A DNA stretch of 64,000 bases from contig OZ024740.1 of the NCBI GenBank assembly GCA_964016885.1, positions 49,042,001 through 49,106,000 of the forward strand, in the 5' to 3' direction. Of this stretch, positions 1-64,000 are shown in pieces. The notes beneath the pieces are model-generated. The model searched no databases. It had not been told where the DNA came from and worked only from the letters and a program-made list of their open reading frames with translations. Both the position numbers and the translations under genes were made by a program. The DNA comes from Eledone cirrhosa (lineage: Eukaryota). Numbering within the stretch: position 1 is the first letter of the stretch; every line of letters starts with the position of its first letter.

Positions 1-3000
1 CACAATATCTCTCTATAATGGTATATATTAGATATATCTACTGTACAATATCTCTCTACAATGGTATATATTAGATATATCTACTGTACAATATCTCTCT
101 ACAATGGTATATATTAGATATATCTACTGTACAATATCTCTCTACAATGGTATATATTAGATATATCTACTGTACAATATCTCTCTACAATGGTATATAT
201 TAGATATATCTACTGTACAATATCTCTCTACAATGGTATATATTAGATATATCTACTGTACAATATCTCTCTACAATGGTATATATTAGATATATCTACT
301 GTATAATATCTCTCTACAGTGGTATATATTAGATATATCTACTGTACAATATCTCTCTATGGTGGTATATATTAGATATATCTACTGTACAATATCTCTC
401 TATAATGGTATATAGATATATCTACTGTATAATATCTCTCTATAATGGTATATATTAGATATATCTACTGTACAATATCTCTCTATGGTGGTATATATTA
501 GATATATCTACTGTACAATATCTCTCTACAATGGTATATATTAGATATATCTACTGTACAATATCTCTCTACAATGGTATATATTAGATATATCTACTGT
601 ACAATATCTTTCTATGGTGGTATATATTAGATATATCTACTGTACAATATCTTTCTATGGTGGTATATATTAGATATATCTACTGTACAATATCTCTACA
701 GTGGTATATATTAGATATATCTACTGTACAATATCTCTCTACAATGGTATATATTAGATATATCTACTGTACAATATCTCTCTACAATGGTATATATTAG
801 ATATATCTACTGTACAATATCTCTCTACAGTGGTATATATTAGATATATCTACTGTACAATATCTCTCTACAATGGTATATATTAGATATATCTACTGTA
901 CAATATCTCTCTACAATGGTATATATTAGATATATCTACTGTACAATATCTCTCTACAATGGTATATATTAGATATATCTACTGTACAATATCTCTCTAC
1001 AATGGTATATATTAGATATATCTACTGTATAATATCTCTCTACAGTGGTATATATTAGATATATCTACTGTACAATATCTCTCTATGGTGGTATATATTA
1101 GATATATCTACTGTACAATATCTCTCTATAATGGTATATATTAGATATATCTACTGTATAATATCTCTCTATAATGGTATATATTAGATATATCTACTGT
1201 ACAATATCTCTCTATGGTGGTATATATTAGATATATCTACTGTACAATATCTCTCTATGGTGGTATATATTAGATATATCTACTGTACAATATCTCTCTA
1301 CAATGGTATATATTAGATATATCTACTGTACAATATCTCTCTACAATGGTATATATTAGATATATCTACTGTACAATATCTCTCTACAGTGGTATATATT
1401 AGATATATCTACTGTACAATATCTTTCTATGGTGGTATATATTAGATATATCTACTGTACAATATCTCTCTATGGTGGTATATATTAGATATATCTACTG
1501 TACAATATCTCTCTACAATGGTATATATTAGATATATCTACTGTACAATATCTCTCTACAATGGTATATATTAGATATATCTACTGTACAATATCTCTCT
1601 ACAGTGGTATATATTAGATATATCTACTGTACAATATCTCTCTACAATGGTATATATTAGATATATCTACTGTACAATATCTCTCTACAATGGTATATAT
1701 TAGATATATTTACTGTACAATATCTCTCTACAATGGTATGTATTAGATATATCTACTGTACAATATCTCTCTATGGTGGTATATATTAGATATATCTACT
1801 GTACGATATCTCTCTACGATGGTATATATTAGATATATCTACTGTACAATATCTCTCTACAATGGTATATATTAGATATATCTACTGTACAATATCTCTC
1901 TACAATGGTATATATTAGATATATCTACTGTACAATATCTCTCTATGGTGGTATATATTAGATATATCTACTGTACAATATCTCTCTACAGTGGTATATA
2001 TTAGATATATCTACTGTACAATATCTCTCTACAATGGTATATATTAGATATATCTACTGTACAATATCTCTCTACAATGGTATATATTAGATATATCTAC
2101 TGTACAATATCTCTCTACAATGGTATGTATTAGATATATCTACTGTACAATATCTCTCTATGGTGGTATATATTAGATATATCTACTGTACGATATCTCT
2201 CTACAATGGTATATATTAGATATATCTACTGTACAATATCTCTCTACAATGGTATATATTAGATATATCTACTGTACAATATCTCTCTATGGTGGTATAT
2301 ATTAGATATATCTACTGTACAATATCTCTCTACAATGGTATATATTAGATATATCTACTGTACAATATCTCTCTACAATGGTATATATTAGATATATCTA
2401 CTGTACAATATCTCTCTACAGTGGTATATATTAGATATATCTACTGTACAATATCTTTCTATGGTGGTATATATTAGATATATCTACTGTACAATATCTC
2501 TCTATGGTGGTATATATTAGATATATCTACTGTACAATATCTCTCTACAATGGTATATATTAGATATATCTACTGTACAATATCTCTCTACAATGGTATA
2601 TATTAGATATATCTACTGTACAATATCTCTCTATGGTGGTATATATTAGATATATCTACTGTACAATATCTCTCTATGGTGGTATATATTAGATATATCT
2701 ACTGTACGATATCTCTCTACGATGGTATATATTAGATATATCTACTGTACAATATCTCTCTACAATGGTATATATTAGATATATCTACTGTACAATATCT
2801 CTCTACAATGGTATATATTAGATATATCTACTGTACAATATCTCTCTATGGTGGTATATATTAGATATATCTACTGTACAATATCTCTCTACAATGGTAT
2901 ATATTAGATATATCTACTGTACAATATCTCTCTACAATGGTATATATTAGATATATCTCATCATCATCATCATCATCACCGTTTTACGTCCGTTCTTCCA

Positions 3001-5032
3001 CGCTAGCATGGGTTAGACGGGTTGTCCTGTTGTGGGCAGTGTCTGGTCGGCTGACCATGCCTTGCTCATACAGGAACTGATCTGGCTTGATTTCTACAGC
3101 TGGATGCCCTTCCTAACACCAACCTCATTTACAGTGAGTGCTGGGTGCTTTTTCGTGGCGCCTACACGTCCACTTTACAGTGTGGGCTGGGTGCTTTTTT
3201 TGCCGTGGCACCTCCACGACCACCTTGCGGTGGGGGGAGTGGGGGCATATTGTTTATATGCTTCAGCATGTACCCATGGGAGGTCGGGTACCCTGTATTA
3301 CTGCGTGACGCCAGAAGTCACGGTCGTGTGTCATTGACTTTGAGAGGTGTAGTTGGGTAAGGTCGGCTTTTAATATCTACTGTACAATATCTCTCTATGG
3401 TGGTATATATTAGATATATCTACTGTACAATATCTCTCTACAATGGTATATATTATATATATCTACTGTACAATATCTCTCTACAGTGGTATATATTAGA
3501 TATATCTACTGTACAATATCTCTCTACAGTGGTATATATTAGATATATCTACTGTACAATATCTCTCTACAATGGTATATATTAGATATATCTACTGTAC
3601 AATATCTCTCTATAATGGTATATATTAGATATATCTACTGTACAATATCTCTCTATGGTGGTATATATTAGATATATCTACTGTACAATATCTCTCTATA
3701 ATGGTATATATTAGATATATCTACTGTACAATATCTCTACAATGGTATATATTATATATATCTACTGTACAATATCTCTCTACAGTGGTATATATTAGAT
3801 ATATCTACTGTACAATATCTCTCTACAGTGGTATATATTAGATATATCTACTGTACAATATCTCTCTACAATGGTATATATTAGATATATCTACTGTACA
3901 ATATCTCTCTATAATGGTATATATTAGATATATCTACTGTACAATATCTCTCTATGGTGGTATATATTAGATATATCTACTGTACAATATCTCTCTATAA
4001 TGGTATATATTAGATATATCTACTGTACAATATCTCTCTACAGTGGTATATATTAGATATATCTACTGTACAATATCTCTCTACAATGGTATATATTAGA
4101 TATATCTACTGTTCAATATCTCTCTATAATGGTATATATTAGATATATCTACTGTACAATATCTCTCTATGGTGGTATATATTAGATATATCTACTGTAC
4201 AATATATCTCTACAATCGTATATATTAGAAATATATCTACTGTACAATATCTCTCTATGGTGGTATATATTAGATATATCTACTGTACAATATCTCTACA
4301 GTGGTATATATTAGATATATCTACTGTACAATATCTCTCTATAATGGTATATATTAGATATATCTACTGTACAATATCTCTCTACAATGGTATATATTAG
4401 ATATATCTACTGTACAATATCTCTCTACAATGGTATATATTAGATATATCTACTGTAAAATATCTCTCTACAATGGTATATATTAGATATATCTACTGTA
4501 CAATATCTCTCTATGGTGGTATATATTATATATATCTACTGTACAATATCTCTCTACAGTGGTATATATTAGATATATCTACTGTACAATATCTCTCTAC
4601 AATGGTATATATTAGATATATCTACTGTACAATATCTCTCTCCAATGGTATATATTAGATATATCTACTGTACAATATCTCTCTACAATGGTATATATTA
4701 GATATATCTACTGTACAATATCTCTCTATGGTGGTATATATTAGATATATCTACTGTACAATATCTCTCTATAATGGTATATATTAGATATATCTATTGT
4801 ACAATATCTCTCTATGGTGGTATATATTAGATATATCTATTGTACAATATCTCTCTATGGTGGTATATATTAGATATATCTACTGAACGATATCTCTCTA
4901 CAATGGTATATATTAGATATATCTACTGTACAATATCTCTCTACAATGGTATATATTAGATATATCTACTGTACAATATCTCTCTATGGTGGTATATATT
5001 AGATATATCTACTGAACGATATCTCTCTACAA
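1..5032. repeat. 43-bp tandem satellite (consensus GTATATATTAGATATATCTACTGTACAATATCTCTCTACAATG), interrupted by an RTE fragment at 2959-3372; runs off the left edge
   Basis: Unit recurs with period 43 (e.g. GTATATATTAG at 21 and 64); variants ACAAT/ATGGT/ACAGT/ATAAT at one position; contains the palindrome TAGATATATCTA. Confidence 0.98.
2959..3372 (-). mobile_element. RTE LINE family A, 5'-truncated 3' end with (GAT)n tail and 6-bp TSD ATATCT
   Basis: Near-identical to the 3' ends of the copies at 51332 and 60054; ATATCT at 2953-2958 and 3373-3378. Confidence 0.93.
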
Positions 5033-5059
5033 TTATTGCATGGAATTGGTATTTTCCCT

Positions 5060-5345
5060 GCATAGTCTTCCTCCATTCACACTTTTTTTTTGTCCTCTGC
5101 TCTGTGAGGTTCTGTGTTTTGAGATCAGCTATAACTACTTATGTCCAGGTCCTTCTTGGTCTTCCTTTCATGCAGCTTCTTTCTACTGGTATTTCTTCAC
5201 CTAGCATTGCTTATCCATATGCATCACATGTCGAAATCATTGCAGTCTTTTCTCGTACACACTACATCTGATTCCTCTTATACCTAACTTTTCTCTCAGT
5301 TCACCCACACCTTATCATTCATGTATACTAACATTGCATATCCAA
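5060..5345 (-). mobile_element. Old degraded RTE LINE 3' coding fragment
   Basis: gcatcacatgtc...ctacatctgattcctctta resembles the RTE C-terminal coding region of the young copies. Confidence 0.6.
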
Positions 5346-5440
5346 TGGAGCATACGTATATGTGTATGCATGTATACTTCACAACTTCACAACAGACACC
5401 ATAGATATAAATATATATATATATATACGTTTGTATATGT

Positions 5441-5617
5441 ATAATTGTTTCTACTTTAGGCACAAGGCCAGCAATTACCCAGTGCATTACTGGTACTTTA
5501 CTGGTACCTTATTTTATCGACCCCGTAAGGATGAAAGGCAAAGTCAACCTCGGTGGGATTTGAACTCAGATCGTAAAGGGACGTAACTATGCTGGAAAGC
5601 ATGGCGTCCGACCCTCT
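5441..5617 (-). mobile_element. tRNA-derived SINE type 1 (GCCTTTCATCC..GGGGTCGATAAA core), 5'-truncated, nested in the left PLE repeat
   Basis: B-box GTTCAAATCC on - strand; closely matches 23982-24170; absent from the right PLE arm. Confidence 0.85.
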
Positions 5618-6159
5618 AAAGCCAAAACAATGCAGGTATGGACATAGAATAAAGAATGCAAATGCAAAAGATATTGTTGACAATTAGTCTTTTACCTTAG
5701 ATTTATTTAAATGTCCTTAATTTTCGAGATAATATCTCTTCTTTGGAGGGAAGTAAAGCGGTTAAACCAGTTTTCTAAATAGCTTGCCAAGTCATGCTGA
5801 CAGGAAATGGTATAGAGTATCTGTTCTATCTCTAATATCAAAGAGTTAAGGTTAGGTGGATAAAGAGTAGTCTCCCTTTAAAAGTTTTTTTTTTTTTTTG
5901 TACATGCCTGTTTAAGTGTGTGGGAGAATGCGTGAAGGTGTAAGTATGTGTGTGTGTGTGTGTGTGTGAGTGTGAGAAGATACGTCTATACGTAAATGTG
6001 GGGGATAGATGTTATCTCGTGTTAGAACTGGTCTTTGTATGTGTGTGTGTGAGAGAGAATAAGTGGTGTAAGCGTGTGTGTGCGTGTGTGTGCGTGTGTG
6101 TGGGAGGGGGGGGGTAAATATGGGGCTAGATGCTCTATCAAGTTATAAATTGGGTGTTG

Positions 6160-6800
6160 AGTTCTAGTCTATTATTGATTGGTGGTTGTGTTTTGTCTAT
6201 AATCAGTGCTTCCTTAATTCTAAGATTGCCGAGGTTTCTTTCCTTAGTTTCTATCCTCACTGTTATGGTTTTGTTGGTGTTTTTGCATTTAACTAGGTGT
6301 TTCTTAAATGAGGAAGCGTTAGTATTGAGGTGTTCTTTTATTCTTATGTAGACTGGTCTGGTGGTGCTACCTACGTAGAAGTTGCTGCATTTGTCACACT
6401 CTAGTCTGGTGGCATAGGTCTGTGTCGTTGATGGGGCAGTTGGCTAGCCTGCAGCAGTTGTCATGTCTGGTGGAGTGTCTTTTGGTTAGCTGTCCGCGTA
6501 GAGACGGACCTGAGTGGGCTAGTTGGATATCTAGTCCCTCTCGTCTGATAGCTCTGCGGATGGCTGTTGTTGTTTCGTCACTGAAGTGCGGGAGCTTCAG
6601 GAAGCAAGTGTTAGTGCCTTGGGTGTGGTGTCCTCTGTTCTTTCTGGCACGGTTTGTGGTGGATGTCGTGTATCCGTTCAGTTTGAGTACTTCCAGGAAA
6701 TGTGTGGTGTGTGTGTCTCGGTCTCTAGCGTCGGTGCATTTGTTCCAGATACGTGTTAGTTTGTTCCTTATGTATCCGAGCTTAGCGCCGGCTGGGAGGG
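6160..6800 (-). pseudogene. PLE C-terminal RT linker plus GIY-YIG endonuclease remnant (frameshifted)
   Basis: Manual translation of the - strand: CRLANCPINDTDLC...LECDKCSNFYVGSTTRPVYIRIKEHL...NLRIKEALIIDKTQPPINNRLE, which carries the YVG..R...RIKEH and EAL.I....P.IN motifs of Penelope GIY-YIG. Confidence 0.85.
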
Positions 6801-6958
6801 CCGATCTAAAAAAAAAAAAAACCCTTTTAAAGGGAGGCTACTCTTTATCCACCTAACCTTAACTCTTTGATATTAGAGATAGAACAGATACTCTATACCA
6901 TTTCCTGTCAGCATGACTTGGCAAGCTATTTAGAACACTGGTTTAACTGCTTTACTTC

Positions 6959-6993
6959 CCTCTGAAAAAGAGATATTATCTCGAAAATTAAGG
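6959..6993 (+). ncRNA. Decayed minimal hammerhead in the PLE pseudo-LTR (mirror copy 5715-5749, - strand)
   Basis: cct CTGAAAA a gagat att atctc GAAA ATT A agg; the mirror copy reads CCAAAGA, so the two copies reconstruct CTGAAGA. Confidence 0.5.
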
Positions 6994-7286
6994 ACATTTA
7001 AATAAATCTAAGGTAAAAGACTAATTGTCAACAATATCTTTTGCATTTGCATTCTTTATTCTATGTCCACGCCTGCATTGTTTTGGCTTTATTATACATA
7101 TACAAACGTTTATACCTCATTACACAATGCTTCAAGTGAACTATAACTTCCTCCTATATATATATATACGTAATGATATAAAAGTTTCTTAAATATAAAA
7201 ATTATACAAATGTCTATAGGAACTTCTATATGTAAAATGATGAAGATGATATACACATGTATTTACACTTAAATGTCCTTTTTCAG

Positions 7287-7396
7287 ATCCAAGTGGAGCT
7301 GCAGTGCAAACACATCATACACAGCATTTGCATAACTCTACAGAGGAATCTGAATCTACAGATGCTTCACGAGGAGAAACTTCATCGTTATCACAG
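7287..7396 (+). CDS. Internal coding exon of an unidentified host gene (IQVELQCKHIIHSICITLQRNLNLQMLHEEKLHRYH)
   Basis: ttttcag acceptor, AG/gtagaa donor; phase 0 to 2 matches the next exon (a second frame is also open). Confidence 0.65.
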
Positions 7397-7440
7397 GTAG
7401 AAATGTATATATTCTTTATTTCAATGTATAGTATATTACA

Positions 7441-7600
7441 GGTGGTGTATTGGCAGAGTTGTTAGAACATCGGATAGAATGCTTTATGGTATTTGTTCCA
7501 GCTCTCTGCTATCTGATTTCAAATCCCATTCAGGTCAACTTTGCCTTTCATCCATTCGAGGTTGATAAAAAAAGTACCAGTCTAGTGCTGGGGGTGATTC
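7441..7600 (+). mobile_element. tRNA-derived SINE type 1, diverged
   Basis: A-box-like TGGCAGAGTTG, B-box-like ATTTCAAATCC, GCCTTTCATCCATTCGAGGTTGATAAA core. Confidence 0.75.
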
Positions 7601-9876
7601 TTCCTCTGTCTCACTTTCTATCTTTCTCTGGAAGAAATCTGCTGTACTCAGGCCTGGAGAGGGATGGGCTCCGCCAGGCTTAAAATGCCCAGGAAATGCT
7701 GTATGTCAATACAGTACCCCTACAACTCTATCAGGAGTTACAGGATCATACCATAGTATATTATACTGTTATCAATTCACTCCACATCCACCCTCTTATA
7801 ATGATGTGTATACACATAGTTTAACTTATGGAAAGTATCGTTACACTTCAAAATTTATGTAAATAGAGGAAGACTGCATCAAATAGTCACTGAAGTAATT
7901 TGTAAACCATTAGAGTTATTGATACAGTTTTTGCTGAGATGTGATTAGAATTACATTAGTATTATAATTATTTTACAGCTTGTATATTGTAACTTATTCA
8001 TATGTTAGCAAATTGCGAATGAAAAAAATGTAAGAAAGAAATTAGTCTTACTGGAATTTTGTAACTTTTTTGTAAGTAGCTTGTTAAATGTTTATAAGGG
8101 AAGTATTATGATATACTTCAGTTATCTGTGTTTTTATATTGACTGTAAGTAACCTGTATTTTTTTTTTATCATATGTTTTTATGAGAATATAGATACCAA
8201 GCCTTTTTTAAAACTTCAGCATTTACAGACTGAACCAATCTGATCATCTACAAAAATTCTAAATAGCCATTAATTTTTCTTCTCTCCAGAGCATCAATGA
8301 TAAGAAAATCATTCATCGTCAAAGGTTAGATATCAGGTGAGACATGACTTTCAATATATCTCAATTAACCTTCAGTGCGCTCTAGGTGCCTTATGTCACT
8401 GATAGAGTAATCTCCTCTTAATACATAATGCAGTGTCAAGGGAAGCAATTCATAAATAAATTCAGCGTGCGAAAGGTTAAGAGATTCCATCCATCTAGCT
8501 GTGTCTGTATTTTATAAACCTATGTAGTTTATTTACCTATTTAGTATTTGATCTATTTATTTATGTTAATCGTTGCCATATTAGAAAAAGAAATATTACA
8601 ACAGAAATGACAGTTATTTTGTATTTATTTCATTTAACCCTTTGAAACCAGCTTGAAAAGTGTTCTTGTTTGAATTTAAACCTTCCATTATAATATTATG
8701 TAAGAACTTCTATGTTCTAAGCACCAACATAATAATAAAAAAGTTTGTTATATTCTAAAATCTTCCATATTTTATATTATTCTAAACAATAATTGAAAAT
8801 TGTAGGCAGTGTCAATTATTAAAAATATTGTAATGAAAGAGTTTATGCTACATATTTACTCTATGGGTTATGAATTTAGATTTTCTATTGGTTAGTTGCC
8901 TAACACCAAGGAAACCGAGTTAAGCACCAGTTTAATGAACCTAGGGCTTGTGACAGATTTTAGACTTCTTTTGTTTCATGTCTTACTGAAACTGCATCTC
9001 AAAGATTAGGTTTCTTCTTCAGAGCCTGAAAAAACTTCAAATCTTATCAGTTGCTAACCTTCTACAAAGTTGAAATATGACTCACATGAGAATATTACTA
9101 AAATAAATATATGACTCAGTACTGCTACTACACACATAAATATCCTAGTGCACATCACCACCACACAACCACTAAATCACATGTGCACTCTTCTTTCTGT
9201 CTCCTCTACTGTTGTTACAATGGCCTTTACTCTTCTCAACTAGCTGATTGCATACTTCACCCAACACTGCATACACTTGTCTTCTTTTCATCTTGTTATC
9301 CCTCTTCTGTCTCACCAATGTATTAAACAATTTGCTCAATCCTTCCTTTCCAGAACAGAATTTGTCTAAAATTCCCTTTGCACGTTTTTTCTACAGACAC
9401 TGATCTACAGATTGTCAAACTCAACACCAACTACATCTATCTCACCAGTCTAGGGGAGGGTTATGAGCACTTCCCTTTTTCTGCTGATTAACTAATTATA
9501 GCTGATTAACTGATTATAGCTTTTTCTGTTTTGAACTCTATAACTTCATCCTTTTAGCATCATAGGAATCCATCAAGTCAAAAATATATCTTCTGTTAGA
9601 AACAGACTACAAATGTGTTAGATTCTGCAAGAAGTGATACTAAGTTTAAATGAGATAGAAAGTGTTATTCTTATTAACTGTTAATGTTCATTATTGATTG
9701 TCTTCTTCTGGGTAATTGCTGGCCTTGTGCCAAAAGTAGAAACGATTATTGATTGTCTTCTTTTTTTAATTATAAATTCTCTGTATATATGTCGTATTTC
9801 AATGTGGGAGATTACAATTTTGTCCTTATGAAAATTTAACTACTTCTAATTTAACTACTTCTTTTCTTTCTTAAAG

Positions 9877-10028
9877 TTCACCATCAAGCCTGGAAGCTTC
9901 AAGAGTTGGATATATTTTAGGGAATTCTTATTCAGATGATCAATTGCCATGCAGTAAATCTAATTCCCCTAGTCACAATTTTGGTTGGGCTATGACTAAT
10001 AGCTGCCTCTCTCAGTCTATAGAGCAGC
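9877..10028 (+). CDS. Host gene internal exon (SPSSLEASRVGYILGNSYSDDQLPCSKSNSPSHNFGWAMTNSCLSQSIEQ)
   Basis: Polypyrimidine tract plus aag acceptor, gtaagt donor, open frame, phase 2 to 1. Confidence 0.75.
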
Positions 10029-10789
10029 GTAAGTATATCTTTCCCTCACATTTCCCAAATTCTACTGAATCGTGCAGTTGTATAATGTTTGGTGTGGAAC
10101 CATTTTAAATAATTTATTTAGTCATATCACTTAATTAGAGGTTCCCTCATTTGTTTATGTATATATTTGTTCTTAATGAGTGTGAGCATGTATGTGTGTA
10201 TATGTGTTTAAATTGTTTGCAAATGGAAGGCTTTACCATCTGTTATGGAACTACATTTTGGTTTAGCTAAAAGCAGACTGGAACACTGTCTTTAATATCT
10301 CATTGAAACGAATCAGTTATTTGAATTTTTGTTAGTGTGACATATGATTATTCTTTAACACCACCATTGAAACACTAAAACCCTATTGAAAAAATTCAAA
10401 TTCAACAACTGAGAACTATGGGTGTGGTTTGGTTTGTTTGTTAGTGTGGTTTGGTTTGGTTCTGATGTTTTGAATATGTGTTACTGCTGTAGCTCTTCCA
10501 CATTTATTGCTCATGTATACAACACAACATTTTGCCTTTTACAGCCATATAATGCCTGTTATGATGATGGTGACGACAAGCAGCATATGACTTGCATTTA
10601 TAGGAAAAAAGAAACCTTTGCCAACATAAATAATTGTTCCCAGAACAACTTCTTTCAGCTGTAGTTTGTACCTCATGTATTATATTTTTACTAGAACTAT
10701 CTCCATCATGGGTCATGGAACTTATCATTAAAAAAAGAAAAAAAGGAAAGGATCTCCTTCAGTCATAACTAGCTGGGTTGTGCATTCAT

Positions 10790-11070
10790 TACTGACTGAC
10801 CATGTGTTTACCTCTCTGAGGTACAAGACTGGGCAAGATTAGCAGTTGCCCTTGCATACAAATCTGTCACACTGATGTTCAAAGAAAAGGCAAAAACTGA
10901 CACAACTTCACACCAGTGTTGTTCTAACTCACTCTATTTTTAACTGAGTGAACTGGAGCAATGTGAAATAAAGTGTCTTGCTCAACGACACAACATACCA
11001 CTATGTTCAGGAATCAAACTCACAACATTATGATTGTGAGCCCACTCCCTAACCACTAAGCCATATCCCT
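10790..11070 (-). mobile_element. tRNA-derived SINE type 2 (TTGAGCAAGACACTTTATTTCAC body)
   Basis: A box TGGCTTAGTGG and B box GTTTGATTCC on - strand; body shared with 27750-27830 and 42760-42888. Confidence 0.75.
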
Positions 11071-11518
11071 TAACAAGACTGCAGAATAAATACCTAGGTC
11101 ACAAAACTTATTGTTAGATTGCATTCAGACTCTATCACCGAGGCCACATAATTTGATTAAGGTTACAGAATGTATTAGTTAGCTCACAGACTTTAACTAT
11201 AATCAGTTTTATCATTTAGGTTGCAGTGATTTGCCTGCTATTTTCAACCATCTGTTCAGTCAATTGTCTTGCCAAGGGACACATCTCAATGGCTGTAGCC
11301 CTGCTTCATAAACTTGCAGCTATTTCTGTTATTGTGTGTGTAAAAATTAAGATATGCAGATATTTTGAATCAGTTTTGTAGCACTTCTGTTAGCTCATCT
11401 CCTGAATATCCTAACTCAAGTATATTTATATTGAATAGGCAGGGAAATATGGTTATTAAGGTATGTACATATATTGTAAATGTTGTAAAAGTAAAATATG
11501 TTGCCATTTATTTTTCAG

Positions 11519-11617
11519 ACAAATATTTATCCCGTAGTCAATCATCAAGGGAACCATATCGAACATATATGTGGGGAGTCACAGGGGAACAAGAATGGAG
11601 TCCAGAAATGACCACAG
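11519..11617 (+). CDS. Host gene internal exon (HKYLSRSQSSREPYRTYMWGVTGEQEWSPEMTT)
   Basis: tttttcag acceptor, G/gtaaaa donor, phase 1 to 1. Confidence 0.78.
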
Positions 11618-11758
11618 GTAAAATATTAATTTTATTTTTTATTTTTAAGTTATATTTTAATAAAAAAAGTTCTATTTGATTATATCACTTTTTTAAAATT
11701 AAGATGTTTCATTAAACATTATATCTTTTAATATTTTGTCCTGAGATTTCCTTTTCAG

Positions 11759-11814
11759 ATTATGAAGATGATGATGATGGCAATTTATATGGAGATTTTT
11801 ATTTTATTTCATAG
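11759..11814 (+). CDS. Host gene terminal coding exon (DYEDDDDGNLYGDFYFIS*)
   Basis: cttttcag acceptor, phase 1 in frame with the previous exon, ends in TAG. Confidence 0.72.
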
Positions 11815-14800
11815 TAATTTTATTTAAGTTTTAGATACTTTAATTTGCTACTATCTAAATCTAATCACGTATTGATAAAGCTGCCAATGAAACTTCAAAC
11901 TTGTCTATCACTATTTACATTTAGCAACTACTGTTGCACTTTTTATTCATAATATTAACTACATTCATTTTTTAAAATTTATATATTTTTTTGCGACATT
12001 TATTAAAATTTCTTTTTATTAATGTATCACTGTATTTTTTTTTACTGTAATTGGTAAACAGCGAATGGCAGTGAAACATTAGTAAAAATCTTCATATTAG
12101 TCATTTGGATTGCTTAACTTATTTTGAAGTTGATACTAGCCTAGGATCTTGTATATCCTGTGTTGTTTAACTATCCTTATGTCTTGTTAATGTTTAATGT
12201 ATTTAGAAGACATGGAATATTGTAAACATAGGTTATGGAGTAAATAGTTTTATTGTTTAAGTAGAAAGTTTTGTTGCTTAAGATTGATTACGTTATATTC
12301 CTATTTTTAAAACAACTATTGTTAAATTGGAACTTTAGATTCATATTATTTCATCATCTTCATCTTTACCAAATTTGTTTGTATCATCATCATCATCAAC
12401 ATCATTGTTATCATAATGTGCCTTTTCCATTTGGAGTAGGTGAGTTTCAAATGCAGTTTAATTGCATTAGATTTGACCTAAGGAAGTTAGGTCTTGTGAT
12501 AAGAGTTCCTCACTATACTTTTACTGCTTGTACCTCCCATTGCAATCTCTCATAGCACCCACCTTCACCAATCCATTGCATCCCTCTACCCAGTTTTTGT
12601 CATCTTGTCATCGAGGTTATCTCTTTTACGTTTATTAGCCAGTATTTTTGATACAGTCAATCACTTAACTAATGTGAGTTAATATTGCACATTAAATAGA
12701 ATGTTCTCAACTTGCGTGTTTCTAATCACTGCAGATCCTCAGCACTCACTCCTCATCTTTCACTGACATATAACTCCACACTTTTTTTCACACAGCTCCT
12801 ATACTCTGCTTTTGTTATCAGTAGGATTAGTAGATGTATGGAAACAACCTGCTTTGCTGCTAATGTTGTTTTTATGTAAATTTTAGTAGTGTCAAATATT
12901 TCTTTATATCAAAAAGGATATTAACAAAAATCTTGAGGCAAATACTATGTTATAGATGTAGTTTACTAAACCTTGGTTTGCAGGTTTCATAGGTGATTTT
13001 TTAAAGGAAGTTAGTTTGATAGGTAACCTGTATGAAAATTAGTTTTAGAGGTAGTCTGTATAGAAGTTAGTTTTAGAGGTAGTTTGAATGTTAATTTTAG
13101 AGGTAGGTTTTATGCGAGTTAATTTTGGATCCAGGTATATGAAAAAGATAATGAGTATATGCTGACATCTATCTCAACCAACCCGATTTTGTATTAATAG
13201 AAATGTTAATTTTATAAGTTTGAAATACTTGAATCATATTGTAGGAAATAATATATTGTAGAACGCAGTCATTTTGTATCTTCCTTTTATAAAATTTTCT
13301 TTTACTATTTGCATATATGTCTAAAGTATCTTTTATTAAATGTATAAGTTTCTTTTGTTTCTGAGCTTTTACCACCCTGTTATTTTCCCTCAAATTACCA
13401 TTCCATATATTACTAGGATTCATCTTAAAACACATTTAAATGATAAAACTAGAATGAAAAGGAAATTAATCATGTACCTGGTTTGAAACTTTGGTTTTTT
13501 TGTCAGATTATACAGTGAATATATTGTTTGAAAGTGGTTAATGAATGCTATTTGTGCAAGTAGTATTGATATAAGTTTCCAGAATTTCACCCCAAAAAAT
13601 CTAGTATAATTGGTAGTCTCTTCAAAGTCTCAATTTTGGATGAAATTAATACACTGATGCAATGCCAAAAATTTGAAGTCAAGAGGAAGTATATATAAAC
13701 AATTGAATCAGTTGCAATGCCAGACTGCTACTTCTGAAGAATCATGTATAGTGAAAACTCTGAGTTATGGCAGAGTGAATCATTAGTTTCAAACAAATAC
13801 ATATATATATATATGTATGTGAAAAGTAAACAGAAAACAACACAGTACAATGAAGATATATATTAGTTTTACACTTAGTATAGTAGGAAGATAGTTTTAA
13901 TGTTTCAGATGTTAGTCCTTCATCAGAAGATAGAATGAAAAATAAAAGAAGAAATAGAAAGATAGCAGAGAATGAGAAGAGGAAGAAATGGAAAGAAAAA
14001 ATACGTGTTCATTTTTTCATATTATCATGAATTCCTTGCAATCTGTTTAGAGCAGTAAAGTTCTTAAATCCACCATTAATGTTTCTAGACGTTCACAATC
14101 TCATCTTCAAGGCAAAGTGATGTTAGCATGTGTTTCTAGTTCTTTATAGTAAGCAGGGTCAATAAGATTAGAGAGGATGTTACCACAAGTATTTGGATTT
14201 TGACTGTTAGATTTATGTCATTTGTCAGGTGTTTATTTTTGTTTGCGACCAGTGCATGCTTGTAAATCTGAACACAAAATTTATCACACCAAACAATAAA
14301 TGAACACTAATACTACAAAACACTAAAACACATACACACAACACACAAGCATATAAACCCACAAATAAGCTACTAATGACCAATGTAATTAATAAATTTG
14401 TTTGTTCATGTGAAAGTTGTAAACTTCTTGGTTCCAACTCTTATATTTGCCATATGAGTACAACACTCTTCTGTTGGCACACCATACATTTGCAACAAGG
14501 TGTAATTGTAGATGATATACAAAACAAAATTACATAGGAAAATATTTGTAGACTGTATATCATCATCACCGTTTAACATCTATTTTCCATGGATTTGACA
14601 GATGTCACATGCTGAGGTCAGACTGGTCACTCTAAAGAATCTAAATCAATAATAGGTGATTAATGCAAACCTCTAACATGCCATGGATGACATTAGCTCC
14701 AATTAAGCACTAACTTAGTCTGTAATGATCTGGCCAACCCTTGCCAGCATGAGGATGTTGATGATGATAGCAGTAATTACTACACCATTTATAATATTGG

Positions 14801-15143
14801 CCTTGCATACTATGAACACATACAGTAACATATGCTAACATCATTTTATTATGAAAATGACAATATAAATGTCCAAACAAATTGCAAAGACCTTGAATGC
14901 AAATATGAAAAAAGAATAAAAAATAAAAAGATAAAACTATAGTTAATACAACATAACTGAAAGAAATTCTTTTCCCCACATATAAGGAAAGGACTCAATG
15001 GAGAACAGCAACAAACTGACTTCTGGTTCATATATTCGTACTCATAGAAACAAGGAAATGATATGAACATCACCTGAAAAGTCAATATTCTGTGAATATT
15101 GGCAAAACCCAGAGTAGTGATTAGTTCTACCTCTTTGTATGGT

Positions 15144-15178
<35 letters not shown>

Positions 15179-15181
<3 letters not shown>

Positions 15182-15790
15182 TGGCTGCCAACTCGTTTTC
15201 GAGTACGGCCACTACTTTATATCCATGTAGGAGAACCCCTACCGATGCGCTGAACGAATGTGACTTTTTAGTCCAGCCAGGGACTTGAAAACTGTGGTAC
15301 AAACACTACACTTGTGACAATTACTGACACATAGTGCTGGGCCCATTGTGCCATGTGACGACAGGTGCAGAGAGATCTCCAGATATAAAGCAATGCCTGT
15401 GCCGTGAAGCTTTTATAGTGAGAAAAGGCACTGCACAAAGCCAGTCCCACTCTCTTAACCAAGATGATATTTACCAAAAAGAAGAACAAGTCAACATCAT
15501 TGGATACCATCGGGATTGCAGGTGTTATATCAGAGTTTTCCTTCTCCTAGAATTCTGCCTTGACAAAGGCTAAGGGGTCATCTCTCCCGGTGATTTTGGA
15601 TGGCCATTGACTCTTAAGAGCTCCTTTGCCCTTTGACAGGTTTTATTTTTAGTCCTGCAGGATGTTCAAAGTCACCCTCCTCACCAAGAAACCTTGGTGG
15701 GGTTGCCAGTTTAGTCGCCAACGACCCGACCATGAGACAGGTTGTACTGGGATACATGTTACCAGTAGCACCAACTGGTGACCTGACAGG
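15179..15790 (-). mobile_element. Non-coding GC-richer insert between (TA)n tracts; probable non-autonomous RTE-derived element
   Basis: Sharp TA flanks on both sides; the - strand carries CTAGGAGAAGGAAAACTCTGA, a motif recalled from RTE 5' UTRs; no credible ORF. Confidence 0.5.
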
Positions 15791-15917
15791 TATATATATA
15801 TATATATACACACATACATACATTCATATACATACATATGCACACACACTTATAAAGAGTACAGAGAAAAAACTAGGCAAAATCTGTTGAAAATCGAAGA
15901 AAGATTTATTGCATAAT

Positions 15918-17165
15918 ATAATAATAATGAAATTATTGTGTACAGTGCTCAGGTGCACTACAACTTATCAAAGGTGCATGTATAGTACATAGAATAATGT
16001 ATAAATGTCAAGGAAGTGAATAGTGTATGAGTCATGATATACATGTGTGCGTGTGTATGGAGGGGGAATATTAGGCGTAGTGTTGGCGAATCTCAGGAAG
16101 CATGGAGGTTTTAAAGGATGCAGTGTCTCGACAGCTAACAATTGTTGCAGGGAGTTTGTTCCATGCTTCACCAACTCTGAGCGTGAAAAAATGTTTCTGA
16201 AAGTCATGGGAGCTGCGCTGTTTTGTGACTTTGTGGGCATGCCCACGTGTGTTAGACACATGGAAATCAAAAAGGTACTCAGGGTTGTTGTTGGCAAGAT
16301 GGTTAATAATTTTGTGGGTATTTACCAAGTCAGTTGCCAGACGTCGGAGCTTCTATGTATCCATGCCCAGGGAAGTAAGGCGTTCAGAGTATGGTAGATG
16401 CCTGATGGAGGGTATTCGCTTGGTTGCACGTCTCTGAACAGTTTCTAGGCGGTCAATGTTCTGAGCAACATAGGGATTCCAGACTGGTGATGCAAATTCT
16501 AAGTGTGGCTGCACCATAGCTATGTACAGCCTTAAATAGATAGGTGGAGAGCGGCTGACAAAGGTCTTGCTGAGTGATGCTAAGACACCCTCGGCTTTCT
16601 TGACAATTTTAGAGACGTGCTTTGTCCAACGCAAATCGCTGCTGACAGTAATGCCCAGGTCACGTTCACAAGAAGACTTCTTGATATTAATGTTGTGGGG
16701 GGTGTATGTGGACGCTGGGTTTTTACTCCCAAAATGCATGGTGGTACACTTTTCCACAGCCAACTTGAGTTGCCAGTCTGTGATCCATTGTTGCATTGTG
16801 TCCAGGTCAGATTGCAGGAAAGATCTATAGTGTTCAGGATCTGTCCTTTTTATCTCAAGGTACAGCTTGATATCATCTGTGTACTTTAGTACTGTGGCAT
16901 TCTTTAAGTTGGCATCTATGTCATTAATATATGCCACAAACAAAAGGGGGCCAAGAACAGATCCCTGTGGTACACCAGATGACATCTCATATGGTGAGGA
17001 ATGCTGTCCTAGAACTGTGACTACCTCTCTTCGACTGAGAATGAAGGACTTCAACCAGTTGAAAAGATCATCCTTTACACCCATTGCAGAGAGTTTTGCC
17101 ATAAGTCTTTTGTGTGGCACAGAATTGAAAGCTTTAGCAAAGTCAAGGTAAACAATATGGTCTCT
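15918..17165 (-). mobile_element. CR1/L2-clade LINE, 5'-truncated RT pseudogene
   Basis: ORF 16353-17243: YLDFAKAF, VPQGSVLGPLLF, YTDD, ERDLG, RPHLE-like motif; the CR1-type C-terminus FFTLRVGEAWNKLP lies in another frame (frameshift). Confidence 0.9.
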
Positions 17166-18084
17166 TACATGTGTTTCAATGCTGTTATGCATATATATAT
17201 ATATATATAAATAATTGTTTCTACATTTGGCACAAGGCCACAATATATATATGTAAATAATGTGTGTCTGTGTGTGGTTTTATGACTATGGCTAAGTTAT
17301 TGTTGCAATCACTGCACAGAACCTCTTCTATCATTGTCTCTGTTTGATTTAGACTTTGTGAAGGAATTTGAGTTGACGGAAATTATGTGAAAGCCCACTA
17401 GATACACTATATCTATAACTCAAAGAGTCAGTTTTTTCCTATACAGTGTGGTAATGATTTTGTATGATGGTTCTTATAAGGGTTCAAGGGTACAATATAA
17501 TTTACTATTTACCTCTCTGTCTATTTTTCCACACATCTATCTATATCTATAAAGCTATTCTGATTACTAGAACAATTTCAATAAATCTGTTCAATATACT
17601 CATTAAGTTTTCATTTAATGATTTTTAGTTTTTGCAATATTAGTTCCAAGCTGCATCAGATTTTGGTTACATCTACTTTTAGGATATTCTATTTCACAGA
17701 ATATCCTGTAATATTTAGCAGAAAATGTCTGAGTTTGTTAATTGAAATGTTTGTATTATCTTTACTACGGGACAGATTGTTGTGAAAATTAGCAGTATTA
17801 GAGCAAAGATTTTAATTTTTAATATGGTGCAGCCATTGTGCTGTTTTATACTTCTTATGAATGTCTTACCAATAGAGTTTCATGAGGTACAGGATGTTAA
17901 GAGTTAATATAAATATGTAAATTGGTATTGTCTTCTTAACTCTGACATTGTAAATGTGAACTAGTATATTATCTTGTTTGTATGATGTTAATCATTTGTT
18001 CAATAAATAATTACAAGATCTTCTAATCACTGGGCATGCACTACAAAAATCATTGGTCAGAATAAGTTAAAGAAAAAGAATAAT

Positions 18085-18290
18085 AATTTTTAATTTAGGC
18101 AGAATAGCAGATTGGGGGAGGGAAAAGTCAAATAAATCAACCCTAGTACTTGGCTGGTATTTTATTTTATTGGCCTCAGAGGAATGAAAGGCAAAATTGA
18201 CCTCAGTTGGATTTGAACACAGAACTTAAAGAACCAGAACAAATGCTGCAAAGTATTTTGCCTGACACTCTAATGATTCTACCAATCCAA
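18085..18290 (-). mobile_element. tRNA-derived SINE type 1, diverged
   Basis: gaatgaaaggcaaaattgacctc...ggatttgaac matches 5441-5617. Confidence 0.7.
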
Positions 18291-19225
18291 ATCACACATA
18301 GGAAAAAAATATATATATAATTTTCTTTTTAACCATTCATATTTGGTATTTTTCACAGATGGTGTAAAGAGGTAAAAGAAAGTTATAAATTACATTTAAA
18401 TATTGATAATTGAAAATGGAAAAGTTGAACGTAATTTTTATGACTAAGAACAATATTATTTTTGAGAAACAAATTTAAGAAATTAATAATAATTTAATAA
18501 TTTTTAAATCTGTTTATAAAGATTCAATTTATTATTTACATCTGCTCTGCTTAGCACCTTTTTCAATAGCCCAGGTATTGATTATAACTTCCCATGTTTT
18601 TTTGATTATTAAAAAAAAATCCTTAAATGCCCAATTTCGTACACATGACCAGCACTGCTTGCTTGCTCCTCTCCTAGTCCAAACACCTCACTTTAGTTGC
18701 CCCTTGGTCGCAGCTTTACTTATAGTTTCTGCCTTAGAGAGTTCAAAAAACACTGGTGGTGCATTAAGCAACAGCCCTCGACTGACTCCAACCTTCACTG
18801 TTTTGCAATGTTTGGGAGGAGAAAGACTAGGATATCTGTTTTGACAGGTGAGACTTTTCAGCTTTACTATATATGCATGTATGATGGTGTGGCTGTGTGG
18901 TTGTATGACAGGTCTTGCTGTATGATATACCTTTCTATTTATCTATCTATCTATATCATTGTGTTATTTTATTAGAAGTTAATGCTTCATTAACTGTAAC
19001 TTTGAGTATCATATTTTTTATTGTTCAAATGATTAATGAAAGGTAGCAGTGTGACAATATGTAAGTAAATATATTCATAAACTTATCAAGCTATGATTGG
19101 TTTGCAATACATCTAGATTCTATTAAAAAAATAAACAAAACAAAACTCAAGACAATTACACTATAATGAATATTTCTCCTCATTTGTAAACATAGACATT
19201 CACCAGTGCACATATATATTTATTA

Positions 19226-19247
19226 GTGTGTGTGCGTGTGCATGTGC

Positions 19248-19298
<51 letters not shown>
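19226..19298. repeat. (GT)n microsatellite
   Basis: Seen directly. Confidence 0.95.
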
Positions 19299-19300
<2 letters not shown>

Positions 19301-20999
19301 TCCACACCCACACATTGTGTATGTATAATTTATTTTTAAAACCAGAATAACAAAATAAACTATACATAGATCTAAAACTATTTATGGAAATCAACTCTAT
19401 ATGACTCCAGTGGCAATTGGGAGATGGAATTCAGAATAGAATTGGAATGAATGGTATATTGCTAGATAAACAATGTCTTTAAAAATTATATATATGTTTT
19501 CTTTCACTCTAATATATCAGCAATATGTTGTGCTCAATGAAATTCTCTTACAGATGGCAACAAGATTTATCAAGATTCCTGAAATAGAAAATTTATCAGG
19601 ATTCTTGGAGGTGGAAAATTTATTGTTGTTGTTGATGTTTGGAAACCCCAGTTTAGTTCTGACTGAGTACACATTTGACATGGTGGTGGTTAGCCAAATG
19701 ACTAGGTATAACCCATAGATCTATTGCTTGAGGTATATAATCGTTCTGCCTTGCTGACAAATGATACTGAATACTCTGACATGGTTATTGTTAATGTTGT
19801 TGTTGAGCTCTATGTCAACCTTGACTGAGCAGACTTATGATCAAAGGATATTCTAACTACGATTACCTCACTTTTCTCTTGAACATTGCATATCTAAGGT
19901 CACATTATATGACATATCACATTCTTTTCAAGACAGTAAGATGCAATTTAACCTTTTCATTAATATATTTCTAATGAAAAGCACTGCTTGTGATTTTCAA
20001 ATAATTTTGTAAATAATCAAGAATTTGAATGGATTTAATATGATTAATTTGTCATCATTAAGCTGGTATTTGGTGCACATCTTATCAGTGTTTTTACATA
20101 ACATTATGACAGAAGGCTTTTAAGGGATGGTTTTAAGCAGTTTAATATTAAAAGGGTTAAGGGAAATTTTGGTTGCGACCACATAGAAACTCCCTTGCTG
20201 GTTACTAATATGAGATTTATTTATTGTTATTTTTGAAGGTGGAAAATTTATTGTGATTTTTAGAAAATTTTGATAATCCTCCTAGCCACCATCTTAAGAA
20301 AAACAAGCAGACATCAAAACCACAACAATAATATCATCACAGTCTTGGGTTTGCTTCTAATTCCTATCAATATTGTAATTTACTGTTTTTACTGAATTTA
20401 AATAAAAATAGATAGAAGCTCATTGTAAAGAGTGAGTGGGATTTTGAAATAGTAATATTCCAGAAAAAGTAGGATTCCTGTGTCTGAATGCCCATCTTTT
20501 TAGTTGAATCAGTTGGTTGATTAAGTTTAAATACTCTGATAGAAAGCCAAGGAGTATTGTCTGATGAAAACACTTCTGAAGATTCTCTGAAGATCTAAGA
20601 AACTCAAAAGTATCCCAAAACTTTAAATGCATGAGTAATAATATCCCAAAACTTTAAATGCATGAGTAATAATTTATCATATATTTATTCATTAAATAAT
20701 TTACCAATAAAAGGCAAAGTTGACTATGATAGGATTTGAACTTTGAATGTAAAAGACTATAACTAAATACTATAAAGCCTTTGGTTTAGCACTGTTGTTT
20801 TTCAATATTTTAATATCGAAGTGGTTATCGTCAAATGATAGGCAATTTATGATAATTTACAGGGAAAGAATATACTAGAATGGCTTCCCTTCCAGGTTTA
20901 TAGGGAAACCTGAACTCAGCACTGCAAGATAACTATATTCTTGTTAATTATACTGTATTGTTTAACATCTAATAGTTCCAATAACTAGTGTACCAGTTG

Positions 21000-21295
21000 T
21001 TTGAACAATGGAACAGCCTGCTTGTGAAATTATCATGCAAGTGGCTGAGCATTCTACAGACGTGTACTTTACTGTATTTCTCAGGGGGATTCAATGTGAC
21101 ACAAGATCACAGCCAGGCTGTTCCATTGTTCAAACAACTGGTACAGTAGTTATGGGAATTAGTTACAACTTATTTTTATTTGCTGAGTGGACTGTGAAAT
21201 AAAGTGCTTTGCTCAAGTACACATATCTCTGGGAACAAACTCCTGAACTAGTTGTCAGGAATCAAATACCCTAACCACTAAGTAATACACCTTCA
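21000..21295 (-). mobile_element. tRNA-derived SINE type 2, diverged
   Basis: gtgaaataaagtgctttgctcaag and cctaaccactaag match 10940-11070. Confidence 0.6.
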
Positions 21296-23981
21296 TATAC
21301 TAAGTTCAAATTATCAACACTTTTAAGAGTCCTATATTAATGAAAAACACATTAGTGTTGTAAATACTAAGTATAATGTAAATTATTTTAGCTTCTTTAA
21401 ATTATCATTTCATTATATTTTGATAAACATTTAATATTGTTTGAAATTTCTAGTGTCTCAATTAATTTTTAAAATAATTAGGAATTTGGAGGAATTTAGT
21501 GAAATAACTTACTTTTTCATTATTCAGTTGTATTTTGTAACATAGGTTAAAAGGTTCTTACATAAAATTATGATAGAAGGTTTATTTTAGATAAATATAA
21601 ATGCTTTAAAATAAACAGTTTCATACCATCATCACAAGGGGTAAGCTGAACATTTTAAAAGTTAAGATTCATAAACGAATAATTACTATGACTAAATTAA
21701 TAAAACCGAATGTTTTCTCATACAATATAACACAAAGGAAGTCTAAACATGAAGCCCTTTGAGTCTAATAACATCATGTCATGGACATTTCTGAAAAATC
21801 ACATGATCACATACTCATGGAAGAAACAAAAATCAAACAGTATTTGATATTTTATCATCCCCAAAGGAAAAAAAAAGAAGAAAATCTTCAAGAAATCCCA
21901 ATAATTATCAAAGATCAAGGAAACAAAAATGTCCTTAACACACAAAGACAAATCTGCAAAATAGATATAGTATGTAAAGTTAAAATATTTTACATCTGTA
22001 GAGCTATTGTGACTCTTCAAATATTTTTGTTAAACATTTTAAGAAAATATTTATGGACATTTTCAGTTTATAGCTGGAATTTTGGATTTTTATTGGAAGA
22101 GAAACCCCAAGCTCTTCATATACATTATTATGTATATGCAGTGCACTAAATTTGGCATACAGTGACATTTGTGTGCCTCTTGGCCTGTCTGCAATACAGG
22201 CTAAACATTATCAATATGAATCCTTGTAGTAATATATGTTTGTTATTGTTGTTGTTATATTGCAGGTTGGGACTGGAGACCATTGAACTGGCAAGAAACT
22301 TCTCGTGCATCATCACATCTCATAAAACAGATCTTAACAGCCGATTATAATACTCAGCATTTCTGTGCTGGCATAAGTATGACAATCACTCATCTCACTG
22401 GCTGATTAGTTTTCACAATTTTTTTCCCTCTTGTATCTATGTTTATAATTTTTTCTTTCCTTCTATTCTTTTATTACTATCTCTCTTTTTATATCCCTGG
22501 CTTTTAATTTATTAATATTAATACTAATAAATTATCTGCCCAACCTATGCTAGCATGAATGGGGGGAAGAAATTAGATGCTAATAGTGGTAACTTTATAT
22601 TGGCTTGCTTTTCTTGTTTTCTTTTAATAGGAAATATAGTTTGCCTTTGCTTTTGTCTATTATGTTTGCATGTTCATTATCTGTTATTGCTGTTGATGTT
22701 TCTGTTGTAGATCACTGTTCGATCATATTATGGAGGCATGAATGTCTTGTCTTTTTCTTCATAAATCAAAATTTTAATATTGCTTCTTTTACAGTGATAT
22801 TACTAACAATATTGGGGCAATATGTTCATTTGTTTGCTGTTTTTATATTTGTTTCCTTTTTAACACAAGAAGTGGGAGGGATTGTTGTTGTTAGAGAGGA
22901 ATGATATTTATTGTATTAATATGAACACCTTCATGTTTTTATTTTATTGTTAAATTTTTTACTGCACATGTTTTTTTTTTTTTTTGTTGTTAGATTTGTT
23001 TGCCATAAAGTTAGAGTGAAATCAGCCAGGTAGACTAAAACAATCAGTTATGCACCTTGCTTCAGATTGCAATGTTTGAATTCATAGGCCGTAGTTTAGC
23101 ATATTATATTTACGTTCACTGGTAGGAAGAAAAACATTTTATAAATCTTTTTCATGTAATTTCAATTACATCTATTTCTTTGTGAAAGTTAGGATGGTAG
23201 AGAATAGACAATATTCTATAAAAATTATTAATAACTAGTAAATAACCCATGTTAGAGAAATATTTGGCACCCATAACATACACCAAAATTGAGTTGTAGC
23301 AGAGTGTGTGTATCCACAATTGCACACAATGCAGTGTAAGAGACCATGGTAACCACTAGATTGCAGCAATGTAAATTATGCTTATTTGTGCTTCTACTAT
23401 AAACAACACTTCCTTATTACCTCTAATCCCTGTAGATTCTTAAGCATGTCCTAAATTATCTCCCTTCTCCTCTCAACTTAAAAAAAGGGGTTGCCTCCTC
23501 CCTTTTCTATATACAGATAGAGAAACAGGTCTTTTATGATATAGATTAACAAGTCTAATTATGTAGGGTAACAGCAGCAAATGTTTTAAGGTCATTTTCT
23601 CCTACCAAAGTACTTATTATCTTTGCTGATCTCATTAAAGCAATGTTTAATAGCTGGATGCCCTTCCTGCAGCCAACCCTTTTAGTTGCCTCAAATGGCA
23701 TACAGGAATAAGGTGTATCTATTCTAAACTGGATACACACACATCATTAGTCAAATTATGTAGAGTGTGGGTATATATGATTGATTTCACCACAATTTAT
23801 ATTTGATCCTTATTTTTCTGATGACAGAGGTGAAAAGTAAAGCCAGGCTCAGCTTGTAGAGGGATAAAACTAAATGTTAGAAGATATTTAAGTTAGTGTT
23901 AACACATTCAATACAGAGTGCATCTTAAAGCTAACTAGAAATAATTATGTAGTAAGGAAAAATCAATATTACTCAATAGTT

Positions 23982-24170
23982 AATAATTGTTTCTACTTTT
24001 GGCACAAGGCCAGCAATTACCCAGTGTATTACTGGTACTTTATTTTATCGACCCTGTAAGGATGAAAGGCAAAGTTAATCTCGGCGGGATTTGAACTCAG
24101 AATGGCAAGGGCCGTAACTCTATGCGTCAAAGCATGGCGTTCGGCCCTCTACCGATACTGCCAATCCACC
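23982..24170 (-). mobile_element. tRNA-derived SINE type 1, near full-length
   Basis: A-box-like TGGCAGTATCGG, B box GTTCAAATCC, core as at 5441, ATT tail. Confidence 0.85.
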
Positions 24171-25379
24171 ATATTGTATTTCTTTTGGAAAATATGGGAG
24201 GCAACCCTGAACCTGTTTTGGACTTATATCTCCTCAACAAAGCATAGACTTGATTGCACTTGAGAATCACTAAGTAAATGGACAATAATCTATTCATGTT
24301 CATGTTAACATATTTAATTCAAGGAACATTAAAATTCAATGAAGGGTAAATTATATTAATCATGCACTTATATTATTTTGAGTTTTCTGGCAAGTATGGG
24401 AGACAACTACAGATTAATTTGATCCTCTACTCTCACTCTTTAACTATATTTCCTATAACAAAATATTAATATTACTTCACAGTATTGCATTTCTATTGCT
24501 ATTTAGAGACATTCTATAAAAGATGTTGTCTAGATCTCCACCACCCATAATCCAGTAGACCTATGGTTAAACGTTTTTCAACAGTAACCAACCTGCCTGT
24601 CTTTTTGATATAGTGTATTTAGATGACATTCTAATGTCTCTTTCCTTTAAGACAATGATGGCAACTTGGCTGCTATTTCTAGATGGTTGAGTGGCCACAT
24701 AGAACATCTCCTAGTAGTGTACAGTATAAAGGGAATACAGCTTATATAATAAATACAACAACACTAAAATGTTAGCACTTTACATTTGCAAATAAAAATT
24801 TATCTGCTAGATTTGTAATCATAATTTAATCTTTAGGACACTGAATTGTTTTATGAATTGCTTCCCATGACACTGTATTATGTATTAAGGGGAGATTACT
24901 CTCTCGTCGCAATTTGTTGCTGACAGCATGCTGAAGGATAAAGAGTGGTATTTCTATGGGTGTGAGGAAATGGAGGAGTGTAGTAGTAGGAGTAGGATAC
25001 CCTAACTTCAGTAGAAGAGGAAATAGAATGAAAAATAATAATCTTGAATTTCCATTTTTTACCAATTGAAATCTTGAATATTAAAGTGCAGAATAATAAA
25101 AAAAAACTAGCATATTGTTTTAGAAAATAGGCTAGAATGAACGTTTTACTTGTGAATTTAAATAAGCACCCTCATCTGTAATTTTTTTTATTATAATTAA
25201 TTACGATTCTGATAAAAAAAAGAATCTCAAATTCAATTTTTTCTACCTCATTTCCACTCCATATATATAAGTATTACCTGTTTGTTTTTTTCTAATACAC
25301 TTAGTTGATAATTTAATATGATATTTAATAGTAGTCTTAATTTTTAAAATTAAGATTTTAATGCATCATGAATTTCAAT

Positions 25380-26605
25380 CTTTTAACTCACATTGCATTT
25401 TTATAGATGCTTGAGTCAAACTTCTGTAAGGTTTTGTAAATAGGTTTCTTAGCTGTAAATGTCTTGTTCTTCAAATATTATTTTTAGTTTTATAATTGTC
25501 AAAAGATCTAACAACATCCTATTTTTTAGTATGGTTTTGGTTCTCTAAAACACACTTTCAGTTGTTGCATTGCTTAGTTGTGACATGTAAATAGTCAATG
25601 TCTATTCTGACAAATTTGGCAACACAATTTCGTCAGCTGCATTTTAAAATGTTGTTGCTTTCTTTACTACCCATGTATTGAGTGAATTTCTTTTCAAATT
25701 CACACAACACTGGCCTCATACCTGTTCAAGAAAGCTCATTAGTTGCATCTGAATACTTAGCTTGTAATAATACTTGACATAGCTAGATGCCATTAGAAAA
25801 TGTGTTTTAATGCATCCCACTGGCTAAGAATACTTCATGCTAACCATCTTATAGCTGAAAGGGGAATCATTTTCAATATTTTCTCACCATCATTGATTCA
25901 TCTATATATTTCCATTTAAGATTCTTTTTGCAACATTGATCTTAACAGATAGTTCATATCATCTTCAACAGCATGGGAACATGTTAAATGTTCATTAACA
26001 TCTTGAGAGAATTATTAATACCTCAAAGGTGTGAAGTTTCATCTGTTGCAATAAAACTTAACCCCAATTTAATACAACCTTTCATTGGAATTTTTGTCAC
26101 AGGAATTAATCTTAACGACTGTAATACAATTGTACTTTTTCATTCATTGTAATGTCTAACACATACGTAGGGGCTTTTTACAAGCAGCATCAAGTGACTC
26201 ATCCCAAATCAAAGGGAGCAACATTTATTTCTGTTTTCAATTTGTACTTTCAGTAAGGATGAAGCAACAACATTTTTATTTTGTTCTGTGCAGTTTCAAA
26301 TCAACTGCAATTGATAAATAAGTTCTCTTTAATGATCAACACTGAATTTGTGCTTGGCAAGCTACAAATGCTGCTAACTGTAGTTCTAATTTTGTTATTT
26401 TGCTACTGCGTATTTGAGTTATTAGAGCACAGTGTTTATATTTAGCTGAAAAAGCATGCTTTGTAAGATTGGTTTTGTGAGCTCATATTTCAATGTTGCA
26501 CACTTTACATTAAGCTTTATTGCTGTTATATTTTACTTCTCTTACCCAATTTGAAAATTGTGGGTTAGTTAGCCAAGATGACTTGTACTTTGACCAATTG
26601 CTCAT
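25380..26605 (-). pseudogene. Decayed hAT-superfamily DNA transposase
   Basis: Manual translation: MSNWSKYKSSWLTNPQFSNWV...KA*CKVC...NLTKHA (BED-like zinc finger), LELQLAAFVA, LKLHRTK, RWLA*SILSQWDALKHIF; many stops; no TIRs confirmed. Confidence 0.7.
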
Positions 26606-27444
26606 TCTATAAAAGGGTTTTGGAATAATCAAGATTTATTAAAAAGATACTTAGCTTGTTCAGACTTCAACAAAGTGTAAATAGCATAAAATATTTGAGG
26701 ATTGCTCAGATTTTTGCCACAACACTAATTGTTTCTAGCAAGTTTTCTTTACAATACTAAGGAACTTTACAATACTAGGGAACCGTTATGTGTTTAAAAC
26801 GCCAACAATAGCAACCAAATATTCTCTAATTCACAGCCTACCATCTATCTATAAACTTTACTCATTAATCAAAAATATCATTAATATATATCTATAAATA
26901 AAATAGAAAAGTAGCTGATTGTAACAACCCTGCCCTCACATTTTTAAGTAACCTGTAGCTTGAATTTAGAAAAGGACTACCTTGTAGTAATCTGCTACTT
27001 ATAGCCCAATCTAGTAACCCATGAGCCCCTCCTCTTCTCAATTTTCAGGCCTTGTGCCTATGTTAGAAACAATCATCATCATTATTATATTTATTAATAA
27101 GCATTTTTGTTATACATTTATGGCTTGACCCCTGATACCTTACTTCACAATATTTTAGTGAAGTGATGCAGGAAAGTATAGTATGACTTGGTTCCTGAAA
27201 CTCTTACCTCCTTGTGTCTCTTCATTAAAATATAATTAAGCAGAACATGGCCAGGTCATAAAAACATGAGAAAAATACTGATACTTGATAGTATTTGTTA
27301 TTGTAATAAACACATTGCTGACCTTGTGCCTAATTGGAAATAATTATTGTAAAATACACATGAACAATAATAAAACAGAAATGCATTATAATACTATATA
27401 TATATATATAGTAATAATAATAAATTTGAAGACTAAAATCCAAA

Positions 27445-27508
27445 GATTGTTAGTTTCAGAAGATCCCGTTAAGGGTGAAAGCAGCGATTCTTTGCTTAAA
27501 CTTTAATC
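27445..27508 (+). ncRNA. Type I hammerhead relic with a U4A core change
   Basis: gattg.tt.agttt CAGAAGA t ccc gttaa ggg t GAA agcag cgattct ttgct T aaact.t.taatc; stems I, II and III all pair; followed by AATAAA. Confidence 0.5.
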
Positions 27509-27539
27509 TCTTATTTTAATAAATATATATATATATATA

Positions 27540-27833
27540 TCATCATCATCATTTCATTTTTACGTCCACTTTTCCCTGCTTGCAAGGGTGGGACGGGAAC
27601 TGATTCTGGCTTGATTTCTACAGCTGGATGCCCTTCCTAACACCAACCTCATTTACAGTGAGTGCTGGGTGCTTTTTTGCCGTGGCACCTCCACGACCAC
27701 TTTGCAGTGGAATGATAGGGACCCCAGTCCTATCATCTCATTTCTACAGCTGAGTAAACTGGAGCAATGTGAAATAAAGTGTCTTGCTCAAGGAAACAAC
27801 ACATCACCCAGTCTGAGAATTGAACTCACAACC
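27540..27833 (-). mobile_element. Composite SINE (type 2 body + RTE-shared domain + RTE family C tail), 5'-truncated
   Basis: Matches 42563-42888; its tail matches 31502-31565. Confidence 0.85.
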
Positions 27834-27883
27834 TATATATATATATATATATATATAAGTGGTTACACAACAGTTAGTTCACC

Positions 27884-27929
27884 ATACTGAGAACAATTGT
27901 TTCACCTTAGCGGATCCTCAGCTTGGAAT
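27884..27929 (-). ncRNA. Minimal type I hammerhead candidate in a ~110-bp island between TA tracts
   Basis: attccaag CTGAGGA t cc gctaa gg t GAA ACAATTGT T ctcagtat; palindromic stem III; two of the stem I mismatches fit CpG decay. Confidence 0.55.
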
Positions 27930-27965
27930 AGGCATGGTTATAGGAACAGGAAGGACAACCGTACG

Positions 27966-27999
<34 letters not shown>

Positions 28000-28004
<5 letters not shown>

Positions 28005-28569
28005 AACAAAGTGCAGGGCAATAAAGATAGATGGTAGCCACGGAATAGGCAGACCTAGAAAAACCTGGGATGAGCTGATAAACTCCGACCTCACACACTT
28101 ACACCTCTCCAAGACAATGTCACTGGACCGAGACCTTTGGCGGTACTCAGTAACAGAGAAGACCCGCCTTACCTAAATACAAAGTAAAACCTACTACAGT
28201 CAGTAGGCATCTCTAACAAAATACACCCCGTCCCGCCACCACCCCCACCCCATCCACACCACCCGTTCTATGTAAAGTTATGTTGGTGCCGCGCCATCCA
28301 GGCCGAAACAAATGAGATCGTGTAGGTGTCACGACAAATAAACACAGTCCACGCTGTAATGTGGCCATGTAGGCAACACGGTAAAAACCTCCCAGACCCA
28401 CACTGTAAATGTGGTTGGTGTTAGGAAGGGCATCCAACTGTAGAAAACCTGCCAGACAGTCCTATGCGAGCAAGACAATCACTCTTGCCTCAAGTGGGAC
28501 TACCCCCGTCCAAACCCATGCAAGCGTGGAACACGGACGTTAAACGTTGATGATGATGATGATGATGAT
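28000..28569 (+). mobile_element. RTE family B 3' fragment
   Basis: Encodes ...RPRKTWDELIN...EKTRLT; (GAT)n tail; TA flanks. Confidence 0.92.
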
Positions 28570-28584
28570 ATATATATATAAATA

Positions 28585-28632
<48 letters not shown>

Positions 28633-28736
28633 GTGTATATATTATATATATATATATATATGTATATATATGTAGAATTACTGGGAATATTGCAGCAACA
28701 GGTGGACCATGACTCAACAGAGCCTACTGCCAATTC

Positions 28737-29797
28737 TTTACATGTGGCCGGTGTTATGGGGCAATAAGTAGCAGCAAGTGCCCACGAAATACTAGCTTTT
28801 TCAACTGCGCAGAGGGTTCTATAGAAATAGTGGACAGCTTCCGTTACCTGGGTGACAAAATCAGCAGTGGGGGAGGGTGCTCTGAAAGTACAGTAACTAG
28901 AGTCAGAACTGGGTGGAAAAAGTTCAGAGAGCTTATACCACTATTAGCCGCTAAAGGGTTCTCCCTAAAAATGAAAGGCAGGCTGTACGATGCCTGCATA
29001 CGAACAGCAATGTTGCATGGCAGTGAGACCTGGGCATTGTGTGCAGAGGATATACGCAGACTAGAGAGAAACGAAGCTTGCATGCTCCGCTGGATGTGCA
29101 ATAGTAATATACGTGAACGGCAAAGCATAAACGAACTAAGGAAAAAATTAGAGATAAGAGGGATCAGATGTTGTTTACTAGAGAGAAGGCTACGTTGGTA
29201 TGGTCACGTGATGCGCATGAAGGACGATAGCTGTATAACAAAGTGCAGGGCAATAAAGATAGATGGTAGCCACGGAATAGGCAGACCCAGAAAAACCTGG
29301 GACGAGCTGATAAACTCCGACCTCACACACTTACACCTCACCAAGACAATGTCACTGGACCGAGACCTTTGGCGGTACTCAGTAATAGAGAAGACCCGCC
29401 TTACCTAAATACAAAGTAAAACCTACTACAGTCAGTAGACATCTCTAACAAAATACACCCCCGTCCCACCACCCCCACCCCATCCACACCGCGCCCTTCT
29501 ATGTAAAGTTATGTTGGTGCCACACCATCCAGGCCGAAACAAATGAGATCGTGTAGGTGTCACGACAAAAAAAACACACAGTCCAAGCTGTAATGTGGCC
29601 GTGTAGGCAACACGGTAAAAACCTCCCAGCCCCACACTGTAAATGTGGTTGGTGTTAGGAAGGGCATCCAACTGTAGAAAACCTGCCAGACAGTCCTATG
29701 CGAGCAAGACAATCACTCTTGCCTCAAGTGGGAAAACCCCCGTCCAAACCCATGCAAGCGTGGAACACGGACGTTAAACGTTGATGATGATGATGAT
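28737..29797 (+). mobile_element. RTE family B 3' fragment
   Basis: ORF 28830-29408 matches the C-terminus of 43438-46608; (GAT)n tail. Confidence 0.93.
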
Positions 29798-29811
29798 ATA
29801 TATATGTATAT

Positions 29812-30461
29812 ATTAGAAATAAGAGGGATCAGATGTTGTTTACTCGAGAGAAGACTATGTTGGTATGGTCACGTGATGCGCCTGAAAGACGACAGCTGTA
29901 TAAAAAAGTGCAGGGCAATACAAATAGACGGTAGCCACGGAGTAGGCAGACCCAGAAAAACCTGGGACGACTTGATAAATTCCGACCTCACACACTTACA
30001 ACTCTCCAAGACAATGTCACTGGACCGAGACCTTTGCCGCTACACAGTAATAGAGAAGACCCGCCTTGTCTAAGTACAAAGTGAAACCTACTACAGTCAG
30101 TAGGCACCTCTAACAAAATACATCCCCGTCCCACTACCCCCACCCCATCCACACCACCCCTTTCAATGTAAAGTTATATTGGTACCACAACATCCAGCCT
30201 GAAACAAATGAGGTCGTGTAGGTGTCACGACAAAAAAAGACACAGTCCACACTGTAATGTGGCCGTGTAGGTAACACGGTAAAAACCTCCCAGTTCCACA
30301 CTGTAAATGTGGTCGGTGTTAGGAAGGGCATCCAGCTGTAGAAAACCCGCCAGACAGTCCTATGCGAGCAAGACAACCACTCTTGCCTCAAGTGGGAAAA
30401 CTCCCGTCCAAACCCATGCAAGCGTGGAATGTGGACGTTAAACGATGATGATGATGATGAT
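29812..30461 (+). mobile_element. RTE family B (variant subfamily) 3' fragment
   Basis: ORF 29804-30073; resembles 63177-63860; (GAT)n tail. Confidence 0.9.
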
Positions 30462-30543
30462 ATATGTATATGTATATATATATAAATGTAAGTATGTATG
30501 TCTACGTACATACATATATGTATACAGACGTACAGTAGCATGC

Positions 30544-30584
<41 letters not shown>

Positions 30585-30735
30585 TATACACATATGCATA
30601 CAGGTACACATACATATATGCACGCATCAGTTTAGCCGACGTTTATTATAACGCCGCTTTGTTCGTTTGTTTGTCAACAAACCGAACAGCCTGAATTTAT
30701 GCCATATGGTGTTAAGGCAACCACGTCACCTTTTT

Positions 30736-30822
30736 GTTCAACACTGACACAGGAACGATGTACTAGTTTCAAGCTTGTTAGCTATCATCAGCACCGTTTA
30801 CCCATCTGCCAGATAGTTGAAC
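30736..30822 (-). ncRNA. Type I hammerhead ribozyme, copy 1 (core 30754-30798)
   Basis: gttcaac.tat.ctggc.ag.atggg.ta.aacggtg CTGATGA t agct aaca agct t GAA ACTAGT A catcgtt.cctgt.gtcag.t.gttgaac. Confidence 0.85.
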
Positions 30823-30871
30823 GTTCGAAAGTATATACTTTCCTTATGAAAATTAACGGCTGAGCAGCCTA

Positions 30872-30879
30872 ATTTGCAT
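30872..30879 (-). promoter_or_regulatory. Octamer ATGCAAAT upstream of the hammerhead (also 54816-54823 on +; mutated in copy 2)
   Basis: Exact octamer ~50 bp 5' of extended stem I; function is inferred. Confidence 0.4.
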
Positions 30880-31035
30880 ATTGAGTGAGTTAAATCGGTC
30901 AGGCATACCGAAAACGATAAGTTGAAAAAAATGCAAACGAAATTTCATTTCTCACTCTTAGTATGGCACTTACTTAAATGTAAGTATGTATGTCTACGTA
31001 CATACATATATGTATACAGACGTACAGTAGCATGC

Positions 31036-31084
<49 letters not shown>

Positions 31085-31235
31085 TATACACATATACATA
31101 CAGGTACACATACATATATGCACGCATCAGTTTAGCCGACATTTATTATAACGCCGCTTTGTTCGTTTGTTTGTCAACAAACCGAACAGCCTGAATTTAT
31201 GCCATACGGTGTTAAGGCAACCACGTCACCTTTTT

Positions 31236-31322
31236 GTTCAACACTGACACAGGAACGATGTACTAGTTTCAAGCTTGTTAGCTATCATCAGCACCGTATA
31301 CCCATCTGCCAGATAGTTGAAC
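31236..31322 (-). ncRNA. Type I hammerhead ribozyme, copy 2
   Basis: Same as copy 1 with one stem I mismatch. Confidence 0.82.
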
Positions 31323-31501
31323 GTTCGAAAGTATATACTTTCCTTATGAAAATTAACGGCTGAGCAGCCTAATTTTCATATTGAGTGAGTTAAATCGGTC
31401 AGGCATACCGAAAACGATAAGTTGAAAAAAATGAAAACGAAATTTCATTTCTCACTCTTAGTATGGCACTTACTTAAATGTAAGTATGTATGTCTACGTA
31501 C

Positions 31502-34500
31502 CATCATCATCATCATCATTATCATTTTACGTCCGCTTTTCCCTGCTTGCAAGGGTGGGACGGGTCTTATTCAGCACAGCATCTCTCCACTCGTCACGGT
31601 CCCTCGTCATCTCCACCGTCAGCTTCAATGATCTGAGGTCTGTTCTCACCACCTCCGCCCATGTTTTTCGTGGTCTACCTCTACCACGTCTTCCTTCAAC
31701 TGGCATTTCCTGGCACTTCTTCACCCATCGGTCATCCTCCATGCGCATCACATGTCCATACCACCTCAGTCTCCTCTCCCGTACACTACATTCCATCCCT
31801 CTCAGACACAGTTTCTCTCTCAACACATTTATGCTGGGTCGTTCACGCACATTTACACTGCACATCCAACGGAGCATGCTTGCCTCATTTCTCTCCAGCC
31901 GTCGCATATCTTCTGCGGTAGCTGCCCATGTCTCACTACCATGCAGCATCGCGCTCCTCACACAGGCATCATACAACCGGCCTTTCGTACGCAGGGAGAA
32001 ACCCTTCTTCGTCAACAGAGGAAGCAGCTCCCTAAACTTCTTCCAACCCGTCCTTATTCTAGATACTATGGCCTCGGAACACCCTCCTCCCATGCTAATC
32101 TGATCTCCTAGGTACCGGAAGCTATCCACCACTTCTATAGCGCCCTCTCGCATTTGAAAAATGTGTCTATCAGTGCGACTTCTACTGTCTAATTTCCCTG
32201 TACATCTACTGCATACATAGTTCTCCCTACCTGTTAGTTTGCCTGCTATCCCGCTACATCTCTTGTGTACCCAGGACCTACATTGTGTGCATTTTATAGA
32301 ATTTATGCCAGTTCCTTTTCTGCATATCGAACATGGCCATTTCCCTGACGGAATCAGGGTTTTGTCCTCTTTTCTACTCATCAACACTTTTGTCTTAGCT
32401 AGATTTACTCTCAGTCCTCTTGCTTCCAACTGCTGTTTCCATAGCCGGAATTTATTCTCTAGCTCCTCTACTGATTCTGCCATAAGAGCCAGATCGTCAG
32501 CATAGAGAAGTTCCCATGGACAGCCAGTCTTAAACTCCTCTGTTATGGCTTGGAGGACTATAATGAACAAGAGCGGGCTGAGGACCGAACCCTGATGTAC
32601 TCCTACTTGTATCTGGAATTCCTCACTAAACTCCATTCCTACCCTGACTTTACTGAGAGTACCTCTGTACAAAGTTTGCACTGTCCTTACAAGCCATTCC
32701 TCAACACCCAGCTTCCTTAGGGACCACCAGATGACAGATCGGGGTACCCTATCAAAGGCCTTCTCTAGGTCAACAAAGGCTAAGTATAGTGGCTTATTCT
32801 TCTCTAAGAACCTCTCTTGCATTTGTCTCACCAAGAAGAGGGCATCTGTTGTACTCTTCCCAGGCACAAAACCAAACTGCATCTCATCTAGTTTGACCCT
32901 TTCTCTAATTAGTTGTGCTAAAATCCTTTCTGCCACTTTCATAACCTGATCTATCAGTTTTATACCCCTATAATTGCTCCTCTCCAAAGCATCCCCTTTA
33001 CCTTTGTAGCAATTTATGAGAATACTGCTGCACCAGTCTTTGGGTATGACACCACCATATATAGCCTGATTGATTATGCGTGCAACCAGTTTAGTGCCTA
33101 CGTCCCCTGATGCCTTCAGCATCTCAGCAACTATTCCCGATGGTCCGGCCGCCTTACCATTTTTCATTTCCCTAATCGCCTCTTGGACCCTATATTCGTC
33201 AATCTCAATAGCTGGTCCCTCTGTCGGATCTACCAAGGGTAATTTCTCTCTCTCCCATTCGTTCTCCACATTCATCAGTCTCTCATAATGACATTTCCAG
33301 GCCTCCTTTTTCTGGTCATTCGTGACACTAAGTACACCGGCATCATCCCGGACACATTTATCACCAACAACATCCTGATTTGCATTGACACACTGCCTTG
33401 CAATGTGGAACACCGCACGCCTCTGATCTTCCCGTCGCAGAACATTGGCAAACCTCCTACTCTCTGCCTCCCTGCGTGCTAAGTACACCTGACGTCTAGC
33501 TTCTCTCTTAGTGGCTGTATATTCTTCCCTACTCCCACCCTTATTCCAAGCCTTCCATGCTAGTCTTTTGTCTCTAATAGCCTTATCTACACTGCTGTTC
33601 CACCACCAGGTCACTCTCTGTCTGGTTGGAGCTCTGCTCCAGCCACAGGTTTCATCAGTAGCCTTCAGCAAGTTGTCACGTAAGAACTTCCAGTTATTAT
33701 CTATGTCATACGTCTCTAAATCGTCTTCTTTTTCGTCATATACATCTTGAAGGGCTTTCCTAAATTTGAATTTTAGTGAAAGGTCTTTTAGCTTCCAGAC
33801 CTTTCTTCTCCACACCTTCCTATATGTCTCATTCCATCTCTTGCTTACTGAGATATCACTAACAACTAACCTATGCTGTGGGGTACATTCTTCCCCAGGG
33901 TATGCCTTGGTATTAGACACTATCTGCCTGTCCCGCTGCCTAACTAGCAGGAAGTCAATCTGGCTTATGTGCTCACCAGATTTGTAGGTTATTAGGTGAT
34001 TGGCAGGTTTCTGGAAGTTTGTGTTGCAAATAGTCAATGTACTTGCATCACAAAATTCAAGAAGTCTCACTCCTTCTTCATTTCTTGAACCGTAACCGTG
34101 CCCACCATGTACCCCAGTGTAACCATCCTGGAGCTGTCCAACATGACCATTGAAGTCTCCTGCTAGCATAACGATGTCTCCGTCCTCTGTCATTGTGGTT
34201 GTTTGCAAAAGTTGCTCATAAAAGCAGTCTTTCTCATCTTTGCCTAGGCCTGCTTGGGGAGCATAGACCGAGATGATTGTCAGTAGTCTCCTACCTACAA
34301 CTAATCTAAGCTTAATTATTCGATTACTAACTCGAACTACCTCTATTGTCTTATTGATCCATTTCTCAGCCAGGAAAATGCCTACTCCCCCTAACCCATC
34401 ATCCTTACCTACCCAGAATAGCTTATAGCTAAGACGCTTGCCTACGACTAGTCTCGCAGAGGCACCCCTCCATCTCACCTCTTGCACGCAGCACACATCC

Positions 34501-34790
34501 ACCTGCCTTCTCTCCAGCATCTCCGCTATTTCAGCAGACCTACCTCTGAGAGTGCCAACATTAAGTGTTGCAACTCTGAGATGCGACGTCTTCATATTTT
34601 CTATGCTGTTTTGTTGCTGTGCTGATAAGCTTTTTGGCGTTGATACACTGGTTGGATGCCCTTCCTAACACCAGCGCCACTTTACAGCATGGACTGGGTG
34701 CTTTTATTTGTGCCACCAGCACTAGAGAGGATGTCTTACTAGACTCAAGGGCCCTCTCTACCCCTCCATTTTACAGCATCGTCATTATTA
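31502..34790 (-). mobile_element. RTE family C LINE, apparently near full-length
   Basis: Single long ORF, short structured 5' UTR, (GAT)n tail immediately after the stop codon. Confidence 0.93.
31527..34595 (-). CDS. Intact 1022-aa APE endonuclease / reverse transcriptase with an internal PHD-like finger
   Basis: TLNV, CVQE, GDFN, IDF, QH (APE); [25 protein letters not shown] (RT); RWYGHV and GRPRKTW (RTE C-terminus). Confidence 0.95.
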   Translation of the reverse strand: MKTSHLRVATLNVGTLRGRSAEIAEMLERRQVDVCCVQEVRWRGASARLVVGKRLSYKLFWVGKDDGLGGVGIFLAEKWINKTIEVVRVSNRIIKLRLVVGRRLLTIISVYAPQAGLGKDEKDCFYEQLLQTTTMTEDGDIVMLAGDFNGHVGQLQDGYTGVHGGHGYGSRNEEGVRLLEFCDASTLTICNTNFQKPANHLITYKSGEHISQIDFLLVRQRDRQIVSNTKAYPGEECTPQHRLVVSDISVSKRWNETYRKVWRRKVWKLKDLSLKFKFRKALQDVYDEKEDDLETYDIDNNWKFLRDNLLKATDETCGWSRAPTRQRVTWWWNSSVDKAIRDKRLAWKAWNKGGSREEYTATKREARRQVYLARREAESRRFANVLRREDQRRAVFHIARQCVNANQDVVGDKCVRDDAGVLSVTNDQKKEAWKCHYERLMNVENEWEREKLPLVDPTEGPAIEIDEYRVQEAIREMKNGKAAGPSGIVAEMLKASGDVGTKLVARIINQAIYGGVIPKDWCSSILINCYKGKGDALERSNYRGIKLIDQVMKVAERILAQLIRERVKLDEMQFGFVPGKSTTDALFLVRQMQERFLEKNKPLYLAFVDLEKAFDRVPRSVIWWSLRKLGVEEWLVRTVQTLYRGTLSKVRVGMEFSEEFQIQVGVHQGSVLSPLLFIIVLQAITEEFKTGCPWELLYADDLALMAESVEELENKFRLWKQQLEARGLRVNLAKTKVLMSRKEDKTLIPSGKWPCSICRKGTGINSIKCTQCRSWVHKRCSGIAGKLTGRENYVCSRCTGKLDSRSRTDRHIFQMREGAIEVVDSFRYLGDQISMGGGCSEAIVSRIRTGWKKFRELLPLLTKKGFSLRTKGRLYDACVRSAMLHGSETWAATAEDMRRLERNEASMLRWMCSVNVRERPSINVLREKLCLRGMECSVRERRLRWYGHVMRMEDDRWVKKCQEMPVEGRRGRGRPRKTWAEVVRTDLRSLKLTVEMTRDRDEWRDAVLNKTRPTLASREKRT

Positions 34791-35044
34791 AAAAAAAAAA
34801 AAAAAAAAAAAAAACTTATTGACACGACTCACACACTAATACTCATGCATACAAACCACAACCACACATACCAACACTCATTCATGCATACAATCACGCA
34901 CACCACTCACAAACATATATATATATACATATATTACCGACAGTACTGATACAAAATCAAAATCAAAGTCAAAATCGTCAAAATCACTATCATGTCAACT
35001 GTTGACCTTTCCCAGTCCAGTTCGGCTTGTATATAATAACAATA

Positions 35045-35340
35045 ACAATAATAATTGTTTGTTTACGCTGGTAATGGCGGTGGTGGATGGTGTCAGTGTG
35101 GTGGTGGTGGATGGTCAGTGATGGTGGTGGCAGTTGTTGGTGCTGTAGTTGTTATTGTAGTTGTTACTGTTGTTGTTGTCCTTCATTTCACTGCTGCTGT
35201 TGCTGCAGACAATGGTGTTGATGCTGTTATTGCTGTCGCATATATACAAATACATACACACACATTCAACACAGACGATGGTGTTGTTGCTGTTGTTGTT
35301 GTTGGTGTTGCTGCTGTTGTTGTTGTAGTTGTTGCTGTGT
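35045..35340. repeat. Degenerate (GTT/GGT/GCT)n trinucleotide tract
   Basis: Seen directly. Confidence 0.85.
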
Positions 35341-35669
35341 TGAAATCTGGTCGCATCCACTGAGATATACATATACACACACATACACATATGTATATAC
35401 ACATACATACATCAAAAGAGAGTCAGCAGTATGTCAACAGGGGACAGGACAGCGATCTTAGAGTAATGTGGTGATGGTGGGGAGCGAGTGTAGGCGTTAT
35501 TGTTATTGTGGTGACAGGGGGGGGGGGTCAGTGAGATGTTACAAGTTCATAGATCACTTCTCTCTTTTCCTCTCTCTTCAAAATTTTGAATTTATGGCCT
35601 TTTGCAATGACGGACAAGTATATATAATATATATATATGAAGCAAAGAAAAGAAAATTTTCACTGATAT

Positions 35670-35980
35670 GAAAGATTTCCTGGTAGAAGTTCAGGTGTAT
35701 TCAGTAATTGGTATCCAGTTTCGGGGTATCCAATTAGAAAGTCCAACGAATCTTTAAGAGGGGTCCACGCAACCATTGATATATATATCTATATATGTAA
35801 AATGCAAGCAGAAATGACAACGAAAGATTTCCTGGTAGAAGTTCAGGTGTATTCAGTGTTGGTATCCAGTGTTAGGATATCCAATTAGAAAATCCAACGA
35901 ATTTTGAGAGGGGTCCACGCAAGCATATATATAGATATATATATGTATATATGCAAAATGCAAGCAGAAATAACAACATA
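35670..35980. repeat. ~152-bp tandem duplication of unknown origin
   Basis: gaaagatttcctggtagaagttcaggtgtattcag at ~35670 and ~35822. Confidence 0.85.
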
Positions 35981-36067
35981 TACTAATGAACATACATTAA
36001 ACACAGAAGGACTGTAAATGATAATATATGTACATACATATATATATACAGACGTACAGTAGCATGC

Positions 36068-36116
<49 letters not shown>

Positions 36117-36285
36117 TATACACATATGCATACAGGTACACATATATATATGCACGCATCAGTTTAGCCGACGTTTATTATAACGCAGCTTTGTTCGTTT
36201 GTTTGTCAACAAACCGAACAGCCTGAATTTATGCCATACGGTGTTAAGGCAACCACGTCACCTTTTTGTTCAACACTGACACAGG

Positions 36286-36330
36286 AACGATGTACTAGTT
36301 TCAAGCTTGTTAGCTATCATCAGCACCGTT
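36286..36330 (-). ncRNA. Type I hammerhead ribozyme, copy 3
   Basis: Intact core and 7-bp proximal stem I; distal 5' strand truncated at the inversion point. Confidence 0.8.
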
Positions 36331-36351
36331 TACCTATATGGCAGATGGGTA

Positions 36352-36396
36352 AACGGTGCTGATGATAGCTAACAAGCTTGAAACTAGTACATCGTT
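36352..36396 (+). ncRNA. Type I hammerhead ribozyme, copy 4
   Basis: aacggtg CTGATGA tagctaacaagctt GAAA ctag TA catcgtt. Confidence 0.83.
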
Positions 36397-36565
36397 CTTG
36401 TGTCAGTGTTGAACAAAAAGGTGACGTGGTTGCCTTAACACCGTATGGCATAAATTCAGGCTGTTCGGTTTGTTGACAAACAAACGAACAAAGCGGCGTT
36501 ATAATAAACGTCGGCTAAACTGATGCGTGCATATATGTATGTGTACCTGTATGCATATGTGTATA

Positions 36566-36610
<45 letters not shown>

Positions 36611-36724
36611 GCATGCTACTGTACGTCTGTATACATATATGTATGTACGTAGACATACATACTCACATTTAAGTAAGTGCCATACTAAGAGTGAGAAATG
36701 AAATTTCGTTTTCATTTTTTTCAA

Positions 36725-36800
<76 letters not shown>

Positions 36801-36838
36801 TATGTATATATACATATATATGTATATATATACATATG

Positions 36839-36869
<31 letters not shown>

Positions 36870-36888
36870 GTATATATACATATATATG

Positions 36889-36921
<33 letters not shown>

Positions 36922-36940
36922 GTATATATACATATATATG

Positions 36941-36989
<49 letters not shown>

Positions 36990-37089
36990 GTATATATATG
37001 TATATATATATATATGTATATGTATATAAATATATATGTATATATAAATATATATGTATATATATGTATATGTATATAAATATATATGT

Positions 37090-38491
37090 ATCATCATCAT
37101 CATCATTATCACCGTTTTACGTCCGTTCTTCCACGCTAGCATGGGTTAGACGGGTTGTCCTGTTGTGTGCAGTGTCTGGTCGGCTGACCATGCCTTGCTC
37201 ATACAGGAACTGATCTGGCTTGATTTCTACAGCTGGATGCCCTTCCTAACACCAACCTCATTTACAGTGAGTGCTGGGTGCTTTTTCGTGGCGCCTACAC
37301 GTCCACTTTACAGTGTGGGCTGTGTGCTTTTTTTGCCGTGGCACCTCCACGACCACCTTGCAGTGGGGGGTGTGGGGGCATATTATTTATATGCTTCAGC
37401 ATGTACCCATGGGAGGTCGGGTACTCTGTATTACTGCGTGACGCCAGAAGTCACAGTCGTGTGTCATTGTCTTTGAGAGGTGTAGTTGGGTAAGGTCGGC
37501 TTTTATCACCTCATCCCAGGTCATCTTGGGTCTCCCCACTCCGCGGTTTCCATTAACTTCTAGTGCTCTGCACCTTTTTATGCAGCTGTCATCCTTCATA
37601 CGCATCACATGTCCATACCAGCACAACCGCCTCTCCTGCACACAGCATTTGATTCCTCTTATGCTCAGTCTCTCTCTCAATTCATTTATGCTTTGTCGTT
37701 CACGTATATTACTGTTACACATCCATCGGAGCATGCAGGCTTCGTTTCTCTCTAATCTACGTAAATCTTCCACCTTCAGCGCCCAGGTCTCACTACCATG
37801 CAACATCGCTGTTCGGATACACGCATCATACAGTCTGCCTTTCATTCTGAGGGAGAAGCCTTTTGCAGCTAGCAGTGGTAGTAGTTCCCTGAACTTCTTC
37901 CATCCCGTTCTTACCCTAGTTATTGTACTTTCTGAACACCCACCTCCGTTGCTAATTCGGTCACCTAGGTAGCCGAAGCTGTCTACTGTTTCTACAGGGC
38001 CCTCCCAGAGATTGGTGGTACTTGTTTCCTGTGGCTGTTTGCTGCTTGCTGTTTCAGCACAGCTGCTGCATGTGAATCCTACATTCTTAATTAAGCTTCC
38101 TGAGATCCCGCTACATCTCTTGTGTACCCATTGTTTGCATTTGGGGCAGAGAATGGATTTCCTACATACTGAGCAAGGCCATTTCCCTGAGGGGATCTGG
38201 GTTCTGTTTTCTCGTCTACTTACAAGGACCTTAGTCTTTGTCATGTTGACTTTGAGACCCTTTCTCTCTAGTCCCTGCTTCCAGGTTTGGAATTTATTCT
38301 CTAGTTCTACCATAGATTCAGCTATGAGTGCGAGGTCATCAGCATACAGGAGTTCCCATGGGCATCCGGTCTTAAACTCCTCCGTTATTGCCTGCAGGAC
38401 TATGATGAACAGGAGAGGGCTAAGAACAGAACCCTGGTGGACCCCAACCTGTACGCTAAATTCCTCGCTATACTCATTGCTAATCCTAACT
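37090..38491 (-). mobile_element. RTE family A, 5'-truncated
   Basis: ORF 37396-38313; small in-frame deletion in the Cys-rich region; TA flanks. Confidence 0.93.
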
Positions 38492-38717
38492 GTATATATA
38501 TAAATATATATGTATATATATTATGTATATGTATATAAATATATATGTATATATATATATATGTATATGTATATAAATATATATGTATATATATATATGT
38601 ATATATATGTATATCTATATAAATATATATGTATATGTATATATATATGTATATGTATATAAATATATATATGTATATATATATATATGTATATGTATAT
38701 ATATATATATGTATATG

Positions 38718-38748
<31 letters not shown>

Positions 38749-38761
38749 GTATATATATATA

Positions 38762-39665
38762 TCATCATCATCATCATCATCAACGTTTAACGTCCGTGTT
38801 CCACGCTTGCATGGGTTTGGACGGGGGTTTTCCCACTTGAGGCAACAGTGATTATCTTGCTCGCATAGAACTATCTGGCGGGTTTTCTACAGCTGGATGC
38901 CCTTCCTGACACCAACCACATTTACAGTGTGGGGCTGGGAGGTTTTTACCGTGTTGCCTACACGGCCACATTACAGCGTGGGCTGTCTGGCGGGTTTTCT
39001 ACAGCTGGATGCCCTTCCTAACACCGACCACATTTACAGTGTGGGGCTGGGAGGTTTTCACCGTGTTGCCTACACGGCCACATTACAATGTGAACTGTGT
39101 GTTTTTTTGACGTGACACTACACAATCTCATTTGTTTCGGCCTGGATGTTGTGGCACCAACATAACTTTACATTGAAAGGGGCAGTGTGGATGGGGTGGG
39201 GGTGGTGGGACGGGGGTGTATTTTGTTAGAGATGCCTACTGACTGTAGTAGGTTTTACTTTGTATTTAGGTAAGGCGAGTCTTCTCTATTACTGAGTACC
39301 GCCAAAGGTCTCGGTCCAGTGACATTGTCTTGGTGAGGTGTAAGTGTGTGAGGTCGGAATTTTTCAGCTCGTCCCAGGTTTTTCTGGGTCTGCCTATTCC
39401 GTGGCTACCGTCTATCTTTATTGCCCTGCACTTTGTTATACAGCTATCGTCCTTCATGCGCATCACGCGACCATACCAACGTAGCCTTCTCTCGAGTAAA
39501 CAACATCTGATCCCTCTTATTTTTAATTTTTTCCTTAGTTCGTTTATGCTTTGCCGTTCACGTATATTACTATTACACATCCAGCGGAGCATGCAAGCTT
39601 CGTTTCTCTCTAGTCTGCGTATATCCTCTGCACACAATGCCCAGGTCTCACTGCCATGCAACATT
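38762..39665 (-). mobile_element. RTE family B 3' fragment with an extra ~113-bp duplication in the 3' UTR
   Basis: ORF 39266-39664; ctggcgggttttctacagctggatgcc occurs twice (~38875, ~38987). Confidence 0.92.
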
Positions 39666-39692
39666 ATATATGTATATATATATATATATATA

Positions 39693-42273
39693 TAACTTTG
39701 AATAACTTTGAAATGTTTTGGCCAGTATCGGCCTAGGCCATGTCTAACTTAATAGCACCACCTGGCGAAGTCTTTCAATTCAGGATTTGGGCATCATGGT
39801 CCATTCGAGAAGAGAATTACTGTTTGCGGAGACATATCCGGGTGTGGGTGGTTTGTCCGGGATTACTTGGAGGAATTTGTCCAAAGACTTCTTGAATTTT
39901 GTGTGGTCAGTTTCTGTTTTGACGTGTCCTGGTGTGATGTTGAAGAGAGCAGGGCCAATTGAGATGAAATAATTGTGCCATATTGTTGTTATGAGTTACG
40001 ATTTAGATTTTTGTTTGGGACGGATAGCACGGGGCCCAAGCCTTGGGTGTATTTTGAAGGTGATGCCAACATCATTTGGGCAGTGCCGATGAAACATTTT
40101 CCACATCATATAAGATAATATAACGCTCACGGCGACGTTGGAGTGAGTAAAGTTTCAGCTTTTCTAGTCGACCCCAGTAGTCAAGGTCTGACATGCCATC
40201 TATCTTTTTCGTGATTGCCCTTTGGGGAGCTTCAAGTTTCATGATACTTTGTTTCGTGTGGGGAGACCACAGTGGACAACAGTATTCAAGGTGTGGTCGG
40301 GCAAAAGTGGAGAAGAGAAGGATAATGGTGTGGGAATCTCTCGACTGGAAGGTTCTGAGGATCCAGGAACACATTCTGCGGGCCATGTCAACTTTGCTGC
40401 TTATATGCGTGGCCCAGCTTATGTTGCTGTCCACGGTTACTCCCAAGTCTCTGATGTTGTTAGATGCCATGAGAGTTTCACCGGAGGGAAGGGAGTACGA
40501 GAGTTTCAGAGCATCCTCTTTTCCAAAGTGGATCAGTTCGAATTTGTCTTCGTTCAGTAACATGTTATTCTTTTCCGCCCATTGGGTAACAGCCAGTAGG
40601 TCTGACTGAAGGCTTATCCGGTTATCCACGCCATTGATGACCTTTTGGAGCTTGGAATCATCAGCGAAAATTCTAATGTTGCTGTGTTTGATGATGTCAG
40701 TGATGTCATTAATATAGATGATGAAGAGAAGTGGGCCCAACACACTGCCTTGTGGGACCCCACTACTGACTTTGGCTGGGCTGGATTTGACTCCTTCGAC
40801 TACAACATGTTGGGTTCTGTTTGACAGGAAGCTCTTGATCCACTGTAGCAGCTTTCCAGTGACACCAATATTAGACAGCTTTCTCAGTAGAATGTTGTGA
40901 TCAACCCTGTCAAAGGCCTTGTTGAAATCAAGGTAGATAACATCAGTGTTGGAATCCTCTTCCAAGGCTCTAAAAATGTCATCAAAGTGATGCAGTAGCT
41001 GCGTCAGGCAATCCCTTCCATTACGGAATCCATGCTGGTTGGAGTTCAGCATATTGTTACTCTCAAGGAAGTGAGTCATTCGCGATCTCACCACTCTCTC
41101 AAATACCTTAATGATATGAGAGGTGAGTGAGATTGGACGGTAATTCACGGCAAGGGATTTGTTTCCTTTTTTGAAAACTGGGACAACAGACTGGGATAGA
41201 AGGTTTTCTGGCACATATCCAGCATCCAGTGAGTTCCGCCACAGATTGGCAAGAGGAGATGCAAGTTGGTGTTGACACGCCTTCAAGACACAAGCAGGGA
41301 ACCTATCGGGACCTACTGCTGAATTATGCTTGATTTCCTTTATTGCCGCTAAGACATCAGGGGCGCCAAACGTTATGTCCGATAAGATGTAAAGGTGGAG
41401 TAACATCGCCGATACAGCCCAGATCGGCCATATCAGGATTGCTGAAAACAGAGCAGTATTGTTTCTGCAGTATCTCACCCATGGTTTTAACATTGTCTTG
41501 AAGAGTGCCATTTTCATCAATTAGAGGGTCAACAGTAGAGCCAGTGATTTTGTGTTTTTTTGCAAATGAAAAGAACACTTTGGGATTGAGTTTGATCTTC
41601 TCAATGGCCCAGGCCTCTTCAGCTCTTCTCTGATTGTTGATGATAGACATCATATTGTTTTGGAGGTTATGTTTTTTAATCTCTAGTGATGAAATGGCAG
41701 TCAAGTTGATGTGTTGCTGCTGATAGTATTTCAGCTTGTTGATTTTTTTGTTCTCTTAACTTTCCTGATGAGCGTTTTTCTATTTCTAGGGATTCTGCTC
41801 TTAGATTTGTTTATAGTTCTTAATGGGGTGTGTTTTGCACATATGTTTGTAACAGTGTCCACAAATGTCTGCCAGGACTTTTTGATGTTAGTGGGTGTGT
41901 GAGTGTGCGTGAAGGACCAGCCGACATGTGCAAGATCATGACTGATCGCTTCCCAGTTTACATTGTGGAAATCCATAGCATCAAACGGATGGACAGGAGA
42001 GATGACATTGGGTTTGTATATTGGACGGTGGAATCTCAGATCACAGAGAACCATGTCATGATCAGATAGTAGAGTTTTCTCCACTGCAATATTGTGGATA
42101 GTGTCAGTGTGATTGCTGAAAATTAAGTCTAGGACGTTTTTGTGGCACCTCGTTGGTTCGAGCACCAGTTGGGACAGGAAGAAATCATCCGTGAAGTCAA
42201 GAAGCGATTCCACTGCTTCCCTGTCAGAGGTTGAGGCAGAAGAACCTGGTGGCAGGCTGTTTGTGGACCAGTC
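39693..42273 (-). mobile_element. CR1/L2-clade LINE, 5'-truncated and frameshifted (partial APE plus RT)
   Basis: LDLIF/SDH (APE), YRPISL, QHGFR, VPQGSVLGPLLF, FADD, RPHLEY; TA flanks. Confidence 0.92.
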
Positions 42274-42519
42274 AATATATATATGTATGTATATATATAT
42301 ATATGTATGTATATATATATATACAGATCAGAGCAAACAGCACGGACACTCTATCTCAAAATTATTTTTGAAAAGCATTTAGAAATGCGCAACCGGTAAA
42401 AACTTAAAAACTTAAAACCACAACTGAATACTAACCCATACAATTACTAATACTCTTTTATTCCTAATTAAACCATTTTTCAACTTTGAACAATTTGTCA
42501 GCATTTTCTATTCCGTTTA

Positions 42520-42562
<43 letters not shown>

Positions 42563-42564
<2 letters not shown>

Positions 42565-42886
42565 TCATCATTTCATCATCATTTCATTTTACGTCAGTTT
42601 TTCCCTGCTTGCAAGGGTGGGACGGGAACTGATTCTGGCTTGATTTCTACAGCTGGATGCCCTTCCTAACACCAACCTCATTTACAGTGAGTGCTGGGTG
42701 CTTTTTTGCCGTGACACCTCCACGACCACTTTGCAGTGGAATGATAGGGACATTTCTACAGCTGAGTAAACTGGAGCAATGTGAAATAAAGTCTCTTGCT
42801 CAAGGAAACAACACATCACTTGGTCTGAGAATTGAACTCACAACCTTTCGATTGCAAGGCCAATGCTCTAACCATTAAGCCATGTG

Positions 42887-42888
<2 letters not shown>
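42563..42888 (-). mobile_element. Full composite tRNA-SINE with an RTE-derived 3' half
   Basis: Head GGCACATGGCTTAATGGTTAGAGC...GTTCAATTC; GGTGTTAGGAAGGGCATCC domain; RTE family C tail; TA flanks. Confidence 0.88.
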
Positions 42889-42958
<70 letters not shown>

Positions 42959-43020
42959 TGTATGTATGTATGTATATATATATATATATGTATGTATATA
43001 TATATATATATATATGTATG

Positions 43021-43055
<35 letters not shown>

Positions 43056-43063
43056 GTATATAT

Positions 43064-46000
43064 ATCATCATCATCATCATCATCAACGTTTAACGTCCGT
43101 GTTCCACGCTTGCATGGGTTTGGACGGGGGTAGTCCCACTTGAGGCAAGAGTGATTGTCTTGCTCGCATAGGACTGTTGGATGCCCTTCCTAACACCAAC
43201 CACATTTACAGTGTGGGTCTGGGAGGTTTTTACCGTGTTGCCTACACGGCCACATTACAGCGTGGACTGTGTGTTTTTTTGTCGTGACACCTACACGATC
43301 TCATTTGTTTCGGCCTCGATGGCGCGGCACCAACATAACTTTACATAGAACGGGGTGGTGTGGATGGGGTGGGGGTGGTGGGACGGGGTGTATTTTGTTA
43401 GAGATGCCTACTGGCTGGAGTAGGTTTTACTATATATTTAGGTAAGGCGGGTCTTCTCTGTTACTGAGTACCGCCAAAGGTCTCGGTCCAGTGACATTGT
43501 CTTGGAGAGGTGTAAGTGTGTGATGTCGGAGTTTATCAGCTCGTCCCAGGTTTTTCTAGGTCTGCCTATTCCGTGACTACCGTCTATCTTTATTGCCCTG
43601 CACTTTGTTATACAGCTATCGACTTTCATGCGCATCACGTGTCCATACCAACGTAGCCTTCTCTCGAGTAAACAACATCTGATCCCTCTTATCTCTAATT
43701 TTTTCCTTAGTTCGTTTATGCTTTGCCGTTCACGTATATTACTGTTACACATCCAGCGGAGCAAGCAAGCTTCGTTCCTCTCTAGTCTGCGTATATCCTC
43801 TGCACACAATGCCCAGGTCTCACTGCCATGCAGCATTGCTGTTCGTATGCAGGCATCGTACAACCTGCCTTTCATTTTTAGTGAGAACCCTTTAGCAGCT
43901 AATAGTGGTATAAGCTCTCTGAACTTTTTCCAACCAGTTCTGACTCTAGCTACAGTACTTTCAGAGCACCCTCCCCCACTGCTGATTTTATCGCCCAGGT
44001 AACGGAAGCTGTCCACTATTTCTATAGAACCCTCTGCGCAATTGAAAGAGCTAGTAGTTTGTGGGCACTTGCTGCTACTTATTGCACCAGAGCACCGGCC
44101 ACATGTAAAATCTATGTTCTTAGTTAGCTTACCTGTGATCCCACTACATCTTTTATGCACCCATACTTTGCATTTAGGACATAAAATGGAGTTTCTACCT
44201 ACGCCTTTCCTACACACCGAGCACGACCATTTCCCAGAAGGGACCGCCGCCTTGTTTTCTTTCCTACAAACTAGTACTTTGGTCTTAGCCAGGTTAATTT
44301 TAAGTCCTTTTGACTCTAGGCCGTGCTTCCATGTTTGGAATTTCTTCTCTAGCTCGGCCATTGATTCCGCTATGAGTGTCAGGTCGTCTGCGTATAGGAG
44401 TTCCCATGGGCAGCCTGTCTTGAACTCCTCTGTTATAGCCTGAAGGGCAATAATAAATAGTAGTGGGCTGAGAACAGAGCCCTGATGGACGCCAACTTTT
44501 ACGCTAAACTCTTCACTATATTCGTTGTTAATTCTAACCTTGCTGACTGTTTCTTTATACATGGCTTGTATAGCCCTCACAAGCCATTCGTCAACGCCTA
44601 GTTTTCTAAGAGCCCACCAGATAATGGAGCGGGGGACTCTGTCGAAGGCTTTCTCCAAGTCGACAAAAGCTAAGTAGAGGGGTTTACCTTTAGCTAGGTA
44701 CTTCTCCTGTAGTTGTCGTACTATGAAAAGAGCGTCTGTGGTACTTTTGCCTGACACAAACCTGAACTGCATTTCATCTAGGTCAATTCTCTCTCTGATT
44801 AGTTGCGCTATTACTTTTTCCGTGACCTTCATGACCTGGTCGATTAATTTAATGCCTCTATAGTTACTCCTATCTAGGGCGTCTCCTTTACCCTTATAAC
44901 AGTTAACGATGATGCTGCTATGCCAGTCCTTCGGAACAACCCCATTCTGTACGACTTGGTTAACTATGCGGGTGACCATGGTGTGTCCCACCGTGCCAGA
45001 TGCCTTCAGCATCTCAGCAACTATTTCCGAAGGCCCAGCCGCCTTACCCGTCTTCATATCCTTGATTGCCTTACTTATTATACTCCCCTCGACTAACACT
45101 GCTGGTCCCTCTATTGGGTCGATATGGGGGAGACTGCCTTTCTCCCAATTATTCTCCTCATTTAGTAGCCTTTCATAGTGACACTTCCAAGCTACCTTCT
45201 TATCAGCGTCGGTGATGGCAAGTGTGCCATCGTCGTTTAGTACACACTTCTCCCCGACAATATCACGGTTTTCCTTGACGCATTGCCTAGCAATCCTGAA
45301 CACCTCACGTTTTTGGTCATCGCGTTGTAGAACATGCTTGAACTTTCTTTCCTCAGCTTCCCTTCTTGCTAAGTACACTTGTCTCCTAGCTTCCCTCCTG
45401 GACACTTGATAGTCCTCTCTATTTCCCCCATCCCGCCATACTTTCCAAGCCTGCTTTTTGGCCTTAATTGACCCCTCCACCTTACTGTTCCACCACCATG
45501 TTACTCTCCTCCTGCCTACAGGCCTGCTCCAGCCACAGACTTCGTCTGTCGCCAACAGCAGGTTTGCTTTCAGAAATTCCCACTCTCCTTCTATATTGTC
45601 CGACTCTAAATGTTCTTCCTTACTGTCGAAAGCATCAAGTAATATGCTTTGAAATTTATTCCTGGCTGTGGGGTCCTTTAGCTTCCATATTTTCCTCCTG
45701 AGGATAGTCCTCTTCTGTTGTCGAGTACGTCTCGTCCTGACTATGAGGTCGCTAATTATCAGTCTATGTTGGGAGGTGCATTCTTCATGGGGGAGGGATT
45801 TAGTGTTTACAACAGACACTCTGTCACGTCTTCTGGTAAGGATATAATCTACCTGGCTTGTGTGTTCCCCGGATCTATAGGTGATCAGGTGATTGTCACG
45901 TTTTTTGAAGTTAGTGTTACAGATAGTTAGGTTATTTGCATCACAGAATTCCAGGATTCTGGAGCCTTCCTCATTTCTAGTACCAAACCCATAGCCTCCA

Positions 46001-47136
46001 TGAATTTCGTCGTAGCCGTCACAATGTTGTCCAACGTGACCATTTAGGTCGCCTGCGATAATTATATAGTCACTGTCGGATATTTGGGAGGTAGTTAGCA
46101 TCAGTGTCTCATAGAATCTGTTTTTTATAGTGCCGGGCAGTCCGGATTGGGGTGCGTACGCAGATATTACTGTCACCGTAGTTCTATTGAGGACAAGTCG
46201 TATTTTAATTATTCTGTCGTTCACTCTATTTACGTCTATTATCTTATCTGCCCACTTTTCTGCTACCATGATTCCTACTCCACCCAGCCCATCGTCGTTT
46301 CCCACCCAGAAAAGCTTATAACATCGTTTTTTACCCTCAATGAACCTAGCAGACCCACCCCTCCACCTGGTCTCTTGAATACAACAAACATCGACCTCCT
46401 TACGTTCAAGCATTTCTACAACCTCGTTAGCGCGACCCTTTAGGGTGCCTACATTTATGGTACCAACTCTGAAGTTTTGGATTGCGTTTGGGGGTTGGGG
46501 GCGGTGGGGGGCGGGGGGCGATGGGGTTATGTTAGCCGTCCGCGGTCGAAACAATGAGGAGTGCTCGCATTCTCGTCTAAGAGGTGAATTTGTCTTTATC
46601 TTTGGCATTGTCGCTGAGCGTCCAGATTTTTCTCTCTCTCACCTCCACTCTCCAGGATTCCGCAGTCCATCCATCCATCATATATCGAAAGGCAACCAGG
46701 CAAGCGATAGTATAGGCCTCTGGTTTCTGATTGGTCCGCGTAATAATAATACTGGTGATGCGTGGGGGCTCTGTTTTATGATTGGTCCACGTAATAGCAA
46801 TGGTGGTGCGTGGGGGTGGGAGGGAGGGGTGTTGGGTAGCTAGCAAGAAGGTAATGATTGAATGGGGTCCTTGCATTTAACAAGCGATTAACAAAAATAC
46901 AAAATTTGTTCTGTTAAATACGCCCAAAAACTTTCGTATTTAACAATTAATAGAAACAGAAAATGTAGTTTGTTTTAGCGATAGATTGGCTATTTGGACT
47001 TGATACGAAATATGGATTGTTTTGAAAATACGTTAGAATTAAGATTTGTGGAGGGAGAGAAATGAAATCCGTACATTACGTTACATGAATATCGTGGGTA
47101 GACAGCAAGCAATGAAATTTGGCGAAGTGAATTCCT

Positions 47137-47140
<4 letters not shown>
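43064..47140 (-). mobile_element. RTE family B LINE, full-length (5' boundary approximate)
   Basis: Intact ORF; 5' region similar to 56300-56670; (GAT)n tail; TA flanks on both sides. Confidence 0.9.
43438..46608 (-). CDS. Uninterrupted 1056-aa APE endonuclease / reverse transcriptase with an internal PHD-like finger
   Basis: Same motifs as family C; QFGF is changed to QFRF in this copy. Confidence 0.95.
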   Translation of the reverse strand: MPKIKTNSPLRRECEHSSLFRPRTANITPSPPAPHRPQPPNAIQNFRVGTINVGTLKGRANEVVEMLERKEVDVCCIQETRWRGGSARFIEGKKRCYKLFWVGNDDGLGGVGIMVAEKWADKIIDVNRVNDRIIKIRLVLNRTTVTVISAYAPQSGLPGTIKNRFYETLMLTTSQISDSDYIIIAGDLNGHVGQHCDGYDEIHGGYGFGTRNEEGSRILEFCDANNLTICNTNFKKRDNHLITYRSGEHTSQVDYILTRRRDRVSVVNTKSLPHEECTSQHRLIISDLIVRTRRTRQQKRTILRRKIWKLKDPTARNKFQSILLDAFDSKEEHLESDNIEGEWEFLKANLLLATDEVCGWSRPVGRRRVTWWWNSKVEGSIKAKKQAWKVWRDGGNREDYQVSRREARRQVYLARREAEERKFKHVLQRDDQKREVFRIARQCVKENRDIVGEKCVLNDDGTLAITDADKKVAWKCHYERLLNEENNWEKGSLPHIDPIEGPAVLVEGSIISKAIKDMKTGKAAGPSEIVAEMLKASGTVGHTMVTRIVNQVVQNGVVPKDWHSSIIVNCYKGKGDALDRSNYRGIKLIDQVMKVTEKVIAQLIRERIDLDEMQFRFVSGKSTTDALFIVRQLQEKYLAKGKPLYLAFVDLEKAFDRVPRSIIWWALRKLGVDEWLVRAIQAMYKETVSKVRINNEYSEEFSVKVGVHQGSVLSPLLFIIALQAITEEFKTGCPWELLYADDLTLIAESMAELEKKFQTWKHGLESKGLKINLAKTKVLVCRKENKAAVPSGKWSCSVCRKGVGRNSILCPKCKVWVHKRCSGITGKLTKNIDFTCGRCSGAISSSKCPQTTSSFNCAEGSIEIVDSFRYLGDKISSGGGCSESTVARVRTGWKKFRELIPLLAAKGFSLKMKGRLYDACIRTAMLHGSETWALCAEDIRRLERNEACLLRWMCNSNIRERQSINELRKKLEIRGIRCCLLERRLRWYGHVMRMKVDSCITKCRAIKIDGSHGIGRPRKTWDELINSDITHLHLSKTMSLDRDLWRYSVTEKTRLT

Positions 47141-47781
<641 letters not shown>

Positions 47782-50700
47782 ATCATCATCATCATCACCG
47801 TTTTACGTCCGTTCTTCCACGCTAGCATGGGTTAGACGGGTTGTCCTGTTGTGGGCAGTGTCTGGTCGGCTGACCATGCCTTGCTCATACAGGAACTGAT
47901 CTGGCTTGATTTCTATAGCTGGATGCCCTTCCTAACACCAACCTCATTTACAGTGAGTGCTGGGTGCTTTTTTGTGGCGCCTACACGTCCACTTTACAGT
48001 GTGGGCTGGGTGCTTTTTTTGCCGTGGCACCTCCACGACCACCTTGCGGTGGGGGGTGTGGGGGCATATTGTCTATATGCTTCAGCTTGTACCCATGGGA
48101 GGTCGGGTACTCTGTATTACTGCGTGACGCCAGAGGTCACGGTCGTGTGTCATTGCCTTTGAGAGGTGTAATTGGGTAAGGTCGGCTTTTATCACCTCAT
48201 CCCAAGTCATCTTGGGTCTCCCCACTCCGCGGTTTCCACCAACTTCTAGTGCTCTGCACCTTTTTATGCAGCTGTCATCCTTCATACGCATCACATGTCC
48301 ATACCAGCGCAATCGCCTCTCCTGCACACAGCATTTGATTCCTCTTATGCTCAGTCTCTCTCTCAATTCATTTATGCTTTGTCGTTCACGTATATTACTG
48401 TTACACATCCATTGGAGCATGCAGGCTTCGTTTCTCTCTAATCTACGTAAGTCTTCCACCTTCAGCGCCCAGGTCTCACTACCATGCAACATCGCTGTTC
48501 AGATACACGCATCGTACAGTCTGCCTTTCATTCTGAGGGAGAAGCCTTTTGCAGCTAGCAGTGGTAGTAGCTCCCTGAACTTCTTCCATCCCGTTCTTAC
48601 CCTAGTTATTGTACTTTCTGAACATCCACCTCCGCTGCTAATTCAGCCACCTAGGTAGCCGAAGCTGTCTACTGTTTCTACAGAGCCCTCCCAGAGATTG
48701 GTGGTACTTGTTTCCTGTGGCTGTTTGCTGCTTGCTGTCCCAGCACAGCTGCTGCATGTGAAGCCTACATTCTTAATTAAGCTTCCTGAGATCCCGCTAC
48801 ATCTCTTGTGTACCCATTGTTTGCATTTGGGGCAGAGAATGGAGTTCCTACCTACACCTTTCCTACATACTGAGCAAGGCCATTTCCCTGAGGGGATCTG
48901 GGTTCTGTTTTCTCGTCTACTTACAAGAACCTTAGTCTTTGTCATGTTGACTTTGAGACCCTTTCTTTCTAGTCCCTGCTTCCAAGTTTGGAATTTATTC
49001 TCTAGTTCTACCATAGATTCAGCTATGAGTGCGAGGTCATCAGCATACAGGAGTTCCCATGGGCATCCGGTCTTAAACTCCTCCGTTATTGCCTGCAGGA
49101 CTATGATGAACAGGAGGGGGCTAAGAACAGAGCCCTGGTGGACCCCAACCTGTACGCTAAATTCCTGGCTATACTCATTGCTAATCCTAACTTTGCTGAC
49201 TGCTCCCCTATACATGGCTTGTACCGCTTTCACAAGCCATTCATCTACTCCTAGTTTTCTAAGAGCCCACCAGATTACAGCACGTGGAACTCTGAGAAAG
49301 GCTTTCTCAAGGTCGACAAATGCCAAGTAGAGTGGCTTACTTTTAACTAGGTACTTTTCCTGTAACTGCCTCACAAGGAAGAGGGCATCAGTGGTGCCTC
49401 TTCCTGGTACAAACCCAAATTGCATCTCGTCTATTTTCACCCGGTCCCTAATCAACTGTGCTATAACTCTTTCTGTTACTTTCATTACCTGGTCCATCAA
49501 CTTCATACCCCTATAGTTTCCTCTATCTAGTGCATTGCCTTTACCTTTGTAGCAGTTGACAATGATGCTACTGCACCAATCTTTTGGTATGACACCTAGT
49601 ATTACCTGGTTAACAATACGTGTGGTTATAGTGTGACCTACAGACCCAGATGCCTTCAGCATCTCGGCAGCTATACCCGATGGACCGGTTGCCTTCCCCA
49701 TCTTCATATCTTTGATTGCCTTACTTACTATGTTGCTGCTGACTTGTACTGCTAGCCCCTCTATAGGGTCTACTTGGGGTAGGGTCTCTTCTTCCCATGC
49801 ATTCTCCTCATTTAGTAATCTATCATAATGACTCTTCCATGCATCTTTCTTCTCAGCACTTTGAGGGCAAGCTCACCTTTATCATTCCGGATACACTTCT
49901 CTCCAATGACATCACAATTCTCTCTGACACACTGCCTCGCAATCATGAACACCTCCTGTTTCTGGTCCTCACGTTGCAAAACATGCTTGAATTTTCTATC
50001 CTCTGCTTCCCTCCTAGCTAAGTATACTTGTCGCCTAGCTTCCCTCTTGGTCTCTATGTAATGTACCCTGCTCCCCACGTTCTTCCATTCTTTCCATGCC
50101 TGTCTCTTGGCCTTAACTGCTTCATCTACCTTATTGTTCCACCACCAAGTCACCCTCCAGCTTGAGGTCTTACTCCAGCCACAGACCTCATCCGTCGCCT
50201 CTAGTAAATTATTTTTTAGGAACTCCCAGTTCTCTTCTACATTAAATGTCTCTATCTGTTCTTCTTTACTGTCGTAGGCGTTGAGTAAAATATCTTTAAA
50301 TCTGTTACTGGTTGAGGGGACTTTCAGCTTCCAGATCTTTCTTCTCCAGGTTGGCCTCTGTTTCCAGGTTCGTCTAGTTCTGACCGTGAGGTCGCTGACA
50401 ACTAAGCTATGTTGGGACGTACATTCCTCACTAGGGAAGGCTTTTGTGTTTACGACCGTCCATCTGTCACGTCCTCTGATGAGGATAAAATCTATCTGAC
50501 TGGAGTGCTCCCCTGATCTATAAGTGATCAGGTGGTTGTCGGGTTTTTTGAAGTTTGTGTTACATATCGACATGTCATTGGTGTCGCAGAATTCTAGAAG
50601 TCTGAATCCTTCCTCATTTCTTGTGCCAACCCCCATGGCCTCCATGTACTCTATTGAAGCCGTCGCAGTGTTTACCTACGTGTCCGTTAAAATCTCCTAG

Positions 50701-51293
50701 GAAGTCATTGTCGTCTGTTAGAGCAGTAGTGTGTATTAGGGACTCGTAAAACCTATCCTTAAGTTCGTCTGGCAGCCCCGATTGGGGTGCGTAAGCTGAT
50801 ATTATTGTGGTAATTGTTTTATTCAGGACTAGTCTGAGTTTAATGATTCTTGCATTTACCCTGTACACTGAGGTTACTTTATCTACCCACTTGTCAGCTA
50901 GTAGTATACCTACACCACCCATCCCATCGTCATTTCCCACCCAGAAAAATTTGTAGCACCGACTTTTTCCTACCAGGACTCTGGCAGACTCTCCTCTCCA
51001 TCTAGTCTCTTGCACACAGTATACATCAATTTCCTTTTGCTCTAGCATTTCTACGATTTCTCCTGCTCTTCCTTTCATTGAGCCTACATTGATGGTACCA
51101 ACTTGGAGTTTTGGGCATTTTTCGACACTCGTAGGGAAGGGTCTCTGGGTTGGCGCTTCACATGGGTGCTTGGTAGCTCGCAGATTCATATTTCATCTAT
51201 TGATTCAGAGTTGCTCAAATTTATTCTCAGCTCATCCATCCATAACGGTGGGAAAAATTGAGGGCTAGAAGAACAGTGGTGGTGGGATAATGG

Positions 51294-51295
<2 letters not shown>
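47782..51295 (-). mobile_element. RTE family A, near full-length pseudogene (several stops and frameshifts)
   Basis: ORF pieces 50614-51189, 49812-50645, 48643-49707 and 48082-48492 tile APE, RT and the C-terminus. Confidence 0.93.
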
Positions 51296-51331
<36 letters not shown>

Positions 51332-51334
<3 letters not shown>

Positions 51335-53822
51335 TCATCACCGTTTTACGTCCGTTCTTCCACGCTAGCATGGGTTAGACGGGTTGTCCTGTTGTGGGCA
51401 GTGTCTGGTCGGCTGACCATGCCTTGCTCATACAGGAACTGATCTGGCTTGATTTCTACAGCTGGATGCCCTTCCTAACACCAACCTCATTTACAGTGAG
51501 TGCTGGGTGCTTTTTCGTGGCGCCTACACGTCCACTTTACAGTGTGGGCTGGGTGCTTTTTTGCCGTGGCACCTCCACGACCACCTTGCGGTGGGGGGGG
51601 GGGCATATTGTTTATATGCTTCAGCATGTACCCATGGGAGGTCGAGTACCCTGTATTACTGCGTGACGCCAGAAGTCACGGTCGTGTGTCATTGACTTTG
51701 AGAGGTGTAGTTGGGTAAGGTCGGCTTTTATCACCTCATCCCAAGTCATCTTGGGTCTCCCCACTCCGCGGTTTCCATCAACTTCTAGTGCTCTGCACCT
51801 TTTTATGCAGCTGTCATCCTTCATACGCATCACATGTCCATACCAGCGTAACCGCCTCTCCTGCACGCAGCATTTGATTCCTCTTATGCTCAGTCTCTCT
51901 CTCAATTCATTTATGCTTTGTCGTTCACGTATATTACTGTTACACATCCATCGGAGCATGCAGGCTTCGTTTCTCTCTAATCTACGTAAGTCTTCCACCT
52001 TCAGCGCCCAGGTCTCACTACCATGCAACATCGCTGTTCGGATACACGCATCATACAGTCTGCCTTTCATTCTGAGGGAGAAGCCTTTTGCAGCTAGCAG
52101 TGGTAGTAGTTCCCTAAACTTCTTCCATCCCGTTCTTACCCTAGTTATTGTACTTTCTGAGCACCCACCTCCGTTGCTAATTCGGTCACCTAGGTAGCAG
52201 AAGCTGTCTACTGTTTCTACAGGGCCCTCCCAGAGATTGGTGGTACTTGTTTCCTGTGGCTGTTTGCTTGCTGTTTCAGCACAGCTGCTGCATGTGAATC
52301 CTACATTCTTAATTAAGCTTCCTGAGATCCCGCTACATCTCTTGTGTACCCATTGTTTGCATTTGGGGCAAAGAATGGAGTTCCTACCTACACCTTTCCT
52401 ACATACTGAGCAAGGCCATTTCCCTGAGGGGATCTGGGTTCTGTTTTCTCGTCTACTTATAAGGACCTTAGTCTTTGTCATGTTGACTTTGAGGCCCTTT
52501 CTCTCTAGTCCCTGCTTCCAGGTTTGGAATTTATTCTCTAGTTCTACCATAGATTCAGCTATGAGTGCGAGGTCATCAGCATACAGGAGTTCCCATGGGC
52601 ATCCGGTCTTAAACTCCTCCGTTATTGCCTGCAGGACTATGATGAACAGGAGAGGGCTAAGAACAGAGCCCTGGTGGACCCCAACCTGTACGCTAAATTC
52701 CTCGCTATACTCATTGCCAATCCTAACTTTGCTGACTGCTCCCCTATACATGGCTTGTACCGCTTTCACAAGCCATTCATCTACTCCTAGTTTTCTAAGA
52801 GCCCACCAGATTACTGCACGTGGAACTCTGTCAAAGGCTTTCTCAAGGTCGACAAATGCCAAGTAGAGTGGCTTACTTTTAGCTAGGTACTTTTCCTGTA
52901 ATTGCCTCACAAGGAAGAGCGCATCAGTGGTGCCTTTCCCTGGTACAAACCCAAATTGCATCTCGTCTATATTCACCCGGTCCCTAATCAGCTGTGCTAT
53001 AACTCTTTCTGTTACTTTCATGACCTGGTCCATCAACTTTATACCTCTATAGTTTCCTCTATCTAGTGCATCGCCTTTACCTTTGTAGCAGTTGACAATG
53101 ATGCTACTGCACCAATCTTTTGGTATGGCCCCCTCTAGTATTACCTGGTTAACGATACGTGTGGTTATAGTGTGACCTACAGACCCAGATGCCTTCAGCA
53201 TCTCGGCAGCTATACCCGATGGACCGGTTGCCTTCCCTATCTTCATATCTCTGATTGCCTTACTTACTACGCTGCCGCTGACTTGTACTGCTGGTCCCTG
53301 TATAGGGTCTACGTGGGGTAGGGTCTCTTCTTCCCATGCATTCTCCTCATTTAGTAATCTATCATAATGACTCTTCCATGCATCTTTCTTCTCAGCACTT
53401 GTGAGGGCAAGCTCACCTTTATCATTCCGGATACACTTCTCTCCAATGACATCACAACTATCTCTGACACACTGCCTCGCAATCTTGAATACCTCCTGTT
53501 TCTGGTCCTCACGTTGTAAAACATGCTTGAATTTTCTATCCTCTGCTTCCCTCCTAGCTAAGTATACTTGTCGCCTAGCTTCCCTCTTGGTCTCTATGTA
53601 ATGTACCCTGCTCCCCCCGTTCTTCCATTCTTTCCATGCCTGTCTCTTGGCCTTGACTGCTTCATCTACCTTATTGTTCCACCACCAAGTCACTCTCCTC
53701 CTGCTTGAGGTCTTACTCCAGCCACAAACCTCATCCGTCGCCTCTAGTAAGTTATTTTTTAGGAACTCCCAGTTCTCTTCTACGTTAAATGTCTCTATCT
53801 GTTCTTCTTTACTGTCGTAGGC
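51332..53822 (-). mobile_element. RTE family A, 5'-truncated, open frame
   Basis: ORF 51621-53693. Confidence 0.95.
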
Positions 53823-54589
<767 letters not shown>

Positions 54590-54655
54590 TCATCATCATC
54601 ATCATCATCGTTTAACGTCCGTGTTCCATGCTTGCATGGGTTTGGACGGAGGGTT
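54590..54655 (-). mobile_element. RTE family B-like extreme 3' tail only
   Basis: (CAT)n then cgtttaacgtccgtgttccatgcttgcatgggtttggacg. Confidence 0.8.
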
Positions 54656-54656
54656 T

Positions 54657-55099
54657 TATGCATGCTACTGTACGTCTGTATACATATATGTATGTACGTA
54701 TACATACATACTTACATTTAAGTAAGTGCCATACTAAGAGTGAGAAATGAAATTTCGTTTTCATTTTTTTCAACTTATCGTTTTCGGTATGCCTGACCGA
54801 TTTAACTCACTCAATATGCAAATTAGGCTGCTCAGCCGTTAATTTTCATAAGGAAAGTATATACTTTCGAACGTTCAACTATCTGGCAGATGGGTAAACG
54901 GTGCTGATGATAGCTAACAAGCTTGAAACTAGTACATTGTTCCTGTGTCAGTGTTGAACAAAAAGGTGACGTGGTTGCCTTAACACCGTATGGCATAAAT
55001 TCAGGCTGTTCGGTTTGTTGACAAACAAACGAACAAAGCTGCGTTATAATAAACGTCGGCTAAACTGATGCGTGCATATATGTATGTGTACCTGTGTGC

Positions 55100-55163
<64 letters not shown>

Positions 55164-55224
55164 GCATGCTACTGTACGTCTGTATACATATATGTATGTA
55201 TGTATACATACATACTTACATTTA
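54657..55224 (+). repeat. ~1.1 units of the ~500-bp hammerhead repeat (terminal ~65-bp direct redundancy)
   Basis: catgctactgtacgtc at 54661 and 55165; reverse complement of the 30484-31501 units. Confidence 0.9.
54873..54959 (+). ncRNA. Type I hammerhead ribozyme, copy 5 (core CTGATGA 54904-54910, GAAA 54925-54928, predicted cleavage after A54934)
   Basis: Full extended stem I; the C>T variant keeps a G-U pair. Confidence 0.85.
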
Positions 55225-55338
55225 TGTATATATATATATGTATATATATATGTATGTATATGTATATGTATATATATATATGTATATATATATATGTATA
55301 TATATATGTATATATATATATGTATATATATATATGTA

Positions 55339-55389
<51 letters not shown>

Positions 55390-55766
55390 TATATAATGTA
55401 TATATATATATGTATATATATGTATGTATGTATATATATATGTATATATATATATGTATATATATATGTATATATATATATATGTATATATATATATGTA
55501 TGTATATATATATGTATATATATGTATATATATATATGTATATATATGTATATATATATATGTATATATATATATGTATATATATATGTGTATATAAATA
55601 TGTATATATATGTATATATATATATGTATATATATATATGTATATATGTATATATATATATGTATATATGTATATATATATATATGTATATATGTATATA
55701 TATATGTATATATATGTATATATATGTATGTATATATGTATATATATGTATATATATATACATATG

Positions 55767-55797
<31 letters not shown>

Positions 55798-55830
55798 GTA
55801 TATATATATATATGTATATATATGTATATA
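55225..55830. repeat. Long (TA/TATG)n tract
   Basis: Seen directly. Confidence 0.95.
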
Positions 55831-58309
55831 TGTAAATGCCATTTTTCTTATCTCTCTCCAGCCTATCGGTTCATTCATTCATATTGTTCTAAATAATCTT
55901 CTCTTTGCTATCGGTCCATTCATTCATATATCCGTATATTGCCCAAAATCCAATCTTTGCTCTCTCTCAATGCTATTCTATAATTCTGTCTGGTTGTTTC
56001 TAAATAATCTTCTTGTATTTTTTTATTTTTTATTTTTTTTAACTCCTCCACTTTGTTCCAAATAATCTTCTCTTTGCTTTTCTAAAATAACAATCTTGTT
56101 TGTTTAATTTTGGCCGAAAAAATGCTAGGATTGATAAAATGGCCTCTTATCCTTTATCCACCATCCCCACTATAGCGTGTTACGTGCTGGCTAGCTCACC
56201 CTTTCAATTACTCCCTTCTCTCTCCAAATATAAATAAACCTGTAGCGAGGTACGAATCTCAGAATCTCAAAAATGGTGAGACCTCGTCCCTGCGAAGTAT
56301 AATGTAAATGCCATTTTTCTTATCTCTCTCCAGCCTATCGGTTCATTCATTCATATTGTTCTAAATAATCTTCTCTTTGCTATCGGTCCATTCATTCATA
56401 TACCCGTATATCGCCCAAAATCCAATCTTTGCTCTCTCTCAATGCTATTCTATAATTCTGTCTGGTTGTTTCTAAATAATCTTCTTGTATTTTTAACTAC
56501 CCCACTTTGCTAACTACCCCATACCCCTCCCTCCCGCCCCCATTCTCCACCTTATTATTTGGACCAATCACAAGTCAACAGCCTATGCTATCACTTCTGG
56601 CTGCTTTTCGATATGATGGATAGACTAAGGAATTTCTGGAGAGTCTGAAGAATCTGGACACTCGACGACAATGCCAAAGAAAACGACAAATTCACCTCAT
56701 GCTGCCGGACGAAAGGGCAAGTCCCCCTCTTTGTTTCGGCCGCGGATGGCCAACATAACCCTAACCCCATCCCCTCACCCATCCCTGCGCCCCATCCTCC
56801 AAACACAATCCAAAACTTCAGAGTTGGTACCATAAATGTAGGCACCTTAAAAGGCCGCTCTAACGAGGTTGTAGAAATGCTTGAACGTAAGGAGGTTGAT
56901 GTTTGCTGTATCCAAGAGACCAGGTGGAGGGGCGGGTCTGCTAGATTCATTGTGGGTAAAAAACGTTGCTATAAGCTCTTCTGGGTGGGAAATGACAATG
57001 GGATAGGTGGGGTAGGAATCATGTTAGCAGAAAAATGGGTGGATAAGATAATAGATGTAAATAGAGTAAATGACAGAATAATTAAAATAAGACTTGTTCT
57101 AAATAGAACTACTGTGACAGTAATATCGGCCTACGCGCCCCAATCCGGACTGCCTGGCGCTATAAAAGACAGATTCTATGAGACACTGATGCTCACTACC
57201 TCCCAAATAACCGACAGTGACTATATAATTATTGCTGGCGACCTAAATGGCCACGTTGGTCAACATTGTGACGGCTATGACGGAATCCACGGAGGCTATG
57301 GGTTTGGTACTAGAAATGAGGAAGGCTCCAGAATCCTGGAATTCTGTGATGCAAATAACCTAACTATCTGTAACACTAACTTCAAAAAACGAGACAATCA
57401 CCTACAGATCGGGGGAACATACCAGCCAGGTAGATTATATCCTTACCAGAAGACGTGACAGAGTGTCTGTTGTAAACACTAAATCACTCCCCCATCAAGA
57501 ATGCACCTCCCAACATAGACTGCTAATTAGCGACCTCATAGTCAGGACGAGACGTACTAGACAACAGAAGAGGACTATCCTCAGGAGAAAAATATGGAAG
57601 CTAAAGGACCGCACAGCCAGAAATAAATTTCAAAACATGTTACTTCATGCTTTCGACAGTAAGGAAGAGCAATTAGAGTCAGATAATATAGAGGAACAGT
57701 GGGAATTCCTGAAAGCAAACCTGCTGACGTCGGCAGACGAAGGTAGGAGGAGAGTAACATGGTGGTGGAACAGTAAGGTGGAGGAGTCAATTAAGGCCAA
57801 AAAGCAGGCTTGGAAAGTATGGCGAGATGGGGGAAGTAGAGAAGACTATCAAGTGGCCAGGAGGGAAGCTAGGAGACAAGTGTACTTCGCAAGAAGGGAA
57901 GCAGAGGAAAGAAAGTTCAAGCATGTTCTACAACGTGAGGACCAAAAACGTGAGGTGTTCAGGATTGCTAGGCAATGTGTCAAGGAAAACCGTGATATTG
58001 TCGGGGAGAAGTGTGTACTTAATGATGATGGCGTACTTGCCATCACTGACGCTGATAAGAAGGTTGCTTGGAAGTGTCACTACGAAAGGCTTCTAAATGA
58101 GGAGAATAAATGGGAGAAAGACAGTCTCCCCCACATCGACCCAATAGAGGGACCGGCAGTGTTAGTCGAAGGTAGTATATTAAGTAAGGCAATCAAAGAT
58201 ATGAAGATGGGTAAGGCGGCTGGGCCTTTGGAAATAGTTGCTGAGATGCTGAAAGCCTCTGGAACGGTGGGACACACCATGGTCACCCGGATAGTAAACC
58301 AAGTCATAC
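55830..58309 (+). mobile_element. RTE family B 5' half only (5' UTR with a ~190-bp direct repeat, APE, linker; frameshifted and 3'-truncated)
   Basis: ORFs 56877-57458 and 57463-58317 match the N-terminal half of 43438-46608; repeat at ~55830 and ~56302. Confidence 0.88.
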
Positions 58310-59484
58310 CAACATAACAAAGCTTTAAACTAGGATACCCACTACCCTGCATAAATCACCACAGAAATATACTCATTAAGTACACTCTAGCCTTCACAGT
58401 TCTATACCACACAAATGTCTGTAAGTACCTCATCAACCCATAAACTTATTCCTTCTCAGCTGCTGTCACCACATGATCCTAAATCTAAGAATTTCTCAAA
58501 TCACTACTACAATGTAACTTTACCTTCTTCTTGCCATAATTACAGTCAGCATGTTTATCTCTTTGCATGTATGTATGTATTTGTATGAGTGTATATTGAT
58601 GTGTATGTATATGTCTATCTACACGTGCGTGTGTATGTATATATATATATGTATGTGTGTATATATGTATATATATATATATATATTGCCTCCTTAACCT
58701 CTGTATTAACTTGCCCATTATTTAGCTTTGACAGTGTTGTCCCATTCATGTATGTTATTGAAGATGAAAAGAAAGACTGTATTCTCATCTAATGTAGACC
58801 ACACAAATTCTACTCAATGATAAATACTTCGTCGGTCAGATAAATACTGAACATTACGGCCACCTGACCTACATTGTTGATAAACACCGGCTTATCTTTA
58901 AAATTGATATAATACACCCTACGACACTCCTTACATGTCAACCTTATACTTCTGCTTCATGTCAGCTAGTTTTACACGCCAAAATCTTAGATACAATATA
59001 CGCCCCACCTAATGTAATGTCAGGGTCTCCTCAAATAATTTATTACTAGCATTGTTGTAATTGTTGTTATTGTTCTAACTGAATGCCATTACTTCTTCAT
59101 ATAGTAGCCTGTATATTCCTTTCGTGTCTGTATATCCTCTTCATTCTCGCATGCTCCGAAGAACTGACTGGTTATAATTTTGTATTGGCGATCGAGTAAC
59201 GTGAAAACAAGCGAATAGCGATCTCTAGACCTACCAGCTCAGAGAAACAATTGTCAGCAATGAGATTAAAAACCTTTTTTGTATAGCAAACCATGTCAAT
59301 CTTCTTTCCTGATTTATTATTACTCCAAGTGTTTACAACATAGGAATTACAGCATACTCGCAACATCACTATGAAAACGCCTTGTTGAGTCAAACCAAGC
59401 CAAGCGTTGATATCATCCACTACCCGGAATACCATAACTGGACTACACCTAAGTGGACTGCATATAACTATTATTTGTTACCCC

Positions 59485-59528
<44 letters not shown>

Positions 59529-59685
59529 GTATATGTATATATATATGTATATATATATGTATATATATATGTATATGTATATATATATGTATATATATGC
59601 AAAAGTTTTATTTAAATTGTTGGGATACAACAAGCAAATATTTTTATAACTGATATAAAGCACTCAACAAGTATTTGGAGTAAAC

Positions 59686-59981
59686 ATACGATATTAACAA
59701 ATGGAAACTATATTTATAAAACCATATTTATTTCATTATACATATTTCAAGGACACCAAGTTAAATTATGGTGTGCTTACATCAGACAAAATATAATATA
59801 GATCAGTTTTATACAGTAATGGTTGCATTTTTTAAGGGTATGTCAATATTTATTTATAAAACTGATCTATATTATATTTTGTCTGATGAAAGCACACCAT
59901 AATTTAACTTGGTGTCCTTGAAATATGTATAATGAAATAAATATGTTTTATAAATATAGTTTCCATTTGTTAATATCGTAT
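59686..59981. repeat. Inverted repeat with ~128-bp arms and a 41-bp spacer, each arm carrying a hammerhead motif
   Basis: 59686-59813 is the reverse complement of 59855-59981. Confidence 0.92.
59869..59944 (+). ncRNA. Type I hammerhead of a second, unrelated family
   Basis: atatt.a.tattttgt CTGATGA aag.c.acacca taatttaact tggtgt.c.ctt GAA ATATGTAT A atgaaata.aatat; the mirror arm has CTGATGT. Confidence 0.75.
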
Positions 59982-60053
59982 ATGTATATATATATATATA
60001 CGTTTCTGTATATATATATGTATAAATATATGTATATATATATGTATTTTATG

Positions 60054-62356
60054 TCATCATCATCATCATCATCACCGTTTTACGTCCGTTCTTCCACGCT
60101 AGCATGGGTTAGACGGGTTGTCCTGTTGTGGGCAGTGTCTGGTCGGCTGACCATGCCTTGCTCATACAGGAACTGATCTGGCTTGATTTCTACAGCTGGA
60201 TGCCCTTCCTAACACCAACCTCATTTACAGTGAGTGCTGGGTGCTTTTTCGTGGCGCCTACACGTCCACTTTACAGTGTGGGCTGGGTGCTTTTTTGCCG
60301 TGGCACCTCCACGACCACCTTGCGGTGGGGGGGGGGGGGGCATATTGTTTATATGCTTCAGCATGTACCCATGGGAGGTCGGGTACCCTGTATTACTGCG
60401 TGACGCCAGAAGTCACGGTCGTGTGTCATTGACTTTGAGAGGTGTAGTTGGGTAAGGTCGGCTTTTATCACCTCATCCCAAGTCATCTTGGGTCTCCCCA
60501 CTCCGCGGTTTCCATCAACTTCTAGTGCTCTGCACCTTTTTATGCAGCTGTCATCCTTCATACGCATCACATGTCCATACCAGCGTAACCGCCTCTCCTG
60601 CACACAGCATTTGATTCCTCTTATGCTCAGTCTCTCTCTCAATTCATTTATGCTTTGTCGTTCACGTATATTACTGTTACACATCCATCGGAGCATGCAG
60701 GCTTCGTTTCTCTCTAATCTACGTAAGTCTTCCACCTTCAGCGCCCAGGTCTCACTACCATGCAACATCGCTGTTCGGATACACGCATCATACAGTCTGC
60801 CTTTCATTCTGAGGGAGAAGCCTTTTGCAGCTAGCAGTGGTAGTAGTTCCCTAAACTTCTTCCATCCCGTTCTTACCCTAGTTATTGTACTTTCTGAGCA
60901 CCCACCTCCGTTGCTAATTCGGTCACCTAGGTAGCAGAAGCTGTCTACTGTTTCTACAGGGCCCTCCCAGAGATTGGTGGTACTTGTTTCCTGTGGCTGT
61001 TTGCTTGCTGTTTCAGCACAGCTGCTGCATGTGAATCCTACATTCTTAATTAAGCTTCCTGAGATCCCGCTACATCTCTTGTGTACCCATTGTTTGCATT
61101 TGGGGCAAAGAATAGAGTTCCTACCTACACCTTTCCTACATACTGAGCAAGGCCATTTCCCTGAGGGGATCTGGGTTCTGTTTTCTCGTCTACTTATAAG
61201 GACCTTAGTCTTTGTCATGTTGACTTTGAGGCCCTTTCTCTCTAGTCCCTGCTTCCAGGTTTGGAATTTATTCTCTAGTTCTACCATAGATTCAGCTATG
61301 AGTGCGAGGTCATCAGCATACAGGAGTTCCCATGGGCATCCGGTCTTAAACTCCTCCGTTATTGCCTGCAGGACTATGATGAACAGGAGAGGGCTAAGAA
61401 CAGAGCCCTGGTGGACCCCAACCTGTACGCTAAATTCCTCGCTATACTCATTGCCAATCCTAACTTTGCTGACTGCTCCCCTATACATGGCTTGTACCGC
61501 TTTCACAAGCCATTCATCTACTCCTAGTTTTCTAAGAGCCCACCAGATTACTGCACGTGGAACTCTGTCAAAGGCTTTCTCAAGGTCGACAAATGCCAAG
61601 TAGAGTGGCTTACTTTTAGCTAGGTACTTTTCCTGTAATTGCCTCACAAGGAAGAGCGCATCAGTGGTGCCTTTCCCTGGTACAAACCCAAATTGCATCT
61701 CGTCTATATTCACCCGGTCCCTAATCAGCTGTGCTATAACTCTTTCTGTTACTTTCATGACCTGGTCCATCAACTTTATACCTCTATAGTTTCCTCTATC
61801 TAGTGCATCGCCTTTACCTTTGTAGCAGTTGACAATGATGCTACTGCACCAATCTTTTGGTATGGCCCCCTCTAGTATTACCTGGTTAACGATACGTGTG
61901 GTTATAGTGTGACCTACAGACCCAGATGCCTTCAGCATCTCGGCAGCTATACCCGATGGACCGGTTGCCTTCCCTATCTTCATATCTCTGATTGCCTTAC
62001 TTACTACGCTGCCGCTGACTTGTACTGCTGGTCCCTGTATAGGGTCTACGTGGGGTAGGGTCTCTTCTTCCCATGCATTCTCCTCATTTAGTAATCTATC
62101 ATAATGACTCTTCCATGCATCTTTCTTCTCAGCACTTGTGAGGGCAAGCTCACCTTTATCATTCCGGATACACTTCTCTCCAATGACATCACAACTATCT
62201 CTGACACACTGCCTCGCAATCTTGAATACCTCCTGTTTCTGGTCCTCACGTTGTAAAACATGCTTGAATTTTCTATCCTCTGCTTCCCTCCTAGCTAAGT
62301 ATACTTGTCGCCTAGCTTCCCTCTTGGTCTCTATGTAATGTACCCTGCTCCCCCCG

Positions 62357-62357
<1 letters not shown>
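60054..62357 (-). mobile_element. RTE family A, 5'-truncated, open frame; nearly identical to 51332-53822
   Basis: ORF 60358-61983; shares the ETASKQ 3-bp deletion. Confidence 0.95.
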
Positions 62358-62431
<74 letters not shown>

Positions 62432-62438
62432 GTATACG

Positions 62439-62469
<31 letters not shown>

Positions 62470-62496
62470 GTATATGTATATATATATACGTATATG

Positions 62497-62527
<31 letters not shown>

Positions 62528-62534
62528 GTATATG

Positions 62535-62565
<31 letters not shown>

Positions 62566-62572
62566 GTATATG

Positions 62573-62603
<31 letters not shown>

Positions 62604-63176
62604 GTATATGTATATATATATGTATATATATATATACGTATATGTATATATATATGTATATATATATATACGTATATGTATATATATATGTATATATATA
62701 TATACGTATATGTATATATATATGTATATATATATGTATATATATATGTATATATATATGTATATATATATATGTATATATATATATGTATATATATGTA
62801 TATATATATATGTATATATATATATGTATATATATATATGTATATATATATGTATATATATGTATATATATGTATATATATGTATATATATATGTATATA
62901 TATATGTATATATATATGTATATATATATATGTATATATATATATGTATATATATATGTATATATATATGTATATATATATGTATATATATATGTATATA
63001 TATATGTATATATATATGTATATATATATATGTATATATATATGTGTATATATATGTATATATATATGTGTATATATATGTATATATATATGTATATATA
63101 TATATGTATATATGTATATATATATATATGTATGTATATATATATGTATATATATATGTGTATATATATGTATATG
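62358..63176. repeat. Long (TA/TATG/TACG)n tract
   Basis: Seen directly. Confidence 0.95.
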
Positions 63177-64000
63177 CATCATCATCATCATCGTTTAATG
63201 TCCATATTCCACGCTAGCCTGGGTTTGGACGGGAATTTTCCCACTTGAGGCAAGAGTGGTTGTCCTGCTCGTATAGGACTGTCTGGCGGGTTTTCTACGG
63301 CTGGATGCTCTTCCTAACACCAACCACGTTTACAGTGTGGACTGGGAGGTTTTTACCGTGTTACCTACACGGTCACATTACAGCGTGGACTGTGTGTTAT
63401 TTTGTGGTGACACCTATACGACCTCATTTGTTTCGGGCTGGATGTTGTGGTACCAACATAACTTTACATAGAAAGGGGTGGTGTGGATGGGGTGGGGGTA
63501 GTGGGACGGGGGTGTATTTTTGTTAGAGGTGCCTACTGACTGTAGGCTTCGCTTTGTACTTAGGCAAGGCGGGTCTTCTGTATTACTGTGTAGCACCAAA
63601 GATCTCGGTCCAGTGACATTGTCTTGGAGAGGTGTAAATGTGTGAGGTCGGAATTTATCAAGTCGTCCCAGGTTCTTCTGGGTCTGCCTACTCCGTGGCT
63701 ACCGTCTATTTTTATTGCCCTGCACTTTTTTATACAGCTGTCGTCTTTCATGCGCATCACGTGACCGTACCAATGTAGTCTTCTCTCGAGTAAACAACAT
63801 CTGATCCCTCTTATTTCTAATCTTTCCCTTAGTTCGTTTATGCTTTGCCGTTCACGTATATTACGTTATTGTTATAGCCTGAACAGCAATAATAAATAGG
63901 AGGGGGCTAAGGATGGAGCCCTGATGAACACCAACTTTTACGCTAAACTCTTCACTATATTCGTTGTTAATTCTAACCTTCTGACTGTTTCTTTATACAT
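63177..64000 (-). mobile_element. RTE family B variant with an internal deletion near 63865; runs off the right edge
   Basis: C-terminal sequence jumps directly to the GVHQGS RT region. Confidence 0.88.

Follow-up and report, generated by a model that had tools for sequence, protein, structure and literature searches.

How does a repeat that lacks an open reading frame (ORF) come to lie in tandem and then, head-to-head, in inverted orientation, and which machinery integrated it? We addressed this question at a locus of Eledone cirrhosa, within a stretch of 64,000 nt (GCA_964016885.1, contig OZ024740.1, positions 49,042,001 to 49,106,000; hereafter the window, to which all coordinates refer). 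A first-pass annotation had described there a hammerhead-bearing repeat whose arrangement it took for the insertion signature of Penelope-like elements (PLEs). PLEs have been called "a strong candidate" for spreading animal retrozymes (Cervera and de la Pena 2020, PMC7229834), and a PLE-retrozyme partnership, already proposed in PMC7761336 as well, is argued from co-occurrence and pLTR homology in a 2026 preprint by Li, Clavereau and Pollet (bioRxiv 10.64898/2026.07.22.740005). 

A tandem array is joined head-to-head to an inverted copy

Self-comparison of the window, the dot-plot check proposed for this locus, confirmed a tandem plus inverted layout (Table 1). The repeat unit measures 492-500 bp, is ORF-less and carries a type I hammerhead motif; about 370 bp of it are unique sequence, and the remainder is AT-rich and includes a (TA)n tract. 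By self-comparison and alignment, the tandem copies amount to 2.65 units (30483-31501 plus 36030-36333), a left array of 1,319 nt once the insert is taken out, and an inverted arm of 396 nt (36334-36729) stands head-to-head with them, much as the first-pass annotation had read it (about 2.6 units, then an inverted partial unit). Its account of an array that stops at 31501 and resumes near 36030 also stood: the array breaks off at ...CTACGTAC (31501) and picks up at GTAC (36030), and GTAC occurs twice (31498-31501 and 36030-36033), bracketing an insert of 4,528 bp (31502-36029). The 4.5-kb insertion postulated there thus has the expected size but is composite, a LINE plus about 1.2 kb of unexplained DNA.

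In both arms the ribozyme sense points outward from the centre, with the 3' ends toward the flanks, so the join is head-to-head. The palindrome that had been estimated at about 620 bp spans 619 bp today (36030-36648, centre 36341); 295 of 299 aligned bases are identical between its arms, which are separated by a 15-nt spacer and differ further by one 4-nt gap in the (TA)n tract. Comparisons of the unit with the inverted arm gave BLAST E-values of 1e-147 to 1e-167, which means that this likeness is not due to chance. Arm D is continuous through the site of the 4.5-kb insert in the left array and thereby provides an empty site: the palindrome was shortened from about 780 to 619 bp by the later LINE insertion in its long arm. 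The range first assigned to the structure, 36028-36729, holds the palindrome, but 81 nt of the right arm lie outside its present extent.

Elsewhere in the window, (TA)n tracts flank a further, separate inverted repeat (59686-59981), near-perfect (91%) and about 297 bp long; one of its arms contains a CTGATGA that does not satisfy the hammerhead descriptor used below.

Table 1. Features of the window, with strand where assigned.
Feature	Coordinates	Strand	Remarks
Unit copy A, 492 bp	30483-30974	-	Left end is the element 3' end and abuts a (TA)n tract
Unit copy B, 500 bp	30975-31474	-	
Copy C, initial 27 bp, left of the insert	31475-31501	-	Terminates in the duplicated GTAC
Copy C, remainder (left palindrome arm)	36030-36333	-	Begins with the second GTAC
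Copy D, inverted, 5'-truncated	36334-36671	+	Runs to the 3' end common to both loci
58-nt extension beyond the shared 3' end	36672-36729	+	Candidate PLE "tail"; final 2-3 nt ambiguous against the (TA)n flank
15-nt spacer	36334-36348	+	Quasi-palindrome of the unit, right-arm (sense) version
Native 15-nt quasi-palindrome	30802-30816	.	Copy A; 6/7 pairs; also 31302-31316 and 54879-54893
Second locus	54657-55224	+	One full unit and a partial copy of 64 nt, uninverted; 3' end shared with the first locus, in (TA)n
LINE 3' stub, ~49 nt plus tail	54591-54657	-	Head-to-head with the second locus, 1-nt overlap
Hammerhead motif (type I), copy D	36352-36396	+	Predicted cut 36389/36390, after GUA
Hammerhead motif, copy C	36286-36330	-	
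Hammerhead motif, copy B	31254-31298	-	Outer stem I pair lost
Hammerhead motif, copy A	30754-30798	-	
Hammerhead motif, second locus	54897-54941		
Later insert, 4,528 bp	31502-36029	-	Full-length LINE with (GAT)n tail plus ~1.2 kb of upstream DNA
Intact single ORF, 1,022 aa from ATG	31527-34595	-	AP endonuclease, reverse transcriptase, PHD finger
Unexplained part of the insert	34790-36029	.	A25 run, simple repeats, 151-bp dimer (35670-35977)
PLE relic, separate from the unit	5617-7091	-	Inside 283-bp inverted terminal repeats
Relic RT-thumb/linker/GIY-YIG, frameshifted	6141-6837	-	GIY-YIG 6e-6
Relic inverted terminal repeats	5617-5899, 6809-7091		Each with a degenerate PLE-type minimal hammerhead
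Candidate host exons	7287-7396, 11519-11617, 11759-11814	+	AG/GT borders; the last ends in a stop codon

The arms overlap on a quasi-palindrome of the unit

The palindrome centre lies 18 nt from each CUGAUGA core (minus strand 36323, plus strand 36359), close to the distance of about 20 bp first given for the inversion point; however, there is no single such point, since the arms share a 15-nt in-register overlap on the unit's own quasi-palindrome, just 5' of the ribozyme. The spacer has one mismatch to the right-arm version of this sequence and four to the left-arm version. Of 1,000 centres in the unit, 48 have at least 6/7 pairs; with the (TA)n left aside the count is 7 of 879, and the self-duplex energy of the junction 15-mer (-8.2 kcal/mol) ranks 50th among 439 non-microsatellite windows. 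The surroundings are rich in other palindromes, and we regard the quasi-palindrome signal at the junction as real but moderate. A perfect 16-bp palindrome with central TATATA (30827-30842) lies 10 nt away on the 5' side of the junction site; it could be a two-way promoter or the fossil of an older inversion junction.

The orientation of the spacer argues against a tight fold-back. On the plus strand, a tight hairpin predicts the left-arm spacer, with four mismatches against one, and is disfavored; on the minus strand, a 396-nt arm would be unable to template 1,319 nt. The energy of the fold-back hairpin is merely -0.5 kcal/mol. Two routes fit the junction, namely two antisense cDNAs annealed at the quasi-palindrome, or a multimeric cDNA that primed itself on an earlier unit.

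A second locus ends at the same unit position

The repeat is known from two loci, both inside the window. The second, which bears on the proposed survey of other loci for the same pattern, is a partial tandem of 1.13 units flanked by (TA)n tracts, but it is not inverted. Its 3' end coincides in unit position with the left end of the first locus and lies at the loop of a small stem-loop within A/C-rich sequence, some 270 nt away from the ribozyme cut. Arm D overruns this shared end by 58 nt, a one-sided extension seen in a single instance. We rejected the idea that monomer ends coincide with the ribozyme cut site, as neither locus terminates there.

Eighteen alignment columns vary in all; 12 of them concern the first locus, each private to one of its copies, and the two repeats of the second locus have one variant in common. 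At unit position 181, copy C departs from D and agrees with the second locus; in a simulation that assumed 18 changes, recurrent mutation produced such a shared variant with a chance of 0.11-0.29, depending on CpG weighting. Copy D has none of the three private changes of B in the span common to both, and it lacks the tail-span change of A; its divergence from the tandem copies matches the divergence among them, which makes the inversion about as old as the array. The private columns and the variant common to both repeats of the second locus would fit a single monomer template copied by rolling circle, and a linear multimer equally well; the variant that C has in common with the second locus speaks against a single template.

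A hammerhead motif recurs in the repeat copies

The motif is present in all five unit copies that span its site (5/5). By inspection, it combines CUGAUGA and GAAA with three stems, namely stem I of 7 bp, stem II of 4 bp above a U.U mismatch, and stem III, a 6-nt palindrome (ACUAGU); the cut site is GUA. A descriptor composed after the motif had been seen matched five times in the window, always in this repeat, against 0.025 matches per shuffled window (40 shuffles). Rfam returned no match at gathering score in the 64 kb; the best relevant one, Hammerhead_HH9, scored 16.9-18.6 bits (cut-off 52) with an aligned core, and matches to miRNA families were discarded as (TA)n noise.

The active fold of the monomer is predicted to be unfavourable (-7.4 or -2.0 against -9.5 kcal/mol), while the isolated dimeric active fold (-20.8 kcal/mol) comes near the best predicted dimer (-21.7 kcal/mol). 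In full context, the active dimeric fold of A and B is predicted 10.8 kcal/mol above the minimum free energy; these two copies are adjacent, and B lacks only the outermost stem I pair. A short palindromic helix III with cleavage as a dimer is the metazoan norm (Cervera and de la Pena 2014, PMC4209133), and both the U.U base of helix II and a helix III of this kind also occur in the axolotl HHR_Amex2, a better cleaver as dimer (PMC7229834). In the 2026 preprint, no more than one of nine predicted dimers showed cleavage in vitro (bioRxiv 10.64898/2026.07.22.740005). Self-cleavage of the present motif is plausible.

Two further observations concern this region. Stem I and the core (30784-30800) resemble a LINE 3' end in 15-17 of 16-18 nt, a chance-level similarity (E 0.2-0.8). 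On the minus strand, a donor-like GTAAGT (30968-30973) lies 2 nt past the unit's 3' end and a CAG (31306-31308) directly precedes an extended stem I; the pair recalls the Drosophila Penelope intron, which ends at helix I (PMC4209133), maybe by chance.

The unit resembles PLE insertions and non-LTR retrozymes

PLE insertions have been described as partial tandems with an inverted 5'-truncated copy, a tail of 30-40 bp and a (TA)n bias (Craig et al. 2021, PMC8557442). For Penelope copies, an inverted pLTR with a 15-bp overlap on the direct one and a 31-bp tail on one arm have been reported, and head-to-head junctions are often palindromic, which was explained as self-priming (Arkhipova et al. 2013, PMC3846280). 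A purified PLE protein cut and extended both strands, mainly on uncut RNA; cDNA began at two internal sites, located in an AC-rich stem-loop, that delimit the tail, and ribozyme cleavage was not required (Frangieh et al. 2024, PMC11167929). The present locus is like EN+ PLE insertions in its partial tandem, its head-to-head inverted and 5'-truncated copy, its palindrome with a 15-bp junction overlap, its one-sided extension, the hammerhead within the repeat and a (TA)n target without discernible target duplication. It differs in the length of the extension (58 nt against the published 30-40), in the lack of an RT/GIY-YIG ORF, and in its hammerhead, which is of the canonical metazoan kind (4-bp helix II, helix III present) and not of the minimal PLE type with an extra base before G10.1-C11.1. 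None of the 15 open frames of at least 60 aa that overlap the unit matched Pfam and its six-frame translation is interrupted by frequent stops; it has neither the telomerase-like RT nor the GIY-YIG ORF of an autonomous EN+ PLE. No autonomous PLE sharing sequence with the unit was found in the 64-kb window. The exact unit motif had no match in bacterial and archaeal genome contigs, a result that is uninformative for an animal repeat.

With non-LTR retrozymes, which lack protein-coding capacity as well as LTR, PBS and PPT, the unit shares an ORF-less tandem organization, one type I hammerhead per unit, low G+C, loci from monomer to trimer (PMC7229834; bioRxiv 10.64898/2026.07.22.740005) and a highly self-paired predicted circle (69% of bases paired, z -8.9 against 25 shuffles, partly owing to the (TA)n tract). 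Its 500 bp exceed the 150-450 bp of one account (PMC7229834) and fall within the 51-972 bp of the 2026 preprint. The published descriptions of non-LTR retrozymes examined, in the parts covered, mention no inverted head-to-head arm, fixed 3' end or tail, and our literature search, which took in part of the supplementary data, found neither an inverted retrozyme insertion nor a cephalopod retrozyme.

Non-autonomous Chlamys PLEs (such as MRC1) and pLTR-framed, trans-mobilised sequences are ORF-less or carry cargo, like the unit (PMC8557442, PMC3846280), and likewise form multicopy head-to-tail insertions, or have two direct and one inverted terminal repeat. In contrast, their 3' sequence or pLTRs are common to an autonomous family, and no such family was found for the unit. 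In Schistosoma, paired minimal hammerheads on opposite strands, 100-700 bp apart, derive from truncated inverted PLE ends (PMC4209133); two opposite-strand cores occur here too, but 36 nt apart and in a tandem ORF-less unit.

A separate PLE relic lies in the window

Outside the array, the window holds the relic of a 5'-truncated, frameshifted PLE with C-terminal endonuclease. Its arms are identical at 273 of 283 positions, and their two outer ends stop at one and the same base. In a Pfam scan of the 109 frames of at least 60 aa outside LINEs, the only GIY-YIG domain was that of the relic (6141-6443). Among named entries, the relic is closest to one from Octopus bimaculoides (63% identity). Hydra PLEs that bear an HHR and target (TA)n are recorded for Octopus (PMC8557442 supplement), and recently active Penelope families have been reported (PMC13282606). 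Two motifs of the unit had no relevant match in the PMC8557442 supplement. Kinship between the unit and the relic was not detectable: 63 of 500 shuffles reached the score of 32 between the unit and the relic repeat, which is chance level. Altogether, the relic shows that PLE machinery of the hammerhead-bearing type has acted in this genome, though it is not evidence that this machinery moved the unit. Two RT frames (16356-17276 and 40075-41517) considered as further PLE remains were rejected as LINE-type fragments, 38% identical.

Three of the ten differences between the relic arms fall in the 7-nt hammerhead core, and the damage differs from arm to arm (P ~0.001, post hoc), possibly through selection against cleavage inside a host intron. 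The phases of the candidate host exons near the relic suggest one missing exon. A crude scan, which missed one exon visible by eye, gave no candidate host exon flanking the palindrome between 18847 and 46643.

A later LINE insertion splits the array

The protein encoded in the insert matched RVT_1 (8e-30), Exo_endo_phos (1e-6) and PHD (2e-5) in Pfam. It is 64% identical to an ORF at 43441-46635 of the window, and the best of its 340 database matches, an unnamed one, reaches 54% identity. The element has a single APE-RT ORF and a short tandem-repeat tail, and we take it to be of RTE type from general features of that clade, the name coming from neither a database nor a tree. Its target duplication of 4 bp (6 bp for a related insertion at 2959-3372) is below the 7-15 bp given for RTEs (PMC6007223). 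The sequence upstream of the LINE (34790-36029) matched nothing further within the window and no Pfam family above the cut-off; these 1.2 kb may be a long 5' UTR, a transduced flank or a second event.

The inserted LINE and its neighbours have further features of their own. Its 5' region (34653-34712) contains a motif of 55-60 nt that is about 82% identical to a 3' UTR motif of the other LINEs in the window; it had no Rfam match, and is possibly a ribozyme-like or promoter element. From 28000 to 64000 the window is densely packed with nested LINEs of three or more subfamilies, their (GAT)n tails adjoining (TA)n tracts, with long open ORFs at 43438-46638, 51621-53820 and 60358-62356, and a direct duplication of 186 bp (55832-56017 and 56304-56489, 99%) lies upstream of a LINE. 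At the other end of the window, a satellite of 43-bp period (1-5033, about 116 period-lengths) is broken by a 414-bp LINE stub, the insertion at 2959-3372 with the 6-bp duplication.

Alternative origins of the inverted arm

The abundance of LINEs raises the question of whether their machinery integrated the repeat RNA, with the inversion produced by twin priming on a transcript of about 3.7 or more units. Twin priming produces head-to-head inversions, LINEs of that type fill 28-64 kb, some with intact ORFs, and they insert at the same (TA)n targets: DNA of at least 80% A+T adjoins 14 of 15 selected LINE tails, so that (TA)n targeting does not discriminate between PLE and LINE. The second locus moreover stands head-to-head with a LINE 3' stub, with a 1-nt overlap. 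This fusion may go back to a single chimeric event, or the stub may have nested later where the (TA)n tract belonging to the unit ends. Yet the unit has no (GAT)n tail and no tail or 3' UTR in common with the LINEs, whereas RTE-dependent SINEs share the 3' end of a LINE (PMC6007223). Its unique part gave nothing better than E 0.2 against the LINEs of the window (chance-level matches of 16-18 nt), and the sole likeness to a LINE 3' end, over 16-17 nt, sits in the ribozyme instead of at the insertion ends. We consider an origin through RTE-type LINE machinery unlikely.

A plain tandem array might also have been inverted later, by a replication template switch at the quasi-palindrome, which led from copy C onto the other strand of B and back to the flank via TA microhomology. 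This would account equally well for the orientation of the spacer and the lengths of the arms, would place both the junction and the outer end on microhomologies, and agrees with the uninverted second locus. What makes it improbable is copy D, which lacks the private changes of B and the tail-span change of A and whose divergence, equal to that among the tandem copies, dates the inversion to about the time of the array; the polarity and the one-sided extension also fit the PLE pattern.

A variant of the LINE origin would have the retrozyme integrated by, or with, RTE-type LINE machinery instead of a PLE, one cut (TA)n target taking two RNAs, one per strand, and we hold this to be quite improbable. 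In this reading, two retrozyme RNAs would have entered at the first locus, giving the palindrome, and a retrozyme and a LINE RNA at the second, giving the chimera; the intact LINE in the array might in addition promote transcription through B and A and restore monomers. If true, this reading would overturn the current hypothesis that PLEs are the partners of retrozymes, at least for one animal family of these.

Two separate PLE-type insertions, the short arm landing at the 5' end of an existing array, are very unlikely. The PLE endonuclease is able to nick its own repeat (PMC11167929), and at unit position 181 copy C, unlike D, has the state of the second locus; however, an in-register junction on the quasi-palindrome would then be a coincidence (about 1-5% of centres), and the shared variant is 11-29% likely by recurrent mutation. 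Finally, an assembly or fold-back read artefact is the least credible origin: palindromes beside long (TA)n tracts are error-prone and assembly problems are reported for such structures (PMC8557442), but the right arm is uninterrupted where the left array holds the 4.5-kb insert, the arms differ by four substitutions and a 4-nt gap, and the spacer has a substitution of its own, whereas folding back the molecule as it now stands would carry the insert into both arms and make them identical, which on the assembled sequence is an argument and not proof.

Integration by PLE machinery is the probable origin

We therefore favor as probable that the unit is a non-LTR retrozyme, that PLE machinery integrated it and that two antisense cDNA ends became linked at the quasi-palindrome, a preference grounded in the match between its anatomy and the features reported in PMC3846280, PMC8557442 and PMC11167929. 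The first-pass attribution to PLEs agrees with the published layout, the head-to-head polarity, the 15-nt overlap, the extension, the (TA)n target, the shared 3' end and the presence of the relic, but no autonomous PLE that shares the unit's sequence came to light.

In the proposed course of events, the unit would be a non-autonomous hammerhead repeat that borrows the RT/GIY-YIG protein of a Penelope-like element. The enzyme would nick the (TA)n tract, and cDNA synthesis would start inside a multimeric or circular RNA, always at one site, which may correspond to the 3' end common to both loci. To account for the observed structure, the first cDNA would have run through 2.65 units and their uncut hammerhead sites, after which its 3' end could have paired, antisense to antisense, at the 15-nt quasi-palindrome 5' of the ribozyme. 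Its partner may have been a second cDNA on the other target strand, primed 58 nt further down the RNA at the "tail" start, or the first cDNA itself, at an earlier unit reached via a loop of about 500 nt. Extension and repair would then yield a head-to-head palindrome with 3' ends at both flanks. Its long arm was later split by the insert with the full-length LINE.

Predicted consequences of transcription

RNA of 36031-36648 is predicted to fold into 301 pairs (-524 kcal/mol), with the sense ribozyme fully buried whichever strand is transcribed. The formation of dsRNA, and its suggested use as an ADAR or siRNA substrate, is conditional on transcription across the palindrome, for which minus-strand read-through from neighbouring LINEs is possible. 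On computation only, read-through RNA would meet the antisense arm first and form a 300-bp hairpin that sequesters both palindrome ribozymes, and copies A and B alone would be left in place to act as a dimeric hammerhead releasing a 500-nt monomer. The unit monomer is itself predicted to form a long AT-rich hairpin, and editing or small RNAs at the palindrome thus need the second locus as comparison.

The inserted LINE (tail end at 31502-31527) points on the minus strand into 31501-30761, that is, into copy B and then copy A in ribozyme sense. Read-through past its tail could provide a dimer-competent RNA and, by predicted cleavage, the 500-nt monomer (31260-30761).

Discussion

To a specialist, the layout of this locus is textbook PLE, tidy rather than surprising: that layout, pairs of hammerheads on opposite strands, and tandem insertions of non-autonomous PLEs have all been published before. 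New here are the junction overlap on a quasi-palindrome, the second locus, the 58-nt extension and the separate PLE relic. The orientation of the spacer constrains how PLE inversions form, and a tight snap-back does not fit. If PLE machinery integrated the unit, a survey of further copies would be expected to find a fixed 3' end, a second fixed end 58 nt further on, and inversion junctions on palindromes of the unit. The enzyme that spreads animal retrozymes is stated as open in the publications cited, and insertion scars such as those described here offer a line of evidence that is independent of the existing ones.
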